Origin: Tagaea sp.
Lineage (GTDB): Bacteria; Pseudomonadota; Alphaproteobacteria; CACIAM-22H2
Direction of reading: 5' to 3'
DNA: 64,000 nt
NCBI GenBank assembly: GCA_965228135.1
Contig: OZ245798.1
Span: 139,496-203,495, forward strand
Below, piece after piece: positions 1 to 64,000 of the stretch. The notes under the pieces were generated by a model. The model did not search any database. It had not been told where the DNA came from and was given only the letters and a program-made list of their open reading frames with translations. Both the position numbers and the translations under genes were made by a program. Positions within the stretch are counted from its first letter, which is position 1, and each line of letters begins with the position of its first letter.

Positions 1-174
1 ACGGCGCAGGAACGCCTGAAGCTCGTCTTCCGCGTCAAGGCACGTATCGATCCGGCGCTGCTGCGCAAACATATCGAGCAAGTGAAGACCGGGCTGCCGG
101 GTGTGGCCTATGTGCGGCTCGACCCCGGTGCCGCATGGCCCGCACGGTTTCGCAACGTCGTCGACGCGCGATGA
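1..174 (+). CDS. HlyD-family adaptor (YhiI-like), 3' end only
   Basis: Frame 1 reads [21 protein letters not shown]...[13 protein letters not shown]...W*, a typical YhiI C-terminus. Its TGA overlaps the ATG of rbbA (ATGA at 171-174). Confidence 0.75.
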
Positions 175-2882
175 CCACCGCCGCCGCGGACCCGGTCGTT
201 CGGCTGCGCAAGCTGCGGCTGGAATTCGGCGCCACGCGCGCACTCGACGATATCGATCTCGATATCCCGGCGGGCGTGATGGTTGGGTTGATCGGCCCGG
301 ATGGTGTGGGCAAGTCGAGCTTGCTGTCGTTGGTCGCGGGAGCACGCGCCGTGCAAAGCGGGGACGTGTCGGTGTTGGGCGGGGATATGCGCGACGCGAC
401 GCATCGGCGCGATGCATGCCCGCGCATCGCCTATATGCCGCAAGGTCTCGGCAAGAACCTCTATCCCACGCTCTCGGTGTTCGAGAATGTCGATTTATTC
501 GGGCGGCTGTTCGGTCACGGGAAGGACGAACGCGCGCGGCGCATCGCGAGCCTGTTGGAGAGCACGGGGCTTGCCCCCTTCGCCGACCGGCCGGCGGGCA
601 AGCTCTCGGGCGGCATGAAGCAGAAGCTCGGCCTGTGCTGCGCGCTGATCCACGATCCCGATTTACTGCTGCTCGACGAACCCACGACCGGTGTCGATCC
701 GTTGTCGCGCCGGCAATTCTGGGATCTGATCGACGCGATCCGCCACGCGCGCCCGGCGATGAGCGTGATCGTCGCAACGGCGTATATGGAGGAGGCGGCG
801 CGCTTCGATTGGATCGTCGCGATGGACGAGGGGCGCGTGCTCGACAAGGGCCCGCCCGGCGACATCGTCGCGCGCACGGGTGCGACGTCGCTCGACGCGG
901 CCTTCATCGCCCTTCTGCCCGATGCCAAGCGCGCCGGCCATCGCGCGGTAACGATTCCGCCGCGCGTGGCTTTCGCGGGCGAGATCGCGATCGCGGCGGA
1001 AGATCTGACGATGCGCTTCGACGATTTCGTGGCGGTTGATCACGTCAGTTTCGAGATCGGGAAAGGCGAGATCTTCGGCTTCCTCGGCTCCAACGGTTGC
1101 GGCAAGACGACGACGATGAAGATGCTCACCGGATTGTTGCCGGCGAGCGAGGGTACGGCGAAGCTGTTCGGGCGCGAGATCGATCCGCGCGATATCGATG
1201 TGCGCCGGCGCGTCGGTTACATGTCGCAGGCGTTCTCGCTCTATTCTGAATTGACGGTCCGGCAAAACCTCGAACTGCATGCGCGGCTGTTTCGCTTGCC
1301 GGCGGACGAAATCCAAGCGCGCGTCGCCAGCGCGGCCGCGCGTTTCGATCTCGCCGGGGAAATGGACGCGTTGCCCGACGCGCTGCCGCTGGGCATACGT
1401 CAGCGTCTGTCGCTGGCGGTCGCGATGATCCATGCGCCCGATCTGCTGATTCTGGACGAGCCGACATCCGGCGTCGATCCCGTGGCGCGCGATGCGTTGT
1501 GGAACATCCTGATCGATTTGGCGCGCCGCGACGGCGTCACGATCTTCATTTCCACGCATTTCATGAACGAAGCCGAGCGCTGCGACCGGATTTCGCTGAT
1601 GCATGCCGGGCGCGTGCTGGTCAGCGATACGCCGCGCGCCATCGTCGCATCGCGCGAGGCGGCGACGTTGGAGGATGCGTTCATCGGGTATCTCGAAGAC
1701 GCCGCCACGGCGCCTTCGCCGGCGACGCCGATGGCCGGACAGGAAGCGTCGGCCGCGCAGCCGCGTCGCGGCTTCGACTGGCGGCGCATGGCGAGTTACG
1801 CGCGGCGCGAAAGCCTTGAGTTGCGCCGCGATCCGGTGCGCGCGACGCTCGCCTTGCTGGGCAGCGTCATTCTGATGTTCGTCGTCGGCTACGGCATCAA
1901 TTTCGACGTCGAGAAATTATCCTTCGCCGTTCTCGACCGCGACAACACGACGGTCAGCCGCGATTTCGTGTTCGATATCGCGGGATCGCGCTATTTCGAC
2001 GAGAAGGCGCCGATCGTCGATCATGCCGATCTCGACCGGCGCATGCGCGCGGGCGAAATCAGTCTGGCGATCGAGATCCCCGAGAATTTCGCTCGCGACG
2101 CCGCGCGCGGGCGCAACGTCCAGATCGCGGCATGGATCGACGGCGCGATGCCCCAACGCGCCGAAACGCTGCGCGGTTACGTGCAAGGCGTCTACGCGCA
2201 ATGGCTCGCACGCCGCGCCGGGAGTTCGGCCGGTGCGGCTTTCCGTATCGAAACGCGCTTTCGCTACAACCCGGCCTTCGAAAGTTTGGTTGCGATGGTG
2301 CCGGCGGTCATTCCGTTGCTGCTGATGCTGATCCCCGCGATGCTCGCGGCCCTCAGCATCGTGCGCGAGAAGGAGCTCGGCTCGATCGTCAATCTCTACG
2401 TCACACCGGTCACGCGGCTCGAATTCCTGCTCGGCAAGCAATTGCCTTATATCGTGCTGTCGATGGGCAGTTTCGCGCTGCTCGTCGCGGTGGCGGTGTT
2501 CCTGTTCCGCGTGCCGTTCACCGGCAGCCTGCCGGCGCTGACGGTCGGCGCGTTTCTCTATGTCGGCGCGTCGACCGGGCTTGGCTTGCTGATCTCGAGC
2601 TTCATGCGCAGCCAAGTCGCCGCGATTTTCGGTACGGCCGTGCTGACGATCGTGCCCGCCGTGCAGTTTTGCGGGATCATCGATCCGCTGTCGTCGCTGG
2701 AAGGGGCGGGGGCGGTGATCGGGAATATGTTCCCGACATCCTATTTCGTCACCATCGCGCGGGGCGCCTTCTCGAAGGGCTTGGGGTTCGCCGATCTGGC
2801 CGCGCCTTTGTTTGTTCTGGCCGCGACGGCGCCGCTGCTCGTGCTGGCGGCGGCCGGGCTTTTGAAGAAGCAGGCGGATTGA
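171..2882 (+). CDS. rbbA: Ribosome-associated ATPase/ABC transporter RbbA (two NBDs plus ABC-2 permease)
   Basis: Two Walker A motifs ([16 protein letters not shown]), LSGGMKQ signature, two DEPT motifs and a C-terminal permease. Start placed at ATG 171. Confidence 0.9.
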
Positions 2883-2886
2883 ACCC

Positions 2887-3999
2887 ATGCGCCTCGCCAA
2901 CATCTTCGAACTCGGCGTCAAGGAATTGCGCGGTCTGGCGCGCGATCCCATCCTGTTGGTTCTCGTCGTCTACGCTTTCACGCTCGCGGTCTATGCCCAA
3001 GCGACGGTCGCGCCCGAAGCGTTGAACCGCGCGTCGATCGCGATCGTCGACGAGGACAACTCGCCCTTGTCGGTGCGCCTGGGGGCCGCGTTCTATCCGC
3101 CGTATTTCCGGGCGCCGGTTTTGATCTCGCCAAGCGAGATGGATCGCCGGATGGATGCCGGGATCGACACATTCGCGATCGATATTCCGCCGAGCTTCCA
3201 GACGGATCTTTTGGCGGGCCGCAAGCCCGCGATCCAGCTCAATATCGACGCGACGCGCGTGACCCAAGCGTTCAGCGGCAGCGGCTTCATCGCCAGCATT
3301 CTGGGCGGCGAGGTCGCCGCGTTCCTGCAGCGTTATCGATCGAACGCCACGCCGGCGGCCGAGCTTGTGCTGCGCGCGCGTTTCAATCCGAATTTGAACC
3401 GGTCGTGGTTCGGCGCGGTGATGGCGATCATCGATCAGATCACGATGCTGTCGATCATCTTGACCGGGGCGGCGCTGATCCGCGAGCGCGAGCACGGCAC
3501 GATCGAGCATCTTCTGGTCATGCCGATCACGCCGCTGGAGATCGTGCTGAGCAAGATCTGGTCGATGGGGGCGGTCGTGCTCGTGGCGTCGACGCTGTCG
3601 CTCGTCTTCGTCGTGCAGGGCGTGTTGTCGGTGCCGATCGAAGGCTCGCTAGCGTTGTTCCTGGCCGGTGCGGCACTCGACATATTCGCGACCACGGCGA
3701 TGGGGATCGCGATCGCGACGCTCGCGGGCTCGATGCCGCAATTCGCGCTGCTGATGATCATCATTCTGTTGCCGCTGGAGATCTTGTCGGGCGGCATGAC
3801 GCCGCGCGAAAGCATGCCCGAGGCGATCCGCACCTTGATGCTCGTGGCGCCCAACACGCATTTCGTGTCGCTGGCGCAGGCGATCCTGTTCCGGGGGGCG
3901 GGGTTCGCGGCGGTCTGGCCGCAATTCCTGGCGCTGGCCGCGATCGGTGCCGCGCTGTTCGCGCTGTCGCTCGCGCGCTTCCGCAAATATCTGAAATAG
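2887..3999 (+). CDS. ABC-2 type permease (YhhJ-like)
   Basis: REREHGTIEHLLVMP motif, several TM helices, follows rbbA. Confidence 0.88.
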   Translation: MRLANIFELGVKELRGLARDPILLVLVVYAFTLAVYAQATVAPEALNRASIAIVDEDNSPLSVRLGAAFYPPYFRAPVLISPSEMDRRMDAGIDTFAIDIPPSFQTDLLAGRKPAIQLNIDATRVTQAFSGSGFIASILGGEVAAFLQRYRSNATPAAELVLRARFNPNLNRSWFGAVMAIIDQITMLSIILTGAALIREREHGTIEHLLVMPITPLEIVLSKIWSMGAVVLVASTLSLVFVVQGVLSVPIEGSLALFLAGAALDIFATTAMGIAIATLAGSMPQFALLMIIILLPLEILSGGMTPRESMPEAIRTLMLVAPNTHFVSLAQAILFRGAGFAAVWPQFLALAAIGAALFALSLARFRKYLK

Positions 4000-4009
4000 G
4001 CCCCAAACG

Positions 4010-4038
4010 AAAAACGGCCCCCGCGAGGGAGCCGTCTT
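4010..4038 (-). terminator. Rho-independent terminator, possibly bidirectional
   Basis: Minus strand ACGGCTCCC-TCGC-GGGGGCCGT followed by TTTT, between convergent genes. Confidence 0.7.
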
Positions 4039-4084
4039 GCCGCTGGTACATCCGCAGTCGGCCGATCCACCGTGGTCGGTGGAT
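4010..4084 (-). ncRNA. Candidate ~75-nt small RNA
   Basis: Own promoter-like element, perfect 8-bp 5' hairpin (4065-4084), a second hairpin and a terminator, with no plausible ORF. Confidence 0.4.
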
Positions 4085-4090
4085 GTACAT

Positions 4091-4119
4091 ATAATGGGTA
4101 TGGCGGCGGGAAAGCGCAA
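4091..4119 (-). promoter_or_regulatory. Sigma70-like promoter TTGCGC-N17-CATTAT
   Basis: -35 at 4114-4119, 17-nt spacer, -10 at 4091-4096 on the minus strand. Confidence 0.45.
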
Positions 4120-4207
4120 CCCCCGTCACGCCCAAAGTATTGCAATCGTGTGAATATTTCGTCCGGACGCGAGCCGTAGGGGTGGCGAAGGCGGCCACCC
4201 CCAAGCC

Positions 4208-4900
4208 CTAGGCACCGCCGCCCATCGCCGGTTTGGCTTGCGGCAGGCGGGTTTGGCCCATGTTGAGCCGCCGCTCGAGTTTCCGGCTGAGGGCGGAGAG
4301 CGGGAAGCACAGCGCGAAATAGATCGCCGAGACGATGGAGAAGGTGAGCAACGGCGAATAGGTCGCGTTGTTGACGAGCTGTGCGGCGCGCGTGAGCTCG
4401 ACGAAGCCGAGGATCGAGGCGAGCGAGGTGCTTTTGATCACCTGCACCAGGAAGCCGACGGTCGGAGCCACGGCGATGCGCAATGCCTGCGGGAAGATCA
4501 CCAGCCGCACGGTCGCGACGTAGCGCAAGCCCAAGGAGCGCGACGCTTCCCACTGGCCCTGCGGAATCGCTTCGATGCAACCGCGCCAGATCTCGCCCAG
4601 GAACGCGCTGGTATAGAGCGTGAGGCCGATCGCGGCGGCGTTCCAAGCGCTGACCGGCAAGCCGACGATGTTGAGCCCGAAGAACAGCACGAACAACTGC
4701 ATCAGCAGCGGCGTGCCCTGGAACAGCTCGACATAGAGCGATGCGACACGGCTCGCGAGGGCCGAGCCCGAGGTGCGCAGCAGCGCCACGACGATGCCCA
4801 TGATCGTGCCGCCGACGAACGCGACCAGCGACAGCAAGATGGTCCACTGCGTCGCGCGCAGCAGGATCATGATTTCGGCGAAGGAAAAGTCGCGGATCAT
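4208..4900 (-). CDS. Polar amino acid ABC transporter permease
   Basis: MIRDFSF start overlapping the upstream stop; FQGTPLL and GQWEASRSLGL (EAA) motifs. Confidence 0.88.
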   Translation of the reverse strand: MIRDFSFAEIMILLRATQWTILLSLVAFVGGTIMGIVVALLRTSGSALASRVASLYVELFQGTPLLMQLFVLFFGLNIVGLPVSAWNAAAIGLTLYTSAFLGEIWRGCIEAIPQGQWEASRSLGLRYVATVRLVIFPQALRIAVAPTVGFLVQVIKSTSLASILGFVELTRAAQLVNNATYSPLLTFSIVSAIYFALCFPLSALSRKLERRLNMGQTRLPQAKPAMGGGA

Positions 4901-5559
4901 GCGCGTTTCACCCAGCGCGAATAGACGAAGCGGAAGGCTTCGCGGAAGACGAGCGCGAGGCCGAGATAGATGAGCGTGACGACGAAATAGATCTCGAACG
5001 CGCGGAAGGTGCGCGACTGGATCGAATTCGCCGTCGCGGTCAATTCCTCCGACGCGATGGCGGAGACGACGCTTGTCCCCAGCATCAGCAGGATGAACTG
5101 GCTCGACAAAGCCGGGAACACGGCGGCGAGCGCTTGCTTGATCACGACCAAGCGGAAGATTTGGAAACGCGACAGGCCCAACGCCAAACCCGCTTCGGTC
5201 TGGCCACGCGGCACGGATTCGATGCCCGCGCGGATGATTTCCGCCGCATAGGCGCCGACATTGACGGTGAGGGCGAGCGACGCCGCTTGGTCCGGGCTCA
5301 ACCGCACGCCGAGGGCGGGAAGCCCCAGGAAGATCATGAACAACTGCACCAGGAAAGGCGTGTTGCGGATGATCTCGACATAGCAGCGGATGCTCGCGCG
5401 CAGCATCGCGTTGCCGTAGACGCTGCCGGCGGCGCAGGCGATGCCGACGCCAAGGCCCAGCACCATCGCGGTGATCGACAACTGAATCGTCAGCAACAAC
5501 CCGTCGAGCAGCAACGGCCACTCGCGCCAGACGGTGCCGAACTGAAAAACGTAATTCAC
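4897..5559 (-). CDS. Polar amino acid ABC transporter permease
   Basis: IRNTPFLVQ, AEIIRAGI and GQTEAGLALGL motifs; GTG start with GGGGAG RBS. Confidence 0.9.
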   Translation of the reverse strand: MNYVFQFGTVWREWPLLLDGLLLTIQLSITAMVLGLGVGIACAAGSVYGNAMLRASIRCYVEIIRNTPFLVQLFMIFLGLPALGVRLSPDQAASLALTVNVGAYAAEIIRAGIESVPRGQTEAGLALGLSRFQIFRLVVIKQALAAVFPALSSQFILLMLGTSVVSAIASEELTATANSIQSRTFRAFEIYFVVTLIYLGLALVFREAFRFVYSRWVKRA

Positions 5560-5584
5560 CGCGCTCCCCCGCTTGACTCTCTCG

Positions 5585-5604
5585 TTATGTTACCGGTAAC
5601 ATAA
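5585..5604. promoter_or_regulatory. LacI-family (E. coli GntR-type) operator
   Basis: Perfect 20-bp palindrome TTATGTTACCGGTAACATAA containing ATGTTA-N4-TAACAT, between divergent genes. Confidence 0.8.
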
Positions 5605-5672
5605 AAAACGTCGATCGGGAAGCGCCGAACAATCGGCGCCGCTTCCGGCGAATTGGGGGAGGGAACAAGCGC

Positions 5673-6419
5673 GTGCATCTCATCGTCACCGGCGGTGCGA
5701 GCGGACTGGGCAAGGCGGTCGCCTTGGGTGCCGCCGCGCGCGGGGCCAAAGTCGCGATCGTCGATATCGACGCGAAAGGCGCCGACGCCGTCGCCAAGCA
5801 ATGCAACGGCGTTGCGCATGCGGCGGATCTCATCAACGACGACGCGGCGAAGATCGTCGCCGATTGCGCCGCCAGGCTCGGCGGCCTCGACGGGTTGGTC
5901 AACAATGCCGGTTACGGCGCGGGCGAGGCGTTTCTCGAGATGAAGCCAACGACCTGGGATCGCACTTTCGATCTCAATGTCCGCGCCTTGGCGTTTCTGA
6001 CGTCTGCCGCCGGCAAGATCATGGCCGGGCAAAAGAAGGGCCGCATCGTCAACATCACGTCGCCCGCATCGCGCATGGCATTGCCGAACTACACGGCCTA
6101 TGCCGCGTCGAAAGCGGCGGTGGATTCGATCACGCGCGCGGCGGCGGTCGCGTTGGCGCCGCATGGCGTGCGCGTCAACTCGCTCGCACCCGGCATGATG
6201 GACACGCCCATGCAGCGCGATACCGAGATCGCTTTCGCCAAGCTGGAAGGGCGCAGCGATATCGAGAAGTTTTTGGCCGAACGCACCGCGCGTATTCCCG
6301 TGGGCCATCGCGTCGAGCCCGCGGAAGTGGCCGAAGCCGTGCTGTGGCTGCTGTTCGACGCGCCCGATTACATCACCGCCGAACGGATGAATCTCTCCGG
6401 CGGATTGGACAAGGACTGA
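5673..6419 (+). CDS. SDR family oxidoreductase (sugar/polyol dehydrogenase-like)
   Basis: TGGASGLG, NNAG and YAASK motifs. Confidence 0.9.
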   Translation: MHLIVTGGASGLGKAVALGAAARGAKVAIVDIDAKGADAVAKQCNGVAHAADLINDDAAKIVADCAARLGGLDGLVNNAGYGAGEAFLEMKPTTWDRTFDLNVRALAFLTSAAGKIMAGQKKGRIVNITSPASRMALPNYTAYAASKAAVDSITRAAAVALAPHGVRVNSLAPGMMDTPMQRDTEIAFAKLEGRSDIEKFLAERTARIPVGHRVEPAEVAEAVLWLLFDAPDYITAERMNLSGGLDKD

Positions 6420-6420
6420 C

Positions 6421-7263
6421 ATGGCAACCCGGAATTCTCCCGGCGCGGATCCGTCCGTCGCCGAACTGAAGGCGCGCGCGAAATCCATCCGCCGCCATGT
6501 GTTGGCGATGTCGCGGCGCATCGGTCAGGGCTATGTCGCCCAAGGCCTCGCCATCGCCGATACGCTCGCGGCGATCTATTTCCACGAATTGCGCTACGAC
6601 CCCGCCAATCTGCAATGGCCGGAACGCGATCGTTTCCTGCTGTCGACGGGCCATTATTCGATCGCGCTATGGGCCGCTTTTGCCGAAGCCGGGATCATTC
6701 CGGTTGCGGAACTCGAGACCTATGGGCGCGACGAAAGCCGCCTGGAGATGAGCACGCTCGACACCACGCCGGGTGTGGAGATCATCGGCGGCTCGTTGGG
6801 CCACGGTCTCGGCCAAGCGGTCGGCATGGCGTTGGGCCAACGCTTGCGCAAATCCGAAGCGCGGATCTTCGTCGAGTTTTCCGACGGCGAATTGCAGGAG
6901 GGCTCGACCTGGGAAGCGTTGATGTCCGGCGGTTCCTTCGGCCTCGACAATCTCGTGGCGCTGATCGACTGCAACGGCATCCAGGCCGACGGCAAGATCG
7001 TGATCGATATCGAGCCGGTCGCCGACAAATGCCGCAGCTTCGGCTGGGACGTGACCGAGATCGACGGCAATTCGATGGAAGCGATCGTCGCGGCGTTGAA
7101 AGCCGCCCGCGACAAGAACGGCAAGCCCAAGGCGATCGTGCTGCGCACGTTGCCGGGCAAAGGCGTGCCCACACTCGAAAAACGCGAGAAGGCGCATTTC
7201 GTGCGCGTCGAAGCGAGCGAATGGGACCAGTTCGATCGCGAGCTGGAGGAAAACGATGTCTGA
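6421..7263 (+). CDS. Transketolase, N-terminal (TPP-binding) subunit
   Basis: RDRFLLSTGH, GSLGHGL and SDGELQEG...N motifs. Confidence 0.9.
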   Translation: MATRNSPGADPSVAELKARAKSIRRHVLAMSRRIGQGYVAQGLAIADTLAAIYFHELRYDPANLQWPERDRFLLSTGHYSIALWAAFAEAGIIPVAELETYGRDESRLEMSTLDTTPGVEIIGGSLGHGLGQAVGMALGQRLRKSEARIFVEFSDGELQEGSTWEALMSGGSFGLDNLVALIDCNGIQADGKIVIDIEPVADKCRSFGWDVTEIDGNSMEAIVAALKAARDKNGKPKAIVLRTLPGKGVPTLEKREKAHFVRVEASEWDQFDRELEENDV

Positions 7264-8248
7264 GCGCGGCAAAACCTTAGCGATGGGGGAAAACGTCGCG
7301 AGCGGTCCGCGCCCGACGGTCGAAGCGCCGTTCGGCAAAGCGCTCGCGGCATTGGCGCGCGGCCGAAACGATATCGTCGGCCTATCGGCGGACCTCGCCA
7401 AATACACCGACATCCTGCCGTTTCGCGACGCGCATCCCGATCGCTTTTTCAATGTCGGCATGGCCGAGCAGAATCTGATCGGCGTGTCGGCCGGCCTCGC
7501 CAAATCGGGCTTCAAAGCGTTCTGCACGACCTATGGCGTGTTCGCCACGCGTCGCGCCTACGATTTCATCGCCATCGCTTGCGCGCATTCGAAAGCCGAC
7601 GTGAAGATTTTCGCCGGCCTGCCGGGGCTGACGACCGGCTATGGCGGCACGCATCAGGCGATCGAGGATTTGGCGCTGATGCGCATGATCCCCGATCTCG
7701 TGGTGATCGATCCGTGCGACGCGACGGAAATCGAGCAGATCGTCGCCGCCGTCGCCGCGCATGACGGGCCGACTTATGTGCGGCTGTTGCGCGGGCTCGT
7801 GCCGCGCGTCCTCGATCCGGCGAAGCATCGTTTCGAGATCGGCAAAGCCTATACGCTGCGTTCGCAAGGCGGGATCGGCCTGATCTCGACCGGCTTGATG
7901 ACCGAACGCGCGATCGATGCCGCCGAAGCGCTGGCGGGCAAGGGGATCGAAACCTCGATCCTGCACGTGCCCACGATCAAGCCGTTCGATGCGAATGCGG
8001 TCGTCGAATTCGCGCGCAATGTGACGCGGGTGATGACGCTCGAAAATCACGTCGTCTCGGGCGGGCTCGGCACGTTGGTCGCCGAAGCGCTTTACGACGC
8101 ATGCATCTTCCGGCCGACCGTGCGGGTGGGCATTCCCGATCGGTTCGTCGAATGCGGATCCCTGCCTTACTTGCAGGACAAGTGCGGCATGACGGTCGAT
8201 CGGATCGTCGAACTCGCTCAAGACGACACAAAATGGAGGAAACAATGA
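7256..8248 (+). CDS. Transketolase, C-terminal subunit
   Basis: NVGMAEQN, GGTHQAIED and TIKPFD motifs. Confidence 0.9.
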   Translation: MSERGKTLAMGENVASGPRPTVEAPFGKALAALARGRNDIVGLSADLAKYTDILPFRDAHPDRFFNVGMAEQNLIGVSAGLAKSGFKAFCTTYGVFATRRAYDFIAIACAHSKADVKIFAGLPGLTTGYGGTHQAIEDLALMRMIPDLVVIDPCDATEIEQIVAAVAAHDGPTYVRLLRGLVPRVLDPAKHRFEIGKAYTLRSQGGIGLISTGLMTERAIDAAEALAGKGIETSILHVPTIKPFDANAVVEFARNVTRVMTLENHVVSGGLGTLVAEALYDACIFRPTVRVGIPDRFVECGSLPYLQDKCGMTVDRIVELAQDDTKWRKQ

Positions 8249-9036
8249 ACGGAATTATGAAATGGGCCTGTGCCGGGCTCGTCGCGATCGGCATGATGGC
8301 GGGGCAGGCGGCATCCGCCCAAACCGTCGACGAGATCATCAAGGCGGGGAAGGTGCGCATCGCGGTCGATCCGACCAGTGCACCCTTCGGCGTGACGGGC
8401 ACCGACGGCAATCCCGACGGGCTGGATGTCGATGTCGCCAAGCTTGCGGCCAAGTATCTCGGCGTGCAGCTCGAATTGGTGCCGGTCACCTCGCAGAACC
8501 GCATCCCGTATCTGCTGACCAATCGCGTCGATCTGGTGATCTCGTTGTTCGCGATCACGCCGGAGCGTGCGTTGCAGGTTTCGTTCTCCAGCCCCTATGC
8601 GGCCGTGGGCACGATCGTCACCGCGCGCGCGGACAAGAAGATCGAGACTTTCGCCGATCTCAAAGGCAAGAAGGTCGGCGTGCCGCGCGGCACGATCCCC
8701 GACACGCTGTTGACCCGCATGGCGCTGCAAGACGTGCAGATCGTACGCTTCGACGACGAAGCGACGTCGCTGCAAGCGCTCGCGACCGGTCAGGTCGACG
8801 CGCTGGGCAGCTCCACGACCGCGCTGCTCGTCCTCAATCGCGGCAAGCCGACGAAGGAATTCGAGCGCAAGCTGACGCTGGTCGAGAACCATTTCGGCAT
8901 CGGCGTGCGTCGCGGTCAGTTCGATCTGCTGCAATGGCTGAACAGCTTCATCTACGCGATCCGGGCCAATGGCGAACTCAACGCCATCACCGAAAAATGG
9001 ACCGGCGAGAAGATGGGCAATCTGCCCAATATCTGA
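8245..9036 (+). CDS. Amino acid ABC transporter substrate-binding protein (family 3)
   Basis: Signal peptide; GLDVDVAK and NRIPYLLTNRVD motifs; GGAGG RBS. Confidence 0.88.
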   Translation: MNGIMKWACAGLVAIGMMAGQAASAQTVDEIIKAGKVRIAVDPTSAPFGVTGTDGNPDGLDVDVAKLAAKYLGVQLELVPVTSQNRIPYLLTNRVDLVISLFAITPERALQVSFSSPYAAVGTIVTARADKKIETFADLKGKKVGVPRGTIPDTLLTRMALQDVQIVRFDDEATSLQALATGQVDALGSSTTALLVLNRGKPTKEFERKLTLVENHFGIGVRRGQFDLLQWLNSFIYAIRANGELNAITEKWTGEKMGNLPNI

Positions 9037-9045
9037 GGAGCACAA

Positions 9046-10224
9046 ATGTCCGCGACGTTGAAACAGGACAAGCGCGCGTGCCGCATCACGAAGGTCACGG
9101 CCTTCGTGGTCGGCATGCGCTGGCGCAACTGCGTGTTCGCCCAGATCGAAACCGACGAAGGCATTCGCGGGATCGGCGAGGGCACGCTCGAATACCAGCC
9201 CCAGGCGGTGGCGGCGGCGATCGATCAGCTTGCCGCGCGCTACGCGGTCGGGCGTTCGGTCTTCGGCGTGGAGAAGCTGTGGCACGACGTGTTGCGCAAC
9301 GAGTTCATGCATTCGCCGATCATCAACAGTGCGGCCGCCGCATTGGAGATGGCGATGTGGGACGTCGCGGGCAAAGCGCTCGGCCGCCCGGTCTACGAAT
9401 TATTGGGCGGCAAGGTACACGAGGTGCTGCCGGCCTACGCCAATGCCTGGTACGGCGTGGGCAAGACGCCGGCGGAGATCGGTGCCGCCGCCAAAGCCGC
9501 CGCCGCCAAAGGCTATCGCGGCTTGAAGTTCGACCCGTTCGAGGATTCGGGGCGCGAACCGGACAAGGCGTCGATCCGGCGCGCGGCCGCGATTGTCGAA
9601 GCGGTGCGTGCCGGCGTGGGGCCCAATGTCGATCTGATGATCGATGCACACGGGCGCTTCAGCCCCGGGGCGGCCATCGCCATCGCGCGCGATCTCGAAC
9701 CCTACGATCTGTTCTGGTTCGAGGAACCGTGCGATCCCGAGAACGCGGCTTCGCTCGCCGCCGTCGGCCGCAACATGAAAACGCGCCTGGCGACGGGCGA
9801 GCGCTGCACCAGCCGGGCGGGGATGGTCAATCTGCTGGAAACGCACGAGGTCGACGTGCTCCAGCCCGACATCATCCATGTCGGCGGCATCCTGGAATCG
9901 AAGAAGATCGCGGCGATGGCCGACGCTTATTACGCGCCGGTGTCGTTCCACAACCCGTTCGGGCCGGTGGCGACGGCGGCGGCCGTGCAGCTCGATGCCT
10001 GCACGACGAATTTCTTCATGCAGGAATCCTTCTGCGAATACGACGTGCCGTATCGCTTCGATCTGGTCGAGCATGCGCCCAAGCCGGTCAACGGCACCTA
10101 TCTGGTGCCCGATCGTCCGGGCTTGGGAATCGGCGAGTTCCGTCCGGAAGTCGCCAAGCAATACCCCTTCGATCCCGAAGCGTTCCTGCCGCTGTTCACC
10201 GACCGCTGGTCGTCGCGGTTCTGA
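9046..10224 (+). CDS. Mandelate racemase/MLE family sugar-acid dehydratase (galactonate/gluconate dehydratase-like)
   Basis: YANAW, KFDPF, DAHGR, WFEEP, TGER and HNP motifs. Confidence 0.85.
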   Translation: MSATLKQDKRACRITKVTAFVVGMRWRNCVFAQIETDEGIRGIGEGTLEYQPQAVAAAIDQLAARYAVGRSVFGVEKLWHDVLRNEFMHSPIINSAAAALEMAMWDVAGKALGRPVYELLGGKVHEVLPAYANAWYGVGKTPAEIGAAAKAAAAKGYRGLKFDPFEDSGREPDKASIRRAAAIVEAVRAGVGPNVDLMIDAHGRFSPGAAIAIARDLEPYDLFWFEEPCDPENAASLAAVGRNMKTRLATGERCTSRAGMVNLLETHEVDVLQPDIIHVGGILESKKIAAMADAYYAPVSFHNPFGPVATAAAVQLDACTTNFFMQESFCEYDVPYRFDLVEHAPKPVNGTYLVPDRPGLGIGEFRPEVAKQYPFDPEAFLPLFTDRWSSRF

Positions 10225-10242
10225 AAATGCTAATCACCCGGT

Positions 10243-11289
10243 ATGAGCAAGAAGGGCGCCGCATCGGGTAGTTTCGGCGCCGGCCCGCAGAGCTTCCCCC
10301 GCATGGCGGAGGTGGCGAAGCTGGCCGGCGTCACCGTCATGACCGTGTCGCGCGCTTTGCGCAGCCCGGAGAAGGTGGCGCCCGACACGCTGAAGCGTAT
10401 CCGTGCCGCGATCGATAAGACGGGCTATGTGCCCAACGCGCTCGCGGGCGCCTTGTCGGCGGGCGGCGGCGGCAAGACGATCACCGCCCTGATCCCGACC
10501 GTGCAGCACGCGATCTTCGCCGATACGATCACCGGCCTGTCGGCGGCGTTGCGCCCCGAAGGCTATCACCTTGTGTTGGGCGAGACGGGGTATCTGAGCG
10601 AGGAGGAAGACGCGCTGGTCGCGGCGTTCCTCGCCCGTCGCCCCGAAGGATTTCTGCTGACCGGCGTCACGCGTTCGCCGCGCACGCGCGACTTGTTGAA
10701 ACGCGCGGGCGTGCCGGTCGTCGAGACTTGGGAATTGACCAATTCGCCGGTCGACATGGTCGTCGGCTATTCCAACGAGAAGGCCGCGCACGAGATGACC
10801 GCCTGGCTCGCGGGGCGCGGCTATAAGCGCATCGCCTTCGTCAGCGGGCCGTCGCGCACCAACGAACGCGCGCGGCGACGGGAAGTCGGTTACCGCCGCG
10901 CGCTCAAGGAACTGGGCTTGCCCGCGCTGAAGATCTTCACCGTCGGTGCGCCGGCCGCGCCCCAGGTCGAAGACGGCGCCGCAATTCTTCCCGAGGTGTT
11001 GGCCGAGAAGCCCGACGCGATCTTCTTCACCAGCGACATCTACGCGGTGGGCGCGATCCAGGAAGCCAAGAAACGCGGCATCGCCGTGCCGAAAGATCTT
11101 GGGATCGCGGGCTTCCACGATCTCGCCATCGCGACGGTGATCGAGCCGAAGCTCACGACCGTCCATGTGCCCGGCCGCGAAATCGGCTATATCGCGGGGC
11201 GGAATATCCTTGCGCGTATCCGGGGCGAACCCGCGCCGCAATTGAGCGCGATCCCCTTTGCGATCGTGGCGCGCGACAGCACGAAATAG
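10243..11289 (+). CDS. LacI-family regulator (E. coli GntR-like)
   Basis: HTH MAEVAKLAGVTVMTVSRALR, GYVPNALA, C-terminal sugar-binding domain. Confidence 0.9.
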   Translation: MSKKGAASGSFGAGPQSFPRMAEVAKLAGVTVMTVSRALRSPEKVAPDTLKRIRAAIDKTGYVPNALAGALSAGGGGKTITALIPTVQHAIFADTITGLSAALRPEGYHLVLGETGYLSEEEDALVAAFLARRPEGFLLTGVTRSPRTRDLLKRAGVPVVETWELTNSPVDMVVGYSNEKAAHEMTAWLAGRGYKRIAFVSGPSRTNERARRREVGYRRALKELGLPALKIFTVGAPAAPQVEDGAAILPEVLAEKPDAIFFTSDIYAVGAIQEAKKRGIAVPKDLGIAGFHDLAIATVIEPKLTTVHVPGREIGYIAGRNILARIRGEPAPQLSAIPFAIVARDSTK

Positions 11290-11336
11290 ATATCGTAAGG
11301 GACAGGGAACCAAGTCCTCCCCGAAAGTGTCCCCAC

Positions 11337-11741
11337 ATGAATATTTTCCGTCAGATCGCCGCGATGCCGCAGATCGCCCTTGTCGGCCGCGTTTTGTTGA
11401 CCTTGCCGTTCTGGTCGAGCGGCATCGCGAAGCTGGTCGATTTCGCCGGCGCCACGGCCGAGATGGCGCATTTCGGTCTCGCGCCGGCGGCGTTGTTCGC
11501 GGCCGCGACGATCGCCGTGCAGATCGGCGGGTCCGCGGCCGTGATCTTCGATCGTTATACGTGGCTGGGGGCGGGCGCGCTGAGCGTGTTCACCGTCTTC
11601 GCCAATGCGGTCGCGCATCGCTTCTGGGAAATCGACGATCCCGTGGCGCGCTTCCACGACATGGCGCAATTCATCACCAATGTGGCGATGATCGGCGGCT
11701 TCATCCTGGCGGCGGCATTGGCCGAACGCCGCGCGGCATGA
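11337..11741 (+). CDS. DoxX family membrane protein
   Basis: FWSSGIAKL, AHRFW and four TM segments. Confidence 0.85.
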   Translation: MNIFRQIAAMPQIALVGRVLLTLPFWSSGIAKLVDFAGATAEMAHFGLAPAALFAAATIAVQIGGSAAVIFDRYTWLGAGALSVFTVFANAVAHRFWEIDDPVARFHDMAQFITNVAMIGGFILAAALAERRAA

Positions 11742-13330
11742 CCGGCGCCACCGACGTCGCGCCGAAAGGCCCGCTCGCCACGCCGCTGTTCCGCGCGTTG
11801 TGGATCGCGACCATCGTGTCGAATATCGGTACTTGGATGAACGATGTCGGCGCGGCGTGGTTGATGACGTCGTTGTCGCCAAGCCCGTTATGGGTCGCGA
11901 TGGTGCAATCGGCGACGACACTGCCGATCTTTCTGTTCGCGCTGCCGGCGGGCGCGCTGGCCGACGTGGTCGATCGGCGCAAGCTGCTGATCGGCTCGCA
12001 GGCGTTGACGCTGGTCGGGGCGGCGGGTCTGACCGCCGCGACCTATTTCGGTCTGATCACCGCCCCCTTGCTGCTGGTTTTCACCGCGATCATGGGATTG
12101 GGGGCGGCGTTGAGTGCGCCGGCTTTCCAATCGATCGTGCCCGAACTCGTCGATAAACGCGTGCTGCCCGACGCGGTCACGCTCAACGGGTTGGGCATCA
12201 ATATCGCGCGGGCGATCGGCCCGGCCTTGGGCGGATTGATCGTCGCGGCGGCCGGGCCGGCGGCCGTGTTCGGCCTCAACGCGCTGTCGTTCCTCGCGGT
12301 CATGTTCGTGTTGATGGCATGGAAGCGGCCGCCGCAGACCGGCCATTTGCCGCCCGAACATTTCTTCGGCGCGATGCGTGCGGGCTATCGCTATGCGCGC
12401 CATGCGCCCGAATTGCAGACCGTGCTGCTGCGCGCGGCGGCGTTCTTCCTTTTCGCCAGCGCTTTGTGGGCGCTGCTGCCGCTGGTCGGGCGGCGCGAAT
12501 TGGGATTGAGCGCGGCGGGCTACGGCGCGTTGCTCGGCTGCATGGGGCTTGGCGCGGTCGTCGGCGCCTTCGCGCTGAAACCCTTGCGCAAATTCGTCGA
12601 CGCCAACGCGTTGTCGCTCGTCGGCTCGCTGCTTTTCGCGGCGGCGACATTGGGCTTGGCTTTGGCGAAGGATGCGTATTTCGCGGGCGGCGTGATGGCG
12701 CTGGCGGGGCTCGCCTGGATCGCGATGCTCGCAAGCCTCAACGTCGCGGCGCAAACCGCGGTGCCGAGCTGGGTCAAGGCGCGGGCACTTTCCATCTATC
12801 TGCTCGTCTTCCAAGGTTCGATGGCGGCGGGCTCGTTGATCTGGGGCGGGCTCGCGCTGCGCATCGATATCGCCGGCGCACTGACCGTGGCCGCCGTCGC
12901 GCTGGTCTTGGCGACGGGGCTCGGTTTGCGTTTCAAGCTGCGCGCGGCGACGGCGCTGAACCTGGCGCCCTCGGGTCATTGGGCGGAGCCGATCGTCGCG
13001 GCGGAAGTGACTCCCGAAGATCGCGGGCCGGTGATGGTGTCGATCGAATACCGGATCGATCCCGCCCAAGCCGCCGAGTTCGCGCGCGCCTTGGCCAAGC
13101 TGAAGCGCGTGCGCAAACGCGACGGGGCGTTGTCCTGGCACGTGTTCCAGGACGCGGCGGACCCGAGCGCGATGACCGAATGCTTCGTGCTGCCGAGTTG
13201 GCTCGAGCATTTGCGCCAGCACGAACGGGTGACGCATGACGACCGGCTGACCCAGGCGGATATTCAGCGTTTCCATATCGCGGATACGCCGCCGGTCGTG
13301 CGGCATCTGATCGCGCCGCCGAAACAATAG
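11738..13330 (+). CDS. MFS transporter with C-terminal soluble extension
   Basis: SNIGTWM, GALADVVDRRKLL, about 12 TM helices, and a tail GPVMVSIEY...SWLEHLRQHER. Confidence 0.88.
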   Translation: MTGATDVAPKGPLATPLFRALWIATIVSNIGTWMNDVGAAWLMTSLSPSPLWVAMVQSATTLPIFLFALPAGALADVVDRRKLLIGSQALTLVGAAGLTAATYFGLITAPLLLVFTAIMGLGAALSAPAFQSIVPELVDKRVLPDAVTLNGLGINIARAIGPALGGLIVAAAGPAAVFGLNALSFLAVMFVLMAWKRPPQTGHLPPEHFFGAMRAGYRYARHAPELQTVLLRAAAFFLFASALWALLPLVGRRELGLSAAGYGALLGCMGLGAVVGAFALKPLRKFVDANALSLVGSLLFAAATLGLALAKDAYFAGGVMALAGLAWIAMLASLNVAAQTAVPSWVKARALSIYLLVFQGSMAAGSLIWGGLALRIDIAGALTVAAVALVLATGLGLRFKLRAATALNLAPSGHWAEPIVAAEVTPEDRGPVMVSIEYRIDPAQAAEFARALAKLKRVRKRDGALSWHVFQDAADPSAMTECFVLPSWLEHLRQHERVTHDDRLTQADIQRFHIADTPPVVRHLIAPPKQ

Positions 13331-13345
13331 TCGTCGCGGCGTCGG

Positions 13346-14260
13346 CTATGCTTTGGCTGCGTAGGTCGAAAGGCGTGTTCGAAGGATCGAGAGCATCTCG
13401 TCGCGCACGGGATCGCGCGAACCACGCAACCACGCGGCGGCGAGCGGCAACAAGCGGAGCGGTGCTACGGCATCGACGACGAGCGGAACGAATCTGACGC
13501 CAGTCGCGCCAAGCCGCGCCGCCGAGCGTGGAACGATCGCCAGCCCCAATCGCGCGGCGACAAGCCCCAGAATAGTTTGTTTCTCCTCGGCCACTTGGAC
13601 GATGTGCGGACGCAGCCCGGTTTGGGCGAATAGTTTGATCGTCAAATCATGGCTGTGCGGGCGCGAGCGCCGATCCGGCACGATCAGCGGCTGATCGGCG
13701 AGCGCGCCGATCCCGATGCGCCGTCGCCGGGCGAGGGCGTGACGGACGGGCACGGCGACGACCGGCGTCTCGTGGAACAGCATCGTATGTTCGATGCGGC
13801 GGTCCATCTGTCCCGGCGGGCGTATTAGCGCGAGATCGAGACGGCCGGAGAGAAGGCGCGGCAAAAGCCGGATCGTCTTGTCCTCGGTCAACTGCACGAC
13901 GACGTCGGGCCGGCGTTTGCGGAAATCGTGCAGTAGGTCGGGCACCAGACCGGCGGCGGCCGTATCGATGGCGCCGATCTTCAACGTGAAGCCGGGACGG
14001 CGCGCGCGTTCGCGCAGACCGCGCGCCAGCGCATCCGCGCGCGCGAGAATATCCTGTGCGCCTTCCAGCATGGCGACTCCGTCGGGCGTCAGCGCGACGC
14101 TGCGCGTGGTGCGCAGCAGGAGCCGCACGCCCAGATCCTCCTCCAACTGGCGGATCCGGCGGCCGAGGGCGGCGGGCAGAATTTCCAGACGGCGCGCCGC
14201 GCGGCCGAAATGGAGTTCCTCCGCGACCGCCGCGAAGCAGCGCATTTGATCGAGTTCCAT
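13346..14260 (-). CDS. LysR-family regulator
   Basis: N-terminal HTH (EELHFGRAA...IRQLEEDLG); divergent from the Bug-tartrate dehydrogenase genes. Confidence 0.9.
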   Translation of the reverse strand: MELDQMRCFAAVAEELHFGRAARRLEILPAALGRRIRQLEEDLGVRLLLRTTRSVALTPDGVAMLEGAQDILARADALARGLRERARRPGFTLKIGAIDTAAAGLVPDLLHDFRKRRPDVVVQLTEDKTIRLLPRLLSGRLDLALIRPPGQMDRRIEHTMLFHETPVVAVPVRHALARRRRIGIGALADQPLIVPDRRSRPHSHDLTIKLFAQTGLRPHIVQVAEEKQTILGLVAARLGLAIVPRSAARLGATGVRFVPLVVDAVAPLRLLPLAAAWLRGSRDPVRDEMLSILRTRLSTYAAKA

Positions 14261-14268
14261 GCCGGATT

Positions 14269-14291
14269 ATTATATCGATAAAATATATAAT
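14269..14291. promoter_or_regulatory. AT-rich inverted repeat, probable LysR site
   Basis: ATTATAT-N9-ATATAAT immediately upstream of the LysR start. Confidence 0.5.
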
Positions 14292-14378
14292 GAAATAGAG
14301 ATTGTTATGTCGGGCGGTACCGCCTTCAATGCTCGAAGAGCCAGGGCGGCGCACGCCCGGAAAAAGGGAGGACCGGCC

Positions 14379-15362
14379 ATGGGATTCAACTTGAAAACGG
14401 CGGCAATCGCGGCGCTCGCGGCACTCGGCATCGTCACCTCCGCTTTCGCGCAAGGTGCGTTCCCCAATCGTCCGATTACGTTGATCGTGCCGACCGCAGC
14501 CGGCGGTCCGACCGATACGGTCGCCCGATTGATCGCGGAATCGATGTCGCAGAGTCTGGGACAAAGCGTCGTAATCGAAAATCTCAGCGGCGCGGGCGGC
14601 TCGACCGGCATGGGGCGTCTCGCGCAACGTCCGGCCGACGGCTACACGATCGCGATCTGGCATATCGCGCACGCGACATCGCCCGCACTCTACGACAATC
14701 TACGCTACGATCCGGTGGCCGATTTCGACCATATCGGCCGCATCACCGACGTGCCGATGTCCCTGGTCGGAAAATCGGGCGTGCCGGCGAAGGATGTCGG
14801 CGAGTTGATCGCCTGGATCCGCAAGGAAAAGGACAACGTCACCTACGGCCATGCCGGCGTGGGGTCCGCCGCGCATTTGTGCTCGCTGATGCTGATGAAG
14901 GAATGGGGCGTGCAGATGCGCGGTATCGCCTATCGCGGCACCGGCCCGGCGATGAACGATCTGCTCGGCGGTCAGTTCGACTTCATGTGCGATCAAACGA
15001 CCAATACGGCGGGCATGATCAACGAAAATAGGATCAAAGGCTTCGCGGTAACGACCAAATTCAAGGTCGCGACGCTGCCGCAGCTGCCGACGCTGGATTC
15101 CGAGGCGATGCCCGGCTTCGAAGTTTCGGCATGGCATGCCATGTGGGCGCCGAAGGGATTGCCGGCGGACGTCGCGGCGAAACTGAACGGCGCTTTGAAG
15201 GTGGCGCTGAAAGACGCCAAAGTCTTGGATCGATTCACGGCGCTGGGCATCCAGCCCGTGCCCGAGGCGCAGCAGCACGGCGATGCGCTGCGCACGCATC
15301 TGGCGAACGAAGTGAAGCGCTGGGGTGAGGCGATCCGCGCCGCGGGCGTAAAAGGCAGCTAA
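14379..15362 (+). CDS. Bug/TctC tripartite tricarboxylate transporter substrate-binding protein
   Basis: Signal peptide; RPITLIVP...GGPTD, ADGYT and YRGTGPAMNDL motifs. Confidence 0.9.
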   Translation: MGFNLKTAAIAALAALGIVTSAFAQGAFPNRPITLIVPTAAGGPTDTVARLIAESMSQSLGQSVVIENLSGAGGSTGMGRLAQRPADGYTIAIWHIAHATSPALYDNLRYDPVADFDHIGRITDVPMSLVGKSGVPAKDVGELIAWIRKEKDNVTYGHAGVGSAAHLCSLMLMKEWGVQMRGIAYRGTGPAMNDLLGGQFDFMCDQTTNTAGMINENRIKGFAVTTKFKVATLPQLPTLDSEAMPGFEVSAWHAMWAPKGLPADVAAKLNGALKVALKDAKVLDRFTALGIQPVPEAQQHGDALRTHLANEVKRWGEAIRAAGVKGS

Positions 15363-15384
15363 GTTTAGGGTTGAAAGCGACTCC

Positions 15385-15412
15385 GGGGCCGGCGGAGAGC
15401 CGGCCCCATTTT
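15385..15412 (+). terminator. Hairpin/terminator after the Bug gene
   Basis: GGGGCCGGC-GGAGA-GCCGGCCCC-ATTTT. Confidence 0.55.
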
Positions 15413-15436
15413 CGTGAAGCGGGCTAGGAACTGGTT

Positions 15437-16513
15437 ATGAAAACCTACAAGATCGCGGCAATTCCGGGCGACGGTATTGGCGGAGAAGTCGTTTCGGCGG
15501 GCGTCGAAGTTCTCGCCGCCATCGCCAAGCGCGACGGCAAATTCACCTTCGCCGTCGATCATTTCGATTGGGGCGGCGAGTACTACAAGCGCAATGGCCG
15601 CATGATGCCGGAAAACGGCCGCGACCTGATCCGCCAGCACGACGCCATTCTGTTCGGCTCGGCCGGGCATCCGGATATTCCCGATCACGTGACTTTGTGG
15701 GGCTTGCGCCTAGCGATCTGCCAGCCTTTCGATCAATACGCCAATGTGCGCCCGACGCGCATTCTGCCCGGAATCAAATCGCCGTTGCGCGATGTGGGGC
15801 CGGATCGGCTCGACTGGGTGATCGTGCGCGAGAATTCGGAAGGCGAATATGCGGGCGTGGGCGGGCGCGCCCATCAAGGCTCGCCGCTGGAAGTCGCGAC
15901 CGATGTCGCGATGTTCACGCGTGCCGGTGTCGCGCGCATCATGCGCTATGCGTTCAAGCTCGCGCGTTCGCGCCCGCGCAAGAAGCTGACGGTGGTGACC
16001 AAGTCCAACGCACAACGCCACGCGATGGTGATGTGGGACGAAATCGCGGCCGAGATCGCGGCGGAGTTCCCGGATGTCGCCTGGGACAAGATGCTGGTCG
16101 ATGCGATGACCATGCGCATGGTGATGAAGCCCGAGACGGTCGACACCGTCGTCGCGACCAATCTCCATGCCGATATCCTGTCGGATCTGGCGGCGGCATT
16201 GGCGGGATCGCTGGGTATCGCGCCGACAGCCAATCTCAACCCCGAGCGCGCATTCCCGTCGATGTTCGAGCCGATTCACGGCTCGGCTTTCGACATCATG
16301 GGCAAGGGGATCGCCAATCCGATCGGTACATTCTGGTCGAATGTGATGCTGCTCGAACATATCGGCGAGGCGGCTGCGGCTTCGCGCTTGATGAAGGCGA
16401 TCGAACGCGTGACGGCGAACCCGCGCTTCCACACGCCCGATCTGGGCGGCAAGGCACGCACGGTCGAGGTGACGGCGGCGGTGATCGACGCGATCGGCGC
16501 CGAGAACGCCTAG
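15437..16513 (+). CDS. ttuC: Tartrate dehydrogenase/decarboxylase (D-malate dehydrogenase family)
   Basis: PGDGIG, PDHVTLWGL, RENSEGEY, TKSNA and FEPIHGSA motifs. Confidence 0.85.
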   Translation: MKTYKIAAIPGDGIGGEVVSAGVEVLAAIAKRDGKFTFAVDHFDWGGEYYKRNGRMMPENGRDLIRQHDAILFGSAGHPDIPDHVTLWGLRLAICQPFDQYANVRPTRILPGIKSPLRDVGPDRLDWVIVRENSEGEYAGVGGRAHQGSPLEVATDVAMFTRAGVARIMRYAFKLARSRPRKKLTVVTKSNAQRHAMVMWDEIAAEIAAEFPDVAWDKMLVDAMTMRMVMKPETVDTVVATNLHADILSDLAAALAGSLGIAPTANLNPERAFPSMFEPIHGSAFDIMGKGIANPIGTFWSNVMLLEHIGEAAAASRLMKAIERVTANPRFHTPDLGGKARTVEVTAAVIDAIGAENA

Positions 16514-19500
16514 TCGGCGAGCGCGTTATCGGGCTGCGGCTTGGCGCGCCACGCTTTGGGCGTGAAGCGGTGCGTCCAGCGTGCGATATCGTCGATATAG
16601 AGATAGAGCACGGGCGTCATGAACAGCGTCAGCGTTTGGGAGGCGATCAGGCCGCCGACGACGGCGATACCCAAAGGCTGACGCAGTTCCGCACCCGCAC
16701 CGGCCCCGAGCGCGATGGGCAAGGCGCCCATCATCGCGGCCAGCGTGGTCATCATGATCGGCCGGAAGCGCATCAGGCAGGCGCGACGAATGGCGCTCAA
16801 CGGATCGCTGCCTTGGCGGCCGAGTTCGAGCGCCACGTCGATCATCATGATGGCGTTCTTTTTGACGATGCCGATCAGCATCAGCATGCCGATCACCGCA
16901 ATCACCGACAGATCCATGTCGAACAGCCTTAGCGAAATCAACGCGCCGATGGCGGCGGAGGGCAGGCCGGTCAGGATCGTCAGCGGATGGGCGAAGCTTT
17001 CGTAGAGAATGCCCAGCACGATATAGATCGTGGCGATCGCCGCCAAAATCAGAAGTCCTTGATTGGCGAGCGAGTCCTGGAACGTTTTCGCCGTGCCGGC
17101 GAAGGCCGTGGATATCGTCGCGGGCATGTTGAGTTCGGCTTTGACGCGGCCCAGCTCGTCGACCGCCTGACCGAGCGCCACGCCCGGCGGCAGGTTGAAC
17201 GAAATCGTCACGGCCGGCAGCTGGCCGAGCTGGTTGACCGTCAGCGGCCCGACCGTGCGCTCGACCCGCGCGAAGGCCCCGATGGGCACGAGCGCGCCGT
17301 TGCGGCTGCGCACCATCACTTCGGCGATGCGTTCGGGCGACCAATCGAAACGCGGATCGAATTCGATCAGCACCTGATAGGAATCGCCCGATTTGTAGAT
17401 CGTGGAGAGCTGGCGCGCGCCGAACCCCGAATAAAGGGCCGAGCGCAACGTATCGGTCGAAATGCCGAGATTGAACGCCTTGTCGCGATCGACGATCACG
17501 CTCGCCTGCAGCGCCTTGTTCTGCAGATCGGTCGCCACGTCGATGAAATGCCCGCGGTCGCGCCCCATCGCATCGGCGATGCGCGCGGCCCAGAGATTCA
17601 TCTGCTCCTGGTCGAGGCCTTGGACGACGAGCTGATATTGGCTGCTGGAACTGCGCGCGCCGATATTCAGGTTCTGCACCGGCGTCAGATAGGCGTTGAT
17701 GCCGGGCAGGCGCGCGAGTTGTGCGCGTAGCTCCGCGAGCATTTTCGGCAGCGGTGGACGGTCCTTCTTGGGCTTCAACTCGACGAATAAGCGCCCGGAA
17801 TTGAGCGAGGCGTTCGCCGCACCGCCGCCGCCCACGCTCCACGCGACATGCGCGACATAAGGCGATTTGCGCAAGACGTCGGCGACTTCGCCTTCCAATG
17901 CCGACATCGCGGCGAAGGATACGTCCTGGCGCGCCTCGGTCGACACCAGCAACTGGCCAATATCTTCCTGCGGGAAGAATCCCTTCGGCGTGGTCTGCAC
18001 CATGTAAATGGTACCGGCCATCGTCGCGAAGAAGGCGACCAGTACGATGCGTCGATGCGACAAGCACCAGCCGAGCCCGGCGTCGTAGCCGCGCAAGATC
18101 GCCGCGAATCCGCGCTCCAGCGTGCGGCCGATCGGCCCGTCCTGATGCGTGCCGGCACTATCGGGCAGGCGCGCGCACAGCATGGGCGTGAGGGTCAGCG
18201 ACACGAAGGCCGAGAGCAGGATCGCGACCGCCACCACGACGGCGAATTCGTTGAAGATGCGCCCGATCACGCCGCCCATCAGCAGCACGGGGATGAACAC
18301 CGCGACGAGCGAGATCGAGATCGACAAAATAGTGAAGCCGATCTCGCGCGAGCCTTCCAATGCGGCTTGGAAGGCGGATTTTCCTTCCTCCTCCATATGG
18401 CGCACGACGTTTTCGAGCATCACGATCGCGTCGTCGACGACCAAGCCGACGGCGAGCGTGAGGCCCAGCAGCGAGATATTGTCGATCGAGAAGCCGAACA
18501 GATACATCGTGCCGATCGTGCCGACGAGCGAGATGGGCACGGCGAGGGCCGGAATCAGCGTCGCCGAAACGCGCCGCAGGAAAATGAAGATCACCATCAC
18601 GACCAGCACGATGGTGATGCCGAGGGTGAACAACACGTCTTCCACCGCCGCGCGGATCGATGTCGAGCGGTCGTTCATCGGGACAAGCTCGGCCGAGCCC
18701 GGCAATTGCGCGCGGAAAGCTGGCAAAGCGGCGAGCACGCGGTCGACGACTTCGACCGTGTTGGCGTCGGGCTGACGCTGGATCGCCAGGATGATCGCGC
18801 GCGAGCCGTCGTACCAGCTCGCGGTCTGCGTGTTTTCGACGGAATCCACCACGCTCGCCACGTCGCCCAAGCGCACCGGGCGGCCGTTGCGCGTGGCGAT
18901 GATCACGTTTGAGAAACGTTCGGCGTTGTCGAGCTGGGTGCGCGCATCGACGATCACCTGCTGGCGATCGTTCTGCACCGTGCCGACCGGCGCGTTGGTG
19001 TTGGATGCGGTCACGGCGTTCTGCAACTCGTCGATGCCGATGCCGCGCGCGGCCAGCGCCGTGGGATCGATGCGGATGCGCACCGCGTATTTCTGCGTAC
19101 CGAAGATCTGCACCTGGGCGACGCCGTCGATGGTCGACAAGGCGGGCGAGATCACCTGCTGGGCGAAGGCGTCGAGATCGGATAGCGGCACGGTGTCGCT
19201 TTTGAGGGCGAGCAGCAGCACGGGCGCGTCGGCGGGATTGACCTTGCGATAGCTCGGCGGGTTGGTCATCTCCGTCGGCAATTGGCGTTGCGCGCGCGCG
19301 ATGGCGGCCTGCACGTCGGCGGCGGCGGCGTCGATATTGCGATTGAGGGCAAACTGAATCGCGATCGATGAATTGCCTTGCGAATTCACGGTCGAGATCG
19401 AATCGATCCCGGCGATGGTCGCGAATTGCTTGATCAGCGGCAATGCGACCGAGCTCGCCATCGTGGTCGGCGATGCGCCCGGCAATTGCGCGGAAACGTT

Positions 19501-19635
19501 CACCACGGGAAACTCGGCGCGCGGCAAGGCGGCGACCGGCAGGAAGCGATAGGCGAAGATGCCGCCCATCAGCAGCGAGACCGACATCAGGATCGTCGCG
19601 ACCGGATGCCGGATGCAGAAGGCGGAGATGTTCAT
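16510..19635 (-). CDS. RND efflux permease (MdtB/C-like)
   Basis: MNISAFCIRHPVAT start; GLVVDDAIVMLEN, GIVKKNAIMM and RFRPIMMTT motifs. Confidence 0.92.
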   Translation of the reverse strand: MNISAFCIRHPVATILMSVSLLMGGIFAYRFLPVAALPRAEFPVVNVSAQLPGASPTTMASSVALPLIKQFATIAGIDSISTVNSQGNSSIAIQFALNRNIDAAAADVQAAIARAQRQLPTEMTNPPSYRKVNPADAPVLLLALKSDTVPLSDLDAFAQQVISPALSTIDGVAQVQIFGTQKYAVRIRIDPTALAARGIGIDELQNAVTASNTNAPVGTVQNDRQQVIVDARTQLDNAERFSNVIIATRNGRPVRLGDVASVVDSVENTQTASWYDGSRAIILAIQRQPDANTVEVVDRVLAALPAFRAQLPGSAELVPMNDRSTSIRAAVEDVLFTLGITIVLVVMVIFIFLRRVSATLIPALAVPISLVGTIGTMYLFGFSIDNISLLGLTLAVGLVVDDAIVMLENVVRHMEEEGKSAFQAALEGSREIGFTILSISISLVAVFIPVLLMGGVIGRIFNEFAVVVAVAILLSAFVSLTLTPMLCARLPDSAGTHQDGPIGRTLERGFAAILRGYDAGLGWCLSHRRIVLVAFFATMAGTIYMVQTTPKGFFPQEDIGQLLVSTEARQDVSFAAMSALEGEVADVLRKSPYVAHVAWSVGGGGAANASLNSGRLFVELKPKKDRPPLPKMLAELRAQLARLPGINAYLTPVQNLNIGARSSSSQYQLVVQGLDQEQMNLWAARIADAMGRDRGHFIDVATDLQNKALQASVIVDRDKAFNLGISTDTLRSALYSGFGARQLSTIYKSGDSYQVLIEFDPRFDWSPERIAEVMVRSRNGALVPIGAFARVERTVGPLTVNQLGQLPAVTISFNLPPGVALGQAVDELGRVKAELNMPATISTAFAGTAKTFQDSLANQGLLILAAIATIYIVLGILYESFAHPLTILTGLPSAAIGALISLRLFDMDLSVIAVIGMLMLIGIVKKNAIMMIDVALELGRQGSDPLSAIRRACLMRFRPIMMTTLAAMMGALPIALGAGAGAELRQPLGIAVVGGLIASQTLTLFMTPVLYLYIDDIARWTHRFTPKAWRAKPQPDNALAD

Positions 19636-20768
19636 TTGCGCTCTCCCGCCGGGGCTTGGCCGATGCGCGTGACAGCACCGTCGCGCAAGCGGCCTTGACC
19701 TTCGATCACGACTTTCTCGCCGGAAGCCACACCTTTGCCGATCGCGGCTTGCGTTCCGTCGATCGCCGCCACGCTCACTTGGCGCATCGCCGCTTTGCCG
19801 TCGTCGCCCACGACGAACACATAGGGCCCATTCTGGCCTTGCTGGATCGCGGGCGAGGGGATGACGACCGCTTTGGCGATGATTGCCGCGTCGAGTTCGA
19901 CATCGACATATTGGCCGGGCCAAAGATGCTGATCGTCGTTGGCGAAGATCGCCTTGACCGAGATCGTGCCCGAGGGCGCATCGACGCTGGAATCGAGGAA
20001 GTTGAGCTGGCCCGAAACGGGGGCCGCGTTGGCGGGCGTGGCGCGCACGGTTGCCGGTGAGGTTTGCGCCATCAAGCCACGCAGCGTCGGCAATTCGCGT
20101 TCGGGCAGGGAGAAGGCGACGCGGATCGGCGTGACCTGGGTGATCGTCGCCAACGCGGTCGTCGCATTCGCGCTGACGAGATTGCCGGGCACCACCGGAA
20201 TGGCGCCGACACGGCCCGCCATGGGGGCAAGGATGCGGGTATAGGAAAGCTTCAGCCGATCGACCGAAAGGGCGGCCTGATCGGCCTCCACCGTCGCGGC
20301 GGCGGCCTTGGCGTCGGCGGTTGTTTGATCGACCGAGACTTGCGTGCCGACATTGCGCGCGGCGAGTTCCTTGGCGCGGGCATTGTCCGTCTGCGCCTTT
20401 TGCAGCAGCGCTTGATCCTTCGCCAGCACGGCTTCGTCGCGCGCCATCTGGGCGCGGATGTCGCGATCGTCGAGCACGAACAGCAGATCGTCCTTTTTGA
20501 CGAACTGGCCTTCGCGCACATGCTGTTCGAGGATTTGGCTGTCGATGCGCGAACGCACCGTGACGATCGCGGGGGATTCGACCAGGCCGATCGCGCGTTT
20601 CTTGATCGTCACGTCGCGCGTCGCCGCCGGCACGACCGCGACCGTCACCGGCGGGGCGTCCGGCCGGCGGGGGGCGGCGTCGTTCGTGCCGTTCGAGCTA
20701 TGGAGCCAATAGGCGCCCGCACCCGCCACGAGAAGGACGGCGACGATGCCGACAAAACGATTCTTCAT
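19632..20768 (-). CDS. RND periplasmic adaptor (MdtA-like)
   Basis: N-terminal TM anchor; EGQFVKKDDLLF and LWPGQYV motifs. Confidence 0.9.
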   Translation of the reverse strand: MKNRFVGIVAVLLVAGAGAYWLHSSNGTNDAAPRRPDAPPVTVAVVPAATRDVTIKKRAIGLVESPAIVTVRSRIDSQILEQHVREGQFVKKDDLLFVLDDRDIRAQMARDEAVLAKDQALLQKAQTDNARAKELAARNVGTQVSVDQTTADAKAAAATVEADQAALSVDRLKLSYTRILAPMAGRVGAIPVVPGNLVSANATTALATITQVTPIRVAFSLPERELPTLRGLMAQTSPATVRATPANAAPVSGQLNFLDSSVDAPSGTISVKAIFANDDQHLWPGQYVDVELDAAIIAKAVVIPSPAIQQGQNGPYVFVVGDDGKAAMRQVSVAAIDGTQAAIGKGVASGEKVVIEGQGRLRDGAVTRIGQAPAGERK

Positions 20769-20916
20769 AACGGAACTCCGGAGGTCTTGTTCCACTACGA
20801 TTTGCGACCGGATTGCGGCGTCCGCGAGGCCCGGTCACGTCACGTTACTTGTTTGCGATTTGATTCCGAAATGGGCGAGACTTCATCCCCGCTTCAGCTT
20901 CAGCGTGCCGATCGAC

Positions 20917-22548
20917 ATGAAAAACGCGCCCAACGGGACTTTGACAGCCAACGTGAAGGCCTGCGCCGTGGCGGCAGGCGGAATTCTGGCCGATGCCAAG
21001 CGCGCGGTCGCAACGCGCGTCGCGGGCTTGAGCGGTGCGGCGCTCGATATCGAGCAGCGCGCGACGCATGGCCTCGCCTGGGTCGCGACCTATGCGACCG
21101 CGATCGACCAAGTCGTGCGCTATCTCGAAGCGCTCGAATCACCCGGCGAATTCGAGATCGATCTCGCTTGCGTGCTGCTCGGCGAATACATGGCCCAGCT
21201 CGCGGGCGGCATCCCGATGAGCCAGGGTGAAATCGTCCGCCCGGCCGATCTCGGTTTGACGCAGGCGCAGATCGCCGCGCGCTTGGCGCCTGTCGATGGA
21301 TTTCTCGCGCAGGCGAATACGCCGGCGCGGCGTGAGCGCATCGTGCAGGCGCTGGCGGCGGGGCAGTTGCCGCAAGACATGCTCGACGAAACCTTGCGCG
21401 CGATGCGCGACGAGATGCGCAAATTCGTCGCCGCCGAGATCGACGGCAAGGCGCAGCGCTGGCATCTCGACAACGCCTATATCCCGCTCGACACGATCGG
21501 CAAGATGGCGGCGTTGGGCGTGTTCGGCCTGACGCTGCCCGAAGCCTATGGTGGGCTGGGGCTTGGCAAAGAGTCGATGTGCGTCGTGTCCGAGGAACTG
21601 TCGCGCGGCTATATCGGCGTGGGTTCGCTCGGCACACGCTCGGAAATCGCCGGCGAGCTGATCCTGGGCTCGGGCACCGACGCGCAGAAGCAGCGCTTTC
21701 TGCCGGGGATTGCATCGGGCACGGTTTTGCCGACGGCCGTGTTCACCGAGCCCGATACCGGTTCCGACCTTGCGTCGATCCGCACGCGCGCGGTGCGCGA
21801 CGGCGACGTCTACAAGGTCTACGGCAACAAGACCTGGATCACGCATCCCGTGCGCGCCGATCTGATGACGCTGCTGGTGCGCACCGATCCCGCGTCCAAG
21901 GATCATCGCGGCTTGTCGATGCTGTTGGCCGAAAAGCCACGCGGGTCCGATTCCGATCCGTTTCCGGCTCCGGGCATGTCGGGCACGGAGATCGAAGTCC
22001 TCGGCTATCGCGGCATGAAGGAATACGAGATCGCCTTCGACGGGTTCGAAGTGAAGGCGGAGAATTTGCTCGGCGGTGTCGAAGGCGAAGGGTTCCGCCA
22101 GTTGATGCGCACCTTCGAAGCGGCGCGTATCCAAACGGCCGCGCGCGCGGTGGGCGTGGGGCAGGCGGCGCTGGACGCCGCACTTGGCTATGCGAATGCG
22201 CGCGCGCAGTTCGGGCGCAAGATCGCGGCGTTCCCGCGCGTCGCCGACAAGATCGCGATGATGGCGGCCGAACTGATGGCGGCACGCGCGCTGACCTATC
22301 ACGCCGCGCGCGAAAAGGATTCCGGGCGGCGCTGCGATTTGGAAGCGGGGATGGCGAAGCTGCTAGCCGCGCGCGTGGCTTGGGCCAACGCCGACAACGC
22401 CGTGCAGATCCATGGCGGCAACGGCTTCGCGCTGGAATTCTCGGTGTCGCGCCTGCTCTGCGACGCGCGCATCTTGAGCATTTTCGAAGGGGCCGCGGAG
22501 ATCCAGGCCCAGATCATCGCGCGCCGTCTGCTCGACGGCGCCAATTGA
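20917..22548 (+). CDS. mcd: (2S)-methylsuccinyl-CoA dehydrogenase (acyl-CoA dehydrogenase family)
   Basis: N-terminal extension with HGLAWVATY and GGIPMSQGE; FTEPDTGSDL, GYRGMKEY and FEGAAEIQ motifs. Confidence 0.8.
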   Translation: MKNAPNGTLTANVKACAVAAGGILADAKRAVATRVAGLSGAALDIEQRATHGLAWVATYATAIDQVVRYLEALESPGEFEIDLACVLLGEYMAQLAGGIPMSQGEIVRPADLGLTQAQIAARLAPVDGFLAQANTPARRERIVQALAAGQLPQDMLDETLRAMRDEMRKFVAAEIDGKAQRWHLDNAYIPLDTIGKMAALGVFGLTLPEAYGGLGLGKESMCVVSEELSRGYIGVGSLGTRSEIAGELILGSGTDAQKQRFLPGIASGTVLPTAVFTEPDTGSDLASIRTRAVRDGDVYKVYGNKTWITHPVRADLMTLLVRTDPASKDHRGLSMLLAEKPRGSDSDPFPAPGMSGTEIEVLGYRGMKEYEIAFDGFEVKAENLLGGVEGEGFRQLMRTFEAARIQTAARAVGVGQAALDAALGYANARAQFGRKIAAFPRVADKIAMMAAELMAARALTYHAAREKDSGRRCDLEAGMAKLLAARVAWANADNAVQIHGGNGFALEFSVSRLLCDARILSIFEGAAEIQAQIIARRLLDGAN

Positions 22549-23769
22549 TCACTTCTTGACGTCCGGTGCGGGCCCCAACGTCATCATCAGCATTTTGATC
22601 AACTCGTCCGTATCGGGCTCGGCCGGTGCGGCGGGCGGCGGCGGTTCGGTCTTCTTCGCCGCTGCCGCGACGGGTTCGATTTTTGGCGCCGGCGGTGGCG
22701 GCGATTCGGGCAATCTGAGCGTGACTTCCGCGGTACCTTCGGCGCGGCGCGCGCGGATCGCGCCATCGAGTTGCGCCAATGCCGCTTCCAGCCCTTTGCG
22801 GCGCTTGGCTTCCTTTTTGGCGCGGTCGCGTTGCTCGGCGAACAAACGCCAGATCGCGCGCGCGGCGATCGCCGACAGCGCCACGACGAACGCGATCGTC
22901 AGCGCCAGCAGCAGATCGAGCTTGGCGCCCAAATCGCGGGCCGCGCCGCGCAAGCCTTGCAGTTCGGCGTGCAAGCGGTCGGTCGACGTTTCGAAACGCG
23001 CGCTGATATCGCGGCCGCGCAGGCCCAGTTGCGCCGCCGCGTTGGCGTCTTCGAGCGAATTGAGCTCGCGCCAGCGCGCGATGAATTGGCCGAGCGTGGC
23101 ATCGATCCGGCGCACGATCGCGCGCGCTGCCGGCACGCTGGTTTCGGCGGTGTCGGCCAAATCGAGCGGCAGACGCATCGAAGCGGCCAGGCGGTCGGGG
23201 GCTTGCGCGTCGGGCGTCGCGGCGGCGATCGCCACGCGCGCTTGCGCCACTGCCGCGGCGAGGCCGGCGAGGCCGCTGCGTTCGAAACGCGTGGCGTAGA
23301 GTGCGATATCGGCATCGATCCGTTCGCCCAATTCGTGCAATTCCGTTCCCGCCAATACGCGCCGTCGCGCGGCGCGGTTGAGGGCGCCGGTCGCGGCATC
23401 GGCATAGGCGGCGACGCCGGCCTCGAGCGCGCGCAACTCGGGCTCGCCCAGCAGGGCGGCGACCTTGGTGCGCGTTGCGGCGAGCAATTCGTTCGCGGCG
23501 CGCAACTCGGCGGGATCGTCGATGCGCAAATAGGCTTGGACCGAACGCCGGGCGAGGGAGAAATCGACCTCCGCATCCTGCATGTTCAGCAGCAAGGTGG
23601 CGAGGCGCGACTGCGTCTCGGCGCGGCTGCGTTCGACTTGGCCGGCGAAATAGAAAATCCCGGACGCGATCAAAGGAAACAGCGCGAGCCCGGTCAGGCA
23701 CAGCCATAGGAGATTTGCAGGCTGACCCGCTTGCCGCGCGAGGTCGCGCGCTTTCCCGACGATTCCCAT
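22549..23769 (-). CDS. Hypothetical two-TM membrane protein with a helical periplasmic domain
   Basis: Fills the gap between neighbours; two hydrophobic segments and a Pro-rich tail. Confidence 0.65.
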   Translation of the reverse strand: MGIVGKARDLARQAGQPANLLWLCLTGLALFPLIASGIFYFAGQVERSRAETQSRLATLLLNMQDAEVDFSLARRSVQAYLRIDDPAELRAANELLAATRTKVAALLGEPELRALEAGVAAYADAATGALNRAARRRVLAGTELHELGERIDADIALYATRFERSGLAGLAAAVAQARVAIAAATPDAQAPDRLAASMRLPLDLADTAETSVPAARAIVRRIDATLGQFIARWRELNSLEDANAAAQLGLRGRDISARFETSTDRLHAELQGLRGAARDLGAKLDLLLALTIAFVVALSAIAARAIWRLFAEQRDRAKKEAKRRKGLEAALAQLDGAIRARRAEGTAEVTLRLPESPPPPAPKIEPVAAAAKKTEPPPPAAPAEPDTDELIKMLMMTLGPAPDVKK

Positions 23770-23778
23770 GACGGGAGT

Positions 23779-24894
23779 TTATCGGTTTTCGATGCGCTGG
23801 CTATTCGTCCGCAAGCCCGGCACGCCGATATCGGCGTGGCCGCCGAAAATCGCGGGATCGACGCCGTGGCGTTCGTAGAGCGGCGCCATTTCCGGGGCCG
23901 CCAGGAACACGAATTCGCCGTCGCGCCAAAATTCGCGGCCGTCGAAGGCGATCGTGGGATCGAAGACTTGGCCGCAAATCTCGCCGGGGCCGCGTCCGCA
24001 CATATGGAAATGGGCGTAGCGCGGGCTGCCGAACGCGACCGAGGCCCAGCGATGGATGTCGTCCAGCGCCTTGCCCCGGAACGTCGTGCCGGGATTGATG
24101 CCCGCGTGCCAGGAATCGACCGTCAGCGGATCGACGCCGAAATGCGCGCCCACGCGCGCGAAATGGCGTTCGATGCGTTCCGATTGATCGCCGCCGAATT
24201 TGGCGATGGCGCCGTTGGCGACCGTCAGTTCGACCGTGCCGTCGAGCGGTTGCACGTCGTCGGGATAGGGATGGGTGTAGGTCGAAGTGAGCGCGTGGGT
24301 GAGGGCGAGCGTGCCGCTGGCCGCGCGCGCGGACAAAGCCGGGAAGATCATCACCGGGAAATTCAGCACGGTGAAATTCGCGAAGCGCGAGACGTCGAGC
24401 CCGTCGGCGAAATCGAATTCGATCGCGCTGCCGGCGGGGCAGGCGAGGGTCGCTTTGCGCGAACCCGCGATCGCATTCAGAAACGCTTGATGCGCTTCTT
24501 TCTGGAAACCATAGGGCACGCGCGCGAAGGGCGTTTCCAGATCGGCGGCGTCGAGCAGATAGCACATCGTGCGCGACGCTTTGCCCGCAAGCTTCTTGAA
24601 GCGGATGCGGTCGCCCAAGCGCGACAGGAATATCGCGTGATCGGCGTCGGTCAACGCCCGCGATACGTTTTCCGGCATGGCGTCGGGATCGGCATCGGGT
24701 GCGGTCTCGAGGATCCGGGGTTTGGCGCCGCGCGCCGCGATAGCCGCGATCAGCCAGGGCGCGACGCGCGGATCGTAATGACGTTCGCTCGCCGGCTCGA
24801 CCAGCACGGCGACATCCTCGCCCGGCGCCACGCCCAGTGTCGCCCCGAGAAGATTCTCGAGCGCTTCGGCGGCGAGGGCGGGAATTGGCGTCAT
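23779..24894 (-). CDS. Hypothetical protein, possibly aminopeptidase T (M29)/NicX-like fold
   Basis: GEDVAVLVE N-domain, ELTVANG, WHAGINP and HFHMCG segments. Confidence 0.55.
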   Translation of the reverse strand: MTPIPALAAEALENLLGATLGVAPGEDVAVLVEPASERHYDPRVAPWLIAAIAARGAKPRILETAPDADPDAMPENVSRALTDADHAIFLSRLGDRIRFKKLAGKASRTMCYLLDAADLETPFARVPYGFQKEAHQAFLNAIAGSRKATLACPAGSAIEFDFADGLDVSRFANFTVLNFPVMIFPALSARAASGTLALTHALTSTYTHPYPDDVQPLDGTVELTVANGAIAKFGGDQSERIERHFARVGAHFGVDPLTVDSWHAGINPGTTFRGKALDDIHRWASVAFGSPRYAHFHMCGRGPGEICGQVFDPTIAFDGREFWRDGEFVFLAAPEMAPLYERHGVDPAIFGGHADIGVPGLRTNSQRIENR

Positions 24895-25287
24895 GGAAAA
24901 ACTATAACGGCGCCCGCGCGTCGGACCGGATGATAAATTTTCGGGGATCCATTCGAATTGGCTGCCCCCAGCGTTTAGGAAAACTAACAAACGCCTTTAT
25001 GGACTCTAATTAAGCCGATGATTTTACTGGTTTAACGGTATCTTTTTCGGCGTATGTACAGGCCGGAGCCGTTTTGATTATGTTGCATCGCAACGTATAA
25101 CTCGCGGAAATAAAACGATAAATAGCCGCTGCCCAAAGCGTCGGCAGCTTGACAGGTGAGCGGTTCGAATTTACCCATTAGAGCATCGCGGGGATTCTCC
25201 GAAAGCCTTCGGAAAAAGACACGGAAAATCCGCCGCCGGCGTCCCTCGTTGAGGGCTAGCGAACGAAAAGGGAGCTCGACCCTTCAT

Positions 25288-28200
25288 ATGAATATGCAGC
25301 TTTCCAGGCGCGCTTTCCTGGGGAGGACCGGTGCTGGTATCGCCGGAACCGCCCTCGGTGCGCTCGGCTTCGGAGAGGTGGAGTCTGCTTACGCGCAGGC
25401 CGTCCGCCCCTTCAAGCTCGCGCGCACCACGGAGACGCGCAACACCTGCACCTACTGCTCGGTAGCGTGCGGGATCATCATGTATTCGATGGGCGACGGC
25501 TCCAAAAACGCCAAGTCGGCCGTCATTCATATCGAAGGCGACCCCGACCATCCGGTCAATCGCGGCACGTTGTGCCCGAAGGGTGCCGCCCTTCTCGATT
25601 ACGTCCATTCGGAAACGCGTCTCAAATATCCGATGTACCGGAAGCCCGGCTCGGACAAGTTCGAGCGCGTGACCTGGGACTTCGCGCTGGATCGCATCGC
25701 GAGCCTGATGAAGGCGGACCGCGACGCCAACTTCATCGAGAAGAACAACGACGGCCAGACCGTGAACCGGTGGACGACCACCGGCTTCCTGGCCGCTTCC
25801 GCAACGACGAACGAAACGGCGTTCGCGACCTACAAGGTCGTGCGCAGTTCCGGCATGGTGGTGTTCGACAACCAAGCGCGCGTTTGACACGGTCCTACGG
25901 TGTCCAGTTTGGGCCCAACATTTGGCCGTGGCGCGATGACGAATGGTTGGAACGATATCAAGAACACCGATCTCGTCGTAATCATGGGCGGTAACGCCGC
26001 CGAGGCTCACCCGTGCGGTTTCAAATGGGTGACCGAGGCGAAGGCGCACCGCGGTGCGAAGCTCGTCGTCGTCGATCCGCGTTTCACGCGCTCGGCGTCG
26101 GTGGCCGACTATTACGCGCCGATCCGCCAGGGAACCGACATCGCGTTCCTGATGGGCGTGATCAACTACTGCATCCAGAACGACAAGGTGCAGTGGGACT
26201 ACGTCAAGGCGTTCACGAACGCGTCGTATGTCGTGAAGGAAGGGTTCGAGTATTCGGACGGCCTGTTCACGGGCTACGACGAATCGCGGCGCGACTACAA
26301 CCGTTCGACTTGGGACTACGAGTTCGGGGCGGACGGTTTCGCGGTCGTCGACGAGACGCTGCAGAACCCGCGCTGCGTGTGGAACCTGCTCAAGAAGCAT
26401 GTCGCGACCTATACGCCCGAGATGGTCGAGCGTATTTGCGGCACGCCGAAGGACAAGTTCGTCACCGTCGCGAAGATGATCTCGGAGACGTCGGCCAAAG
26501 ATAAGGTCATGACGTCGATGTACGCGCTCGGCTGGACCCAGCACTCGAAGGGGTCCCAGAACATCCGCGGCATGGCCATGCTGCAGCTGATTCTGGGCAA
26601 CATCGGCGTGCGCGGGGGCGGCATGAACGCGCTTCGCGGCCACTCGAACATCCAAGGTCTGACCGATATCGGTCTGATGTCGAACCTGATTCCGGGCTAT
26701 CTCACGCTGCCCACGGATCGCGAGGCCGACATCAATTCCTATATGTCGACCCGCGGGTTCAAGCCCCAGCGACCGGGGCAGATGAGCTTCTGGCAGAACT
26801 ACAAGAAGTTCTTCGTGTCCTTCCAGAAGTCGATGTTCGGCGCCGCGGCGACCAAGGACAACGACTTCGCCTACGACTACCTGCCCAAGCTCGACGTGCC
26901 GTCCTACGACGTGCTGCGCGCGTTCGAGTTGATGCACCAGGGCAAGATGAACGGGTATTTCTGCCAGGGCTTCAACCCGCTGATGTCCTTCCCGAACAAG
27001 CGGAAGCTCACGGCGGCGTTGTCCAAGCTGAAATTCCTGGTTGTCTTCGATCCGTTGGAAACCGAAACGGCGCGGTTCTGGGAGAACCACGGCGAGTTCA
27101 ACGACGTCAATCCGGCGTCGATCCAGACGGAAGTGATCCAGCTGCCGACCACCTGCTTCGCCGAGGACGAAGGGTCGCTGACCAATTCGTCGCGGTGGCT
27201 GCAGTGGCACTGGCCCGCGGCGGAGCCGCCGGGCGAGGCCAAGACGGACATCTGGATCATGGCCCAGCTGCATCTGAAGCTGAAGGCGCTGTACAAGAAG
27301 GACGGGGGCAAGTTCCCCGACCCGATCGTCAACCTGCACTGGCCCTACCGCCTGCCGAACGATCCGCAGCCGGAGGAAATCGCGCGCGAACTCAACGGCT
27401 ATGTCGTCGAGAACGTGCCCGATCCGAACGACGCGACGAAGCTCGTCCTCGAAAAGGGCAAGCAGGTTCCGACGTTCGGCGTCCTTCGCGACGACGGAAC
27501 GACGGCGTGCGGCTGCTGGATCTACGCGGGCTGCTTCACCGAGGCCGGCAATATGATGGCCCGGCGCGGCACGGCCGATCCCGGCGAAACGGGCGCCTAT
27601 TCGAATTGGGCGTTCTCGTGGCCGGCGAACCGTCGGATCCTCTACAACCGCGCTTCGGCGGACATCAACGGCAAGCCGTGGGATGAAAGCCGCAAGCTGA
27701 TCTGGTGGAACGGCACGAATTGGGGCGGTTTCGACATCCCCGACATCGCGCCGACGGCCAAGCCCCAGGATGTGGGCCCGTTCATCATGAATCCGGAAGG
27801 CGTTTCGCGCCTGTTCACCCGGGGCATGATGCGCGAAGGCCCGTTCCCGGTGCACTACGAGCCGTTCGAATCCCCGATCGCCAATCCGATCGCCCCGAAG
27901 ATCCAGGGCAATCCGGTGGCGCGCGTGTTCCGCGGGGATATGGAACAGTTCGGCGATTCGAAGGAGTTCCCGTACGCGGCGACCTCCTATCGTCTCACCG
28001 AGCATTTCCACTTCTGGACCAAACACGTCTGGGTCAACGCCGTCCTGCAGCCCGAATTCTTCGTCGAGATCTCGGAAGAGCTCGCGAAGGAAAAGAAGAT
28101 CGCGTCGGGCGGTTGGGTGCGCGTGTGGTCCAAACGCGGGTCCGTGAAGGCGAAGGCCGTGGTCACGAAACGCATCCGTCCGCTCGTCTGCGACGGGAAG

Positions 28201-28368
28201 ACGGTGCATATCGTGGGCATTCCCATTCACTGGGGCTTCACGGGTGCGACGAAGAAGGGGTTCGGCGCGAATATGCTGACTCCCTTCGTGGGCGACGCGA
28301 ACATCGAAACGCCGGAATACAAGGCGTTCCTTGTCGACGTCGAACCCATCGCCGGCGCTCAGGTCTAA
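25288..28368 (+). CDS. fdnG: Formate dehydrogenase-N alpha subunit, selenocysteine-containing (UGA at 25885-25887), Tat-exported
   Basis: Two in-frame ORFs join as DNQARV-U-HGPTV; SRRAFL Tat motif; CTYCSVAC...CPKG Fe-S motif; [10 protein letters not shown]. Confidence 0.95.
25888..25930 (+). promoter_or_regulatory. Bacterial SECIS element
   Basis: Directly 3' of the UGA; apical hairpin GTCCA-GTT-TGGGC (25902-25914) placed like the E. coli fdnG SECIS; unusual codons for this gene (AGT, TTG, ACA, TTT). Confidence 0.75.
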
Positions 28369-28381
28369 GGGAGGGAAGATC

Positions 28382-29284
28382 ATGGCATCGCTTCAATCCC
28401 AGGACATCGTCCGCCGCTCGGCCACGACGTTCACCCCGCCCGCGGCACGCCACCAGATCAAGGTCGCCAAGCTCATCGATGTATCCAAATGCATCGGGTG
28501 CAAGGCGTGCCAGGCGGCGTGCCTCGAATGGAACAATCTGCGCGAAGACGTCGGCGTCAACGTGGGGCAGTATCAAAACCCCCACGATCTGACCGCCAAC
28601 TCCTGGACGCTGATGCGTTTCACGGAATGGGTGAACCCGGAAACCGACAACCTCGAATGGCTGATCCGCAAGGACGGCTGCATGCACTGCGAGGATCCGG
28701 GCTGCCTCAAAGCCTGCCCCTCGCCGGGCGCCATCGTTCAGTACTCGAACGGAATCGTCGATTTCGTTTCCGAGAACTGCATCGGTTGCGGCTACTGCAT
28801 CAAGGGCTGCCCGTTCAACATCCCGCGCATCTCGAAAACCGACAGCAAGGCGTATAAGTGCACGCTTTGCGTCGATCGCGTGTCCGTCGGTCAGGCGCCG
28901 GCTTGCGCCAAATCCTGCCCGACGCAGGCGATCGTGTTCGGCACCAAGGAAGCGATGCTCGAACACGCCGCCGGTCGCGTGACCGATCTCAAGTCGCGCG
29001 GCTACAAGAACGCGGGCATCTACGACCCGCCGGGTGTGGGCGGCACGCATGTGCTGTACGTGCTGCATCACGTCGACAAGCCGCAGATTTACGCGAACCT
29101 GCCCAACAATCCGGCGATCAGCCCGATCGTCGGCTTGTGGAAGGGGACCGTGAAATATGCCGGCATGGCAGCGCTCGGCCTGATGGCCGTGTTCGGGTTC
29201 ATGCACCACGTCGTCGCCGGACCCAACGAGGTCTCGGAAGAGGACGAGGAGAACGCGAAGAAGTTGAAGGATGCCGCCGAATGA
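28382..29284 (+). CDS. fdnH: Formate dehydrogenase-N beta (Fe-S) subunit
   Basis: [23 protein letters not shown] and KCTLC motifs; C-terminal TM; GGGAGGG RBS. Confidence 0.95.
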
Positions 29285-29940
29285 GCACGACCCATAACGA
29301 GAAATCGTCGACGGTCCAACGCTACTCGGCGGCCGCACGGGTGAATCACTGGATTACGGCGGGGAGCCTCGTGCTCCTCGCCATTTCCGGCCTCGCCTTG
29401 TTTCATCCCAGCCTGTTTTTCCTGACCGCCTTCTTCGGCGGCGGGGAAACCACGCGCGCGCTCCATCCGTGGATCGGCGTCGTGTTGTTCTTCAGCTTCC
29501 TCGGGTTGTTCTTCCGCTTCTGGCGCGCGAATCTCTGGAACCGCACCGATAACGTGTGGATGTCCAAGCTTCGCGACGTGCTGGCGGGCAACGAAGAGAA
29601 CATGCCCGAGATCGGCAAGTACAACGCCGGTCAGAAGCTGGTGTTCTGGTTCATGTCGGCGCTGATCTTGATCCTGATCACCAGCGGCGTCGTGGTGTGG
29701 GACGAGTATTTCTATCAATACACGTCGATCGACCAGAAGCGTTACGCCATCCTGGTCCACTCGCTGGGGGCGATCGCCGCCATCTCGGTCTGGATCGTCC
29801 ATGTTTATGCGGCGATCTGGGTCAAGGGCACGATCCGCGCGATGACGCGCGGCTCGGTGACCGGCGGTTGGGCGTGGCGCCACCATCGCAAATGGTTGCG
29901 CGAATTGGTGGCCGGCAAGGCGACGGGCGCGGGCAAGTAG
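29281..29940 (+). CDS. fdnI: Formate dehydrogenase gamma subunit (cytochrome b556)
   Basis: [25 protein letters not shown] and WAWRHH motifs. Confidence 0.93.
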
Positions 29941-30016
29941 AAAAATCCCGCACACGCGCTAGTATGGTATGCGTACGGGTTCCCCGGTTCCGGGGACCCG
30001 AAATCGAGGGCTCGAA

Positions 30017-30934
30017 ATGGCGAAAGGCGGCAATCCTCTTCACGATTCGGTACCGATCGGGGAGGAGGCAAAACCGCCTTTCGCGATACTGCCGGACCCG
30101 GCGGCGATGTTCGCCGCCCGGGCCGCGCGGTTCCGGGCCTTGGCGGACGGGCACGAGCTCGGACCCTATCTTCTCTTCCTCGCCGGCATCGCCGACATCC
30201 AGAACGCCCTGATCGGCGATCTGCCCGCAGTCGCGCGTCCGTCCGCCGAGGCGTTGGAACGCGCCGCATCGTTCGGCATGCCGCCGCTGGACCGCAACGC
30301 GTTCGCCTATGACGAGACCTTCAAGGCGACTTTCGCCAAGCTGCTGGCCGCATCGGCAGCACTCGACATGCCGCAGGCCGCGCGCGACGCGCTGGATCGG
30401 CTGGCCGCCGCCGACGATGCGCGGCGCGAAGAACTCGCCCGCGCCATGCTGGCCGATTCCGCCGAGGTCGAATTCCTCGCCGATCACATTTTCGTCGCGG
30501 CCGCGTTGCAGGTGCATTTGGCGCGCCTGGCCGCCACACTCGACGCCGACAAGCTGGTCGAAATCGGCCCCGGCGCTTGCCCGTCCTGCGGCGGGCCGCC
30601 GGTTTCCACGATGGTCGTCGGCTGGGTCGGTTCGCATGGCAGCCGCTTCTGCGTATGCGCGCATTGCGCGACCAAGTGGAACTATGTCCGCATCAAGTGC
30701 ACGCTGTGCGGCGAGACCAAGGGCATCGAGTATCACGAGGTCGATGGCTCGGGCGGCGCGGTGAAAGCCGAATCTTGCGCGTCGTGCGGCGGCTATGTGA
30801 AGGCGCTGCAACAGATCAAGCATCACGACGTCGATCCGGTCGCCGACGACGTGGCCTCGCTCGCCCTCGACATCTTGATGCGCGAAGAAGGCCGACGACG
30901 CGGTGCCGTGAACCCCTACCTGTTCGGCTACTGA
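30017..30934 (+). CDS. fdhE: Formate dehydrogenase accessory protein FdhE
   Basis: CPSCG, CAHC, CTLC and CASC motifs; ADDVASLALD; NPYL. Confidence 0.92.
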   Translation: MAKGGNPLHDSVPIGEEAKPPFAILPDPAAMFAARAARFRALADGHELGPYLLFLAGIADIQNALIGDLPAVARPSAEALERAASFGMPPLDRNAFAYDETFKATFAKLLAASAALDMPQAARDALDRLAAADDARREELARAMLADSAEVEFLADHIFVAAALQVHLARLAATLDADKLVEIGPGACPSCGGPPVSTMVVGWVGSHGSRFCVCAHCATKWNYVRIKCTLCGETKGIEYHEVDGSGGAVKAESCASCGGYVKALQQIKHHDVDPVADDVASLALDILMREEGRRRGAVNPYLFGY

Positions 30935-30935
30935 C

Positions 30936-32315
30936 ATGGCCCCCGAGGACACCGGCATTTCCCCCCGACGCCGGCTTCCGTCGGTGGACGAGGCGCTGAA
31001 AGCGCCCGAGGCGGCCACGGCACTCGCCAAGCACGGGCGCACGGCGCTGGTCGATGCGTTGCGCGCCGCCATCGCCGAATTCCGCGCGAAGGGTGCAGGC
31101 GCTTCGGCGGCCGAGGCCGCGACTGCCGCTTCGGCGCTGCTCGACAAAGCCGACCGGCCGCGTTTGCGCGCGGTCCATAACCTCACCGGCACGATCCTGC
31201 ACACCAATCTCGGCCGCGCGTTGCTGGCCGAAGCGGCGATCGAAGCGGCGGCGAACGCGATGCGCTCGGCCGTGGCGCTCGAATACGATCTTTCGACCGG
31301 CAAGCGCGGCGAGCGCGACGATATCGTGCGCGATCTCCTGTGCAAACTCACGGGGGCGGAAGACGCCACCGTCGTCAACAACAACGCCGCCGCCGTGTTG
31401 CTCTGCCTCAACGCCGTCGGTGCGGGCAAGGAGACGATCGTCTCGCGCGGCGAGTTGATCGAGATCGGCGGCGCCTTCCGCATGCCCGATATCATGGCGC
31501 GCGCGGGCACGACCTTGGTCGAAATCGGCACGACCAACCGCACGCATGCGAAGGATTACGCGGGCGCCATCGGCGAGCGCACGGCGCTGCTGATGAAGGT
31601 GCATACGTCGAATTACCGCATCCAAGGATTCGTCAAGGAAGTGCCCCCGCGCGAAGTGGCGGAGATCGCGCATGCGCGCGGTCTACCGATGCTCAACGAT
31701 TTGGGCTCCGGTACGCTGATCGATCTCGACGGCTATGGCCTCGCGCACGAGCCGACGGTGGCCGAGGCGGTCGCGGAAGGGGCGGATCTCGTCACCTTCT
31801 CCGGCGACAAATTGCTCGGCGGGCCGCAGACCGGCTTCATCGTCGGGACCAAGGCGCTGCTCGAGAAGATCAATCGCAACCCGATGAAGCGCGCCTTGCG
31901 CGTCGATAAAATGCGTCTCGCGGCGCTGGAAGCGACGCTGCGGCTTTATCTCAATCCCGAGAAACTCGCCGAACGCCTGCCGACATTGCGCTTGATCGCA
32001 CGGCCGGTGGCGGAGATCGCGGCCGTTGCCGCGCGCATCGCTGGGCCGATCGGCAATGTGCTGGGACCGCGCTTCGCCGTCTCGGTCATCGAATGCGAAA
32101 GCCAGGTCGGCTCGGGCGCCATGCCGCTCTCGGTGCTGAAAAGCGCGGGGCTCGCGATCAAGGGCCGTCCGCTCGATGCGCTCGCCACGGCCTTGCGCGA
32201 ATTGCCGGTCCCCGTGATCGGCCGATTGGAAGACGGCGCGCTGGTGCTCGATTGCCGGTGCCTGGAGGACGAGCCCGCGTTCCTCGCCAATTTCGCGAAG
32301 CTCGCTTTGCCATGA
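30936..32315 (+). CDS. selA: L-seryl-tRNA(Sec) selenium transferase
   Basis: NLTGTILHTNLGRA, VNNNAAA, EIGGAFR and FSGDKLLGGPQ (PLP lysine). Confidence 0.96.
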   Translation: MAPEDTGISPRRRLPSVDEALKAPEAATALAKHGRTALVDALRAAIAEFRAKGAGASAAEAATAASALLDKADRPRLRAVHNLTGTILHTNLGRALLAEAAIEAAANAMRSAVALEYDLSTGKRGERDDIVRDLLCKLTGAEDATVVNNNAAAVLLCLNAVGAGKETIVSRGELIEIGGAFRMPDIMARAGTTLVEIGTTNRTHAKDYAGAIGERTALLMKVHTSNYRIQGFVKEVPPREVAEIAHARGLPMLNDLGSGTLIDLDGYGLAHEPTVAEAVAEGADLVTFSGDKLLGGPQTGFIVGTKALLEKINRNPMKRALRVDKMRLAALEATLRLYLNPEKLAERLPTLRLIARPVAEIAAVAARIAGPIGNVLGPRFAVSVIECESQVGSGAMPLSVLKSAGLAIKGRPLDALATALRELPVPVIGRLEDGALVLDCRCLEDEPAFLANFAKLALP

Positions 32316-33016
32316 GTGCCGCAATCGACATTCAGGCGGAGATGGCGCGCGCGCGCGACGCCGCCGACCGCGAGGATTATCAGGCCGCGCTCGCGATCTG
32401 GGGGCCGCTCGCGCATGCCGGTGTGGCGCGCGCCCAGAACAATATCGGCGCTTGTTTCGCCGAAGGTATGGGCGTCGAGCGCGACGGCGATCTCGCGCGC
32501 AAATGGCTGGAACTCTCGGCGGCGGCCGGCGATCCGATCGGCCAGCGCAATCTCGCGACGCTGCTGTTCCGGGGCGAGCTCGTGCCCATCGACGTGGCGC
32601 AGGCCGCCGATCTCTACCGCAAATCGGCCGAGGCGGGCGATGCGCTCGCCCAGGACATGCTGTCCTGGCTGCTGCTCGAAGGCGAAGATCTGCCGACCGA
32701 TCCGGCCGAAGCCTTGCGCTGGGCGAAGAAAGCGGCCGAGCAGGGCGTTGCCTCGGCGATGACGCGCATCGGCATGATCCATCATAATGCCTTGGGGGTT
32801 CCGCGCGATCCGCGCGAAGCGGCGCATTGGTGGCGCGAAGCCGCTTTGCGCAACGATGCCGACGGGCAGGCGATGTACGGCGCCGCACTTCATCTTGGCG
32901 CGGGCGTCCAGCGCGATCCCGCCGAAGCTTTGGCGTGGCTCACGCGCGCCGCCGCCAATGGCAGCAAGCTCGCCGAGCCGTTCCTGCCGGCCGCGCAAGC
33001 GGCGGTGACGCCATGA
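32312..33016 (+). CDS. Sel1-like repeat (SLR/TPR) protein
   Basis: About five repeats of AQxxLG...GxGVxRD...A..W...AA; overlaps the selA stop and the selB start. Confidence 0.88.
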   Translation: MSAAIDIQAEMARARDAADREDYQAALAIWGPLAHAGVARAQNNIGACFAEGMGVERDGDLARKWLELSAAAGDPIGQRNLATLLFRGELVPIDVAQAADLYRKSAEAGDALAQDMLSWLLLEGEDLPTDPAEALRWAKKAAEQGVASAMTRIGMIHHNALGVPRDPREAAHWWREAALRNDADGQAMYGAALHLGAGVQRDPAEALAWLTRAAANGSKLAEPFLPAAQAAVTP

Positions 33017-35091
33017 TCGTCGGCACCGCCGGGCATATCGATCACGGAAAAACCTCGCTGGTGCGTACGCTCACCGGTGTCGATACCGACCGTCTCAAGG
33101 AAGAAAAGACGCGCGGCATTTCGATCGAGCTCGGCTTCGCCTATTTGCCCGCACCCGACGGGCAAATCGTCGGCTTCGTCGACGTGCCCGGCCACGAGAA
33201 GCTCGTCCATACGATGCTGGCGGGGGCGAGCGGCATCGATTTCGTCGTGCTGGTTATCGCGGCCGATGACGGCATCATGCCGCAAACGCGCGAACATCTC
33301 GCCATCGTCGAGTTGCTCGGTATCAAGCGCGGTCTGGTCGCGTTGACCAAGATCGACGCTGTCGCCGAGGATCGTGTGGCCGAGGTCACGCGCGAGATCG
33401 AGAATGCGCTGGCCGATACGTTGCTCGCGGGGGCGCCGATTTATCCCGTGTCGTCGATCACCGGGCAGGGGATCGATGAATTGAAGGCGGCGCTGTTCGC
33501 GGCGTCGGCCGCGGTCCCGCGCCGGCCCGATGACGGGCGATTCCGCTTGGCGGTCGATCGTTGCTTCGCGCTGGCGGGTGCTGGCACGGTCGTGACCGGC
33601 ACGGTCCTATCGGGGCGCGTCAAAATCGGCGACGCGGTCGTCGTTAGCCCCTCGGGGCTGTCCGCGCGCGTGCGCTCGATCCATGCCCAGAACCGCGCAG
33701 CGGAGGAAGGCCGTGCGGGCGATCGCTGCGCGCTCGGTCTGACGGGCGCCGATATTTCCAAAGACGCGATATCGCGGGGCGATGTGGTGCTCGACGGCGT
33801 GTTGCATGCGCCGACCGAGCGCATCGACGCCGAATTGACCGTGATGCGCGGCGAGCCCAAACCCGTCGGCCAATGGATGCCGGTGCGCCTGCATCACGCC
33901 TCGGTCTCGGTGCCCGCGCGCATCGTGCTGCTCGACGACGACGACGTGGCGCCGGGCAAGACGGCGCATGTGCAGATCGTGCTCGAAGCGAAGATCGCCG
34001 CCGCCGTGGGCGATCGGTTCGTCATCCGCGACGTGTCGGCGCAGCGCACGATCGGCGGCGGGCGCTTCCTCGATCTGCGCGCCCCGGCCCGCAAGCGCCG
34101 CACGCCCGAACGCCGCGCGCAGCTCGACGCGTTGTCGCTCGCCGATCCCGACAAGGCGCTCGCGGCCCTGCTGGAATTGCCGCCGTTCAACGTCGATTTC
34201 ATCGCTTTCGCGCGCGACCGCGTTCTCGCGGCCGACCATGCCGACGCGATCGTCCGGAACCTGGGCGTCGTCCGCTTCGCGGCGTCGGGCGGCGAGATCG
34301 CGATCTCCGCACCGAATTGGACCAAGCTGCGCGAGGATATCCGCCGCGCGCTCGAGACCTATCACAAGGACAATCCCGATCTACCGGGGATCGGGCTCGA
34401 ACGTCTGCGCTTGCAGATGGAGATCAAACTCGCCGCTCCCTTCTTCCTGACGGCTTTGCGCGCGATGGCGAAGGCGGGCGAGATTTCGCTCGATGGCGCT
34501 TGGGTGCGCTTGGCGACCCATGAAGGCAAGCTGACCGCGAGCGACGAAAAGCTTTGGGCATTGATGGCGCCCTTGCTCACCGGCACGGAGCGTTTCCGCC
34601 CGCCGCGTGTGCGCGACATCGCCGGGCTGTTGATCGTCCAGGAAACCGAAGTGCGCCGTTTGCTGAAATTGCTCGGCCGCATGGGCAAAGTCGACGAGGT
34701 CGCGCACGACCATTTCTTCCCGCGCGAGACCGTGGCGGAGATGGTCGATATCTGCGTCGATATCGCGGCCAAGGCCAAGGACGCGAATTTCACCGCCGCG
34801 CAATTGCGCGACCGGCTCGACAACGGCCGCAAGGTCGCGATTCAGATCCTCGAATTCTTCGACCGGCACGGCGTTACCCTGCGCAAGGGCGATTTGCGCC
34901 GTCCCAACCCGCATCGGCTTGATCTGTTCCGCAAGCTGGGGCAAGAAGAAGGCAAGTCCAACGTGCTTAAAATCGGAAGAGACTCGTCCCCGGTGGGGCG
35001 TCCGGGCTTCAAACCCGGGTGGGGCCGCGAGCCGGTCCTAGGTGGGTTCGACTCCCATTCTCTTCCGCCAACTTCCCGGGGTGCTCGATGA
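33013..35091 (+). CDS. selB: Selenocysteine-specific elongation factor SelB, with a C-terminal extension read through tRNA-Sec
   Basis: GTAGHIDHGKT, DVPGHE and TKID motifs; winged-helix GRKVAIQILEFFDR; frame stays open through the tRNA to TGA 35089-35091. Confidence 0.95.
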   Translation: MIVGTAGHIDHGKTSLVRTLTGVDTDRLKEEKTRGISIELGFAYLPAPDGQIVGFVDVPGHEKLVHTMLAGASGIDFVVLVIAADDGIMPQTREHLAIVELLGIKRGLVALTKIDAVAEDRVAEVTREIENALADTLLAGAPIYPVSSITGQGIDELKAALFAASAAVPRRPDDGRFRLAVDRCFALAGAGTVVTGTVLSGRVKIGDAVVVSPSGLSARVRSIHAQNRAAEEGRAGDRCALGLTGADISKDAISRGDVVLDGVLHAPTERIDAELTVMRGEPKPVGQWMPVRLHHASVSVPARIVLLDDDDVAPGKTAHVQIVLEAKIAAAVGDRFVIRDVSAQRTIGGGRFLDLRAPARKRRTPERRAQLDALSLADPDKALAALLELPPFNVDFIAFARDRVLAADHADAIVRNLGVVRFAASGGEIAISAPNWTKLREDIRRALETYHKDNPDLPGIGLERLRLQMEIKLAAPFFLTALRAMAKAGEISLDGAWVRLATHEGKLTASDEKLWALMAPLLTGTERFRPPRVRDIAGLLIVQETEVRRLLKLLGRMGKVDEVAHDHFFPRETVAEMVDICVDIAAKAKDANFTAAQLRDRLDNGRKVAIQILEFFDRHGVTLRKGDLRRPNPHRLDLFRKLGQEEGKSNVLKIGRDSSPVGRPGFKPGWGREPVLGGFDSHSLPPTSRGAR
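34975..35070 (+). tRNA. selC: tRNA-Sec (anticodon UCA), nested in the selB CDS
   Basis: 8-bp acceptor stem GGAAGAGA/TCTCTTCC; 6-bp D stem; anticodon loop CTTCAAA (TCA at 35009-35011); long variable arm; T loop TTCGACT; GCCA end. Confidence 0.95.
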
Positions 35092-35516
35092 GCGCGTATC
35101 TCCCCGCTTTGCGACAAGCGGCCGAAGCGGCGTCGAAAGCCGAAGACGCCTATCGGCGCGAAGCGGCGGCGAAGATCGCCGCCCTCGAAACCGCGCGCAG
35201 CCACGCGTTCCGCCGCCTCAATCTGATGACCCGCATCACCGATGTGGTTCGCGCGGTCGAACGCGACGATCAGGCGGGCGAGAGCGCGCGCCTGTCGCTC
35301 GCCGATCGCTTGGATTGGGCGCCGAACGCGACCGGCGGGCGCAAGGAAGCGCTCGACGCTTTCGTGCCGGTCGCGCAAGCTTTGCGCGTGGACGACGACG
35401 ACGCGACCCAAGCCGAACTCGCCAAGTTCGAGGCGTGGTACGAAACGCGCTTCGGCTCGTCGTTCTGGGAATTATTCGCGAACAACATGCCGGAGACGCC
35501 GCGTGTCGACTACTAA
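35088..35516 (+). CDS. Hypothetical helical protein (sel operon)
   Basis: ATG overlaps the selB TGA; protein-like composition; ends FWELFANNMPETPRVDY. Confidence 0.75.
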   Translation: MSAYLPALRQAAEAASKAEDAYRREAAAKIAALETARSHAFRRLNLMTRITDVVRAVERDDQAGESARLSLADRLDWAPNATGGRKEALDAFVPVAQALRVDDDDATQAELAKFEAWYETRFGSSFWELFANNMPETPRVDY

Positions 35517-35895
35517 GGCGAAATCCAAGGCCAACGATTTCGAAGCCTGGATCAAGCGGGAGTTCGCCGAAACGGGCGAGTTCACCGCGCTGATCGTGCT
35601 GGTCGATATCGACGCCAAGGCGGTGACGCCGTTGTGCTCGACCTATTTCAACGTCATCGGCGACGAGATCGAGTGGAACGATATCGTCGTGATGTTCGCC
35701 GGTGCGGGGGCCGATTGGACCGGTGCTTCGTTCTTCCCCGTGACCGCGCGCGACGACGGCGGCTGTCTCGACAATCCGACCGCGCGCTTGCAGCTGCGCG
35801 CACTCGAGATGCGCGTCGACGAGGATCGCCTCGTGCTCAACGAAGGCAATTTCTTCGACAAATGGGGACGGCGCCTCAAGATCGAGGAAGAATGA
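35503..35895 (+). CDS. Hypothetical protein (sel operon)
   Basis: GTG start with GGAG upstream; overlaps both neighbours; alpha/beta pattern. Confidence 0.75.
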   Translation: MSTTKAKSKANDFEAWIKREFAETGEFTALIVLVDIDAKAVTPLCSTYFNVIGDEIEWNDIVVMFAGAGADWTGASFFPVTARDDGGCLDNPTARLQLRALEMRVDEDRLVLNEGNFFDKWGRRLKIEEE

Positions 35896-36602
35896 TGCGC
35901 GCGCGTTTGCGCATCGTCGATACCGGTGTGCGCGTATCGCGCTGGAATGTCGCGGCGAGCGCGGCCCTCGCCGAATACGGCGGCGAAGGGTTGCTGCGCT
36001 TCCATCGTTATGTGCCCTGCGTGCTGCTCGGCAACGGTCAGAAATTCGCCGAGGCGGCGCGCAAGGGCCCGTGGGAAATCGCGCGCCGTGTGACCGGCGG
36101 CGGGGCGGTCTATATGGACCCCGGCATCTTCGCCTGGGATCTGTTTGTCGACGGCCGCGATCCGAAAGCCTTCGCCGCGACCGTCGGCACCGCCATCGCC
36201 GCCGCCGTGACGCGACTGGGCGCACCCGCCGCGTATGTTCCGCCGCATGACGTGCGCGTGGGCGGGGAGAAGATCTCCGGCTCCAGCGGTCTTGTTTCCG
36301 GTTCGCGTTTGATGCTGCAAGGCACGCTGGTCGCCACGCTCGATCGCGAAGCCTTCGCCAAAAGCCTGGTGATGCCCGGTCCGGTGCGCGTGGCGTCGCT
36401 GTCCGAATTCCTGACGCCCTTGCCGCCGATGGACGCGATCATGGAAGCGGTCGCCGACGCGCTGTGCGCAAGCTTGGACAGGACGGCAGAACCCGGCGAT
36501 CTGACCGACGCCGAGAACGCGGCGATCGACGCGGCGTATCGCGGCGAGATCGGTACGGATGCATTCGTCTACGGCACGGAGGCGCCATGCGCCGCCTCCT
36601 GA
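35892..36602 (+). CDS. Lipoate-protein ligase family, catalytic domain only (LplA/LipM-like)
   Basis: RRVTGGGAVYMD and KISG motifs; about 236 aa; no C-terminal accessory domain. Confidence 0.85.
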   Translation: MMRARLRIVDTGVRVSRWNVAASAALAEYGGEGLLRFHRYVPCVLLGNGQKFAEAARKGPWEIARRVTGGGAVYMDPGIFAWDLFVDGRDPKAFAATVGTAIAAAVTRLGAPAAYVPPHDVRVGGEKISGSSGLVSGSRLMLQGTLVATLDREAFAKSLVMPGPVRVASLSEFLTPLPPMDAIMEAVADALCASLDRTAEPGDLTDAENAAIDAAYRGEIGTDAFVYGTEAPCAAS

Positions 36603-36961
36603 TCGTGTTGATGAACACCGATCCGCGCAACCCGGAAGAACTCGGCGCGCCATTCTATCACGCGTCCGTCGCCGCCGCGATGGACTACCCTGTCGATGTC
36701 GTGTGCACGGCGACCGCGGGCAAGCTGCTGTTGAAGGGGGTGGCCGAGAAACTGCGCACGCGCCCCGACAGCCCGCGCAGCGTGCTCGATTGGATCCGCG
36801 AGGCGCATGGCCACGGCGTGAAATTCTGGGCGTGCCCGGCCAATCTGGAACTATTCGGCGTCACCAAGGACGATCTGATCCCCGAATGCGAAGGCTTGAT
36901 GGGGGCCGCCGCCATGATCGAGCAGATCATGGAAGGCGACGGACGCGTATTGACGTATTAG
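36587..36961 (+). CDS. DsrE family sulfur-carrier protein
   Basis: GAPFYHASVAAAMD and GVKFWAC (conserved Cys); GGAGG RBS. Confidence 0.82.
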   Translation: MRRLLIVLMNTDPRNPEELGAPFYHASVAAAMDYPVDVVCTATAGKLLLKGVAEKLRTRPDSPRSVLDWIREAHGHGVKFWACPANLELFGVTKDDLIPECEGLMGAAAMIEQIMEGDGRVLTY

Positions 36962-36970
36962 GATCGCGCC

Positions 36971-37414
36971 ATGGCGACGATCGACGGCATCGAGTATCCC
37001 GAACATCTCCATTACGACGTCGATAACCAGATCTGGTACGAGGATCTGGGCGACGGCAATTTGCGCGCCGGGTTCACGCCGATTTCGATTTCGCTGGCCG
37101 GCGATGTGCTGGTCTTCACGCCCAAGCGCGTGGGCCGCGATTTCGAGAAGAACCGATCCTTCGCCACGATCGAATGCGGCAAATGGGTGGGGGCGGCGCG
37201 CGCGGCGTTTCCCGGCATCGTCGTCGCAGCCAATCCGGAACTCGACAATCGGCCCAAGTTCCTCAATCTCGACGCGTTCGGCAAAGGCTGGATGCTGATC
37301 GTCCGCCCGTCGATCCGGAATTGGCGGGACGGCCTCGTCACCGGTGCTGCGGTGCAGACCGCGTTCAAGGATTGGATCGACGCCGAAAGCTATAAGGATC
37401 GGACCGAGGGATGA
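36971..37414 (+). CDS. GcvH/LbpA-like lipoyl-carrier protein
   Basis: YPEHLHY...W, ATIECGKWVG (lipoyl-Lys71) and N..L...P..LN.D.FG.GW segments. Confidence 0.85.
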   Translation: MATIDGIEYPEHLHYDVDNQIWYEDLGDGNLRAGFTPISISLAGDVLVFTPKRVGRDFEKNRSFATIECGKWVGAARAAFPGIVVAANPELDNRPKFLNLDAFGKGWMLIVRPSIRNWRDGLVTGAAVQTAFKDWIDAESYKDRTEG

Positions 37415-39633
37415 TGGCGGGCCCCGACATCATCCGGCACGACATCGTCCTGATCGGCGGCGGCCACGCGCATGTCCAGGTCATGACCGCCTTCGGCATG
37501 GACCGGCCGGCGGGCGTGCGCTTGACGCTCGTCACCGATCGCTTGCTAACGCCCTATTCGGGCATGCTGCCCGGCCATATCGCGGGCACGTACTCGCATG
37601 ACGATGTGCATATCGATCTGTGGCGCCTCGCGCGCGCCACGGGCACACGGCTGATTCACGCGCCGGCGAGCGGGATCGATCTCGCCGAGAAGCGCGTCGT
37701 CTTCGCCGATCGCCCGACGCTGAGTTTCGACACGTTGTCGATCGATGTCGGCATCACCCCCGATGTCTCGGCCATCGCAGGGGCCGCCGAACAAGCGCTG
37801 CTGGTCAAGCCGATCTCGAATTTCCTCGAGAAATTCGAAGCGGCGCTGCGCGGAAATCCGCGCCCCAAGCGCTTCGCGATCGTCGGCGGCGGGGCGGCGG
37901 GGTTCGAGCTTGCCTGCGCCTTGAAGGCAAGGCTCGTGCGCGAAGGAATCCCGGACGCGCGAGTGGCGCTGCTCAGCGGTGCCAAGCTAATGCCCACGCT
38001 CAACACCGGCGTGCGTTTGCTGGCGCGGTTGGCGCTACGCCGCCAGGGGATCGAATTCCATGGCGGCTTCCGCGCCGTCGAGGTGACGGCGAAAGGCGTG
38101 CGTGCCGCAGACGGGCGCTTCCACGAAGCGGATTTGGCGCTCGTTTCGACCGCCGCACGCGCACCCGCTTGGCTCGCCAAGACGGGGCTGAAACTGACGC
38201 CGGACGGATCGCTCGCCATCGGCCCGACCTTGCAGGTCGAAGGCCGCGAGGATGTCTTCGCGGTCGGCGATTGCGCCACACGAGTCGACGACCCGCGCGA
38301 GAAGGCGGGCGTGTTCGCGGTGCGCCAAGGCCCGATCCTGGCGAAGAATCTCCGCGCGCGTGCGACCGGCGAAAATCTGGAAGCGCATAAGGCGCAAAAG
38401 GATTTCCTCGTCCTGCTCAACACCGGCGACGGCACGGCGATCGCCGGGCGCGGGGCGTATTTCGCCTGGGCGGGCGCGAAGCTGTGGCGTTGGAAAGATT
38501 CCATCGACCGGCGCTTCATGGCGATGTTCGCCGAGTTCGGCCGCGAGATGGCGCGGCCCGCGACGGCCGAAGAAATCGCGTCGGGCATCGCCATGCGCTG
38601 TGCGGGCTGTGCGGCCAAGATCGGCCCCGATCCGCTATCGCGCGCCTTGTCGCGTTTGCCCGCAGCGCCGGCTCCGCGCGACAAAATTTTGATCGGGCTG
38701 GGCGACGACGCGGCGGTGACAGAGATCGCGCCAGGAATCGCGCAGATCGAAACCATCGATCAGATCTCGGCGATGATCGCCGATCCCTATGTATTCGGCG
38801 AGATCGCGGCCCTCCACGCGATCAACGACGTATTGGCGATGGGCGGCGACCCGACACGCGCTTTGGCGCTGGCGACCGTGCCGCGCGGGCATCCCCGCGC
38901 CGTTGAATCCGACCTGGTCGCGTTGCTGGCGGGTGCGCGTCAAACCCTCGACGCGCAGCGCATCGCGCTGATCGGCGGCCATTCGGGCGAAGGCGAAGGG
39001 CTCGCTTTCGGCCTGTCGGTCGCCGGCCGCGTAGCGCCCGAAGCGCTCAAACCCAAGACCGGGCTTGTCGCGGGCGATGTATTGATCCTGACCAAGCCGC
39101 TTGGTGTCGGTCTTATCATGGCGGCGGATATGCGCGGCGCCGTGCATGCGAATGTCGCGACGGCCGCGATCGACGCGATGCGCCGATCCAACGCCGCGGC
39201 GTTGCCGATCCTGGGCGCGCAAGCAAATGCCATGACCGACGTGACCGGCTTCGGTCTCGCCGGGCATTTGATGGAAATGCTGCGGCCCGGCCGCTTGGAA
39301 GTGCATCTCGATCTGGGGGCGATCCCGTTGCTGCAAGGCGCCCTCGATCTCGCCAAAGCGGGCTATCGCTCGACATTGACGGCGCAAAACGCCGTGCAGG
39401 GCGGCATGCTCCGCCGCGAAGAAAACGGCGCCTTGCCCGATGCGATCGAGGAAGCCCTGTTGTTCGATCCGCAAACCTCGGGCGGATTGCTCGCCGCGGT
39501 GCCCGAAGCCATGGCCACGCAAACGCTCGCGGCGTTGCACGCCGCCGGTTACGCGCAGGCCGCGATCATCGGGCGGGTTTCGCCACGCGATACGCTCGAC
39601 GTCGCGATCTTCTGCCGCGGCGGCTTCGATTGA
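37411..39633 (+). CDS. selD: Selenophosphate synthetase with N-terminal FAD/NAD(P)-dependent oxidoreductase domain
   Basis: GGGHAH, YSGMLPG, GGGAAG and KAGVFAVR in the N-domain; MRCAGCAAK, DDAA, GGHS, TDVTGFGL and DPQTSGGLL in the SelD domain. Confidence 0.93.
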   Translation: MMAGPDIIRHDIVLIGGGHAHVQVMTAFGMDRPAGVRLTLVTDRLLTPYSGMLPGHIAGTYSHDDVHIDLWRLARATGTRLIHAPASGIDLAEKRVVFADRPTLSFDTLSIDVGITPDVSAIAGAAEQALLVKPISNFLEKFEAALRGNPRPKRFAIVGGGAAGFELACALKARLVREGIPDARVALLSGAKLMPTLNTGVRLLARLALRRQGIEFHGGFRAVEVTAKGVRAADGRFHEADLALVSTAARAPAWLAKTGLKLTPDGSLAIGPTLQVEGREDVFAVGDCATRVDDPREKAGVFAVRQGPILAKNLRARATGENLEAHKAQKDFLVLLNTGDGTAIAGRGAYFAWAGAKLWRWKDSIDRRFMAMFAEFGREMARPATAEEIASGIAMRCAGCAAKIGPDPLSRALSRLPAAPAPRDKILIGLGDDAAVTEIAPGIAQIETIDQISAMIADPYVFGEIAALHAINDVLAMGGDPTRALALATVPRGHPRAVESDLVALLAGARQTLDAQRIALIGGHSGEGEGLAFGLSVAGRVAPEALKPKTGLVAGDVLILTKPLGVGLIMAADMRGAVHANVATAAIDAMRRSNAAALPILGAQANAMTDVTGFGLAGHLMEMLRPGRLEVHLDLGAIPLLQGALDLAKAGYRSTLTAQNAVQGGMLRREENGALPDAIEEALLFDPQTSGGLLAAVPEAMATQTLAALHAAGYAQAAIIGRVSPRDTLDVAIFCRGGFD

Positions 39634-39651
39634 ACCGCCGCGGCGGGATCG

Positions 39652-40758
39652 TCAGATCGGCTTCGAGGTGATCGTGTAGGCGAAGGCGTCGGGGTCGAGG
39701 CAATCCAGACGCTCGCCGGCGAGCTCGGCCTGCGGATACATCAGGAATTCGACCTTCGGCCCCTTGGACCCGGGCAGCACGACGTCATGCGCGACGTTGT
39801 AGGCGGCCCAGTTCATTTCCCATGACCCGAACAGCGCCTTGCGCGCCGAAACGACGACCGCGTTGTCGATGGCGAGCTTGCCCGGCGGCTCTTCCAGGAT
39901 CACCTTGCGCACATCGGCGGGATCGACCGGCGTCCAGCCGAAGCCGTCGAGCCACACTTCCGCGCGGCAATGCTGGGCGCGGGTGATGTTGGCCGAACCC
40001 GCCCCCAGGCTGCGATAGCCGAAGGCCGACGGCGCCACGCGCAATCCGTAAACGTCGCGCGCGGGCAGGCCCGAAGCGCGGGCGAGGCCGACATAGAGCG
40101 CGTTGAGATCGGCGCATTTGCCGGTGAGGTCGCCGATCTCCAGCATGTTCTTGATGTTGCCGATACCGCAGCCGCGCGTCGCGGCATTGCGCGCCGTATT
40201 CTCGACGATCCATTGATAGATCGCTTCGGCCTTGGCGATATCGGTCGTCTTGCCGGCGGTGATGCGATCGGCGGTCGTCTTGACGATGCCGTCGGTCGCG
40301 ATCAACTCGGTCGCCGACAGGTTCAGCGTGCGCTCCTCGGTCGTGAGCTGCGTGACGTTCGTCGGCTTGGCGAGATCGATCGCGCGATCGCGGGTCGAGA
40401 AGCGGCTGACGACGTCCACGACCGGGGCGCGTTCCGAAGGATCCCATTCGACATGCAGGAATTCGGCACCGTATTTCGCGTCCTTCTTGACCGTCATCGC
40501 CTTGGCGTTGCCCGTCCAGCTATTGCCTTCGGGGCGGAACCAATCTTGTGCGGTGAAGGTCGGCAGCGGGATCCAGGCTTGGGCCTGGCCGTTTTTGGCG
40601 TCGATTTTCAACGCCGTCGTCATTTCGAACTTGCGCCAGGCACCCGGCTTCGGGGCGAGGGCGGCCGGGCTTTGCGCGGCGGCGAAACGCGGCGCCAGCG
40701 CGCCGGCGGCCAAAGCGGACGCGCCCATCAAAAGGCCGCGGCGATCGGTCGAGATCAT
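39652..40758 (-). CDS. Tat-exported transglutaminase-like protein
   Basis: DRRGLL Tat signal; GKCADLN, QHCRAE and VDP Cys-His-Asp triad. Confidence 0.85.
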   Translation of the reverse strand: MISTDRRGLLMGASALAAGALAPRFAAAQSPAALAPKPGAWRKFEMTTALKIDAKNGQAQAWIPLPTFTAQDWFRPEGNSWTGNAKAMTVKKDAKYGAEFLHVEWDPSERAPVVDVVSRFSTRDRAIDLAKPTNVTQLTTEERTLNLSATELIATDGIVKTTADRITAGKTTDIAKAEAIYQWIVENTARNAATRGCGIGNIKNMLEIGDLTGKCADLNALYVGLARASGLPARDVYGLRVAPSAFGYRSLGAGSANITRAQHCRAEVWLDGFGWTPVDPADVRKVILEEPPGKLAIDNAVVVSARKALFGSWEMNWAAYNVAHDVVLPGSKGPKVEFLMYPQAELAGERLDCLDPDAFAYTITSKPI

Positions 40759-40976
40759 TCTCTGACTCCCGTTGTTATGGCCCAAACGGCGACGGACATC
40801 GCGCACAGCGACGTTACGCGCCGGTCTCCCGGGCCGATGATGGATGGACCGCATTTTGGCCGTTGGGGTGCGCGCACGATCGTGCGAACACCGCGCTTAT
40901 CCGTTGGGGGCGCCCCGACACGCGGGGACCGGCGGCACAATGCTACCGATAACTCTAGGTTTCGCGTCTCGCCAAG

Positions 40977-41798
40977 TCAATGATCGTCGGACGGGAAATC
41001 GGCACCGCGGGAAGTCGCTTCCCAGCGCCGAAGCTCGTCGAGCGTATCTTTCGCATACGCCACCGCGTGGGTATGCGCGAGCGTGCCGAGCACCAAATTG
41101 GCGGGCGGAATATCCGCCGCCATTGCGGCGCGGATCGCCGCCGCCGCGCACACCGGATCGCCGGCCTGTTTGCCGTCCTTCGTACGGACGGCGTCGCGCC
41201 GCTTGCCGGCGGTACCGTCGTAAATCGGCAGGCGCCGTGCGGCTTCGACACGGCCGGTCCCCGCGATGGCGGTTCGGAACGCGCCGGGCTCGACGACCAT
41301 CACGCGGATGCCGAAGGGGCGGACTTCTTCGGCCAGCGCATCGGACATCGCGCGCAATGCAGCCTTCGTCGCGGCATAAAGGCCCGATCCCGCCGGGCCC
41401 TTGCGGGCGGTCATCGAGCCGATATTGACGATCCAGCCGCTGCCGCGCGCGCGCATATGCGGCAAGGCGGCGCGGATCAACCGCAAACTGGCGAAGAAAT
41501 TGATCTCGAACAGCCGCGCGATCTCGCTCTCGCTCGCTTCCTCGATCGCGCCGAGCAGGCCTTGGCCCGCGCAATTCACCAGCACGTCGATATCGGCCAG
41601 ATGCGGCGCCACCGCCGCGACGGCGGCGGGATCGGCGAGGTCGAGCGAGAGCCCGCGCGCCTTCGCGCCCGGCGACGGCGCCGCGCTTGCGTTACGCCCC
41701 GTGAAAATCACGCGCTCGTCATGGGCGAGGGCGGCATCGACCAAGGCGCGGCCGATGCCGCTGGTGCCGCCGGTGACGAACCACGATCGCGATGTCAT
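40977..41798 (-). CDS. SDR oxidoreductase
   Basis: TGGTSGIG, YAATK and VEPGAFRT motifs. Confidence 0.88.
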   Translation of the reverse strand: MTSRSWFVTGGTSGIGRALVDAALAHDERVIFTGRNASAAPSPGAKARGLSLDLADPAAVAAVAPHLADIDVLVNCAGQGLLGAIEEASESEIARLFEINFFASLRLIRAALPHMRARGSGWIVNIGSMTARKGPAGSGLYAATKAALRAMSDALAEEVRPFGIRVMVVEPGAFRTAIAGTGRVEAARRLPIYDGTAGKRRDAVRTKDGKQAGDPVCAAAAIRAAMAADIPPANLVLGTLAHTHAVAYAKDTLDELRRWEATSRGADFPSDDH

Positions 41799-41799
41799 G

Positions 41800-42471
41800 T
41801 CACTCGAGCCCCATCACGCGATGCATCGTATTGTCGATATGCACGCCCATCGCGTCGGCGGCGGCATGGCGGTCGCGTTTCGCGCAGGCTTCGACGATGG
41901 CGAGATGCTCGCGGATCGTCAGCGCCATGAAGCGCTCGGGCCGCACTTGGGTGCGGCGGATCAGGCGGATCTTCAACGCATTGACGCGGTAGGCGTTCTC
42001 GATCAGCGGATTGCGCAAGGAAGCGATGATCGCCGCGTGAAGCTCGCGATCCACTGCGTAATAACGCTCGCGGAACGCCGCATCGGGCTGGGGCGTCACC
42101 TCGGCCAGCACGGCTTCATGCGCGCGGCGATAGGCGGCGAGTTCGTCGTCGGTCGCACTTGTGCAAAACTCCATCACCGCACCGCATTCGACGAAGCGGC
42201 GCAGCTGGAACGCGTTGCGGATCAGCGACACGTCGACGCTCGCGACTTTGAATCCACGCTGGCGCGCCGTCTCCAACAGGCCTTCGCCGATCAATTGCGC
42301 GATCAATTCGCGCGTCGCGCGCTCCGGCAAACCGGTCAGCGCGCCGATCTCGCGCTGGCTCAGGAATTGGCCCGGCTGGATGGCACCTTCCATCAGCCCG
42401 GTCTCGAACGCGTCGTAGCCGCGCTCGCGTTGCAACGTCGGCTTTGCGGGAATATCGAGCGTCTCGCTCAT
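41800..42471 (-). CDS. GntR-family (FCD) regulator
   Basis: wHTH followed by an FCD domain (DRELH, EHLAIV). Confidence 0.85.
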   Translation of the reverse strand: MSETLDIPAKPTLQRERGYDAFETGLMEGAIQPGQFLSQREIGALTGLPERATRELIAQLIGEGLLETARQRGFKVASVDVSLIRNAFQLRRFVECGAVMEFCTSATDDELAAYRRAHEAVLAEVTPQPDAAFRERYYAVDRELHAAIIASLRNPLIENAYRVNALKIRLIRRTQVRPERFMALTIREHLAIVEACAKRDRHAAADAMGVHIDNTMHRVMGLE

Positions 42472-43310
42472 CCTTTGAGGCCTCCGGCGGCGCCATTCGA
42501 CATCATCTTGCGCTGGACGATGAAGGTGAAGATCAAGACGGGCAGCAATTGCACCGTCGCGGCGGCGAAAACCTCGCCCCAAGTCGAACGGCCTTCGCCG
42601 ATGCTGGCCAGCATGTCGGCCAGCACCACCGGAGCGGTGACCGAGCGCGCGGTCGTGAGCACCAGGGCGAACAGATAGTCGTTCCACACGAACAACGTCG
42701 TGAAGATCGCGACCGTGACGATGCCGGGCAGCAGCAGCGGCAAGGTCACGCGCCGGAACGCCTGGATGCCCGTACAGCCGTCGATCAATGCGGCTTCCTC
42801 CAACTCGCGCGGAATGCCGTCGATCATGGTTTTGAGCAGCAGCACCGACAGGCTCAATTCCATCGCGGCGTAGACGAGGATCAGGCCGAGTTTCGAATCG
42901 TCGAGGCCGATCGCGCTGAAGATCGGGAACAACGGCACGGTGATGACCAAAGGCGGCAGCATCTTCATCGCGAACAGCGACATCGCCGATCGGCCGACCC
43001 CGCCATGTTGGGGCATGCGCGAAAAGGCCCAAGCGGCGGGCAGGGAGACGGCGAGAACGAGGGCGATCGAGCCCGCCGTCACCGCCAGCGAGTTGACCAA
43101 GCCGTCGGCGAATTTCGGCCAGTTGCGGAACAGATCCGTGTAATTGCCGAGCGTGGGCTCGAAAAACACGATCGGCTTATAGGAAAAGATATCGCGCGGC
43201 AGCTTGAACGACGACACCGCGACCACGACGATCGGGAAGATCGCCAGCAGCACGAAGAAAGCGACGGTCGCGAGCTGCCAGGGCGTTGCGCGTTCGGCTT
43301 GGTCGTTCAT
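42468..43310 (-). CDS. Carbohydrate ABC permease (MalG-like)
   Basis: IPRELEEAALIDG and WNDYLFAL motifs. Confidence 0.88.
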   Translation of the reverse strand: MNDQAERATPWQLATVAFFVLLAIFPIVVVAVSSFKLPRDIFSYKPIVFFEPTLGNYTDLFRNWPKFADGLVNSLAVTAGSIALVLAVSLPAAWAFSRMPQHGGVGRSAMSLFAMKMLPPLVITVPLFPIFSAIGLDDSKLGLILVYAAMELSLSVLLLKTMIDGIPRELEEAALIDGCTGIQAFRRVTLPLLLPGIVTVAIFTTLFVWNDYLFALVLTTARSVTAPVVLADMLASIGEGRSTWGEVFAAATVQLLPVLIFTFIVQRKMMSNGAAGGLKG

Positions 43311-44194
43311 GCTGCCGCCTTCGGGGCAAAGGATTCGCGATAGAGCCGCACCATCGCCCAGGACGACACCACGGCGGTCAGCAGCAGCATCAGCCAGGCG
43401 ATCGACGCGGCGCGCCCGAATTCCCAATAGACGAAGCCGATTTTGTAGAGATGGACGGACAGGATTTCCGACGCGTCCACCGGGCCGCCTTTGGTCAGGA
43501 TCCACACCACGCCGAAGGCGCGGAAGGTGATGATGATGCGGAACACGACCGCGATCAGGAAGGCGGGCCGGATCATCGGCCAGGTGAGGTAGCGGAAGCG
43601 CTGAAACGGCGTGGCGCCGTCGATCTCGCCCGCTTCGTAGATTTCGCGCGGGAAGGCGGCGCGCACGGGGTAGAGCATCACCAGCACATGCGGCATGCCG
43701 GCCCAAAACTCGATCAGCGCCACGACGATCAACGCCGTGCCCGCTTCGGTCAGCCACGGGATGCGGCCAAGGCCCATCAGATTGGTGACGTAGTTCACCG
43801 GGCCGACATTGAAATCGAGCAGATAGGCCCAGATCGTCGCCGTAACGGCGTGGCTCATCGCGATGGGCGCGATCAAGCAGGCGATGGCAAGGCCGCGCAG
43901 CGGAATGCGGCGGATCAGCAGGCAGGCGAGCAACAAGCCGATCGCGGCTTCGAGCACCACGGCGATGGCGACGAAGATCAGCGTGCGCAACGAAGCCGCC
44001 CAGAACGACGCTGAGCCCAGCGTGCGCAGATAATTCGCCTCGGCGATCCAGCGCGGATCGCGGCCGATCGAATAATCGGTGAAGCTGAGCGCCAGCGCCA
44101 CGATCTCCGGCAATGCCACGACGGCCGCGAGCAGGGCGTAAAGCGGGGCGACCAGCGCCCAGGCGTGCAGGGCTTTGGACGGTGCTTTGATCAC
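43307..44194 (-). CDS. Carbohydrate ABC permease (MalF-like)
   Basis: YEAGEIDGA and LTKGGP motifs. Confidence 0.88.
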   Translation of the reverse strand: MIKAPSKALHAWALVAPLYALLAAVVALPEIVALALSFTDYSIGRDPRWIAEANYLRTLGSASFWAASLRTLIFVAIAVVLEAAIGLLLACLLIRRIPLRGLAIACLIAPIAMSHAVTATIWAYLLDFNVGPVNYVTNLMGLGRIPWLTEAGTALIVVALIEFWAGMPHVLVMLYPVRAAFPREIYEAGEIDGATPFQRFRYLTWPMIRPAFLIAVVFRIIITFRAFGVVWILTKGGPVDASEILSVHLYKIGFVYWEFGRAASIAWLMLLLTAVVSSWAMVRLYRESFAPKAAA

Positions 44195-46218
44195 GAGGCG
44201 GCGAGGATCAGATGGTCTTTATAGGGCCGGCCTTTGAGATCGGCAGCGGTCGGCTGCGGGACATGCGGTGCCGCAAATCGCTCGATCGGACCTTCCCAGA
44301 AACGCGTCGCGCCGTCGGCAAGGCGATAGACGATCGCCACACCGACCGAGGTGGCGAAGCAGGCGGGCTCCGACGATAGATCGGCCTTGTCCGCGATGCG
44401 GGCCAGCAACAACGCGCCGCGCTGACGGGCGAGGGCGACAAGCCCGTCCTCGACGAAGGCAAGGCGGATCGCTTCGCCATCGTTCAGCATGCAATGCGCC
44501 GCCGCCAAGCGCCGAAATCCGTCGAGCTTCGCGGCATCGGCGAAATCGGGGGCTGCGGCTTGGGCCATTTCGCCGGGCACGAATATCGCGGCGATAGTCG
44601 TCGGACTTCGCGCATCGCGCGGCGGAAGCGCTGCATCGAGCGTGCCCCAAATTCCGTCGGTCGTCTGCGCGGTCATGCGCAAATCCGCGCCCACATGAAT
44701 CGCGGCGAGCGGCGTATCGCTGGTCAGCGTGGCCCAGAATTTCCACTTCGTGCGGCGACGCAAGGCAAGCTCGATGCGCGTCGGTGTCGTCAGGCGCGCC
44801 GCGACGAAACTGCCGTCGCGTGTTTGTGCCAATGCCAAATCGCGGCGCGGCGCGTTGGCGCCTTGCGGGGCGCTGAGGGCGGGCAGGGGCAAGGCTTCAT
44901 CGCTGAAACGCAGGCAACGCAGATAATCGCCGTAATCGGCGAGGTCGAGCGATTGTTGCCCCGCGACGATGCGGTCACGCAACGTGGCCGTATCGATCTC
45001 GGTCAGCGATTTTCCGCCGCGCGCGGCCAGCGCCGCGGCGATCCCGGCGCCGAAGCCGGTCTGCGCGCACGTCGCCATGACGCGATAGGAACTCATCGCC
45101 AATTGCTCGCCGGAGACCGAGCGGCCGGGACACAGAATATTGTCCGCGCCCGCCGGGATCAGCGCCGCCAGCGGAATGTGATAGGGCTCGACCATATCGG
45201 TGATGCCGGTACCCGCGCGCTTCTCGGTATCGGTCCAGTGATAGTCGAGGTGATAGGTCCCGACCGCGATCGCGTCGTCGCGCAGCAACGACGTGCGCGC
45301 ATCGTCGTCGGTGATCGTATAGCGCCCGACGATCCGGCGGCCTTCGCGCTGCCCGATATTGCGCGAGACGGAGGCGAGTACATGCGTGTCGAGCGGCTTG
45401 CCGCCCAACGCGCCATGCCGGCCGCGATAGCCGTGCGTTTGCAGATAATAGACGAGGCCCATCATCTGGCGCCGCGCGTGGATTTCGGCCTGCGACAGGC
45501 TGAAGCCGTCGGCGGCATCGAAGCCGACGACTTTCATTTTCACTTCGACGCGCCCATCGGCGAAGCAATGCAGCGACGTCATCGGCAGGTCGTCGTCGTT
45601 GTCGAAGCGCGGACAGGAATCCGGCAGGAACGGCGTAACCGGTTTATGCGTGTCCCACAGCGTGAAATAGAGGCTCATCGGCAATTGCTTGCGCGCACCC
45701 AGATGCAGCGTTTCGAGCCCGATCATATCGGGGATCGTCGCGTTGCCGGTCGCGTCGATCACCACGCGCGGGCGCACCTCGACCAGCGAGGCGCCGCAGG
45801 AAACGAGCACCTTCTCGACATGGCCATTCGCGGCCTGCGCGTCGATCGCGCGGGCGTGGAGCCAGACTTCCACGCCCTTCTCCGTGACCATTTCCTGAAG
45901 ATAGAAAGCGCAGATCTCCAGATCATAGGCGCGGCGATCGTCGTTGGGATCGTAGGGATCGATCCGCCCGCTTTTGCGCAGCCTTGCGACCAGTTCGGCG
46001 AATAGATCGTTGACGCGCTCGCTGTCGCCGCAGAACCCGGCGACACCGCCGGCGGTGCCTTGGCCGCCCAATGCGTTGGTCGGCTCCACCAGCACGACGG
46101 AGGCGCCGTCGCGGCGCGCGGCCATTGCGGCGAAGCAGCCGGCCATGCCCCCGCCCAGGACGAGAACGTCGATCTCGCGAGTCTTCAATCCCGTCTGGGC
46201 GATTTTGTAGTCGGACAT
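44191..46218 (-). CDS. FAD-dependent oxidoreductase with C-terminal extension
   Basis: DVLVLGGGMAG, IDATG, REGRRIVG, PYHIP and SSYRVM motifs. Confidence 0.85.
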   Translation of the reverse strand: MSDYKIAQTGLKTREIDVLVLGGGMAGCFAAMAARRDGASVVLVEPTNALGGQGTAGGVAGFCGDSERVNDLFAELVARLRKSGRIDPYDPNDDRRAYDLEICAFYLQEMVTEKGVEVWLHARAIDAQAANGHVEKVLVSCGASLVEVRPRVVIDATGNATIPDMIGLETLHLGARKQLPMSLYFTLWDTHKPVTPFLPDSCPRFDNDDDLPMTSLHCFADGRVEVKMKVVGFDAADGFSLSQAEIHARRQMMGLVYYLQTHGYRGRHGALGGKPLDTHVLASVSRNIGQREGRRIVGRYTITDDDARTSLLRDDAIAVGTYHLDYHWTDTEKRAGTGITDMVEPYHIPLAALIPAGADNILCPGRSVSGEQLAMSSYRVMATCAQTGFGAGIAAALAARGGKSLTEIDTATLRDRIVAGQQSLDLADYGDYLRCLRFSDEALPLPALSAPQGANAPRRDLALAQTRDGSFVAARLTTPTRIELALRRRTKWKFWATLTSDTPLAAIHVGADLRMTAQTTDGIWGTLDAALPPRDARSPTTIAAIFVPGEMAQAAAPDFADAAKLDGFRRLAAAHCMLNDGEAIRLAFVEDGLVALARQRGALLLARIADKADLSSEPACFATSVGVAIVYRLADGATRFWEGPIERFAAPHVPQPTAADLKGRPYKDHLILAAS

Positions 46219-46238
46219 GGCGCGGCTGCTTTCGTCGA

Positions 46239-47510
46239 TCAGCGGGCGGGACGCTTCTCGGCGACGATCGCCGTGATGCGCGCTTCGGCGGTCTTCAACG
46301 CTTCGGCGATCGGCTTGCGGCCGGTGATCGCCAGCACCGTTTCTTCCGCCACCACCGCTTGGACCTGCGGCGTGCCGTCGAAAGCGGGGAAGATTTCGAC
46401 CGCGTTGGCCAGCGCCACGGCCGAGGCGGCGGCGTAGGGCGCGTCGGCCTTGAAACGCGCATCTTCCAGCGTCGAACGGCGGGCCGGGCCGTTGCCGTTG
46501 ATCGCCATCTGCACCTGGGCGGCCTTCGACGAGTAGTATTGCGTAAAGCGCCACGCGGCCGCGCGGTTCGCGGCGGGGCCATTGGCGGGCAGGGCGACGG
46601 CCCAGAACGCGACCTTCGCCGGGCCGGCAGCACCCGGGGCGCCGGGGATCGGGAAGAATCCGACCTGGCCCGCGACGCGCGAGCTGCGCGGATCGTTGAA
46701 GCGGTTGTAGTAGTTGTCGCCGAACAGCACGAAGCCCAGGAGGCCTTCGCGCATCAGGTTTTGCGTCGCGACCGTATCGGTCGTGGCGAAGTTCGGGGCC
46801 AAGCCGCCGCCATCGTAAAGCTGCTTCATCTTTTGCAGCGTCGCGGCGTTTTGCGGGCTGTTGATCAGCACGCGATAATCCTTGGTCAGCACGTCGCCGC
46901 CGAAGGCCTTGAACACCAACGTCATGTCGTCGTCGGCCGCGACTTTGATGCCGAACCCGTAGACGCTGGCGCCGTCGGCGCGCTTGCCCGCGACCTTCAG
47001 CGCGGCGTCCATCAATTCGGCGAAACTGCGCGGCTCGGCGATGCCCTTCTCGGCGAAGATCGCCTTGTTGTAGTGCACGATCTGCGGGTTGGAGCGGATC
47101 GGCAGGCCGACAAGCTGTCCTTTGAGCGTGAACATGTCGCGCATCGGCTTGAAGATGTCGTCCTTGTCGTCGATCGCGGGCGACAGGCTTTCGAGCGGCA
47201 AGAGCTTGGCGAGCGTGTCTTCGGTCGCCCAGTCGTTGATGACCATGACGACGTCGTAGGCGCCCGAGGAAGACGCCATCGCGCGCTGGAAATTCTGGCG
47301 CATCTGCGGCCAGGGCACGGTGTCCCACACGACCTTGATGCCGGTTTCCTTCTCGAACGCGACCTGAAGATTGCCTTCGGTGGCGCCGGGACGGCCGGTG
47401 AAGGCGTCCTGGTGGGCGGAGTTGGCGAAGATGCGGATGGTTTCGGCGGCCGACGCGGCGGCCGTGCCCATGGCGAACGCGAGAAGCGTCGCGGCGGCGA
47501 GATAGCGCAT
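46239..47510 (-). CDS. Sugar ABC substrate-binding protein
   Basis: Signal peptide; FEKETGIKV and YNKAIF motifs. Confidence 0.88.
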   Translation of the reverse strand: MRYLAAATLLAFAMGTAAASAAETIRIFANSAHQDAFTGRPGATEGNLQVAFEKETGIKVVWDTVPWPQMRQNFQRAMASSSGAYDVVMVINDWATEDTLAKLLPLESLSPAIDDKDDIFKPMRDMFTLKGQLVGLPIRSNPQIVHYNKAIFAEKGIAEPRSFAELMDAALKVAGKRADGASVYGFGIKVAADDDMTLVFKAFGGDVLTKDYRVLINSPQNAATLQKMKQLYDGGGLAPNFATTDTVATQNLMREGLLGFVLFGDNYYNRFNDPRSSRVAGQVGFFPIPGAPGAAGPAKVAFWAVALPANGPAANRAAAWRFTQYYSSKAAQVQMAINGNGPARRSTLEDARFKADAPYAAASAVALANAVEIFPAFDGTPQVQAVVAEETVLAITGRKPIAEALKTAEARITAIVAEKRPAR

Positions 47511-47580
47511 GGTGTTTCCCCCGTCGTTATTGGTTTGTCCGTATCGCCGATCATTTGCGAGCGGGGGCATGATGTCAAGG

Positions 47581-47592
47581 CTAACATGTTAG
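47581..47592. promoter_or_regulatory. Palindrome CTAACATGTTAG, candidate GntR/FCD operator
   Basis: Perfect 12-bp palindrome in the AT-rich region upstream of the sugar ABC operon, which encodes a GntR regulator. Confidence 0.5.
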
Positions 47593-47826
47593 TCGTGACA
47601 AATTTTATATAAGTGAATTATATCAATATGAAAATAGACTTACCTAATTCACTTTCGAGGATCGGTGTTGCGCCTCGTCGCGCGACTCTCGCGTCACAAT
47701 TCGCCACGCTTCGTTACGCCGCCATGACGGGCGGGCATGCGATGTTGCCCCCGTTCAAGTCGATGTTTTTTGTGTCCGCAGCAGAACGCTGCTTTTCAAC
47801 GGCGCTGAAGCGCCAAGGAGTGTCCG

Positions 47827-48384
47827 ATGTCCGTTTCTTCTTTGAACGGCTACAACACCTACAACCCGCTGGCGGCCGCCTTGGCCAAAAGCGGCGCATC
47901 TTCTTCCGCGACCAGCCAAGTTGCGTCCGAGGCCGATACGATCGCTAAATCGTCGAGCACGAGCGGCACGCCGCCCGATCCCAAGGCGATGCGGGCGGCG
48001 ATCGACAAGCAACTCGCGTCGGATGTGTCGTCCGGCACGATCAGCCAAGACGACGCCAACAAGATCACGGCCGCCCTCGATCAGTTCGACAGTCAGATGA
48101 AATCGGGCGGGCCACGCGGTGGCGGGCGTCCCTCGGGGCCGCCCCCGGGCGGCGGTGCCGGCGGTCCGCCGCCGGGTGGCGGGGCGGGCGGTGCGAAAGG
48201 CGCTTCGTCATCCTCGTCCAAATCGGCGATCGAGGAAATGACCGAGTTGCTCAAATCGTCATCCGACGATGAGGATGATTTGAATTCATCGACGTCGAGC
48301 ACGACAAGCTCCACGTCGTCGACCGATCTGACGAGCTATTTCGCCAATCTGTTGAAGTCCAAGAAGGTCGATTTCGCGGCCTGA
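47827..48384 (+). CDS. Hypothetical Ser/Gly/Pro-rich protein
   Basis: AAGGAG RBS; low-complexity GPPPGGG repeats; ends VDFAA. Confidence 0.7.
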   Translation: MSVSSLNGYNTYNPLAAALAKSGASSSATSQVASEADTIAKSSSTSGTPPDPKAMRAAIDKQLASDVSSGTISQDDANKITAALDQFDSQMKSGGPRGGGRPSGPPPGGGAGGPPPGGGAGGAKGASSSSSKSAIEEMTELLKSSSDDEDDLNSSTSSTTSSTSSTDLTSYFANLLKSKKVDFAA

Positions 48385-48456
48385 TGCGTCGTCCTGCGCG
48401 GCGGTGGCTTCATTGCCGCCGCCGCGCTACGATCCCGTCCGGGAGCGGAACGGGGC

Positions 48457-49353
48457 ATGATCGATAAGCTCGAATTTCTGATCGCATTGGCGCAGGAGAA
48501 GCATTTCGGCCGTGCGGCGGAGGCGAGCCGCGTGGCCCAGCCGACCTTTTCCGCCGCGATCAAGCAACTGGAAGACACGCTGGGCGTGCTGCTGGTCAAT
48601 CGCGGGGCGCGGTTCCACAGTTTCACGCCCGAAGGCGAGCGCGTGCTGGAATGGGCGCGGCGCATCGTCGGCGATTCCCGCGCCATGCGGCAGGAAATCC
48701 GCGCCCTCAAACACGGGCTCGCCGGGCATTTGAAGATCGCGGCCGTGCCCACGGCGCTGGCGATGGTCGCGTCGCTGACCACGCCGTTCCGCCAGCGCCA
48801 TCCGGATGTGACGTTCACGATCGTCTCGCGAAACTCCGTCGAGATTCTCGGCCTGCTCGAAAATCTCGAGATCGACGCGGGTCTCACCTATGTCGACAAC
48901 GAGCCGATCGGCCGCGTGCAGACCGTGCCGCTTTATCGCGAGCATTACGTGTTGCTCACCTCGGCCGATGCGCCGCTCGGCGATCGCGACAGCGTCACCT
49001 GGGCCGAAGTGGGGAAGATCCCGCTCTGCCTGCTGACGCAGGATATGCAGAACCGGCGCATCGTCGACCATATGCTGCGCGCGGCGGGCGAACCGACGCC
49101 GCCCACACTTGAGTCGAATTCGATGATCGTGCTGTTCGCCCATGTGCGCACCGGGCGCTGGGCGAGCGTGATGCCGGCGAAGCTCGCCGAGACGTTGGGT
49201 TTGACGCAAACGATCCGCGCGATCCCGATCGCCGGCGACGAAACCCATCCGACGATCGGGCTGGTTGTGCCGCATCGCGAGCCGATGACACCCCAGACGG
49301 CTGCCCTGGTGGTCGAGGCGCGCGCCTTGGCACAAACTCTGGGTGTGCCCTGA
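48457..49353 (+). CDS. LysR-family regulator upstream of the fds operon
   Basis: HTH (EKHFGRAA...QPTFSAAIKQLE). Confidence 0.9.
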   Translation: MIDKLEFLIALAQEKHFGRAAEASRVAQPTFSAAIKQLEDTLGVLLVNRGARFHSFTPEGERVLEWARRIVGDSRAMRQEIRALKHGLAGHLKIAAVPTALAMVASLTTPFRQRHPDVTFTIVSRNSVEILGLLENLEIDAGLTYVDNEPIGRVQTVPLYREHYVLLTSADAPLGDRDSVTWAEVGKIPLCLLTQDMQNRRIVDHMLRAAGEPTPPTLESNSMIVLFAHVRTGRWASVMPAKLAETLGLTQTIRAIPIAGDETHPTIGLVVPHREPMTPQTAALVVEARALAQTLGVP

Positions 49354-49358
49354 GCGGT

Positions 49359-49375
49359 GATAGGTTTTTGCTATC
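49359..49375. promoter_or_regulatory. LysR T-N11-A box upstream of fdsG
   Basis: GATAG-N7-CTATC, followed by TTGACC at 49395-49400. Confidence 0.65.
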
Positions 49376-49446
49376 GCACCATGGGATTGATTTATTGACC
49401 CTTTTCGGGCCTCGGGCGGATGATTCCCGCCTGGAGGACGCCCCGA

Positions 49447-49890
49447 ATGATCTGGGACCATGCGCGCGCCGACGCGATCATCGAAGCGCATAAGGCGTTG
49501 GACGGGGCGGCGTTGCCCATCCTCCACGCGCTGCAAAAGGAATTCGGCTATATCGACGATGCGGCGATCGAGCCGGTCGCCAAGGCGCTGAATTTGAGCC
49601 GCGCCGAAATCCACGGCGTCGTCACCTTCTATCACGATTTCCGCGCGACCAAGCCGGGCCGCCATGTGCTGCGCGTCTGCCGGGCCGAAGCTTGCCAATC
49701 GCGCGGCGCGGACGCGCTGGTCGAACATGCGAGTGCGCGCGCCAAAGGCCATGACGCGGCACTGACGCTCGAACCGGTTTTCTGCTTGGGCTTGTGCGCG
49801 ACCGCACCGGCCGCGATGCTCGACGGCGAACTCCATGGGCGCCTTACGCAAAATCGGCTCGACGCGTTGATCGACGGGTGCGTGCGATGA
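49447..49890 (+). CDS. fdsG: NAD-dependent formate dehydrogenase gamma subunit (NuoE-like)
   Basis: CRAEAC and CLGLC motifs; GGAGG RBS. Confidence 0.92.
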   Translation: MIWDHARADAIIEAHKALDGAALPILHALQKEFGYIDDAAIEPVAKALNLSRAEIHGVVTFYHDFRATKPGRHVLRVCRAEACQSRGADALVEHASARAKGHDAALTLEPVFCLGLCATAPAAMLDGELHGRLTQNRLDALIDGCVR

Positions 49891-51404
49891 GCGCGTTGCG
49901 CTTCTTCCTGCCGCGCGACGCGGGCGCGCTCGCCGTCGGCGCCGATGGCGTTGCGAAATCGCTGCAGGCGGCGGCGCAAACGCGCGGCATCGCATTGGAA
50001 TTGGTGCGTACCGGCTCGCGCGGGCTCTATTGGCTCGAGCCGATGCTGGAACTCGAAACGCCGCAAGGCCGCATCGCGTTCGGACCGGTCGAGCCGGAAG
50101 ACGTCGCGTCGATCCTCGACGCCGTCATCGCCAATAAGCCGCATGCGAAAGCTTTGGGGCCGACCGAAGCGATCCCGTTCCTCGCGCGCCAAACGCGCTT
50201 GACGTTCGAACGCTGTGGCGTCGTCGATCCTTTGGCGCCGGTGGCGTTCAAGGGGCTCGACGCCGCGCGCGCGCTCGGCGCGCAAGCGACGATCGATGCG
50301 GTGACGCAATCGGGTTTGCGCGGGCGCGGCGGGGCGGGGTTCCCGACCGGCATCAAGTGGAACACGGTGCGCGCCGCACCCGGCGCGCGCAAATATATCG
50401 TCTGCAACGCCGACGAAGGCGATTCCGGCACCTTCGCCGATCGCATGTTGATGGAAGGCGATCCCTTCGGGCTGATCGAGGGCATGGCGATCGCCGGCTT
50501 CGCGGTCGGCGCGACGAAGGGCTTCGTCTATATCCGCTCCGAATATCCCCACGCCATCGCCACGCTCGACGCCGCGTTGCGCATCGCGCGCGCGAACAAG
50601 CTGCTGGGCGCGGAATTCGATATCGAGATCCGCGTCGGGGCGGGTGCTTATGTGTGCGGCGAGGAAACGGCGTTGCTCGAAAGCCTGGAAGGCCGCCGCG
50701 GCACGGTGCGCGCCAAGCCGCCTTTGCCCGCCCATCGCGGCCTGTTCGGCATGCCCACGGTCGTCAACAATGTGATCTCGCTCGCGACCGTGCCGTGGAT
50801 CCTCGCGAACGGTGCCGGCGCCTATCGCGATTTCGGCATGGGCAAATCGCGCGGCACGATGCCCATTCAATTGGCGGGCAACGTCAAACATGGCGGCCTT
50901 TACGAGACCGCGTTCGGCGTGACGTTGGGCGAATTGGTCGACGACATCGGCGGCGGAACCGCGACGGGTCGTCCCATGCGCGCCGTGCAAGTCGGCGGAC
51001 CGCTCGGCGCCTATTTCCCGCGCGCGCTGTTCGACACGAAGTTCGATTACGAAGCCTTCGCCGCACGCGACGGTTTGATCGGTCATGGCGGCATCGTCGT
51101 GTTCGACGATTCCGTGGATATGGCCGCGCAAGCGCGCTTTGCCATGGAGTTCTGCGCGCATGAATCCTGCGGCAAATGCACGCCGTGCCGCATCGGCTCG
51201 ACGCGCGGGGTGGAGACGATCGACAAGATCGTCGCCGGTACCGATCGCGCGGCGAACACCGCGCTGCTCGAAGATCTCTGCCAGACGCTGAAATTCGGTT
51301 CGCTCTGCGCCTTGGGCGGCTTCACGCCCTATCCGGTGCTGAGCGCCTTGCATCACTTCCCCGAGGATTTCGGCGCGGGCGGCAAGCTCGCCGCGGCCGA
51401 GTGA
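49887..51404 (+). CDS. fdsB: NAD-dependent formate dehydrogenase beta subunit (NuoF-like)
   Basis: GRGGAGF, NADEGD, YVCGEET and SCGKCTPCR motifs. Confidence 0.93.
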   Translation: MSALRFFLPRDAGALAVGADGVAKSLQAAAQTRGIALELVRTGSRGLYWLEPMLELETPQGRIAFGPVEPEDVASILDAVIANKPHAKALGPTEAIPFLARQTRLTFERCGVVDPLAPVAFKGLDAARALGAQATIDAVTQSGLRGRGGAGFPTGIKWNTVRAAPGARKYIVCNADEGDSGTFADRMLMEGDPFGLIEGMAIAGFAVGATKGFVYIRSEYPHAIATLDAALRIARANKLLGAEFDIEIRVGAGAYVCGEETALLESLEGRRGTVRAKPPLPAHRGLFGMPTVVNNVISLATVPWILANGAGAYRDFGMGKSRGTMPIQLAGNVKHGGLYETAFGVTLGELVDDIGGGTATGRPMRAVQVGGPLGAYFPRALFDTKFDYEAFAARDGLIGHGGIVVFDDSVDMAAQARFAMEFCAHESCGKCTPCRIGSTRGVETIDKIVAGTDRAANTALLEDLCQTLKFGSLCALGGFTPYPVLSALHHFPEDFGAGGKLAAAE

Positions 51405-51414
51405 AGGACCGGTC

Positions 51415-54261
51415 ATGGGCCTGATTCACGAAACCGATTACGGCACGAAGCCGAGTGCTTCGGCGAAGACCGTCTCGCTCACCATCGACGGCACGAAGGT
51501 CGAAGTCGCCGAAGGCACCTCGATCATGCGCGCGGCGATGGAGGCGGGGATCCAAGTCCCCAAGCTCTGCGCCACGGATACGCTCGACGCGTTCGGTTCG
51601 TGCCGCTTGTGCCTGGTCGAAATTCAGGGGCGCAACGGCACGCCCGCGTCCTGCACCACGTCGGTCGCGGAAGGTCTGGTCGTGTCGACCCAGACGCCGC
51701 GCTTGAAGCAGCTCCGGCGCGGGGTGATGGAGCTTTATATCTCCGATCATCCGCTCGACTGCCTGACCTGTGCCGCCAACGGCGATTGCGAATTGCAGGA
51801 CATGGCGGGCGCCGTCGGCTTGCGTGATGTCCGCTACGGCTATGCGGGCGAGAATCATCTCGGCCTCGCCAAGGACGAGAGCAATCCTTATTTCACGTTC
51901 GATTCCTCGAAATGCATCGCGTGCTCGCGCTGCGTGCGCGCCTGCGAGGAAACGCAAGGCACGTTCGCATTGACCATCGAAGGGCGCGGCTTCGGCTCGC
52001 GCGTCTCGGCCGGGGCGGGCGATAGCTTCCTTGAATCCGATTGCGTCTCCTGCGGTGCTTGCGTGCAAGCCTGCCCGACCGCGACGTTGACCGAAAAGTC
52101 GGTCATCGAGATCGGCCAGCCGGAGCATTCGGTCGTCACGACCTGCGCCTATTGCGGCGTGGGCTGTTCGTTCAAAGCCGAAATGCGCGGCGAAGAGGTC
52201 GTGCGCATGGTGCCGTACAAGGATGGCAAGGCCAATCGCGGCCATTCTTGCGTCAAAGGCCGCTTTGCTTGGGGTTACGCCACGCATAAGGATCGGATTT
52301 TGAATCCGATGATCCGCGCCAAGATTACCGATCCGTGGCGCGAGGTGAGCTGGGACGAAGCGCTGGCGTATGCCGCGTCGGAATTCAAGCGCATCCAGGC
52401 GACTTATGGCCGCAACGCGGTGGGCGGTATTACGTCTTCGCGCTGCACGAACGAAGAAACCTATCTGGTGCAGAAGCTCGTGCGCGCGGGCTTCGGCAAC
52501 AACAATGTCGATACCTGCGCGCGCGTCTGCCATTCGCCCACGGGCTACGGCTTGTCGACAACCTATGGCACCTCGGCCGGCACGCAGGATTTCGATTCCG
52601 TCGAGCACGCCGATGTCGTGGTCGTGATCGGCGCCAACCCGACCGACGGGCATCCGGTTTTCGCGTCGCGCCTCAAGAAGCGCCTGCGCGAGGGCGCGAA
52701 GCTGATCGTCATCGATCCGCGCCGTATCGATCTGGTACGCACGCCGCATGTCGAGGCGGCGCATCATTTGCCGCTGCGCCCCGGCACCAACGTGGCGGTG
52801 CTGACGGCGCTGGCGCATGTCATCGTCACCGAAGGCTTGGTGAACGAAGAATTCGTGCGCGCGAATTGCGATCTCGCCGAGTTCAACCGCTGGGCCGCGT
52901 TCGTGGCCGAGGAGCGCAATTCGCCGGAGGAAGTCGCAAAATTCGCGGGCGTGGCGGCCGAAACGATCCGCGCAGCCGCGCGGCTCTACGCGACGGGCGG
53001 CAATGCGGCGATCTATTACGGGCTGGGCGTGACCGAGCATAGCCAGGGCTCGACCTCGGTCATGGCGATCGCCAATCTCGCCATGGCGACGGGCAATATC
53101 GGCCGGCCGGGCGTGGGCGTGAATCCGCTACGCGGGCAGAACAACGTGCAGGGCGCTTGCGACATGGGCTCGTTCCCGCACGAGTTGTCGGGCTACCGGC
53201 ATGTTTCCGATGATGGCGCGCGTGCCATGTTCGAAACCCTGTGGGGCGTTTCGCTCGACAAGGAGCCGGGCTTGCGCATCCCCAATATGCTCGACGCCGC
53301 CGTGCATGGCACGTTCAAAGGCCTCTACATCCAGGGCGAGGACATTCTGCAATCCGATCCCGATACGCGCCACGTCGCGGCCGGGCTTGGGGCGATGGAA
53401 TGCGTGATCGTGCAGGATCTGTTCCTGAACGAGACCGCGAACTACGCCCATATCTTCCTGCCGGGATCGACCTTCCTGGAGAAGGACGGCACCTTCACCA
53501 ACGCCGAACGGCGCATCCAGCGCGTGCGCAAGGTGATGACGCCCCGCAACGGCATGGGCGATTGGGAAGTGACGCTCGCCTTCGCCAAGGCGTTGGGCTT
53601 TACGATGGATTACGCGCATCCCGGCCAGATCATGGACGAGATCGCGGCCGTGACGCCGACCTTCAAGGGCGTGTCCTACGCCAAGCTCGACGAACGCGGC
53701 TCGGTCCAGTGGCCGTGCAACGACGCCGCACCGGAGGGCACGCCGGTCATGCATGTCGGCGGTTTCGTGCGTGGCAAAGGCCGCTTCATGATCACGGAAT
53801 ACGTGGCGACGGACGAGCGCGTCGGCCCGCGTTTCCCGTTGCTGCTGACCACGGGCCGCATCCTCAGCCAATACAATGTCGGCGCCCAAACCCGGCGCAC
53901 CGCGAACGTGGTGTGGCACGAGGAAGACCGGCTGGAGATCAATCCGCACGATGCGGAGGAGCGCGGCATTCGCGACGGCGACTGGGTCGCCGTGCGCAGC
54001 CGAGCGGGCGAGACGACGTTGCGCGCCCTGATCACCGATCGCGTCGCGGCGGGCGTGGTCTACACCACGTTCCATCACCCGGACACGCAAGCCAATGTCG
54101 TGACGACCGATTTCTCCGATTGGGCGACGAACTGCCCCGAATACAAGGTGACGGCCGTGCAATGCATGCCTTCGAATGGTCCCAGCGCGTGGCAGGCGCG
54201 TTATCGCGATCATGCCGAGCAATCGCGGCGGATCGAAAAACCGGCGGAGGTGGCGGAATGA
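51415..54261 (+). CDS. fdsA: NAD-dependent formate dehydrogenase alpha subunit (Cys-type, Mo-bisPGD)
   Basis: Several Fe-S motifs; DTCARVCH active site; PLRGQNNVQG. Confidence 0.95.
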   Translation: MGLIHETDYGTKPSASAKTVSLTIDGTKVEVAEGTSIMRAAMEAGIQVPKLCATDTLDAFGSCRLCLVEIQGRNGTPASCTTSVAEGLVVSTQTPRLKQLRRGVMELYISDHPLDCLTCAANGDCELQDMAGAVGLRDVRYGYAGENHLGLAKDESNPYFTFDSSKCIACSRCVRACEETQGTFALTIEGRGFGSRVSAGAGDSFLESDCVSCGACVQACPTATLTEKSVIEIGQPEHSVVTTCAYCGVGCSFKAEMRGEEVVRMVPYKDGKANRGHSCVKGRFAWGYATHKDRILNPMIRAKITDPWREVSWDEALAYAASEFKRIQATYGRNAVGGITSSRCTNEETYLVQKLVRAGFGNNNVDTCARVCHSPTGYGLSTTYGTSAGTQDFDSVEHADVVVVIGANPTDGHPVFASRLKKRLREGAKLIVIDPRRIDLVRTPHVEAAHHLPLRPGTNVAVLTALAHVIVTEGLVNEEFVRANCDLAEFNRWAAFVAEERNSPEEVAKFAGVAAETIRAAARLYATGGNAAIYYGLGVTEHSQGSTSVMAIANLAMATGNIGRPGVGVNPLRGQNNVQGACDMGSFPHELSGYRHVSDDGARAMFETLWGVSLDKEPGLRIPNMLDAAVHGTFKGLYIQGEDILQSDPDTRHVAAGLGAMECVIVQDLFLNETANYAHIFLPGSTFLEKDGTFTNAERRIQRVRKVMTPRNGMGDWEVTLAFAKALGFTMDYAHPGQIMDEIAAVTPTFKGVSYAKLDERGSVQWPCNDAAPEGTPVMHVGGFVRGKGRFMITEYVATDERVGPRFPLLLTTGRILSQYNVGAQTRRTANVVWHEEDRLEINPHDAEERGIRDGDWVAVRSRAGETTLRALITDRVAAGVVYTTFHHPDTQANVVTTDFSDWATNCPEYKVTAVQCMPSNGPSAWQARYRDHAEQSRRIEKPAEVAE

Positions 54262-55085
54262 CCGGCGCATTCAAGCCCGCATATCGCGTTTCCAACGAAG
54301 TGTGGCGCGGCGATGCGCCGCGACCGGGCGCGCGCCATGTGCCCGAGGAAACCGCGATCGCTTTCAGCTACGACCGCGCCACGCATGCGGTGATGATGGC
54401 GAGCCCCGCCGATCTCGAGGATTTCGCCCTCGGCTTCTCGCTGAACGAAGGCATCGTCGCATCGCCGGCGGAAATCGAGGAAATCGAGATCCGTTCGACG
54501 GACGAAGGGATCGAGCTGCGCATGGCGCTGGCCGAGCCGCGCGCCGACGCCTTTGTCGAACGCCGCCGCTATATGGCGGGGCCGACGGGCTGCGGTCTTT
54601 GCGGCATCGACAGTTTGAAGGAAGCGACCAAGACGCCGCCGGTCGTGACCGCCGACCCGCGCATCGCGCGCGCGGATATTGCCGCCGCGATCGCGGCTTT
54701 GCCCGTTGCCCAGTCGCTGCATCGCTTGACCCATGCGGCGCATGGCGCGGCGCTGTGGGTTCGCGGCGAAGGTCTGGTCTGCATGCGCGAGGATGTCGGC
54801 CGCCACAATGCGCTCGATAAGCTCGCCGGCGCTTTGGCGTGCGAAGGCCGCCGCGCGGAAGCGGGGATCGTCGTGTTGACCAGCCGTGTGTCGGTCGAAC
54901 TCGTGCAGAAAGCGGCGATGATGGGGGCCCCCGTGCTCGTCGCCGTATCGGCGCCGACCGCCTTGGCGATCCGCACGGCCGAGGCGGCGGGGATCACGCT
55001 GATCGGCATCGCGCGCGACGACGGGTTCGAGGTGTTCACCCATGCCGCGCGCGTCGCGGAAGGGAAGGCCCGCGATGTCGCCTGA
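54258..55085 (+). CDS. fdhD: FdhD/FdsC sulfurtransferase
   Basis: GCGLCG, EDVGRHNALDK and SAPT motifs. Confidence 0.92.
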   Translation: MTGAFKPAYRVSNEVWRGDAPRPGARHVPEETAIAFSYDRATHAVMMASPADLEDFALGFSLNEGIVASPAEIEEIEIRSTDEGIELRMALAEPRADAFVERRRYMAGPTGCGLCGIDSLKEATKTPPVVTADPRIARADIAAAIAALPVAQSLHRLTHAAHGAALWVRGEGLVCMREDVGRHNALDKLAGALACEGRRAEAGIVVLTSRVSVELVQKAAMMGAPVLVAVSAPTALAIRTAEAAGITLIGIARDDGFEVFTHAARVAEGKARDVA

Positions 55086-55281
55086 GAAGCTCGTCTACAT
55101 GGCCAATCAGATCGGCAAGTTTTTCGCCCATCAAGGCGAAAGCGCGCATGTCGAAGTCGCGGCGCATTTGAAGAAATTCTGGGATCCGCGCATGCGCGAC
55201 GGCATCCTGTCCCATCTCGACGCAGGCGGGCACGGCTTGGACCCGCATGTGCGCCAGGCGGTCGAAAAGCTGCGCAAATAA
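55075..55281 (+). CDS. fdsD: Formate dehydrogenase delta subunit
   Basis: LVYMANQI...HLKKFWDPRMR. Confidence 0.9.
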   Translation: MSPEKLVYMANQIGKFFAHQGESAHVEVAAHLKKFWDPRMRDGILSHLDAGGHGLDPHVRQAVEKLRK

Positions 55282-55361
55282 GCCGTTCCGCGCCGCGAAA
55301 GCTTGCCTGCGCTTCGGACACCGGCAATAAGGGCATATCCGCCTGTCCGGGAGCCCCTCGA

Positions 55362-56531
55362 ATGACCGTCCGTATCGTCGATGTCCGCGAAGTCACCAAG
55401 CCGATCGCGTCGCCCATCCGCAACGCCTATATCGATTTCTCGAAAATGACGTCGAGCTTGGTGGCGGTCGTCACCAATGTGGAGCGCAACGGCAAAACGG
55501 TCGTGGGCTACGGCTTCAATTCGAATGGACGCTACGGCCAAGGCGGCTTGATCCGCGAGCGTTTCGCCGATCGCCTGAAGGAAGCCGATCCCAAATCGCT
55601 GCTCGACGCGACGGGCGAGAATATCGATCCGGACAAGGCCTGGGCGGCGATGATGAAGAACGAAAAGCCGGGCGGGCACGGCGAACGTTCGGTCGCGGTG
55701 GGTACGCTCGACATGGCGATCTGGGACGCGGTCGCCAAGATCGCCGGAAAGCCGCTGTTCCGCCTGCTGGCCGAGCGCCACGGCCGCACCGCCAATCCGC
55801 GCGTCTTCGTCTATGCCGCCGGCGGTTATTATTATCCGGGCAAGGACAACTCGGCCCTGCGCAAGGAGATGCGCGGCTATCTCGAGCGCGGCTACAACGT
55901 CGTGAAAATGAAGATCGGCGGCGCTTCGATCGCCGAGGATCGCGGCCGCATCGAAGCGGTGCTCGACGAGATCGGGCCCAAGAACCAGCTCGCGGTGGAC
56001 GCGAACGGGCGCTTCGACCTCGAAACCGCGATCGCCTACGCCAAGATGCTGCGCGACTATCCGCTGTTCTGGTACGAGGAGGCGGGCGATCCGTTGGACT
56101 ATCACGTCCAAGCGTCGCTGGCGGAGTTCTATCCCGGCCCGATGGCGACCGGCGAGAACCTGTTTAGCCATCAGGACGCGCGCAATCTGCTGCGCTATGG
56201 CGGCATGCGCCTCGATCGCGACTGGCTGCAATTCGATTGCGCGCTGTCCTATGGCTTGTGCGAATACCAGCGCACGTTGGAGGTCTTGAAGACCCATGGC
56301 TGGTCGCCCAGCCGCTGCGTGCCGCATGGCGGGCACCAGATGTCGCTGAACATCGCGGCGGGCTTGGGCCTTGGCGGGAACGAAAGCTATCCCGATCTGT
56401 TCCAGCCCTACGGCGGCTTCCCGGACGGCGTGAAGGTGATCGATGGGCACATCACCATGCCCGATCTGCCGGGCATCGGCTTCGAGGGCAAATCGGATCT
56501 CTATGCCGAGATGAAGGCGCTGGCGAGCTGA
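55362..56531 (+). CDS. tarD: D-(-)-tartrate dehydratase (enolase superfamily)
   Basis: Closely resembles Bradyrhizobium TarD as recalled: IRNAYIDF, NEKPGGHGERS, KMKIG and PHGGH. Confidence 0.85.
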   Translation: MTVRIVDVREVTKPIASPIRNAYIDFSKMTSSLVAVVTNVERNGKTVVGYGFNSNGRYGQGGLIRERFADRLKEADPKSLLDATGENIDPDKAWAAMMKNEKPGGHGERSVAVGTLDMAIWDAVAKIAGKPLFRLLAERHGRTANPRVFVYAAGGYYYPGKDNSALRKEMRGYLERGYNVVKMKIGGASIAEDRGRIEAVLDEIGPKNQLAVDANGRFDLETAIAYAKMLRDYPLFWYEEAGDPLDYHVQASLAEFYPGPMATGENLFSHQDARNLLRYGGMRLDRDWLQFDCALSYGLCEYQRTLEVLKTHGWSPSRCVPHGGHQMSLNIAAGLGLGGNESYPDLFQPYGGFPDGVKVIDGHITMPDLPGIGFEGKSDLYAEMKALAS

Positions 56532-56539
56532 GTGCCGCC

Positions 56540-57037
56540 ATGTATGTCGACTCTTTCATGACCCGCGCGATCGAATTGTCGGCCCAAGCGCTGACGGAGA
56601 AGGGCTGCGAGCCCTTCGGCGCCGTGGTCGTGAAGGACGGCCGGATCGTGGGGGAGGGCTACAACCACGCCGTCCAGCGCCACGATCCCACATCGCATAG
56701 CGAGATCGAGGCGATCCGCGACGCGTGCCGCAATCTCGCGACGGTCGATCTGTCGGATACCGAGATGTACACGTCGTGCGAACCGTGTGCGCTGTGCGTC
56801 GCGGCGATGCTGGTCGCGGGGGTAGGGCGCGTCTATTACGCCGTCACGCTCGAACAATCGGATGCCGCGTTGGCGCATCTCTCCCAAGACAAGCGCCCCT
56901 ACGAAATGGATGCGGCGGCGCTGCGCATTCAGGTCGGCCTGAAGATGGAAGCGCGCCGCTTGGCGTCGGAATCCCATCGCGCCGACGATGCGAAAGCCGT
57001 GATCGATTCCTGGGCGCGGGCGCAAGCGGCGCGCTAA
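56540..57037 (+). CDS. Zn-dependent nucleoside/nucleobase deaminase (guanine deaminase-like)
   Basis: PFGAVVV, HSE and EPCALC motifs. Confidence 0.85.
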   Translation: MYVDSFMTRAIELSAQALTEKGCEPFGAVVVKDGRIVGEGYNHAVQRHDPTSHSEIEAIRDACRNLATVDLSDTEMYTSCEPCALCVAAMLVAGVGRVYYAVTLEQSDAALAHLSQDKRPYEMDAAALRIQVGLKMEARRLASESHRADDAKAVIDSWARAQAAR

Positions 57038-57202
57038 GCGGAGTTTCGCAAATCGCAAACGCAAACTTTGCGGGGGTGCCGAAAAGCGCAGCCGCGGCCG
57101 GAAAAAATCGGCTGTAATTTGACAATGACCATATTTGGCCCTAACACTACGCGCGTATTCCCATCCTCGATCCTGACGGCGTTCAAATCCGTCCACGGCA
57201 CG

Positions 57203-58225
57203 ATGCGTATTCTGGACGATTACCGCGCCCTTTCGGGGCAGGAGAAAGCCGCGATCCTCCTGCTTTCGCTGGGCGAGGAAGTCGCGAGCAAACTCTTCGC
57301 GTTGATGTCCGACGACGAGATCAAGGAATTGTCCCAGACCATGGCCGGGCTGGGCACGGTCAATGCGTCGATCATCGAACGGCTGATCATCGAATTCGCG
57401 GATCAAATCTCGGCGACGGGCTCGCTCGCCGGCACGTTCGATTCCGCCGAACGCTTTCTCGGCAAGGTCCTCGACAAGAAGCGCGCGTCCGACATTCTCG
57501 ACGAAATCCGCGGTCCGATGGGCCGCACGATGTGGGACAAGCTCGCCAACGTCAACGAGGCGATCCTCTCCAACTATCTCAAGAACGAATACCCGCAGAC
57601 CGTCGCGGTCGTGCTGTCGAAGATCAAGCCGGATCACGCCGCGCGCGTGCTGGCGACGATGCCCGACGCCTTCGCGATGGAAGTCGTCATGCGCATGCTG
57701 CGCATGGAAAGCGTGGGAAAAGAGGTTTTGGAGGATGTCGAGCGCGTTCTGCGCACCGAGTTCATGGCGAATATCGCCAAGCAGAACCGCCGCGACACGC
57801 ACGAAATGATGGCCGAGATCTTCAACGCCCTCGATCGAACGACAGAGACGCGCTTCACCACGGCGCAGGAGGAACGCAATCGGGAGTCGGCCGAGAAGAT
57901 CCGCGCGCTGATGTTCAAATTCGAGGATCTGTCGCGCCTCGATCCGGGCGGGGTGCAAACTTTGCTGCGCGCGGTCGACAAGTCGAAACTGGCCCTTGCT
58001 TTGAAGGGGGCGACCGAAGCGCTGCGCGATTTGTTCTTCTCCAACATGTCCGAGCGCGCGGGAAAGCTCCTGAAGGAGGAGATCGAGGCGCTGGGGCCCG
58101 TGCGCACGCGCGACGTGATCGAAGCGCAGGGTGCGATGATCAACACGGCGAAGGATCTCGCCGCGCGGGACGAAATTGTGTTGTCAAAGGGTGGAAAAGG
58201 CGGCGATGACGATCTCATCTATTGA
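57203..58225 (+). CDS. fliG: Flagellar motor switch protein FliG
   Basis: [26 protein letters not shown] and NMSERA motifs. Confidence 0.92.
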
Positions 58226-58407
58226 ACCGAGTGCCGCCGCGCGGCCGGCCCGTTATCCGATCCGACCGCTCGTGCGTCCGAATGCGTCGTGCTTCGCATT
58301 TCGCAAAATTGACGGCGAAAAAATTCCTTGTCGCATCGCGGCAAATCAACTAGACAAGCCCCTGAATCTATTGGAATACGGGCGGAGCCCTTCCGGGAAT
58401 ACGGTCG

Positions 58408-59493
58408 ATGACCAGTGAGAGGCTGATGCATCAGCTGCGGGAGATCCTGTCGTCGATCTCCAGCGACCGCAGCCAATCGAATGTCGGTGTCGCCGCCGCT
58501 CTCGCCAAGCTGATCCTGGAATTGGGCGTTTCGGACAAGGTATCGCGTTTCAGCATCCTGCTGATCGAGCTGGTCAAGGCGATCATCCGCGAAGTCGAAA
58601 AGCCGGTGCGCAAGATGCTGGCGGACGAGCTGGCGACGGATTCGCGCGCCTCGCGCGGCATCGTGCGCGCCTTGGCCGAGGACGATATCGACGTCGCCTG
58701 GCCGATCCTGCTGCGCAGCAAATCGCTCGAAGATACCGACCTGATCGAGATCGCGATCAAGGGATCGATCCGCCATCGCCTGGCAATCGCGCAACGCGAA
58801 CTCGTCGAGGAAGTGGTGAGCGCGGCGGTCATGGCGTTCGGCGAGCCGGAAGTCGCCAAATCGCTGCTCGCCAATGCGGGCGCGCGCATCTCCGAGCGCA
58901 CCTTCGTGCGCATCGCCGAGATCGCCAAGGAGTGGGGCGATATGCAGCCGCCATTGGCCGCGCGCCCCGATCTGCCCGCGTCGATCGCGTTCGAAATGCT
59001 CGAATGGGCGATCGACGGCGTTCACGAAAAACTCTACGCCGCCGTCGGCGGCGACAAGACCAAGCTGCGGCGTATCGTCTTGTCCGCGCTCGACGGCGAC
59101 AAACTCGCCGGGGATTTGGCCGAGGCGTTGCGCGGCCGGCTCGACGAAGCCGCCGCGAGCGGTGCGCGAATAGGCGAGGCGGATCTGTCGCTGATCCTCA
59201 CCACGCTACCCGACGATCGGCGCGACTTGAAGGAGCTCGCCGTCAGCGAGTTTTTGTCCGAGCCGCTGAAGATAATTCGCGGCACGGTGCGCAGCGGCTC
59301 GCCCGAGCAATTCGCGGTGCTTTGCCGCGCCGCCGATATTTCCAAGCGCATGTTCGAAAGCATTTGCGATCAGCTTGGCCCGGCGAGTCTGTTCGAGCGA
59401 TCGGGCTGGCTGCTGCAGGCGACGAAGGCTTTCCAGTCGATGAGCGTTTCGCAAGCGCAGATGGCGGCATCGTCGGTCGCACGCAAGTTGTGA
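58408..59493 (+). CDS. DUF2336 domain protein
   Basis: LAEDDIDVAWPILLRSKSLEDTDL, HRLAIAQR, LLANAGARIS and LAARPDLP segments. Confidence 0.8.
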   Translation: MTSERLMHQLREILSSISSDRSQSNVGVAAALAKLILELGVSDKVSRFSILLIELVKAIIREVEKPVRKMLADELATDSRASRGIVRALAEDDIDVAWPILLRSKSLEDTDLIEIAIKGSIRHRLAIAQRELVEEVVSAAVMAFGEPEVAKSLLANAGARISERTFVRIAEIAKEWGDMQPPLAARPDLPASIAFEMLEWAIDGVHEKLYAAVGGDKTKLRRIVLSALDGDKLAGDLAEALRGRLDEAAASGARIGEADLSLILTTLPDDRRDLKELAVSEFLSEPLKIIRGTVRSGSPEQFAVLCRAADISKRMFESICDQLGPASLFERSGWLLQATKAFQSMSVSQAQMAASSVARKL

Positions 59494-59604
59494 GCCGAAT
59501 CGGCAGTACATTTTCCGCGCGAAGCAACCAGTTTGCGGATTTGCAAAATGCTAAACGAATTCTGGACGCAAGGACGCGTTGAGCATAAATTCTGAGGCCA
59601 AGTT

Positions 59605-60300
59605 GTGTCTCGAGAGGAAAAAGTGTCTGCGGAAGTGAGAGCGCTGAAGCAACCGCGCCCGGTCGGACGCCCCAGTCTTGCGGAGGCCGAAGATGTGCGC
59701 CGCCTCTTGCTCGATGCGGCGCTGGCGCTGATCGAAGTCGAGGGTGTTGAAGGCTTCTCGTTGCGCGAATGCGCGCGCCGCGCGGGCGTTTCCCATGCCG
59801 CACCGGCCCATCATTTCGTCGATAAAGCGGGTTTGTTGACCGAATTCGCCGCCGAGGCGTTCGACGAGCTCGGCCGCACGATCGAACGGCGGACGCTGCG
59901 CACGGCGGGGGCGCCCGCCAAGCGTTTCCGCGAGACGGCGTTGGGGTATATCGAATTCGCGATCGCCAACCGCTCGCGCTTCCAGCTGATGTTCCGTTCG
60001 GACGTCGTCGACGTCACCTCGATTCGCCTGCGTTCGGCGTTCGATGCGTGTCATCAGCGCATCTATGGCGCGATGGCCGAGTTGCTCGTCGGCGCCAACG
60101 GCCCCAATGAACGCTCGGTCGCCAAGATGACCATGGCGTGGGCGGCGATCCACGGCTTCGCCGTGCTCGCCCTCGACGGCGGTTTCGGCGCGGTATTCCC
60201 GGGCAAAGGTGCCGATCATGCGCGCGGCGGTACGCGCGCGATCATGGACCTTGCCGGCGGCACGGTCCGCGAAGTCGAAAAAGCCCTCAAATCCGCCTAA
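59605..60300 (+). CDS. TetR/AcrR regulator (WHG-type C-terminal domain)
   Basis: FSLRECARRAGVSHAAPAHHF and WAAIHG; exact start uncertain. Confidence 0.88.
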   Translation: MSREEKVSAEVRALKQPRPVGRPSLAEAEDVRRLLLDAALALIEVEGVEGFSLRECARRAGVSHAAPAHHFVDKAGLLTEFAAEAFDELGRTIERRTLRTAGAPAKRFRETALGYIEFAIANRSRFQLMFRSDVVDVTSIRLRSAFDACHQRIYGAMAELLVGANGPNERSVAKMTMAWAAIHGFAVLALDGGFGAVFPGKGADHARGGTRAIMDLAGGTVREVEKALKSA

Positions 60301-61250
60301 GCGTAGGCTTTCATCCGCGCGGAGAGTTCGTCGAGCACGGGTGTGGCGACGCCCGTCAAGCGGCCGAGTTCGCGCGGCGCTTCGATCATCGGGCCGATCT
60401 CCAGCGATCTTCCGGCTTCGAAATCCTGCAGCATCGAGGATTTGAAATCGCCCAGACGACGCATGGCTTCCATCCGCGCCTCGGCGTCGATCTCGACCGC
60501 GCAGCCGGCGGCTTTCGACAGCGCCATGATCTCGCGCATCACCGCCGCACACATCGCGCGCCACTGCGGATCGTCCAGAATCGCCACCACGCCCGCGCGC
60601 GCCAGCACCGAAATCGGATTGAAGCTGGAATTGCCCAGCAGCTTCGTCCACATCGCGTGGCGGATGTCCGACGCGATCTCGACATTGAGACCGGCGGCGC
60701 GTAGCGGGATCGCCGCGCGTGCGGCGTTGCCTGCATCGGCGGCGACGTCGCCGATCACCAGCCGCTCGCCGGTCGGCCAGGCGAGATGGCCGGGGGCGGG
60801 GCGCGACACGGCCATATAGACGACCGTGCCGACGATGCGCGACGGATCGAAACGCGTCGACAAAACGCCCGTGGGATCGACCGTGTCGAGACGCGTGTCG
60901 GCATGCGCGCCGCCCAAGCGTTGGAAATACCACCACGGCAGACCGTTGATCGCGGGCAGCAGCAGCGTATCCGGGCCCATCAACGGCGCGAAGAGTTCGA
61001 CCGCACCCGGCCAGTCATGGGCCTTCAGCGCGCCGATCACCATGTCTTGAACGCCCGCTTGCGCGGGATCGGCGACGACGCGCGGGGCGGATTTCTCGAT
61101 CCTTCCCGCGCGCGTCACCGTGAAACCGTCGCGTTCCAGTGCGGCCTTGGTGGCGCCGCGCGCGACGACGACGGGATCGTGCCCCGTCAGCGCCAGCGCA
61201 TGCGCGATCGCGCCGCCGATGGAACCGGCCCCGACGATCGCGATGCGCAT
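60297..61250 (-). CDS. Ketopantoate reductase (PanE/ApbA) family
   Basis: GAGSIG, NGLPWWYF, WTKL and SMLQD...E motifs. Confidence 0.88.
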   Translation of the reverse strand: MRIAIVGAGSIGGAIAHALALTGHDPVVVARGATKAALERDGFTVTRAGRIEKSAPRVVADPAQAGVQDMVIGALKAHDWPGAVELFAPLMGPDTLLLPAINGLPWWYFQRLGGAHADTRLDTVDPTGVLSTRFDPSRIVGTVVYMAVSRPAPGHLAWPTGERLVIGDVAADAGNAARAAIPLRAAGLNVEIASDIRHAMWTKLLGNSSFNPISVLARAGVVAILDDPQWRAMCAAVMREIMALSKAAGCAVEIDAEARMEAMRRLGDFKSSMLQDFEAGRSLEIGPMIEAPRELGRLTGVATPVLDELSARMKAYA

Positions 61251-61262
61251 GCTTGCTCCGCT

Positions 61263-62345
61263 TTACTTGGCGCTGGTGATCATCCGCGACCAGCGCTGCG
61301 TCGCGTCGTCGAGATTGAACTTGGTGAAATCGACGGACACCATGTTGGCGACGTCGGCCTCGGAGAGCAAGAACATCTCCTTCAGCAGCGGATCGTTGAC
61401 CAGCGCGTCGCGCGCGCGGTTGTTGATCGGCACCACGCCGCGTTCGGTCGCCAGACCGAATTGCGTGTCGTAGGAGATGTATTCGTTGATGAAGAATTCG
61501 GCCGCGCGCGCGACCGGCGTGCCCTTGACGACGCCCAGCCAGCCTTCCTTCGACAGGCCGCGCTTGGTCGGCCCGATCTTGGGATGGGTGAACTTGACCG
61601 GCAGGCCCGCACGGCGCATCTGCACGGCGAAGCCCGCGTGCATGGTCGAGGCCATGATGTCGCCCGAGTTCATCAGCGTGACCGCTTGCGCGCCCACGCG
61701 CCAGAACTGGAACGGGTTCGCCTTGCGCACGAATTCGAGGCCGGCGTCGATTTTCTCCTGCGAGCCGCCTTCGTCGATCGCGGCACCGACCAGCAATTGC
61801 GAGATGCCGGCTTGCGAGATGTCGATGATCGCGATCTTGCGCTGCAACGCGGGGTGCAGCAGGTCGCGATAGCGCTCGGGGCCCGGCACGCCGGCGGCGG
61901 CGAAACGCTCCGGATGCCAGACGATGCCTTCCTGCGTCGCCCAGCTCGCGACCTTCCATTCGTCGGCCAGCGTGGGCAGCAATTCCTTGCGGTTCGGAAT
62001 GTTGTCGAGATTGATCTTCTGGATGAATCCCGCCTCGTAGGTGTCGACCCAGGTCAGGTCGGCCATCTCGACCACGTCGAACGGGGCCGCTTGGCCGCGC
62101 GCGGCGATCAGCTTGGCGAGATTGTCGCGCGGCGGGGCGGTGACGTATTCGACCTTGGCGCCGAGCGCTTCGAGCTTCACGCCCGCGTATTTGTGCACGG
62201 CGCGGTCCCAGCCGCCGCCGAACGTGGCGACGCGCAATGTCTGGCCCGCGAAGTTCGGGGTTTGCGCGCGGATCGCCGGGGCGGCGAGAATGGCCGAAGC
62301 GGCGGTTGCACCAGCAAGAAACGAACGTCTGCCGAGTTTGCGCAT
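61263..62345 (-). CDS. Polyamine/opine-type ABC substrate-binding protein, Tat signal
   Basis: GRRSFL...APAIRAQ, ATFGGGW and IPN motifs. Confidence 0.85.
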   Translation of the reverse strand: MRKLGRRSFLAGATAASAILAAPAIRAQTPNFAGQTLRVATFGGGWDRAVHKYAGVKLEALGAKVEYVTAPPRDNLAKLIAARGQAAPFDVVEMADLTWVDTYEAGFIQKINLDNIPNRKELLPTLADEWKVASWATQEGIVWHPERFAAAGVPGPERYRDLLHPALQRKIAIIDISQAGISQLLVGAAIDEGGSQEKIDAGLEFVRKANPFQFWRVGAQAVTLMNSGDIMASTMHAGFAVQMRRAGLPVKFTHPKIGPTKRGLSKEGWLGVVKGTPVARAAEFFINEYISYDTQFGLATERGVVPINNRARDALVNDPLLKEMFLLSEADVANMVSVDFTKFNLDDATQRWSRMITSAK

Positions 62346-62379
62346 GGAAACCTCCTGGAGGGGAAAACGGGGGATTGGG

Positions 62380-63219
62380 TCAGCCGCCGCCCGAGCGCGT
62401 GAGCTGATCGAGACCGATGGCGCGTTGCAGGAAATAGATCGCCGCGAACGAGCCGACGATGATGTAGGTCGAGATCGCGAGCAGCGACGGATCGAAGTCG
62501 TATTCCATCAGATTGAAGATCTTCGCCGCGAAAGGCTGCATGCCCGGCCCGCCGAGGAACAGCGAGACCGGCACGTCGCCGAACGAGACGAGGAACGCGT
62601 ACATTGCCCCGGCATAGACGCCGGGCATGATCAGCGGCAGCGTCACGCGCCGGAAAGTGCGCAGGCGCGACGCACCCAGGCTCAACGCCGCCTCTTCGTA
62701 GCGCAGGTTGAAGCGCTGCAACACCGCGACGACCGAGCCGATCACATAAGGTGTGGCCAGGAACAAATGCGCGATCAGCAAGCCTGGCAGCGTGCCGACC
62801 AGGCGCAGACCGAACACGTCGCCGACCAAGTAGTAGAGTTTCAGGAACGACACCCCGATCACGACGGCCGGAATCTGCAAGGGGGCCCGGAACAGCGCCG
62901 CGACGATCGCCTTGCCGCGGAACTCGGCGCGCACGAGGCCCAACGCCGCCGGCACGCCGAGCACGCAGGCGAGGAACGCGGTCGTGAGACCCAAACCGAT
63001 CGCCAACGCGAGCGACTGGAACAGATCGGGCGCGATCTGGAAATACCAGCGCGTCGAAAATTCCTGCGGCGGGAAATTGAGGAAGGTGCGGTTGCCGCCG
63101 TCGAACGACGCGCCGACGACGACGACCAAGGGGGCGAACAGGAACACGAACGCCGCGGCGATCCAGGTGACGGAAGCCACGCCGCGCGCGCGGGCGAGGG
63201 CGCGATAGCGGTTCATCAT
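62380..63219 (-). CDS. ABC permease (PotC-like)
   Basis: EEAALSLGA and SFGDV motifs. Confidence 0.88.
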   Translation of the reverse strand: MMNRYRALARARGVASVTWIAAAFVFLFAPLVVVVGASFDGGNRTFLNFPPQEFSTRWYFQIAPDLFQSLALAIGLGLTTAFLACVLGVPAALGLVRAEFRGKAIVAALFRAPLQIPAVVIGVSFLKLYYLVGDVFGLRLVGTLPGLLIAHLFLATPYVIGSVVAVLQRFNLRYEEAALSLGASRLRTFRRVTLPLIMPGVYAGAMYAFLVSFGDVPVSLFLGGPGMQPFAAKIFNLMEYDFDPSLLAISTYIIVGSFAAIYFLQRAIGLDQLTRSGGG

Positions 63220-64000
63220 GCCACCGCACTCCGGCGCTTATCGAGTTTGGCCATCGCCAAAACGGAGAGCCCGTTGATGGCGAGTGTGGCGAGCATCAGG
63301 ATGGCGGAGATCGTCGCCCCCATGCCGTAGCGCGTCTGGTTGATCACCGTCTGCTGGATCAGGACGGGCAAGGTGAACACCTTGCCGCCGCCGATCAGGG
63401 CCGCCGAGGTAAAGGCGCCCATGCACAGATTGAAAACGATCAGCCCCGTGACGACGAGGCCGGGCAAGCTGAGCGGCAAGATCACGCGCGCGAAGACGCG
63501 CCAGCGCGGCGCGCCGTGGATCTCGGCCGCTTCCTCCAGCGAGCGCGGGATCGTTTGCACCACGCTGTAGAGCAACAGGATCGAGAACCCCATCGTGAAA
63601 TGCATCAACCCGACGACCACGCCGCCGGGATTGCCGACGATGGCGATGGGTTCCGAGACGATGCCGCTCCACATCAGGAAGCGATTGAGGAACCCGCCGC
63701 TGGAAAAGATGATGATGAGGCCGAGGACCTTGATCACGATGGTGATGAAGGACGCGGCGATGATCCCGGCGAGCAACACCAGCGTCCAGCGAGATTTAAG
63801 TCGCGCGAGGACGTAGGCGATCGGGAAGCCGACGAGCAGCGTCAGCAACGCGACGGTCAACGACAGGCGCACCGTCAGCATCAGGGAGTCGAGATAAAGC
63901 GGGTCGGTGAAGAAGCGCTCGTAATTCGCGAGCGTGAAGTCGGTACCCATCCGGCCCAAGCGCAGATCGCGGAAGAAGCCGCCGCGCAGGAATGCGATTT
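63216..64000 (-). CDS. ABC permease (PotB-like), 5' end outside the window
   Basis: FTLANY and LEEAAEIHGA motifs; frame open to the window edge. Confidence 0.85.
   Translation of the reverse strand, partial: IAFLRGGFFRDLRLGRMGTDFTLANYERFFTDPLYLDSLMLTVRLSLTVALLTLLVGFPIAYVLARLKSRWTLVLLAGIIAASFITIVIKVLGLIIIFSSGGFLNRFLMWSGIVSEPIAIVGNPGGVVVGLMHFTMGFSILLLYSVVQTIPRSLEEAAEIHGAPRWRVFARVILPLSLPGLVVTGLIVFNLCMGAFTSAALIGGGKVFTLPVLIQQTVINQTRYGMGATISAILMLATLAINGLSVLAMAKLDKRRSAVA

What the first reader, a model, noticed from the sequence alone, without database searches (positions are those of the whole stretch)
35088..39633. Lipoyl-carrier/DsrE module built into the selenocysteine operon: possible selenium-delivery relay for SelD
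Seen: five genes lie between selB/selC and selD (two hypotheticals, a catalytic-domain-only lipoate ligase, a DsrE protein, a GcvH/LbpA-like protein). They are joined by overlapping stop/start codons (35088, 35503, 35892, 36587, 37411) or a 9-nt gap. Known: the core Sec machinery is SelA/B/C/D, while LbpA-type carriers, dedicated lipoate ligases and DsrE proteins belong to sHdr sulfur-oxidation loci. No sHdr, LipS radical-SAM or glycine-cleavage P/T genes are in this window. Inference: a repurposed module in which a lipoyl dithiol and a DsrE Cys capture or reduce selenium and pass selenide to SelD, whose fused FAD domain could re-reduce the carrier. Alternatively it supplies sulfur for FdnG cofactor maturation.
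Basis: partly seen in the sequence, partly recalled or inferred. Interest (0 to 1): 0.85.

Follow-up and report, generated by a model that had tools for sequence, protein, structure and literature searches.

The report
Sulfur-relay cassette inside a selenocysteine operon
A small set of genes normally used to carry sulfur during bacterial sulfur oxidation has been built into the operon that makes a selenium-containing formate dehydrogenase, and it may show how selenium (or sulfur) is handed to that machinery.

Summary
Five co-directional genes joined by overlapping stop/start codons lie between selB::selC and a Pyr_redox_2::SelD fusion.

The genes fall into two layers.
- hyp1 and hyp2 have no known family or fold. 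They follow selB in 69 of 80 related loci. They probably match the ORF1/ORF2 noted by Mukai 2021.
- The second layer is a DsrE3C-type carrier, an LbpA-type lipoyl protein and a truncated ligase. DsrE is present in 66 of 80 loci, the LbpA-like gene in 64, and the ligase in only 23.

Trees place these proteins beside the sHdr sulfur-oxidation versions and far from canonical GcvH. The window genome has no sHdr, LipS/LipT or LplB.

The link to the fdn-sel operon is strong. The specific claim of selenium delivery to SelD is plausible but unproven.
- SelD adjoins the cassette in only 21 of 66 loci.
- The fused SelD is common without any LbpA (36 of 41 genomes).
- Related cassettes sit beside a NiFe hydrogenase and, per a 2026 preprint, beside a cytoplasmic formate dehydrogenase.

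Sulfur supply for FDH cofactor maturation is a near-equal rival. This is a new variant of a known kind.

The parts
25156..28368 (+). fdnG, catalytic subunit of formate dehydrogenase-N, with an in-frame TGA (Sec) at 25885-25887
   Evidence: Two same-frame ORFs, 25156-25887 and 25900-28368. Both halves are conserved in related loci with a 3-nt gap between them.
28382..29284 (+). fdnH, the iron-sulfur subunit
   Evidence: PF13247 and PF09163 Form-deh_trans.
29290..29940 (+). fdnI, the cytochrome b subunit (start approximate)
   Evidence: PF01292 at 94.3 bits.
29969..30934 (+). fdhE
   Evidence: PF04216, PF24859 and PF24860.
30936..32315 (+). selA
   Evidence: TIGR00474 at 577.5 bits.
32312..33016 (+). 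Sel1-repeat protein gene between selA and selB
   Evidence: Frame analysis. PF08238 at 139.9 bits over 5 repeats.
33016..35091 (+). selB, whose reading frame runs through selC
   Evidence: TIGR00475 at 401.5 bits. The ORF ends at 35091.
34975..35070 (+). selC (tRNA-Sec, anticodon TCA), nested in the selB frame
   Evidence: ARAGORN.
35088..35516 (+). hyp1, a 142-aa all-helical protein without cysteine and without a known family
   Evidence: No Pfam or NCBIfam hit. Found in 70 of 80 loci. Model pLDDT 90.4 with no fold match.
35503..35895 (+). hyp2, a 130-aa highly conserved alpha/beta protein without a known family. It is the core sel-linked gene.
   Evidence: 924 homologues, all unnamed. Found in 80 of 80 loci by ascertainment. 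Model pLDDT 79.6 with no fold match.
35892..36602 (+). Lipoate-protein-ligase catalytic domain alone (sLpl-like, no LplB-like part)
   Evidence: PF21948. 33% identity to residues 8-260 of a 361-aa sLpl. The LplB-like part is found only in the latter.
36587..36961 (+). DsrE3C-type carrier. Cys83 aligns with the sulfur-binding Cys84 of the Hyphomicrobium protein.
   Evidence: PF02635 and PF13686. 59-64% identity to sHdr-linked DsrE. Alignment. Tree.
36971..37414 (+). LbpA-type lipoyl-carrier protein. Lys71 sits at the lipoyl position.
   Evidence: PF01597. Lys aligned with the lipoyl-Lys position of solved GcvH. Lys kept in 62 of 62 full-length rows. Tree.
37411..39633 (+). Pyr_redox_2 (TIGR03169) :: SelD fusion, the only SelD in the genome
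   Evidence: Single copy.

Best explanation
The insert consists of two accessory layers at the 3' end of an fdnGHI-fdhE-selA-sel1-selB::selC operon.

**Layer 1** is hyp1 and hyp2. These are two small proteins specific to Alphaproteobacteria. They are translationally coupled to selB, and their biochemical function is unknown.

**Layer 2** is a cassette copied from the sulfane-sulfur relay of sHdr-type sulfur oxidation. It holds a DsrE3C-type protein that carries a chalcogen atom on one cysteine, an LbpA-type protein that carries a lipoyl dithiol on Lys71, and, in about a third of lineages, a truncated dedicated ligase.

**Proposed mechanism (inferred, not shown).** The DsrE cysteine binds selenium as Cys-S-Se(-). 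Alternatively the dihydrolipoyl arm captures selenite-derived selenium as a selenotrisulfide. The dithiol then releases selenide next to SelD. The oxidised lipoyl arm is re-reduced by NAD(P)H through a flavoprotein. In this window that flavoprotein would be the domain fused to SelD.

The purpose would be to supply scarce, oxygen-sensitive selenide for the single use of selenium found here, the Sec residue of FdnG.

**Layered confidence.** About 0.8 that the cassette is a dedicated accessory of the fdn-sel system. About 0.35-0.4 that the atom it handles is selenium destined for SelD. The confidence value given is for the full statement, selenium included.
For: **Conserved gene order**
- Among 80 loci found via hyp2, selB is directly upstream in 69. 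DsrE follows in 66 and the LbpA-like gene in 64.
- Junctions in the window overlap or are 9 nt apart.

**Ascertainment through the LbpA-like protein instead of hyp2**
- In a 301-genome class sample, 9 genomes have a match. Six are sHdr loci and 3 are fdn-sel clusters.
- In a 401-genome order sample, 26 genomes have a match, and 20 places were examined. Two lie in fdn-sel clusters, 11 in sHdr loci and 5 in a LipS/hydrogenase cluster. Two are second copies.

**Phylogeny**
- sel-linked DsrE (66 rows) is split from the other DsrE by one branch with SH-aLRT 100. Support is 89 after 7 more rows are added.
- sel-linked LbpA-like (64 rows) forms one clade with support 96 or 88. It is sister to the sHdr-type and far from canonical GcvH.

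**Functional residues**
- Cys83 aligns with the Cys84 shown to bind sulfur in HdDsrE3C (Tanabe 2024, section 2.5).
- The lipoyl-position Lys is kept in 62 of 62 full-length rows.
- The basic TPKR patch typical of LbpA is present (preprint passages).

**No other client in the window genome**
- It has no sHdrA/B and no LipS/LipT.
- It has one SelD and no SelU over cut-off.

**Links to SelD**
- In 7 loci plus the window, a fused SelD follows the LbpA-like gene directly on the same strand.
- In locus L052, hyp2-DsrE-LbpA lies 3 kb from SelD. No selA, selB or FdnG was found in that MAG.

**Precedents in print**
- A DsrE-like domain occurs in the selenium-linked YedF (Lin 2015, passages).
- The SelD-fused oxidoreductase was proposed as the reductant of a selenium compound (Zhang 2008, passages).
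- Lipoamide selenotrisulfide chemistry (Self, Tsai and Stadtman 2000) is recalled only. It was not retrieved.

**Weak expression hint**
Contigs from metatranscriptome libraries, 90-99% alike, bridge four junctions: selB/selC to hyp1, ligase to DsrE, DsrE to LbpA, and LbpA to SelD. These are contigs, and DNA carry-over is possible.
Against: - **SelD is not consistently next to the cassette.** It is adjacent in 21 of 66 cassette loci, against 7 of 14 loci that have hyp1-hyp2 only. In 5 of 5 other cassette genomes it is unfused and lies 3.5-5 kb beyond the fdn end.
- **The fused oxidoreductase does not need an LbpA in general.** It passes the family cut-off in 41 of 301 class genomes. Of those 41, 36 have no LbpA-like match at E<=1e-12.
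- **The operon encodes both FDH and Sec machinery.** Position alone cannot separate selenium supply from FDH maturation.
- **Locus L138 points towards fdnG.** There DsrE and LbpA are transcribed divergently from fdnG, with no hyp1 or hyp2.
- **Other clients exist.** A 2026 preprint places an LbpA-like gene after cytoplasmic FDH and fdhD genes in Roseovarius mucosus. Related cassettes sit beside a NiFe hydrogenase in 5 genomes in which sHdrB1 was not found.
- **The known substrate is sulfur.** DsrE3C is known to carry sulfane sulfur, not selenium.
- **The ligase is often missing and incomplete.** It is absent from 57 of 80 loci. It was not found elsewhere in 5 such genomes. Where present it lacks the LplB-like part, and no LplB was found in the genome. 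Lipoylation itself is therefore unproven.
- **The main sel clade lacks the cysteines typical of LbpA**.
Confidence: 0.38

Rival explanations
1. **Sulfur relay for formate dehydrogenase maturation.** The DsrE3C-type protein carries a persulfide. Together with the lipoyl protein it feeds or repairs the terminal sulfido ligand of the Mo-bisPGD cofactor of FdnG, upstream of or beside FdhD. Selenium is not the cargo.
For: - DsrE3C is a proven sulfane-sulfur carrier.
- The operon contains fdhE but not fdhD. FdhD lies elsewhere, at window 54339-55058, beside a second FDH.
- In L138 the DsrE-LbpA pair is divergent from fdnG, without hyp1 or hyp2.
- The 2026 preprint reports an LbpA-like gene downstream of cytoplasmic FDH genes and cofactor-sulfuration genes in an organism without sHdr.
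- SelD adjacency is inconsistent.
Against: - In 64 of 80 loci the cassette sits at the sel end, behind selB::selC and hyp2, not beside fdnGHI-fdhE.
- An FdhD is already present in the genome.
- No role for a lipoyl protein in cofactor sulfuration is known to me (recall).
- L052 keeps the cassette near SelD with no FdnG found, though that genome is a MAG.
Confidence: 0.27
2. **Redox protection or repair.** The lipoyl protein acts as a dithiol reductant, as lipoylated proteins do for Ohr/OsmC peroxidases. It keeps oxygen-sensitive Sec, SelD thiols or FDH intermediates reduced in these aerobes, and DsrE acts as a thiol partner.
For: - GcvH-like lipoyl proteins are discussed as electron donors to OsmC (preprint passage).
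- Related cassettes adjoin another oxygen-sensitive metalloenzyme, a NiFe hydrogenase.
- A pyridine-nucleotide oxidoreductase domain follows the carrier in the window.
Against: - No peroxidase gene lies in the operon.
- The DsrE active-site cysteine and the descent from a sulfur-relay pair point to atom transfer rather than electron transfer alone.
Confidence: 0.1
3. **Passenger genes.** The cassette was inserted at an operon end and is kept through co-regulation with lithotrophic functions. It has no direct role in Sec or FDH synthesis.
For: - Operon ends are easy insertion sites.
- 14 of 80 loci do without the cassette.
- The ligase has been lost often.
Against: - The cassette is conserved as its own clade across 64-66 species-level genomes, with functional residues kept.
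- Start and stop codons overlap.
- The window genome has no alternative client such as sHdr.
- Three different architectures all lie next to fdn-sel clusters.
Confidence: 0.08

Closest known systems
DsrE3C / LbpA2 / sLpl(AB) set of the sHdr sulfur-oxidation system (Hyphomicrobium denitrificans type)
   Same: - The same three protein types occur.
- DsrE is 59-64% identical, the LbpA-like protein 35-44% and the ligase 30-34%.
- The carrier cysteine, the lipoyl lysine and the basic TPKR patch are kept.
- The two versions are sister clades.
   Different: - No sHdr genes, TusA or LipS1/LipS2/LipT lie nearby or anywhere in the window genome.
- The ligase lacks the LplB-like part.
- The main sel clade lacks the cysteines typical of LbpA and the Cys83 neighbour in DsrE.
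- The cassette is embedded in an fdn-sel operon.
ORF1/ORF2 downstream of selB::selC (Mukai 2021, PMC8124441)
   Same: The position directly after the nested selC matches. So do the stop/start overlap with selB and the restriction to Alphaproteobacteria (passages). These features match hyp1 and hyp2, including the loci where selB is followed by hyp2 alone.
   Different: That paper gives no function. Its text never mentions DsrE, GcvH or lipoate (0 occurrences). Identity of the sequences could not be checked, because figures and supplements were not visible.
NADH-oxidoreductase::SelD fusion (COG1252; TIGR03169)
   Same: The window protein passes both the TIGR03169 and the selD cut-offs. The fusion was earlier proposed to reduce a selenium compound for SelD.
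   Different: Here it is translationally coupled to a lipoyl-carrier gene. Most fusions in the class lack any such carrier (36 of 41).
YedF (SirA-like + DsrE-like), a candidate selenium-metabolism protein
   Same: It is a DsrE-fold protein linked to SelD by gene neighbourhood (Lin 2015).
   Different: YedF is a two-domain protein with a CGXC motif. The window protein is a single-domain DsrE3C type. No SirA/TusA-like gene was seen in the operon genes scanned.
LbpA-like gene behind cytoplasmic FDH genes in Roseovarius mucosus (bioRxiv 10.64898/2026.10.01.755906)
   Same: An LbpA-type protein lies next to formate dehydrogenase genes in an organism without sHdr.
   Different: That organism has the full sLpl-LipS1/LipS2 pathway, and the neighbouring FDH is the cytoplasmic type. 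No link to sel genes is mentioned ('selen' has 0 occurrences).
Glycine-cleavage H protein
   Same: The fold family is the same (PF01597) and the lipoyl lysine is in the same position.
   Different: The window protein falls below both NCBIfam GcvH cut-offs. It is only 26% identical to the genome's own canonical GcvH and is separated from it by a very long branch.

Membership tests
LbpA (lipoate-binding protein of sHdr systems) | GcvH-like fold with a lysine at the lipoyl position | tested here: met
   PF01597 at 70.9 bits. Lys71 aligns with the lipoyl-Lys position of solved GcvH. Lys is present in 62 of 62 full-length rows.
LbpA (lipoate-binding protein of sHdr systems) | Groups with LbpA rather than GcvH in a tree, and has the basic surface patch | tested here: met
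   Sister to sHdr-linked LbpA, with canonical GcvH on a branch of length about 8. The TPKR patch at residues 50-53 corresponds to TPRK51-54 of RmLbpA2.
LbpA (lipoate-binding protein of sHdr systems) | Conserved cysteines characteristic of LbpA | tested here: not met
   The cysteines in the sHdr-type consensus (GC near the N-terminus, SCAT, GC near the C-terminus) are absent from the sel-clade consensus. L137 and L138 keep them.
LbpA (lipoate-binding protein of sHdr systems) | Encoded with sHdr genes | tested here: not met
   No sHdrA or sHdrB is found in the window genome or in the 80 loci.
LbpA (lipoate-binding protein of sHdr systems) | Actually lipoylated | not testable with these tools
   Needs mass spectrometry or an anti-lipoate blot.
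DsrE3C sulfur carrier | DsrE fold with the sulfur-binding cysteine (Cys84 in HdDsrE3C) | tested here: met
   PF02635 and PF13686. Window Cys83 aligns with Cys84 of an sHdr-locus protein that carries the Cys83-Cys84 pair. The cysteine is kept in at least 95% of 67 rows.
DsrE3C sulfur carrier | Accompanies sHdr together with TusA and rhodanese | tested here: not met
   No sHdr is present. No TusA-like gene was seen among the operon genes scanned. TusA was not searched genome-wide.
sLpl(AB) lipoate:protein ligase | LplA-type catalytic domain with the conserved lysine motif | tested here: met
   PF21948 at 84.7 bits. The motifs RRxTGGGAVYM and K..G.sG are conserved in 24 rows.
sLpl(AB) lipoate:protein ligase | Accessory LplB-like domain | tested here: not met
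   The 361-aa relative has an NF053749-like part at residues 286-352. The 236-aa and 245-aa sel-type proteins do not. No LplB was found in the genome.
sLpl(AB) lipoate:protein ligase | Works with LipS1/LipS2/LipT | tested here: not met
   No homologues were found in the window genome by tblastn at E<=1e-3. Canonical LipA and LipB are present.
Canonical GcvH | Reaches the NCBIfam GcvH cut-offs | tested here: not met
   74.3 vs 117 bits and 45.1 vs 115.85 bits.
SelD (selenide, water dikinase) | Reaches the TIGR00476 cut-off | tested here: met
   269.3 vs 125 bits. Cys397, Cys400 and Lys403 are invariant in 8 fused proteins.
TIGR04369 fusion_not_SelD | Reaches the family cut-off | tested here: not met
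   446.7 vs 700 bits.

The most novel reading that the evidence does not exclude
A protein-bound relay is the physiological route by which aerobic Alphaproteobacteria hand reduced selenium to selenophosphate synthetase. It runs from a perselenide on a DsrE3C-type cysteine to a selenotrisulfide or selenide on a lipoyl arm. This would be the first role for lipoate in selenium metabolism and a concrete answer to the question of the in vivo selenium donor of SelD. hyp2 would be a new Sec-pathway factor.
Probability: 0.3. Interest if true: 0.85.

Novelty: new variant of a known kind. Interest (0 to 1): 0.62.

Why it matters
How selenium reaches SelD inside cells, safely and without being swamped by sulfur, is still unsettled. 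This locus offers a defined, conserved and genetically separable set of candidates. The set comprises one carrier cysteine, one lipoyl lysine, one ligase and two unknown proteins. It occurs in dozens of cultivable soil Alphaproteobacteria whose only detected selenium use is one enzyme, which makes the question directly testable.

If the cargo turns out to be sulfur for the FDH cofactor, the result would still matter. It would extend the LbpA/DsrE3C relay, so far tied to sulfur oxidation, to metalloenzyme maturation. It would also explain related cassettes beside other formate dehydrogenases and a hydrogenase.

In the libraries searched, no paper combines 'lipoate-binding protein' with 'selenocysteine'. 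The single paper holding LbpA, sHdr and selenium is the SoxT transporter paper. I saw it only as a search listing and did not open it.

Tried and rejected
**Complex prediction.** The LbpA-like protein (alignment A4) was modelled against the full fused SelD (alignment A3). The result was no verdict, with score 0.00 against a mark of 0.32, and the controls were not run. It counts neither for nor against binding.

**Fold searches**
- hyp2: the Foldseek PDB search gave no match at E<=0.001. The VIA wide search gave a best Z of 4.4.
- hyp1: Foldseek gave no match at E<=0.001.
- The protein atlas returned only unnamed clusters for hyp2.
- None of this shows that the folds are new.

**Remote homologues of hyp2.** A profile search of 1.84 billion representatives gave 151 hits at E<=0.001. 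All belong to the same small family or are fragments of it. Apparent fusions such as P0337, P0408 and P0417 carry Arg-rich out-of-frame stretches, so I read them as frameshifted gene calls and not as real fusions.

**hyp2 as a cysteine carrier.** Rejected. Cys45 is invariant in the 18 close relatives of A1 and kept in 70-95% of the 81 rows from the loci. In distant representatives it is replaced by V, A, R, K, G or S.

**hyp1 or hyp2 as a missing LplB.** No NCBIfam or Pfam hit supports this, and both proteins occur in loci without the ligase.

**Independent recruitment of a second LbpA lineage (L137/L138).** The free tree places the pair outside the main sel clade. The AU test does not reject one common clade (p = 0.45), so no claim is made.

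**Promoter and terminator scan.** The counts were no higher than in shuffled sequence (2 vs 2.8; 13 vs 15.1).

**Literature.** PMC10298544 held nothing useful on lipoamide selenotrisulfide. The Self et al. 2000 paper was not retrieved and is cited from recall only.

**Parts of the stretch without RNA-library cover** (for example 36027-36187 in three of the runs) are not interpreted.

Full report
**What is in the window.**
ARAGORN finds one tRNA, tRNA-Sec, at 34975-35070. ORF listing and family scans give one co-directional series:
- fdnG, 25156-28368, with an in-frame TGA at 25885
- fdnH
- fdnI
- fdhE
- selA, 30936-32315
- a Sel1-repeat gene, 32312-33016
- selB, 33016-35091, whose frame runs through selC
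- hyp1, 35088-35516
- hyp2, 35503-35895
- a ligase with the catalytic domain only, 35892-36602
- DsrE, 36587-36961
- a GcvH-like gene, 36971-37414
- a Pyr_redox_2::SelD fusion, 37411-39633

A convergent transglutaminase-like gene follows at 39652-40854. The nested selC and the Sel1-like gene are already in print (Mukai 2021, passages).

**The gene order is conserved.**
hyp2 and the GcvH-like protein each have about a thousand close relatives in public data. The hyp2 relatives are all unnamed. The GcvH-like relatives are auto-named 'glycine cleavage H'.

A scan of one genome per species with a hyp2 alignment returned 80 loci, mostly Hyphomicrobiales, Xanthobacteraceae and relatives, plus two Tagaea MAGs at 91-95% identity. 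I ran tblastn with the window's proteins against these loci and classified the results.

| Feature | Loci (of 80) |
|---|---|
| selB directly upstream of hyp2 | 69 |
| Too little upstream sequence to judge | 7 |
| selB not directly upstream | 4 |
| hyp1 present | 70 |
| DsrE present | 66 |
| LbpA-like present | 64 |
| Ligase present | 23 |
| hyp1-hyp2 without the cassette | 14 |
| SelD within 5 kb after hyp2 | 28 |

- Of the 4 loci without selB directly upstream, 3 have selB elsewhere on the same contig.
- Of the 28 loci with SelD nearby, 19 have it on the opposite strand, 2 have it unfused on the same strand, and 7 have it fused on the same strand.
- After SelD, the only other recurrent neighbour family I could place looks like an ABC transporter (14 loci, named from the sequence only). 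The other clusters look like off-frame ORFs.

In an evenly drawn sample of 301 genomes of the class, hyp2 occurs in 3 and selA in 39. All 3 hyp2 genomes have selA, with hyp2 about 3 kb from it on the same contig. The module is therefore an accessory of a minority of sel operons, and it is never seen apart from them in these samples.

**Where the cassette comes from.**
I searched with the LbpA-like protein itself, so the ascertainment did not depend on hyp2.

| Sample | Genomes with a match | Contexts examined |
|---|---|---|
| Hyphomicrobiales-type order, 401 genomes | 26 | 20 places fetched: 2 fdn-sel clusters, 11 sHdr loci, 5 LipS/hydrogenase clusters, 2 second copies |
| Class, 301 genomes | 9 | 6 sHdr loci, 3 fdn-sel clusters |

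- The sHdr loci read DsrE, then Fer4/CCG/flavoprotein genes, then LbpA, then an ArsR regulator and a Sulf_transp gene. Pfam confirmed this on L113, and tblastn confirmed it on the others.
- The five hydrogenase clusters read radical-SAM, FAD protein, radical-SAM, ligase, DsrE, LbpA, HycI, HupH, NiFe small and large subunits. sHdrB1 was not found in those 5 genomes.
- Seven genomes from the order sample had short contigs and were not examined.
- Identity of the non-sel relatives to the window proteins is 59-64% for DsrE, 35-44% for LbpA and 30-34% for the ligase.

The trees separate sel-linked DsrE (66 rows) from the rest by one branch with SH-aLRT 100. Support is 89 after more rows are added. 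sel-linked LbpA-like proteins (64 rows) form one clade with support 96 or 88. This clade is sister to the sHdr and hydrogenase types, and the genome's canonical GcvH lies far outside. These are quick trees on short alignments, and kin are not independent.

**What is kept and what is lost.**
- *Kept.* Window DsrE Cys83 aligns with Cys84 of an sHdr-locus protein. Cys84 is the residue shown to bind sulfur in H. denitrificans DsrE3C (Tanabe 2024, section 2.5). The neighbouring Cys is replaced by Ala.
- *Kept.* The lipoyl-position lysine is present in 62 of 62 full-length LbpA-like rows. The flanking motif follows ligase presence. It is EGGKW in 40 of 41 loci without a ligase. It is ECGKW or ESAKW in 20 of 23 loci with one.
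- *Lost.* The cysteines typical of sHdr-type LbpA are absent from the main sel clade.
- *Lost.* The sel-type ligase (236 aa in the window, 245 aa in L010) covers residues 8-260 of a 361-aa relative and lacks its LplB-like end.
- *The window genome.* It has no LplB, no LipS/LipT and no sHdr. It has canonical LipA and LipB, one FdhD beside a second FDH, and no SelU over cut-off. Every module gene and SelD is single copy.
- *Genomes without the ligase in the cluster.* Five such genomes gave no match to it anywhere with this query.

**hyp1 and hyp2.**
Both give confident models, with pLDDT 90.4 and 79.6. Neither has a fold match. A profile search of 1.84 billion representatives finds only the family itself. 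Cys45 of hyp2 is not conserved in distant members, so hyp2 is unlikely to be a thiol carrier. The two proteins most likely correspond to Mukai's ORF1/ORF2. I could not verify this, because the figures were not visible.

**How specific is the link to SelD?**
- SelD adjoins the cassette in 21 of 66 loci, compared with 7 of 14 loci that lack it.
- In 5 of 5 other cassette genomes SelD is unfused and lies on the far side of the fdn genes.
- TIGR03169 passes its cut-off in 41 of 301 class genomes, mostly in frames of about 740-780 aa. Of these 41 genomes, 36 have no LbpA-like match, and 3 of the other 5 have it in an sHdr locus.
- Two further architectures tie LbpA to fdn-sel clusters. L137 has LbpA convergent after hyp2, without DsrE. 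L138 has DsrE-LbpA divergent from fdnG, without hyp1 or hyp2. Whether these represent a separate recruitment is unresolved (AU p = 0.45).
- One MAG locus, L052, keeps hyp2-DsrE-LbpA near SelD, and no selA, selB or FdnG was found in that genome. The completeness of that MAG is unknown.

**Literature.**
- No paper in the searched libraries holds both 'lipoate-binding protein' and 'selenocysteine'.
- Neither Tanabe 2024 nor the 2026 ligase preprint mentions selenium.
- The preprint does report an LbpA-like gene behind cytoplasmic FDH and fdhD genes in Roseovarius mucosus, an organism without sHdr.
- Zhang 2008 proposed that the SelD-fused oxidoreductase reduces a selenium compound.
- Lin 2015 links the DsrE-like YedF to selenium.

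**Expression.**
Contigs from four metatranscriptome libraries, 90-99% alike and so from relatives, bridge several gene junctions. Contigs cannot prove a single transcript, and DNA carry-over is possible.

**Verdict.**
- The cassette is a derived, sel/fdn-dedicated variant of the sHdr-type DsrE3C/LbpA/ligase set.
- It probably moves a chalcogen atom on a cysteine and a lipoyl dithiol.
- Whether that atom is selenium for SelD (my preferred reading, about 0.35-0.4) or sulfur for the FDH cofactor (about 0.27) cannot be settled by sequence alone.

Noticed in passing
window 33016-35091 with 34975-35070: The selB reading frame runs through the whole tRNA-Sec gene and ends in an ATGA overlap with hyp1. 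This nested selC is already described for Alphaproteobacteria (Mukai 2021).
   Followed up: partly
window 32312-33016: A Sel1-repeat protein gene (5 repeats) fills the gap between selA and selB, with overlapping junctions at both ends. A naive ORF list hides it behind off-frame ORFs. A homologue also sits between selA and selB in L137 (47% identity).
   Followed up: partly
window 51415-55058: A second formate dehydrogenase, an FdsA-like protein of 948 aa without an in-frame stop, is followed by FdhD at 54339-55058. This is the only FdhD in the genome.
   Followed up: partly
L123-L126 and L130 (e.g. L124:3220-14938): A complete radical-SAM / FAD protein / radical-SAM / ligase / DsrE / LbpA set lies co-directionally beside HycI, HupH and NiFe hydrogenase subunits. 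sHdrB1 was not found in those five genomes. This is a third genomic context for the cassette, and its function is unknown.
   Followed up: partly
L137:9010-9348 and L138:8914-9712: Two other layouts tie LbpA-like genes to fdn-sel clusters. One is convergent after hyp2 without DsrE. The other has DsrE+LbpA divergent from fdnG without hyp1 or hyp2. These LbpAs keep the cysteines typical of LbpA.
   Followed up: partly
L016, L017, L018, L025, L036, L038, L039, L082: In these loci hyp1 was not found at E<=1e-5. In most of them, such as L016, L017 and L018, hyp2 starts about 130-230 nt after selB, too little room for hyp1. In L082 the gap is about 500 nt, so a diverged hyp1 cannot be excluded. hyp1 therefore appears dispensable in some lineages.
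   Followed up: no
window 39652-40854 (minus strand); L003, L004, L052: A transglutaminase-like gene lies next to SelD in the window and its two close relatives. A 59% identical copy lies between SelD and hyp2 in L052.
   Followed up: no
genomes behind L033 and L066 (G707, G708): selB is split into two or three adjacent frames in these MAG assemblies. The cause may be assembly indels or real pseudogenes. This was not resolved.
   Followed up: no
P0309, P0311, P0313, P0317, P0322, P0337: A divergent branch of the hyp2 family has Arg in place of the otherwise conserved Cys45. Some of its gene calls run into a ligase-like sequence. Their genomic context could not be fetched.
   Followed up: no
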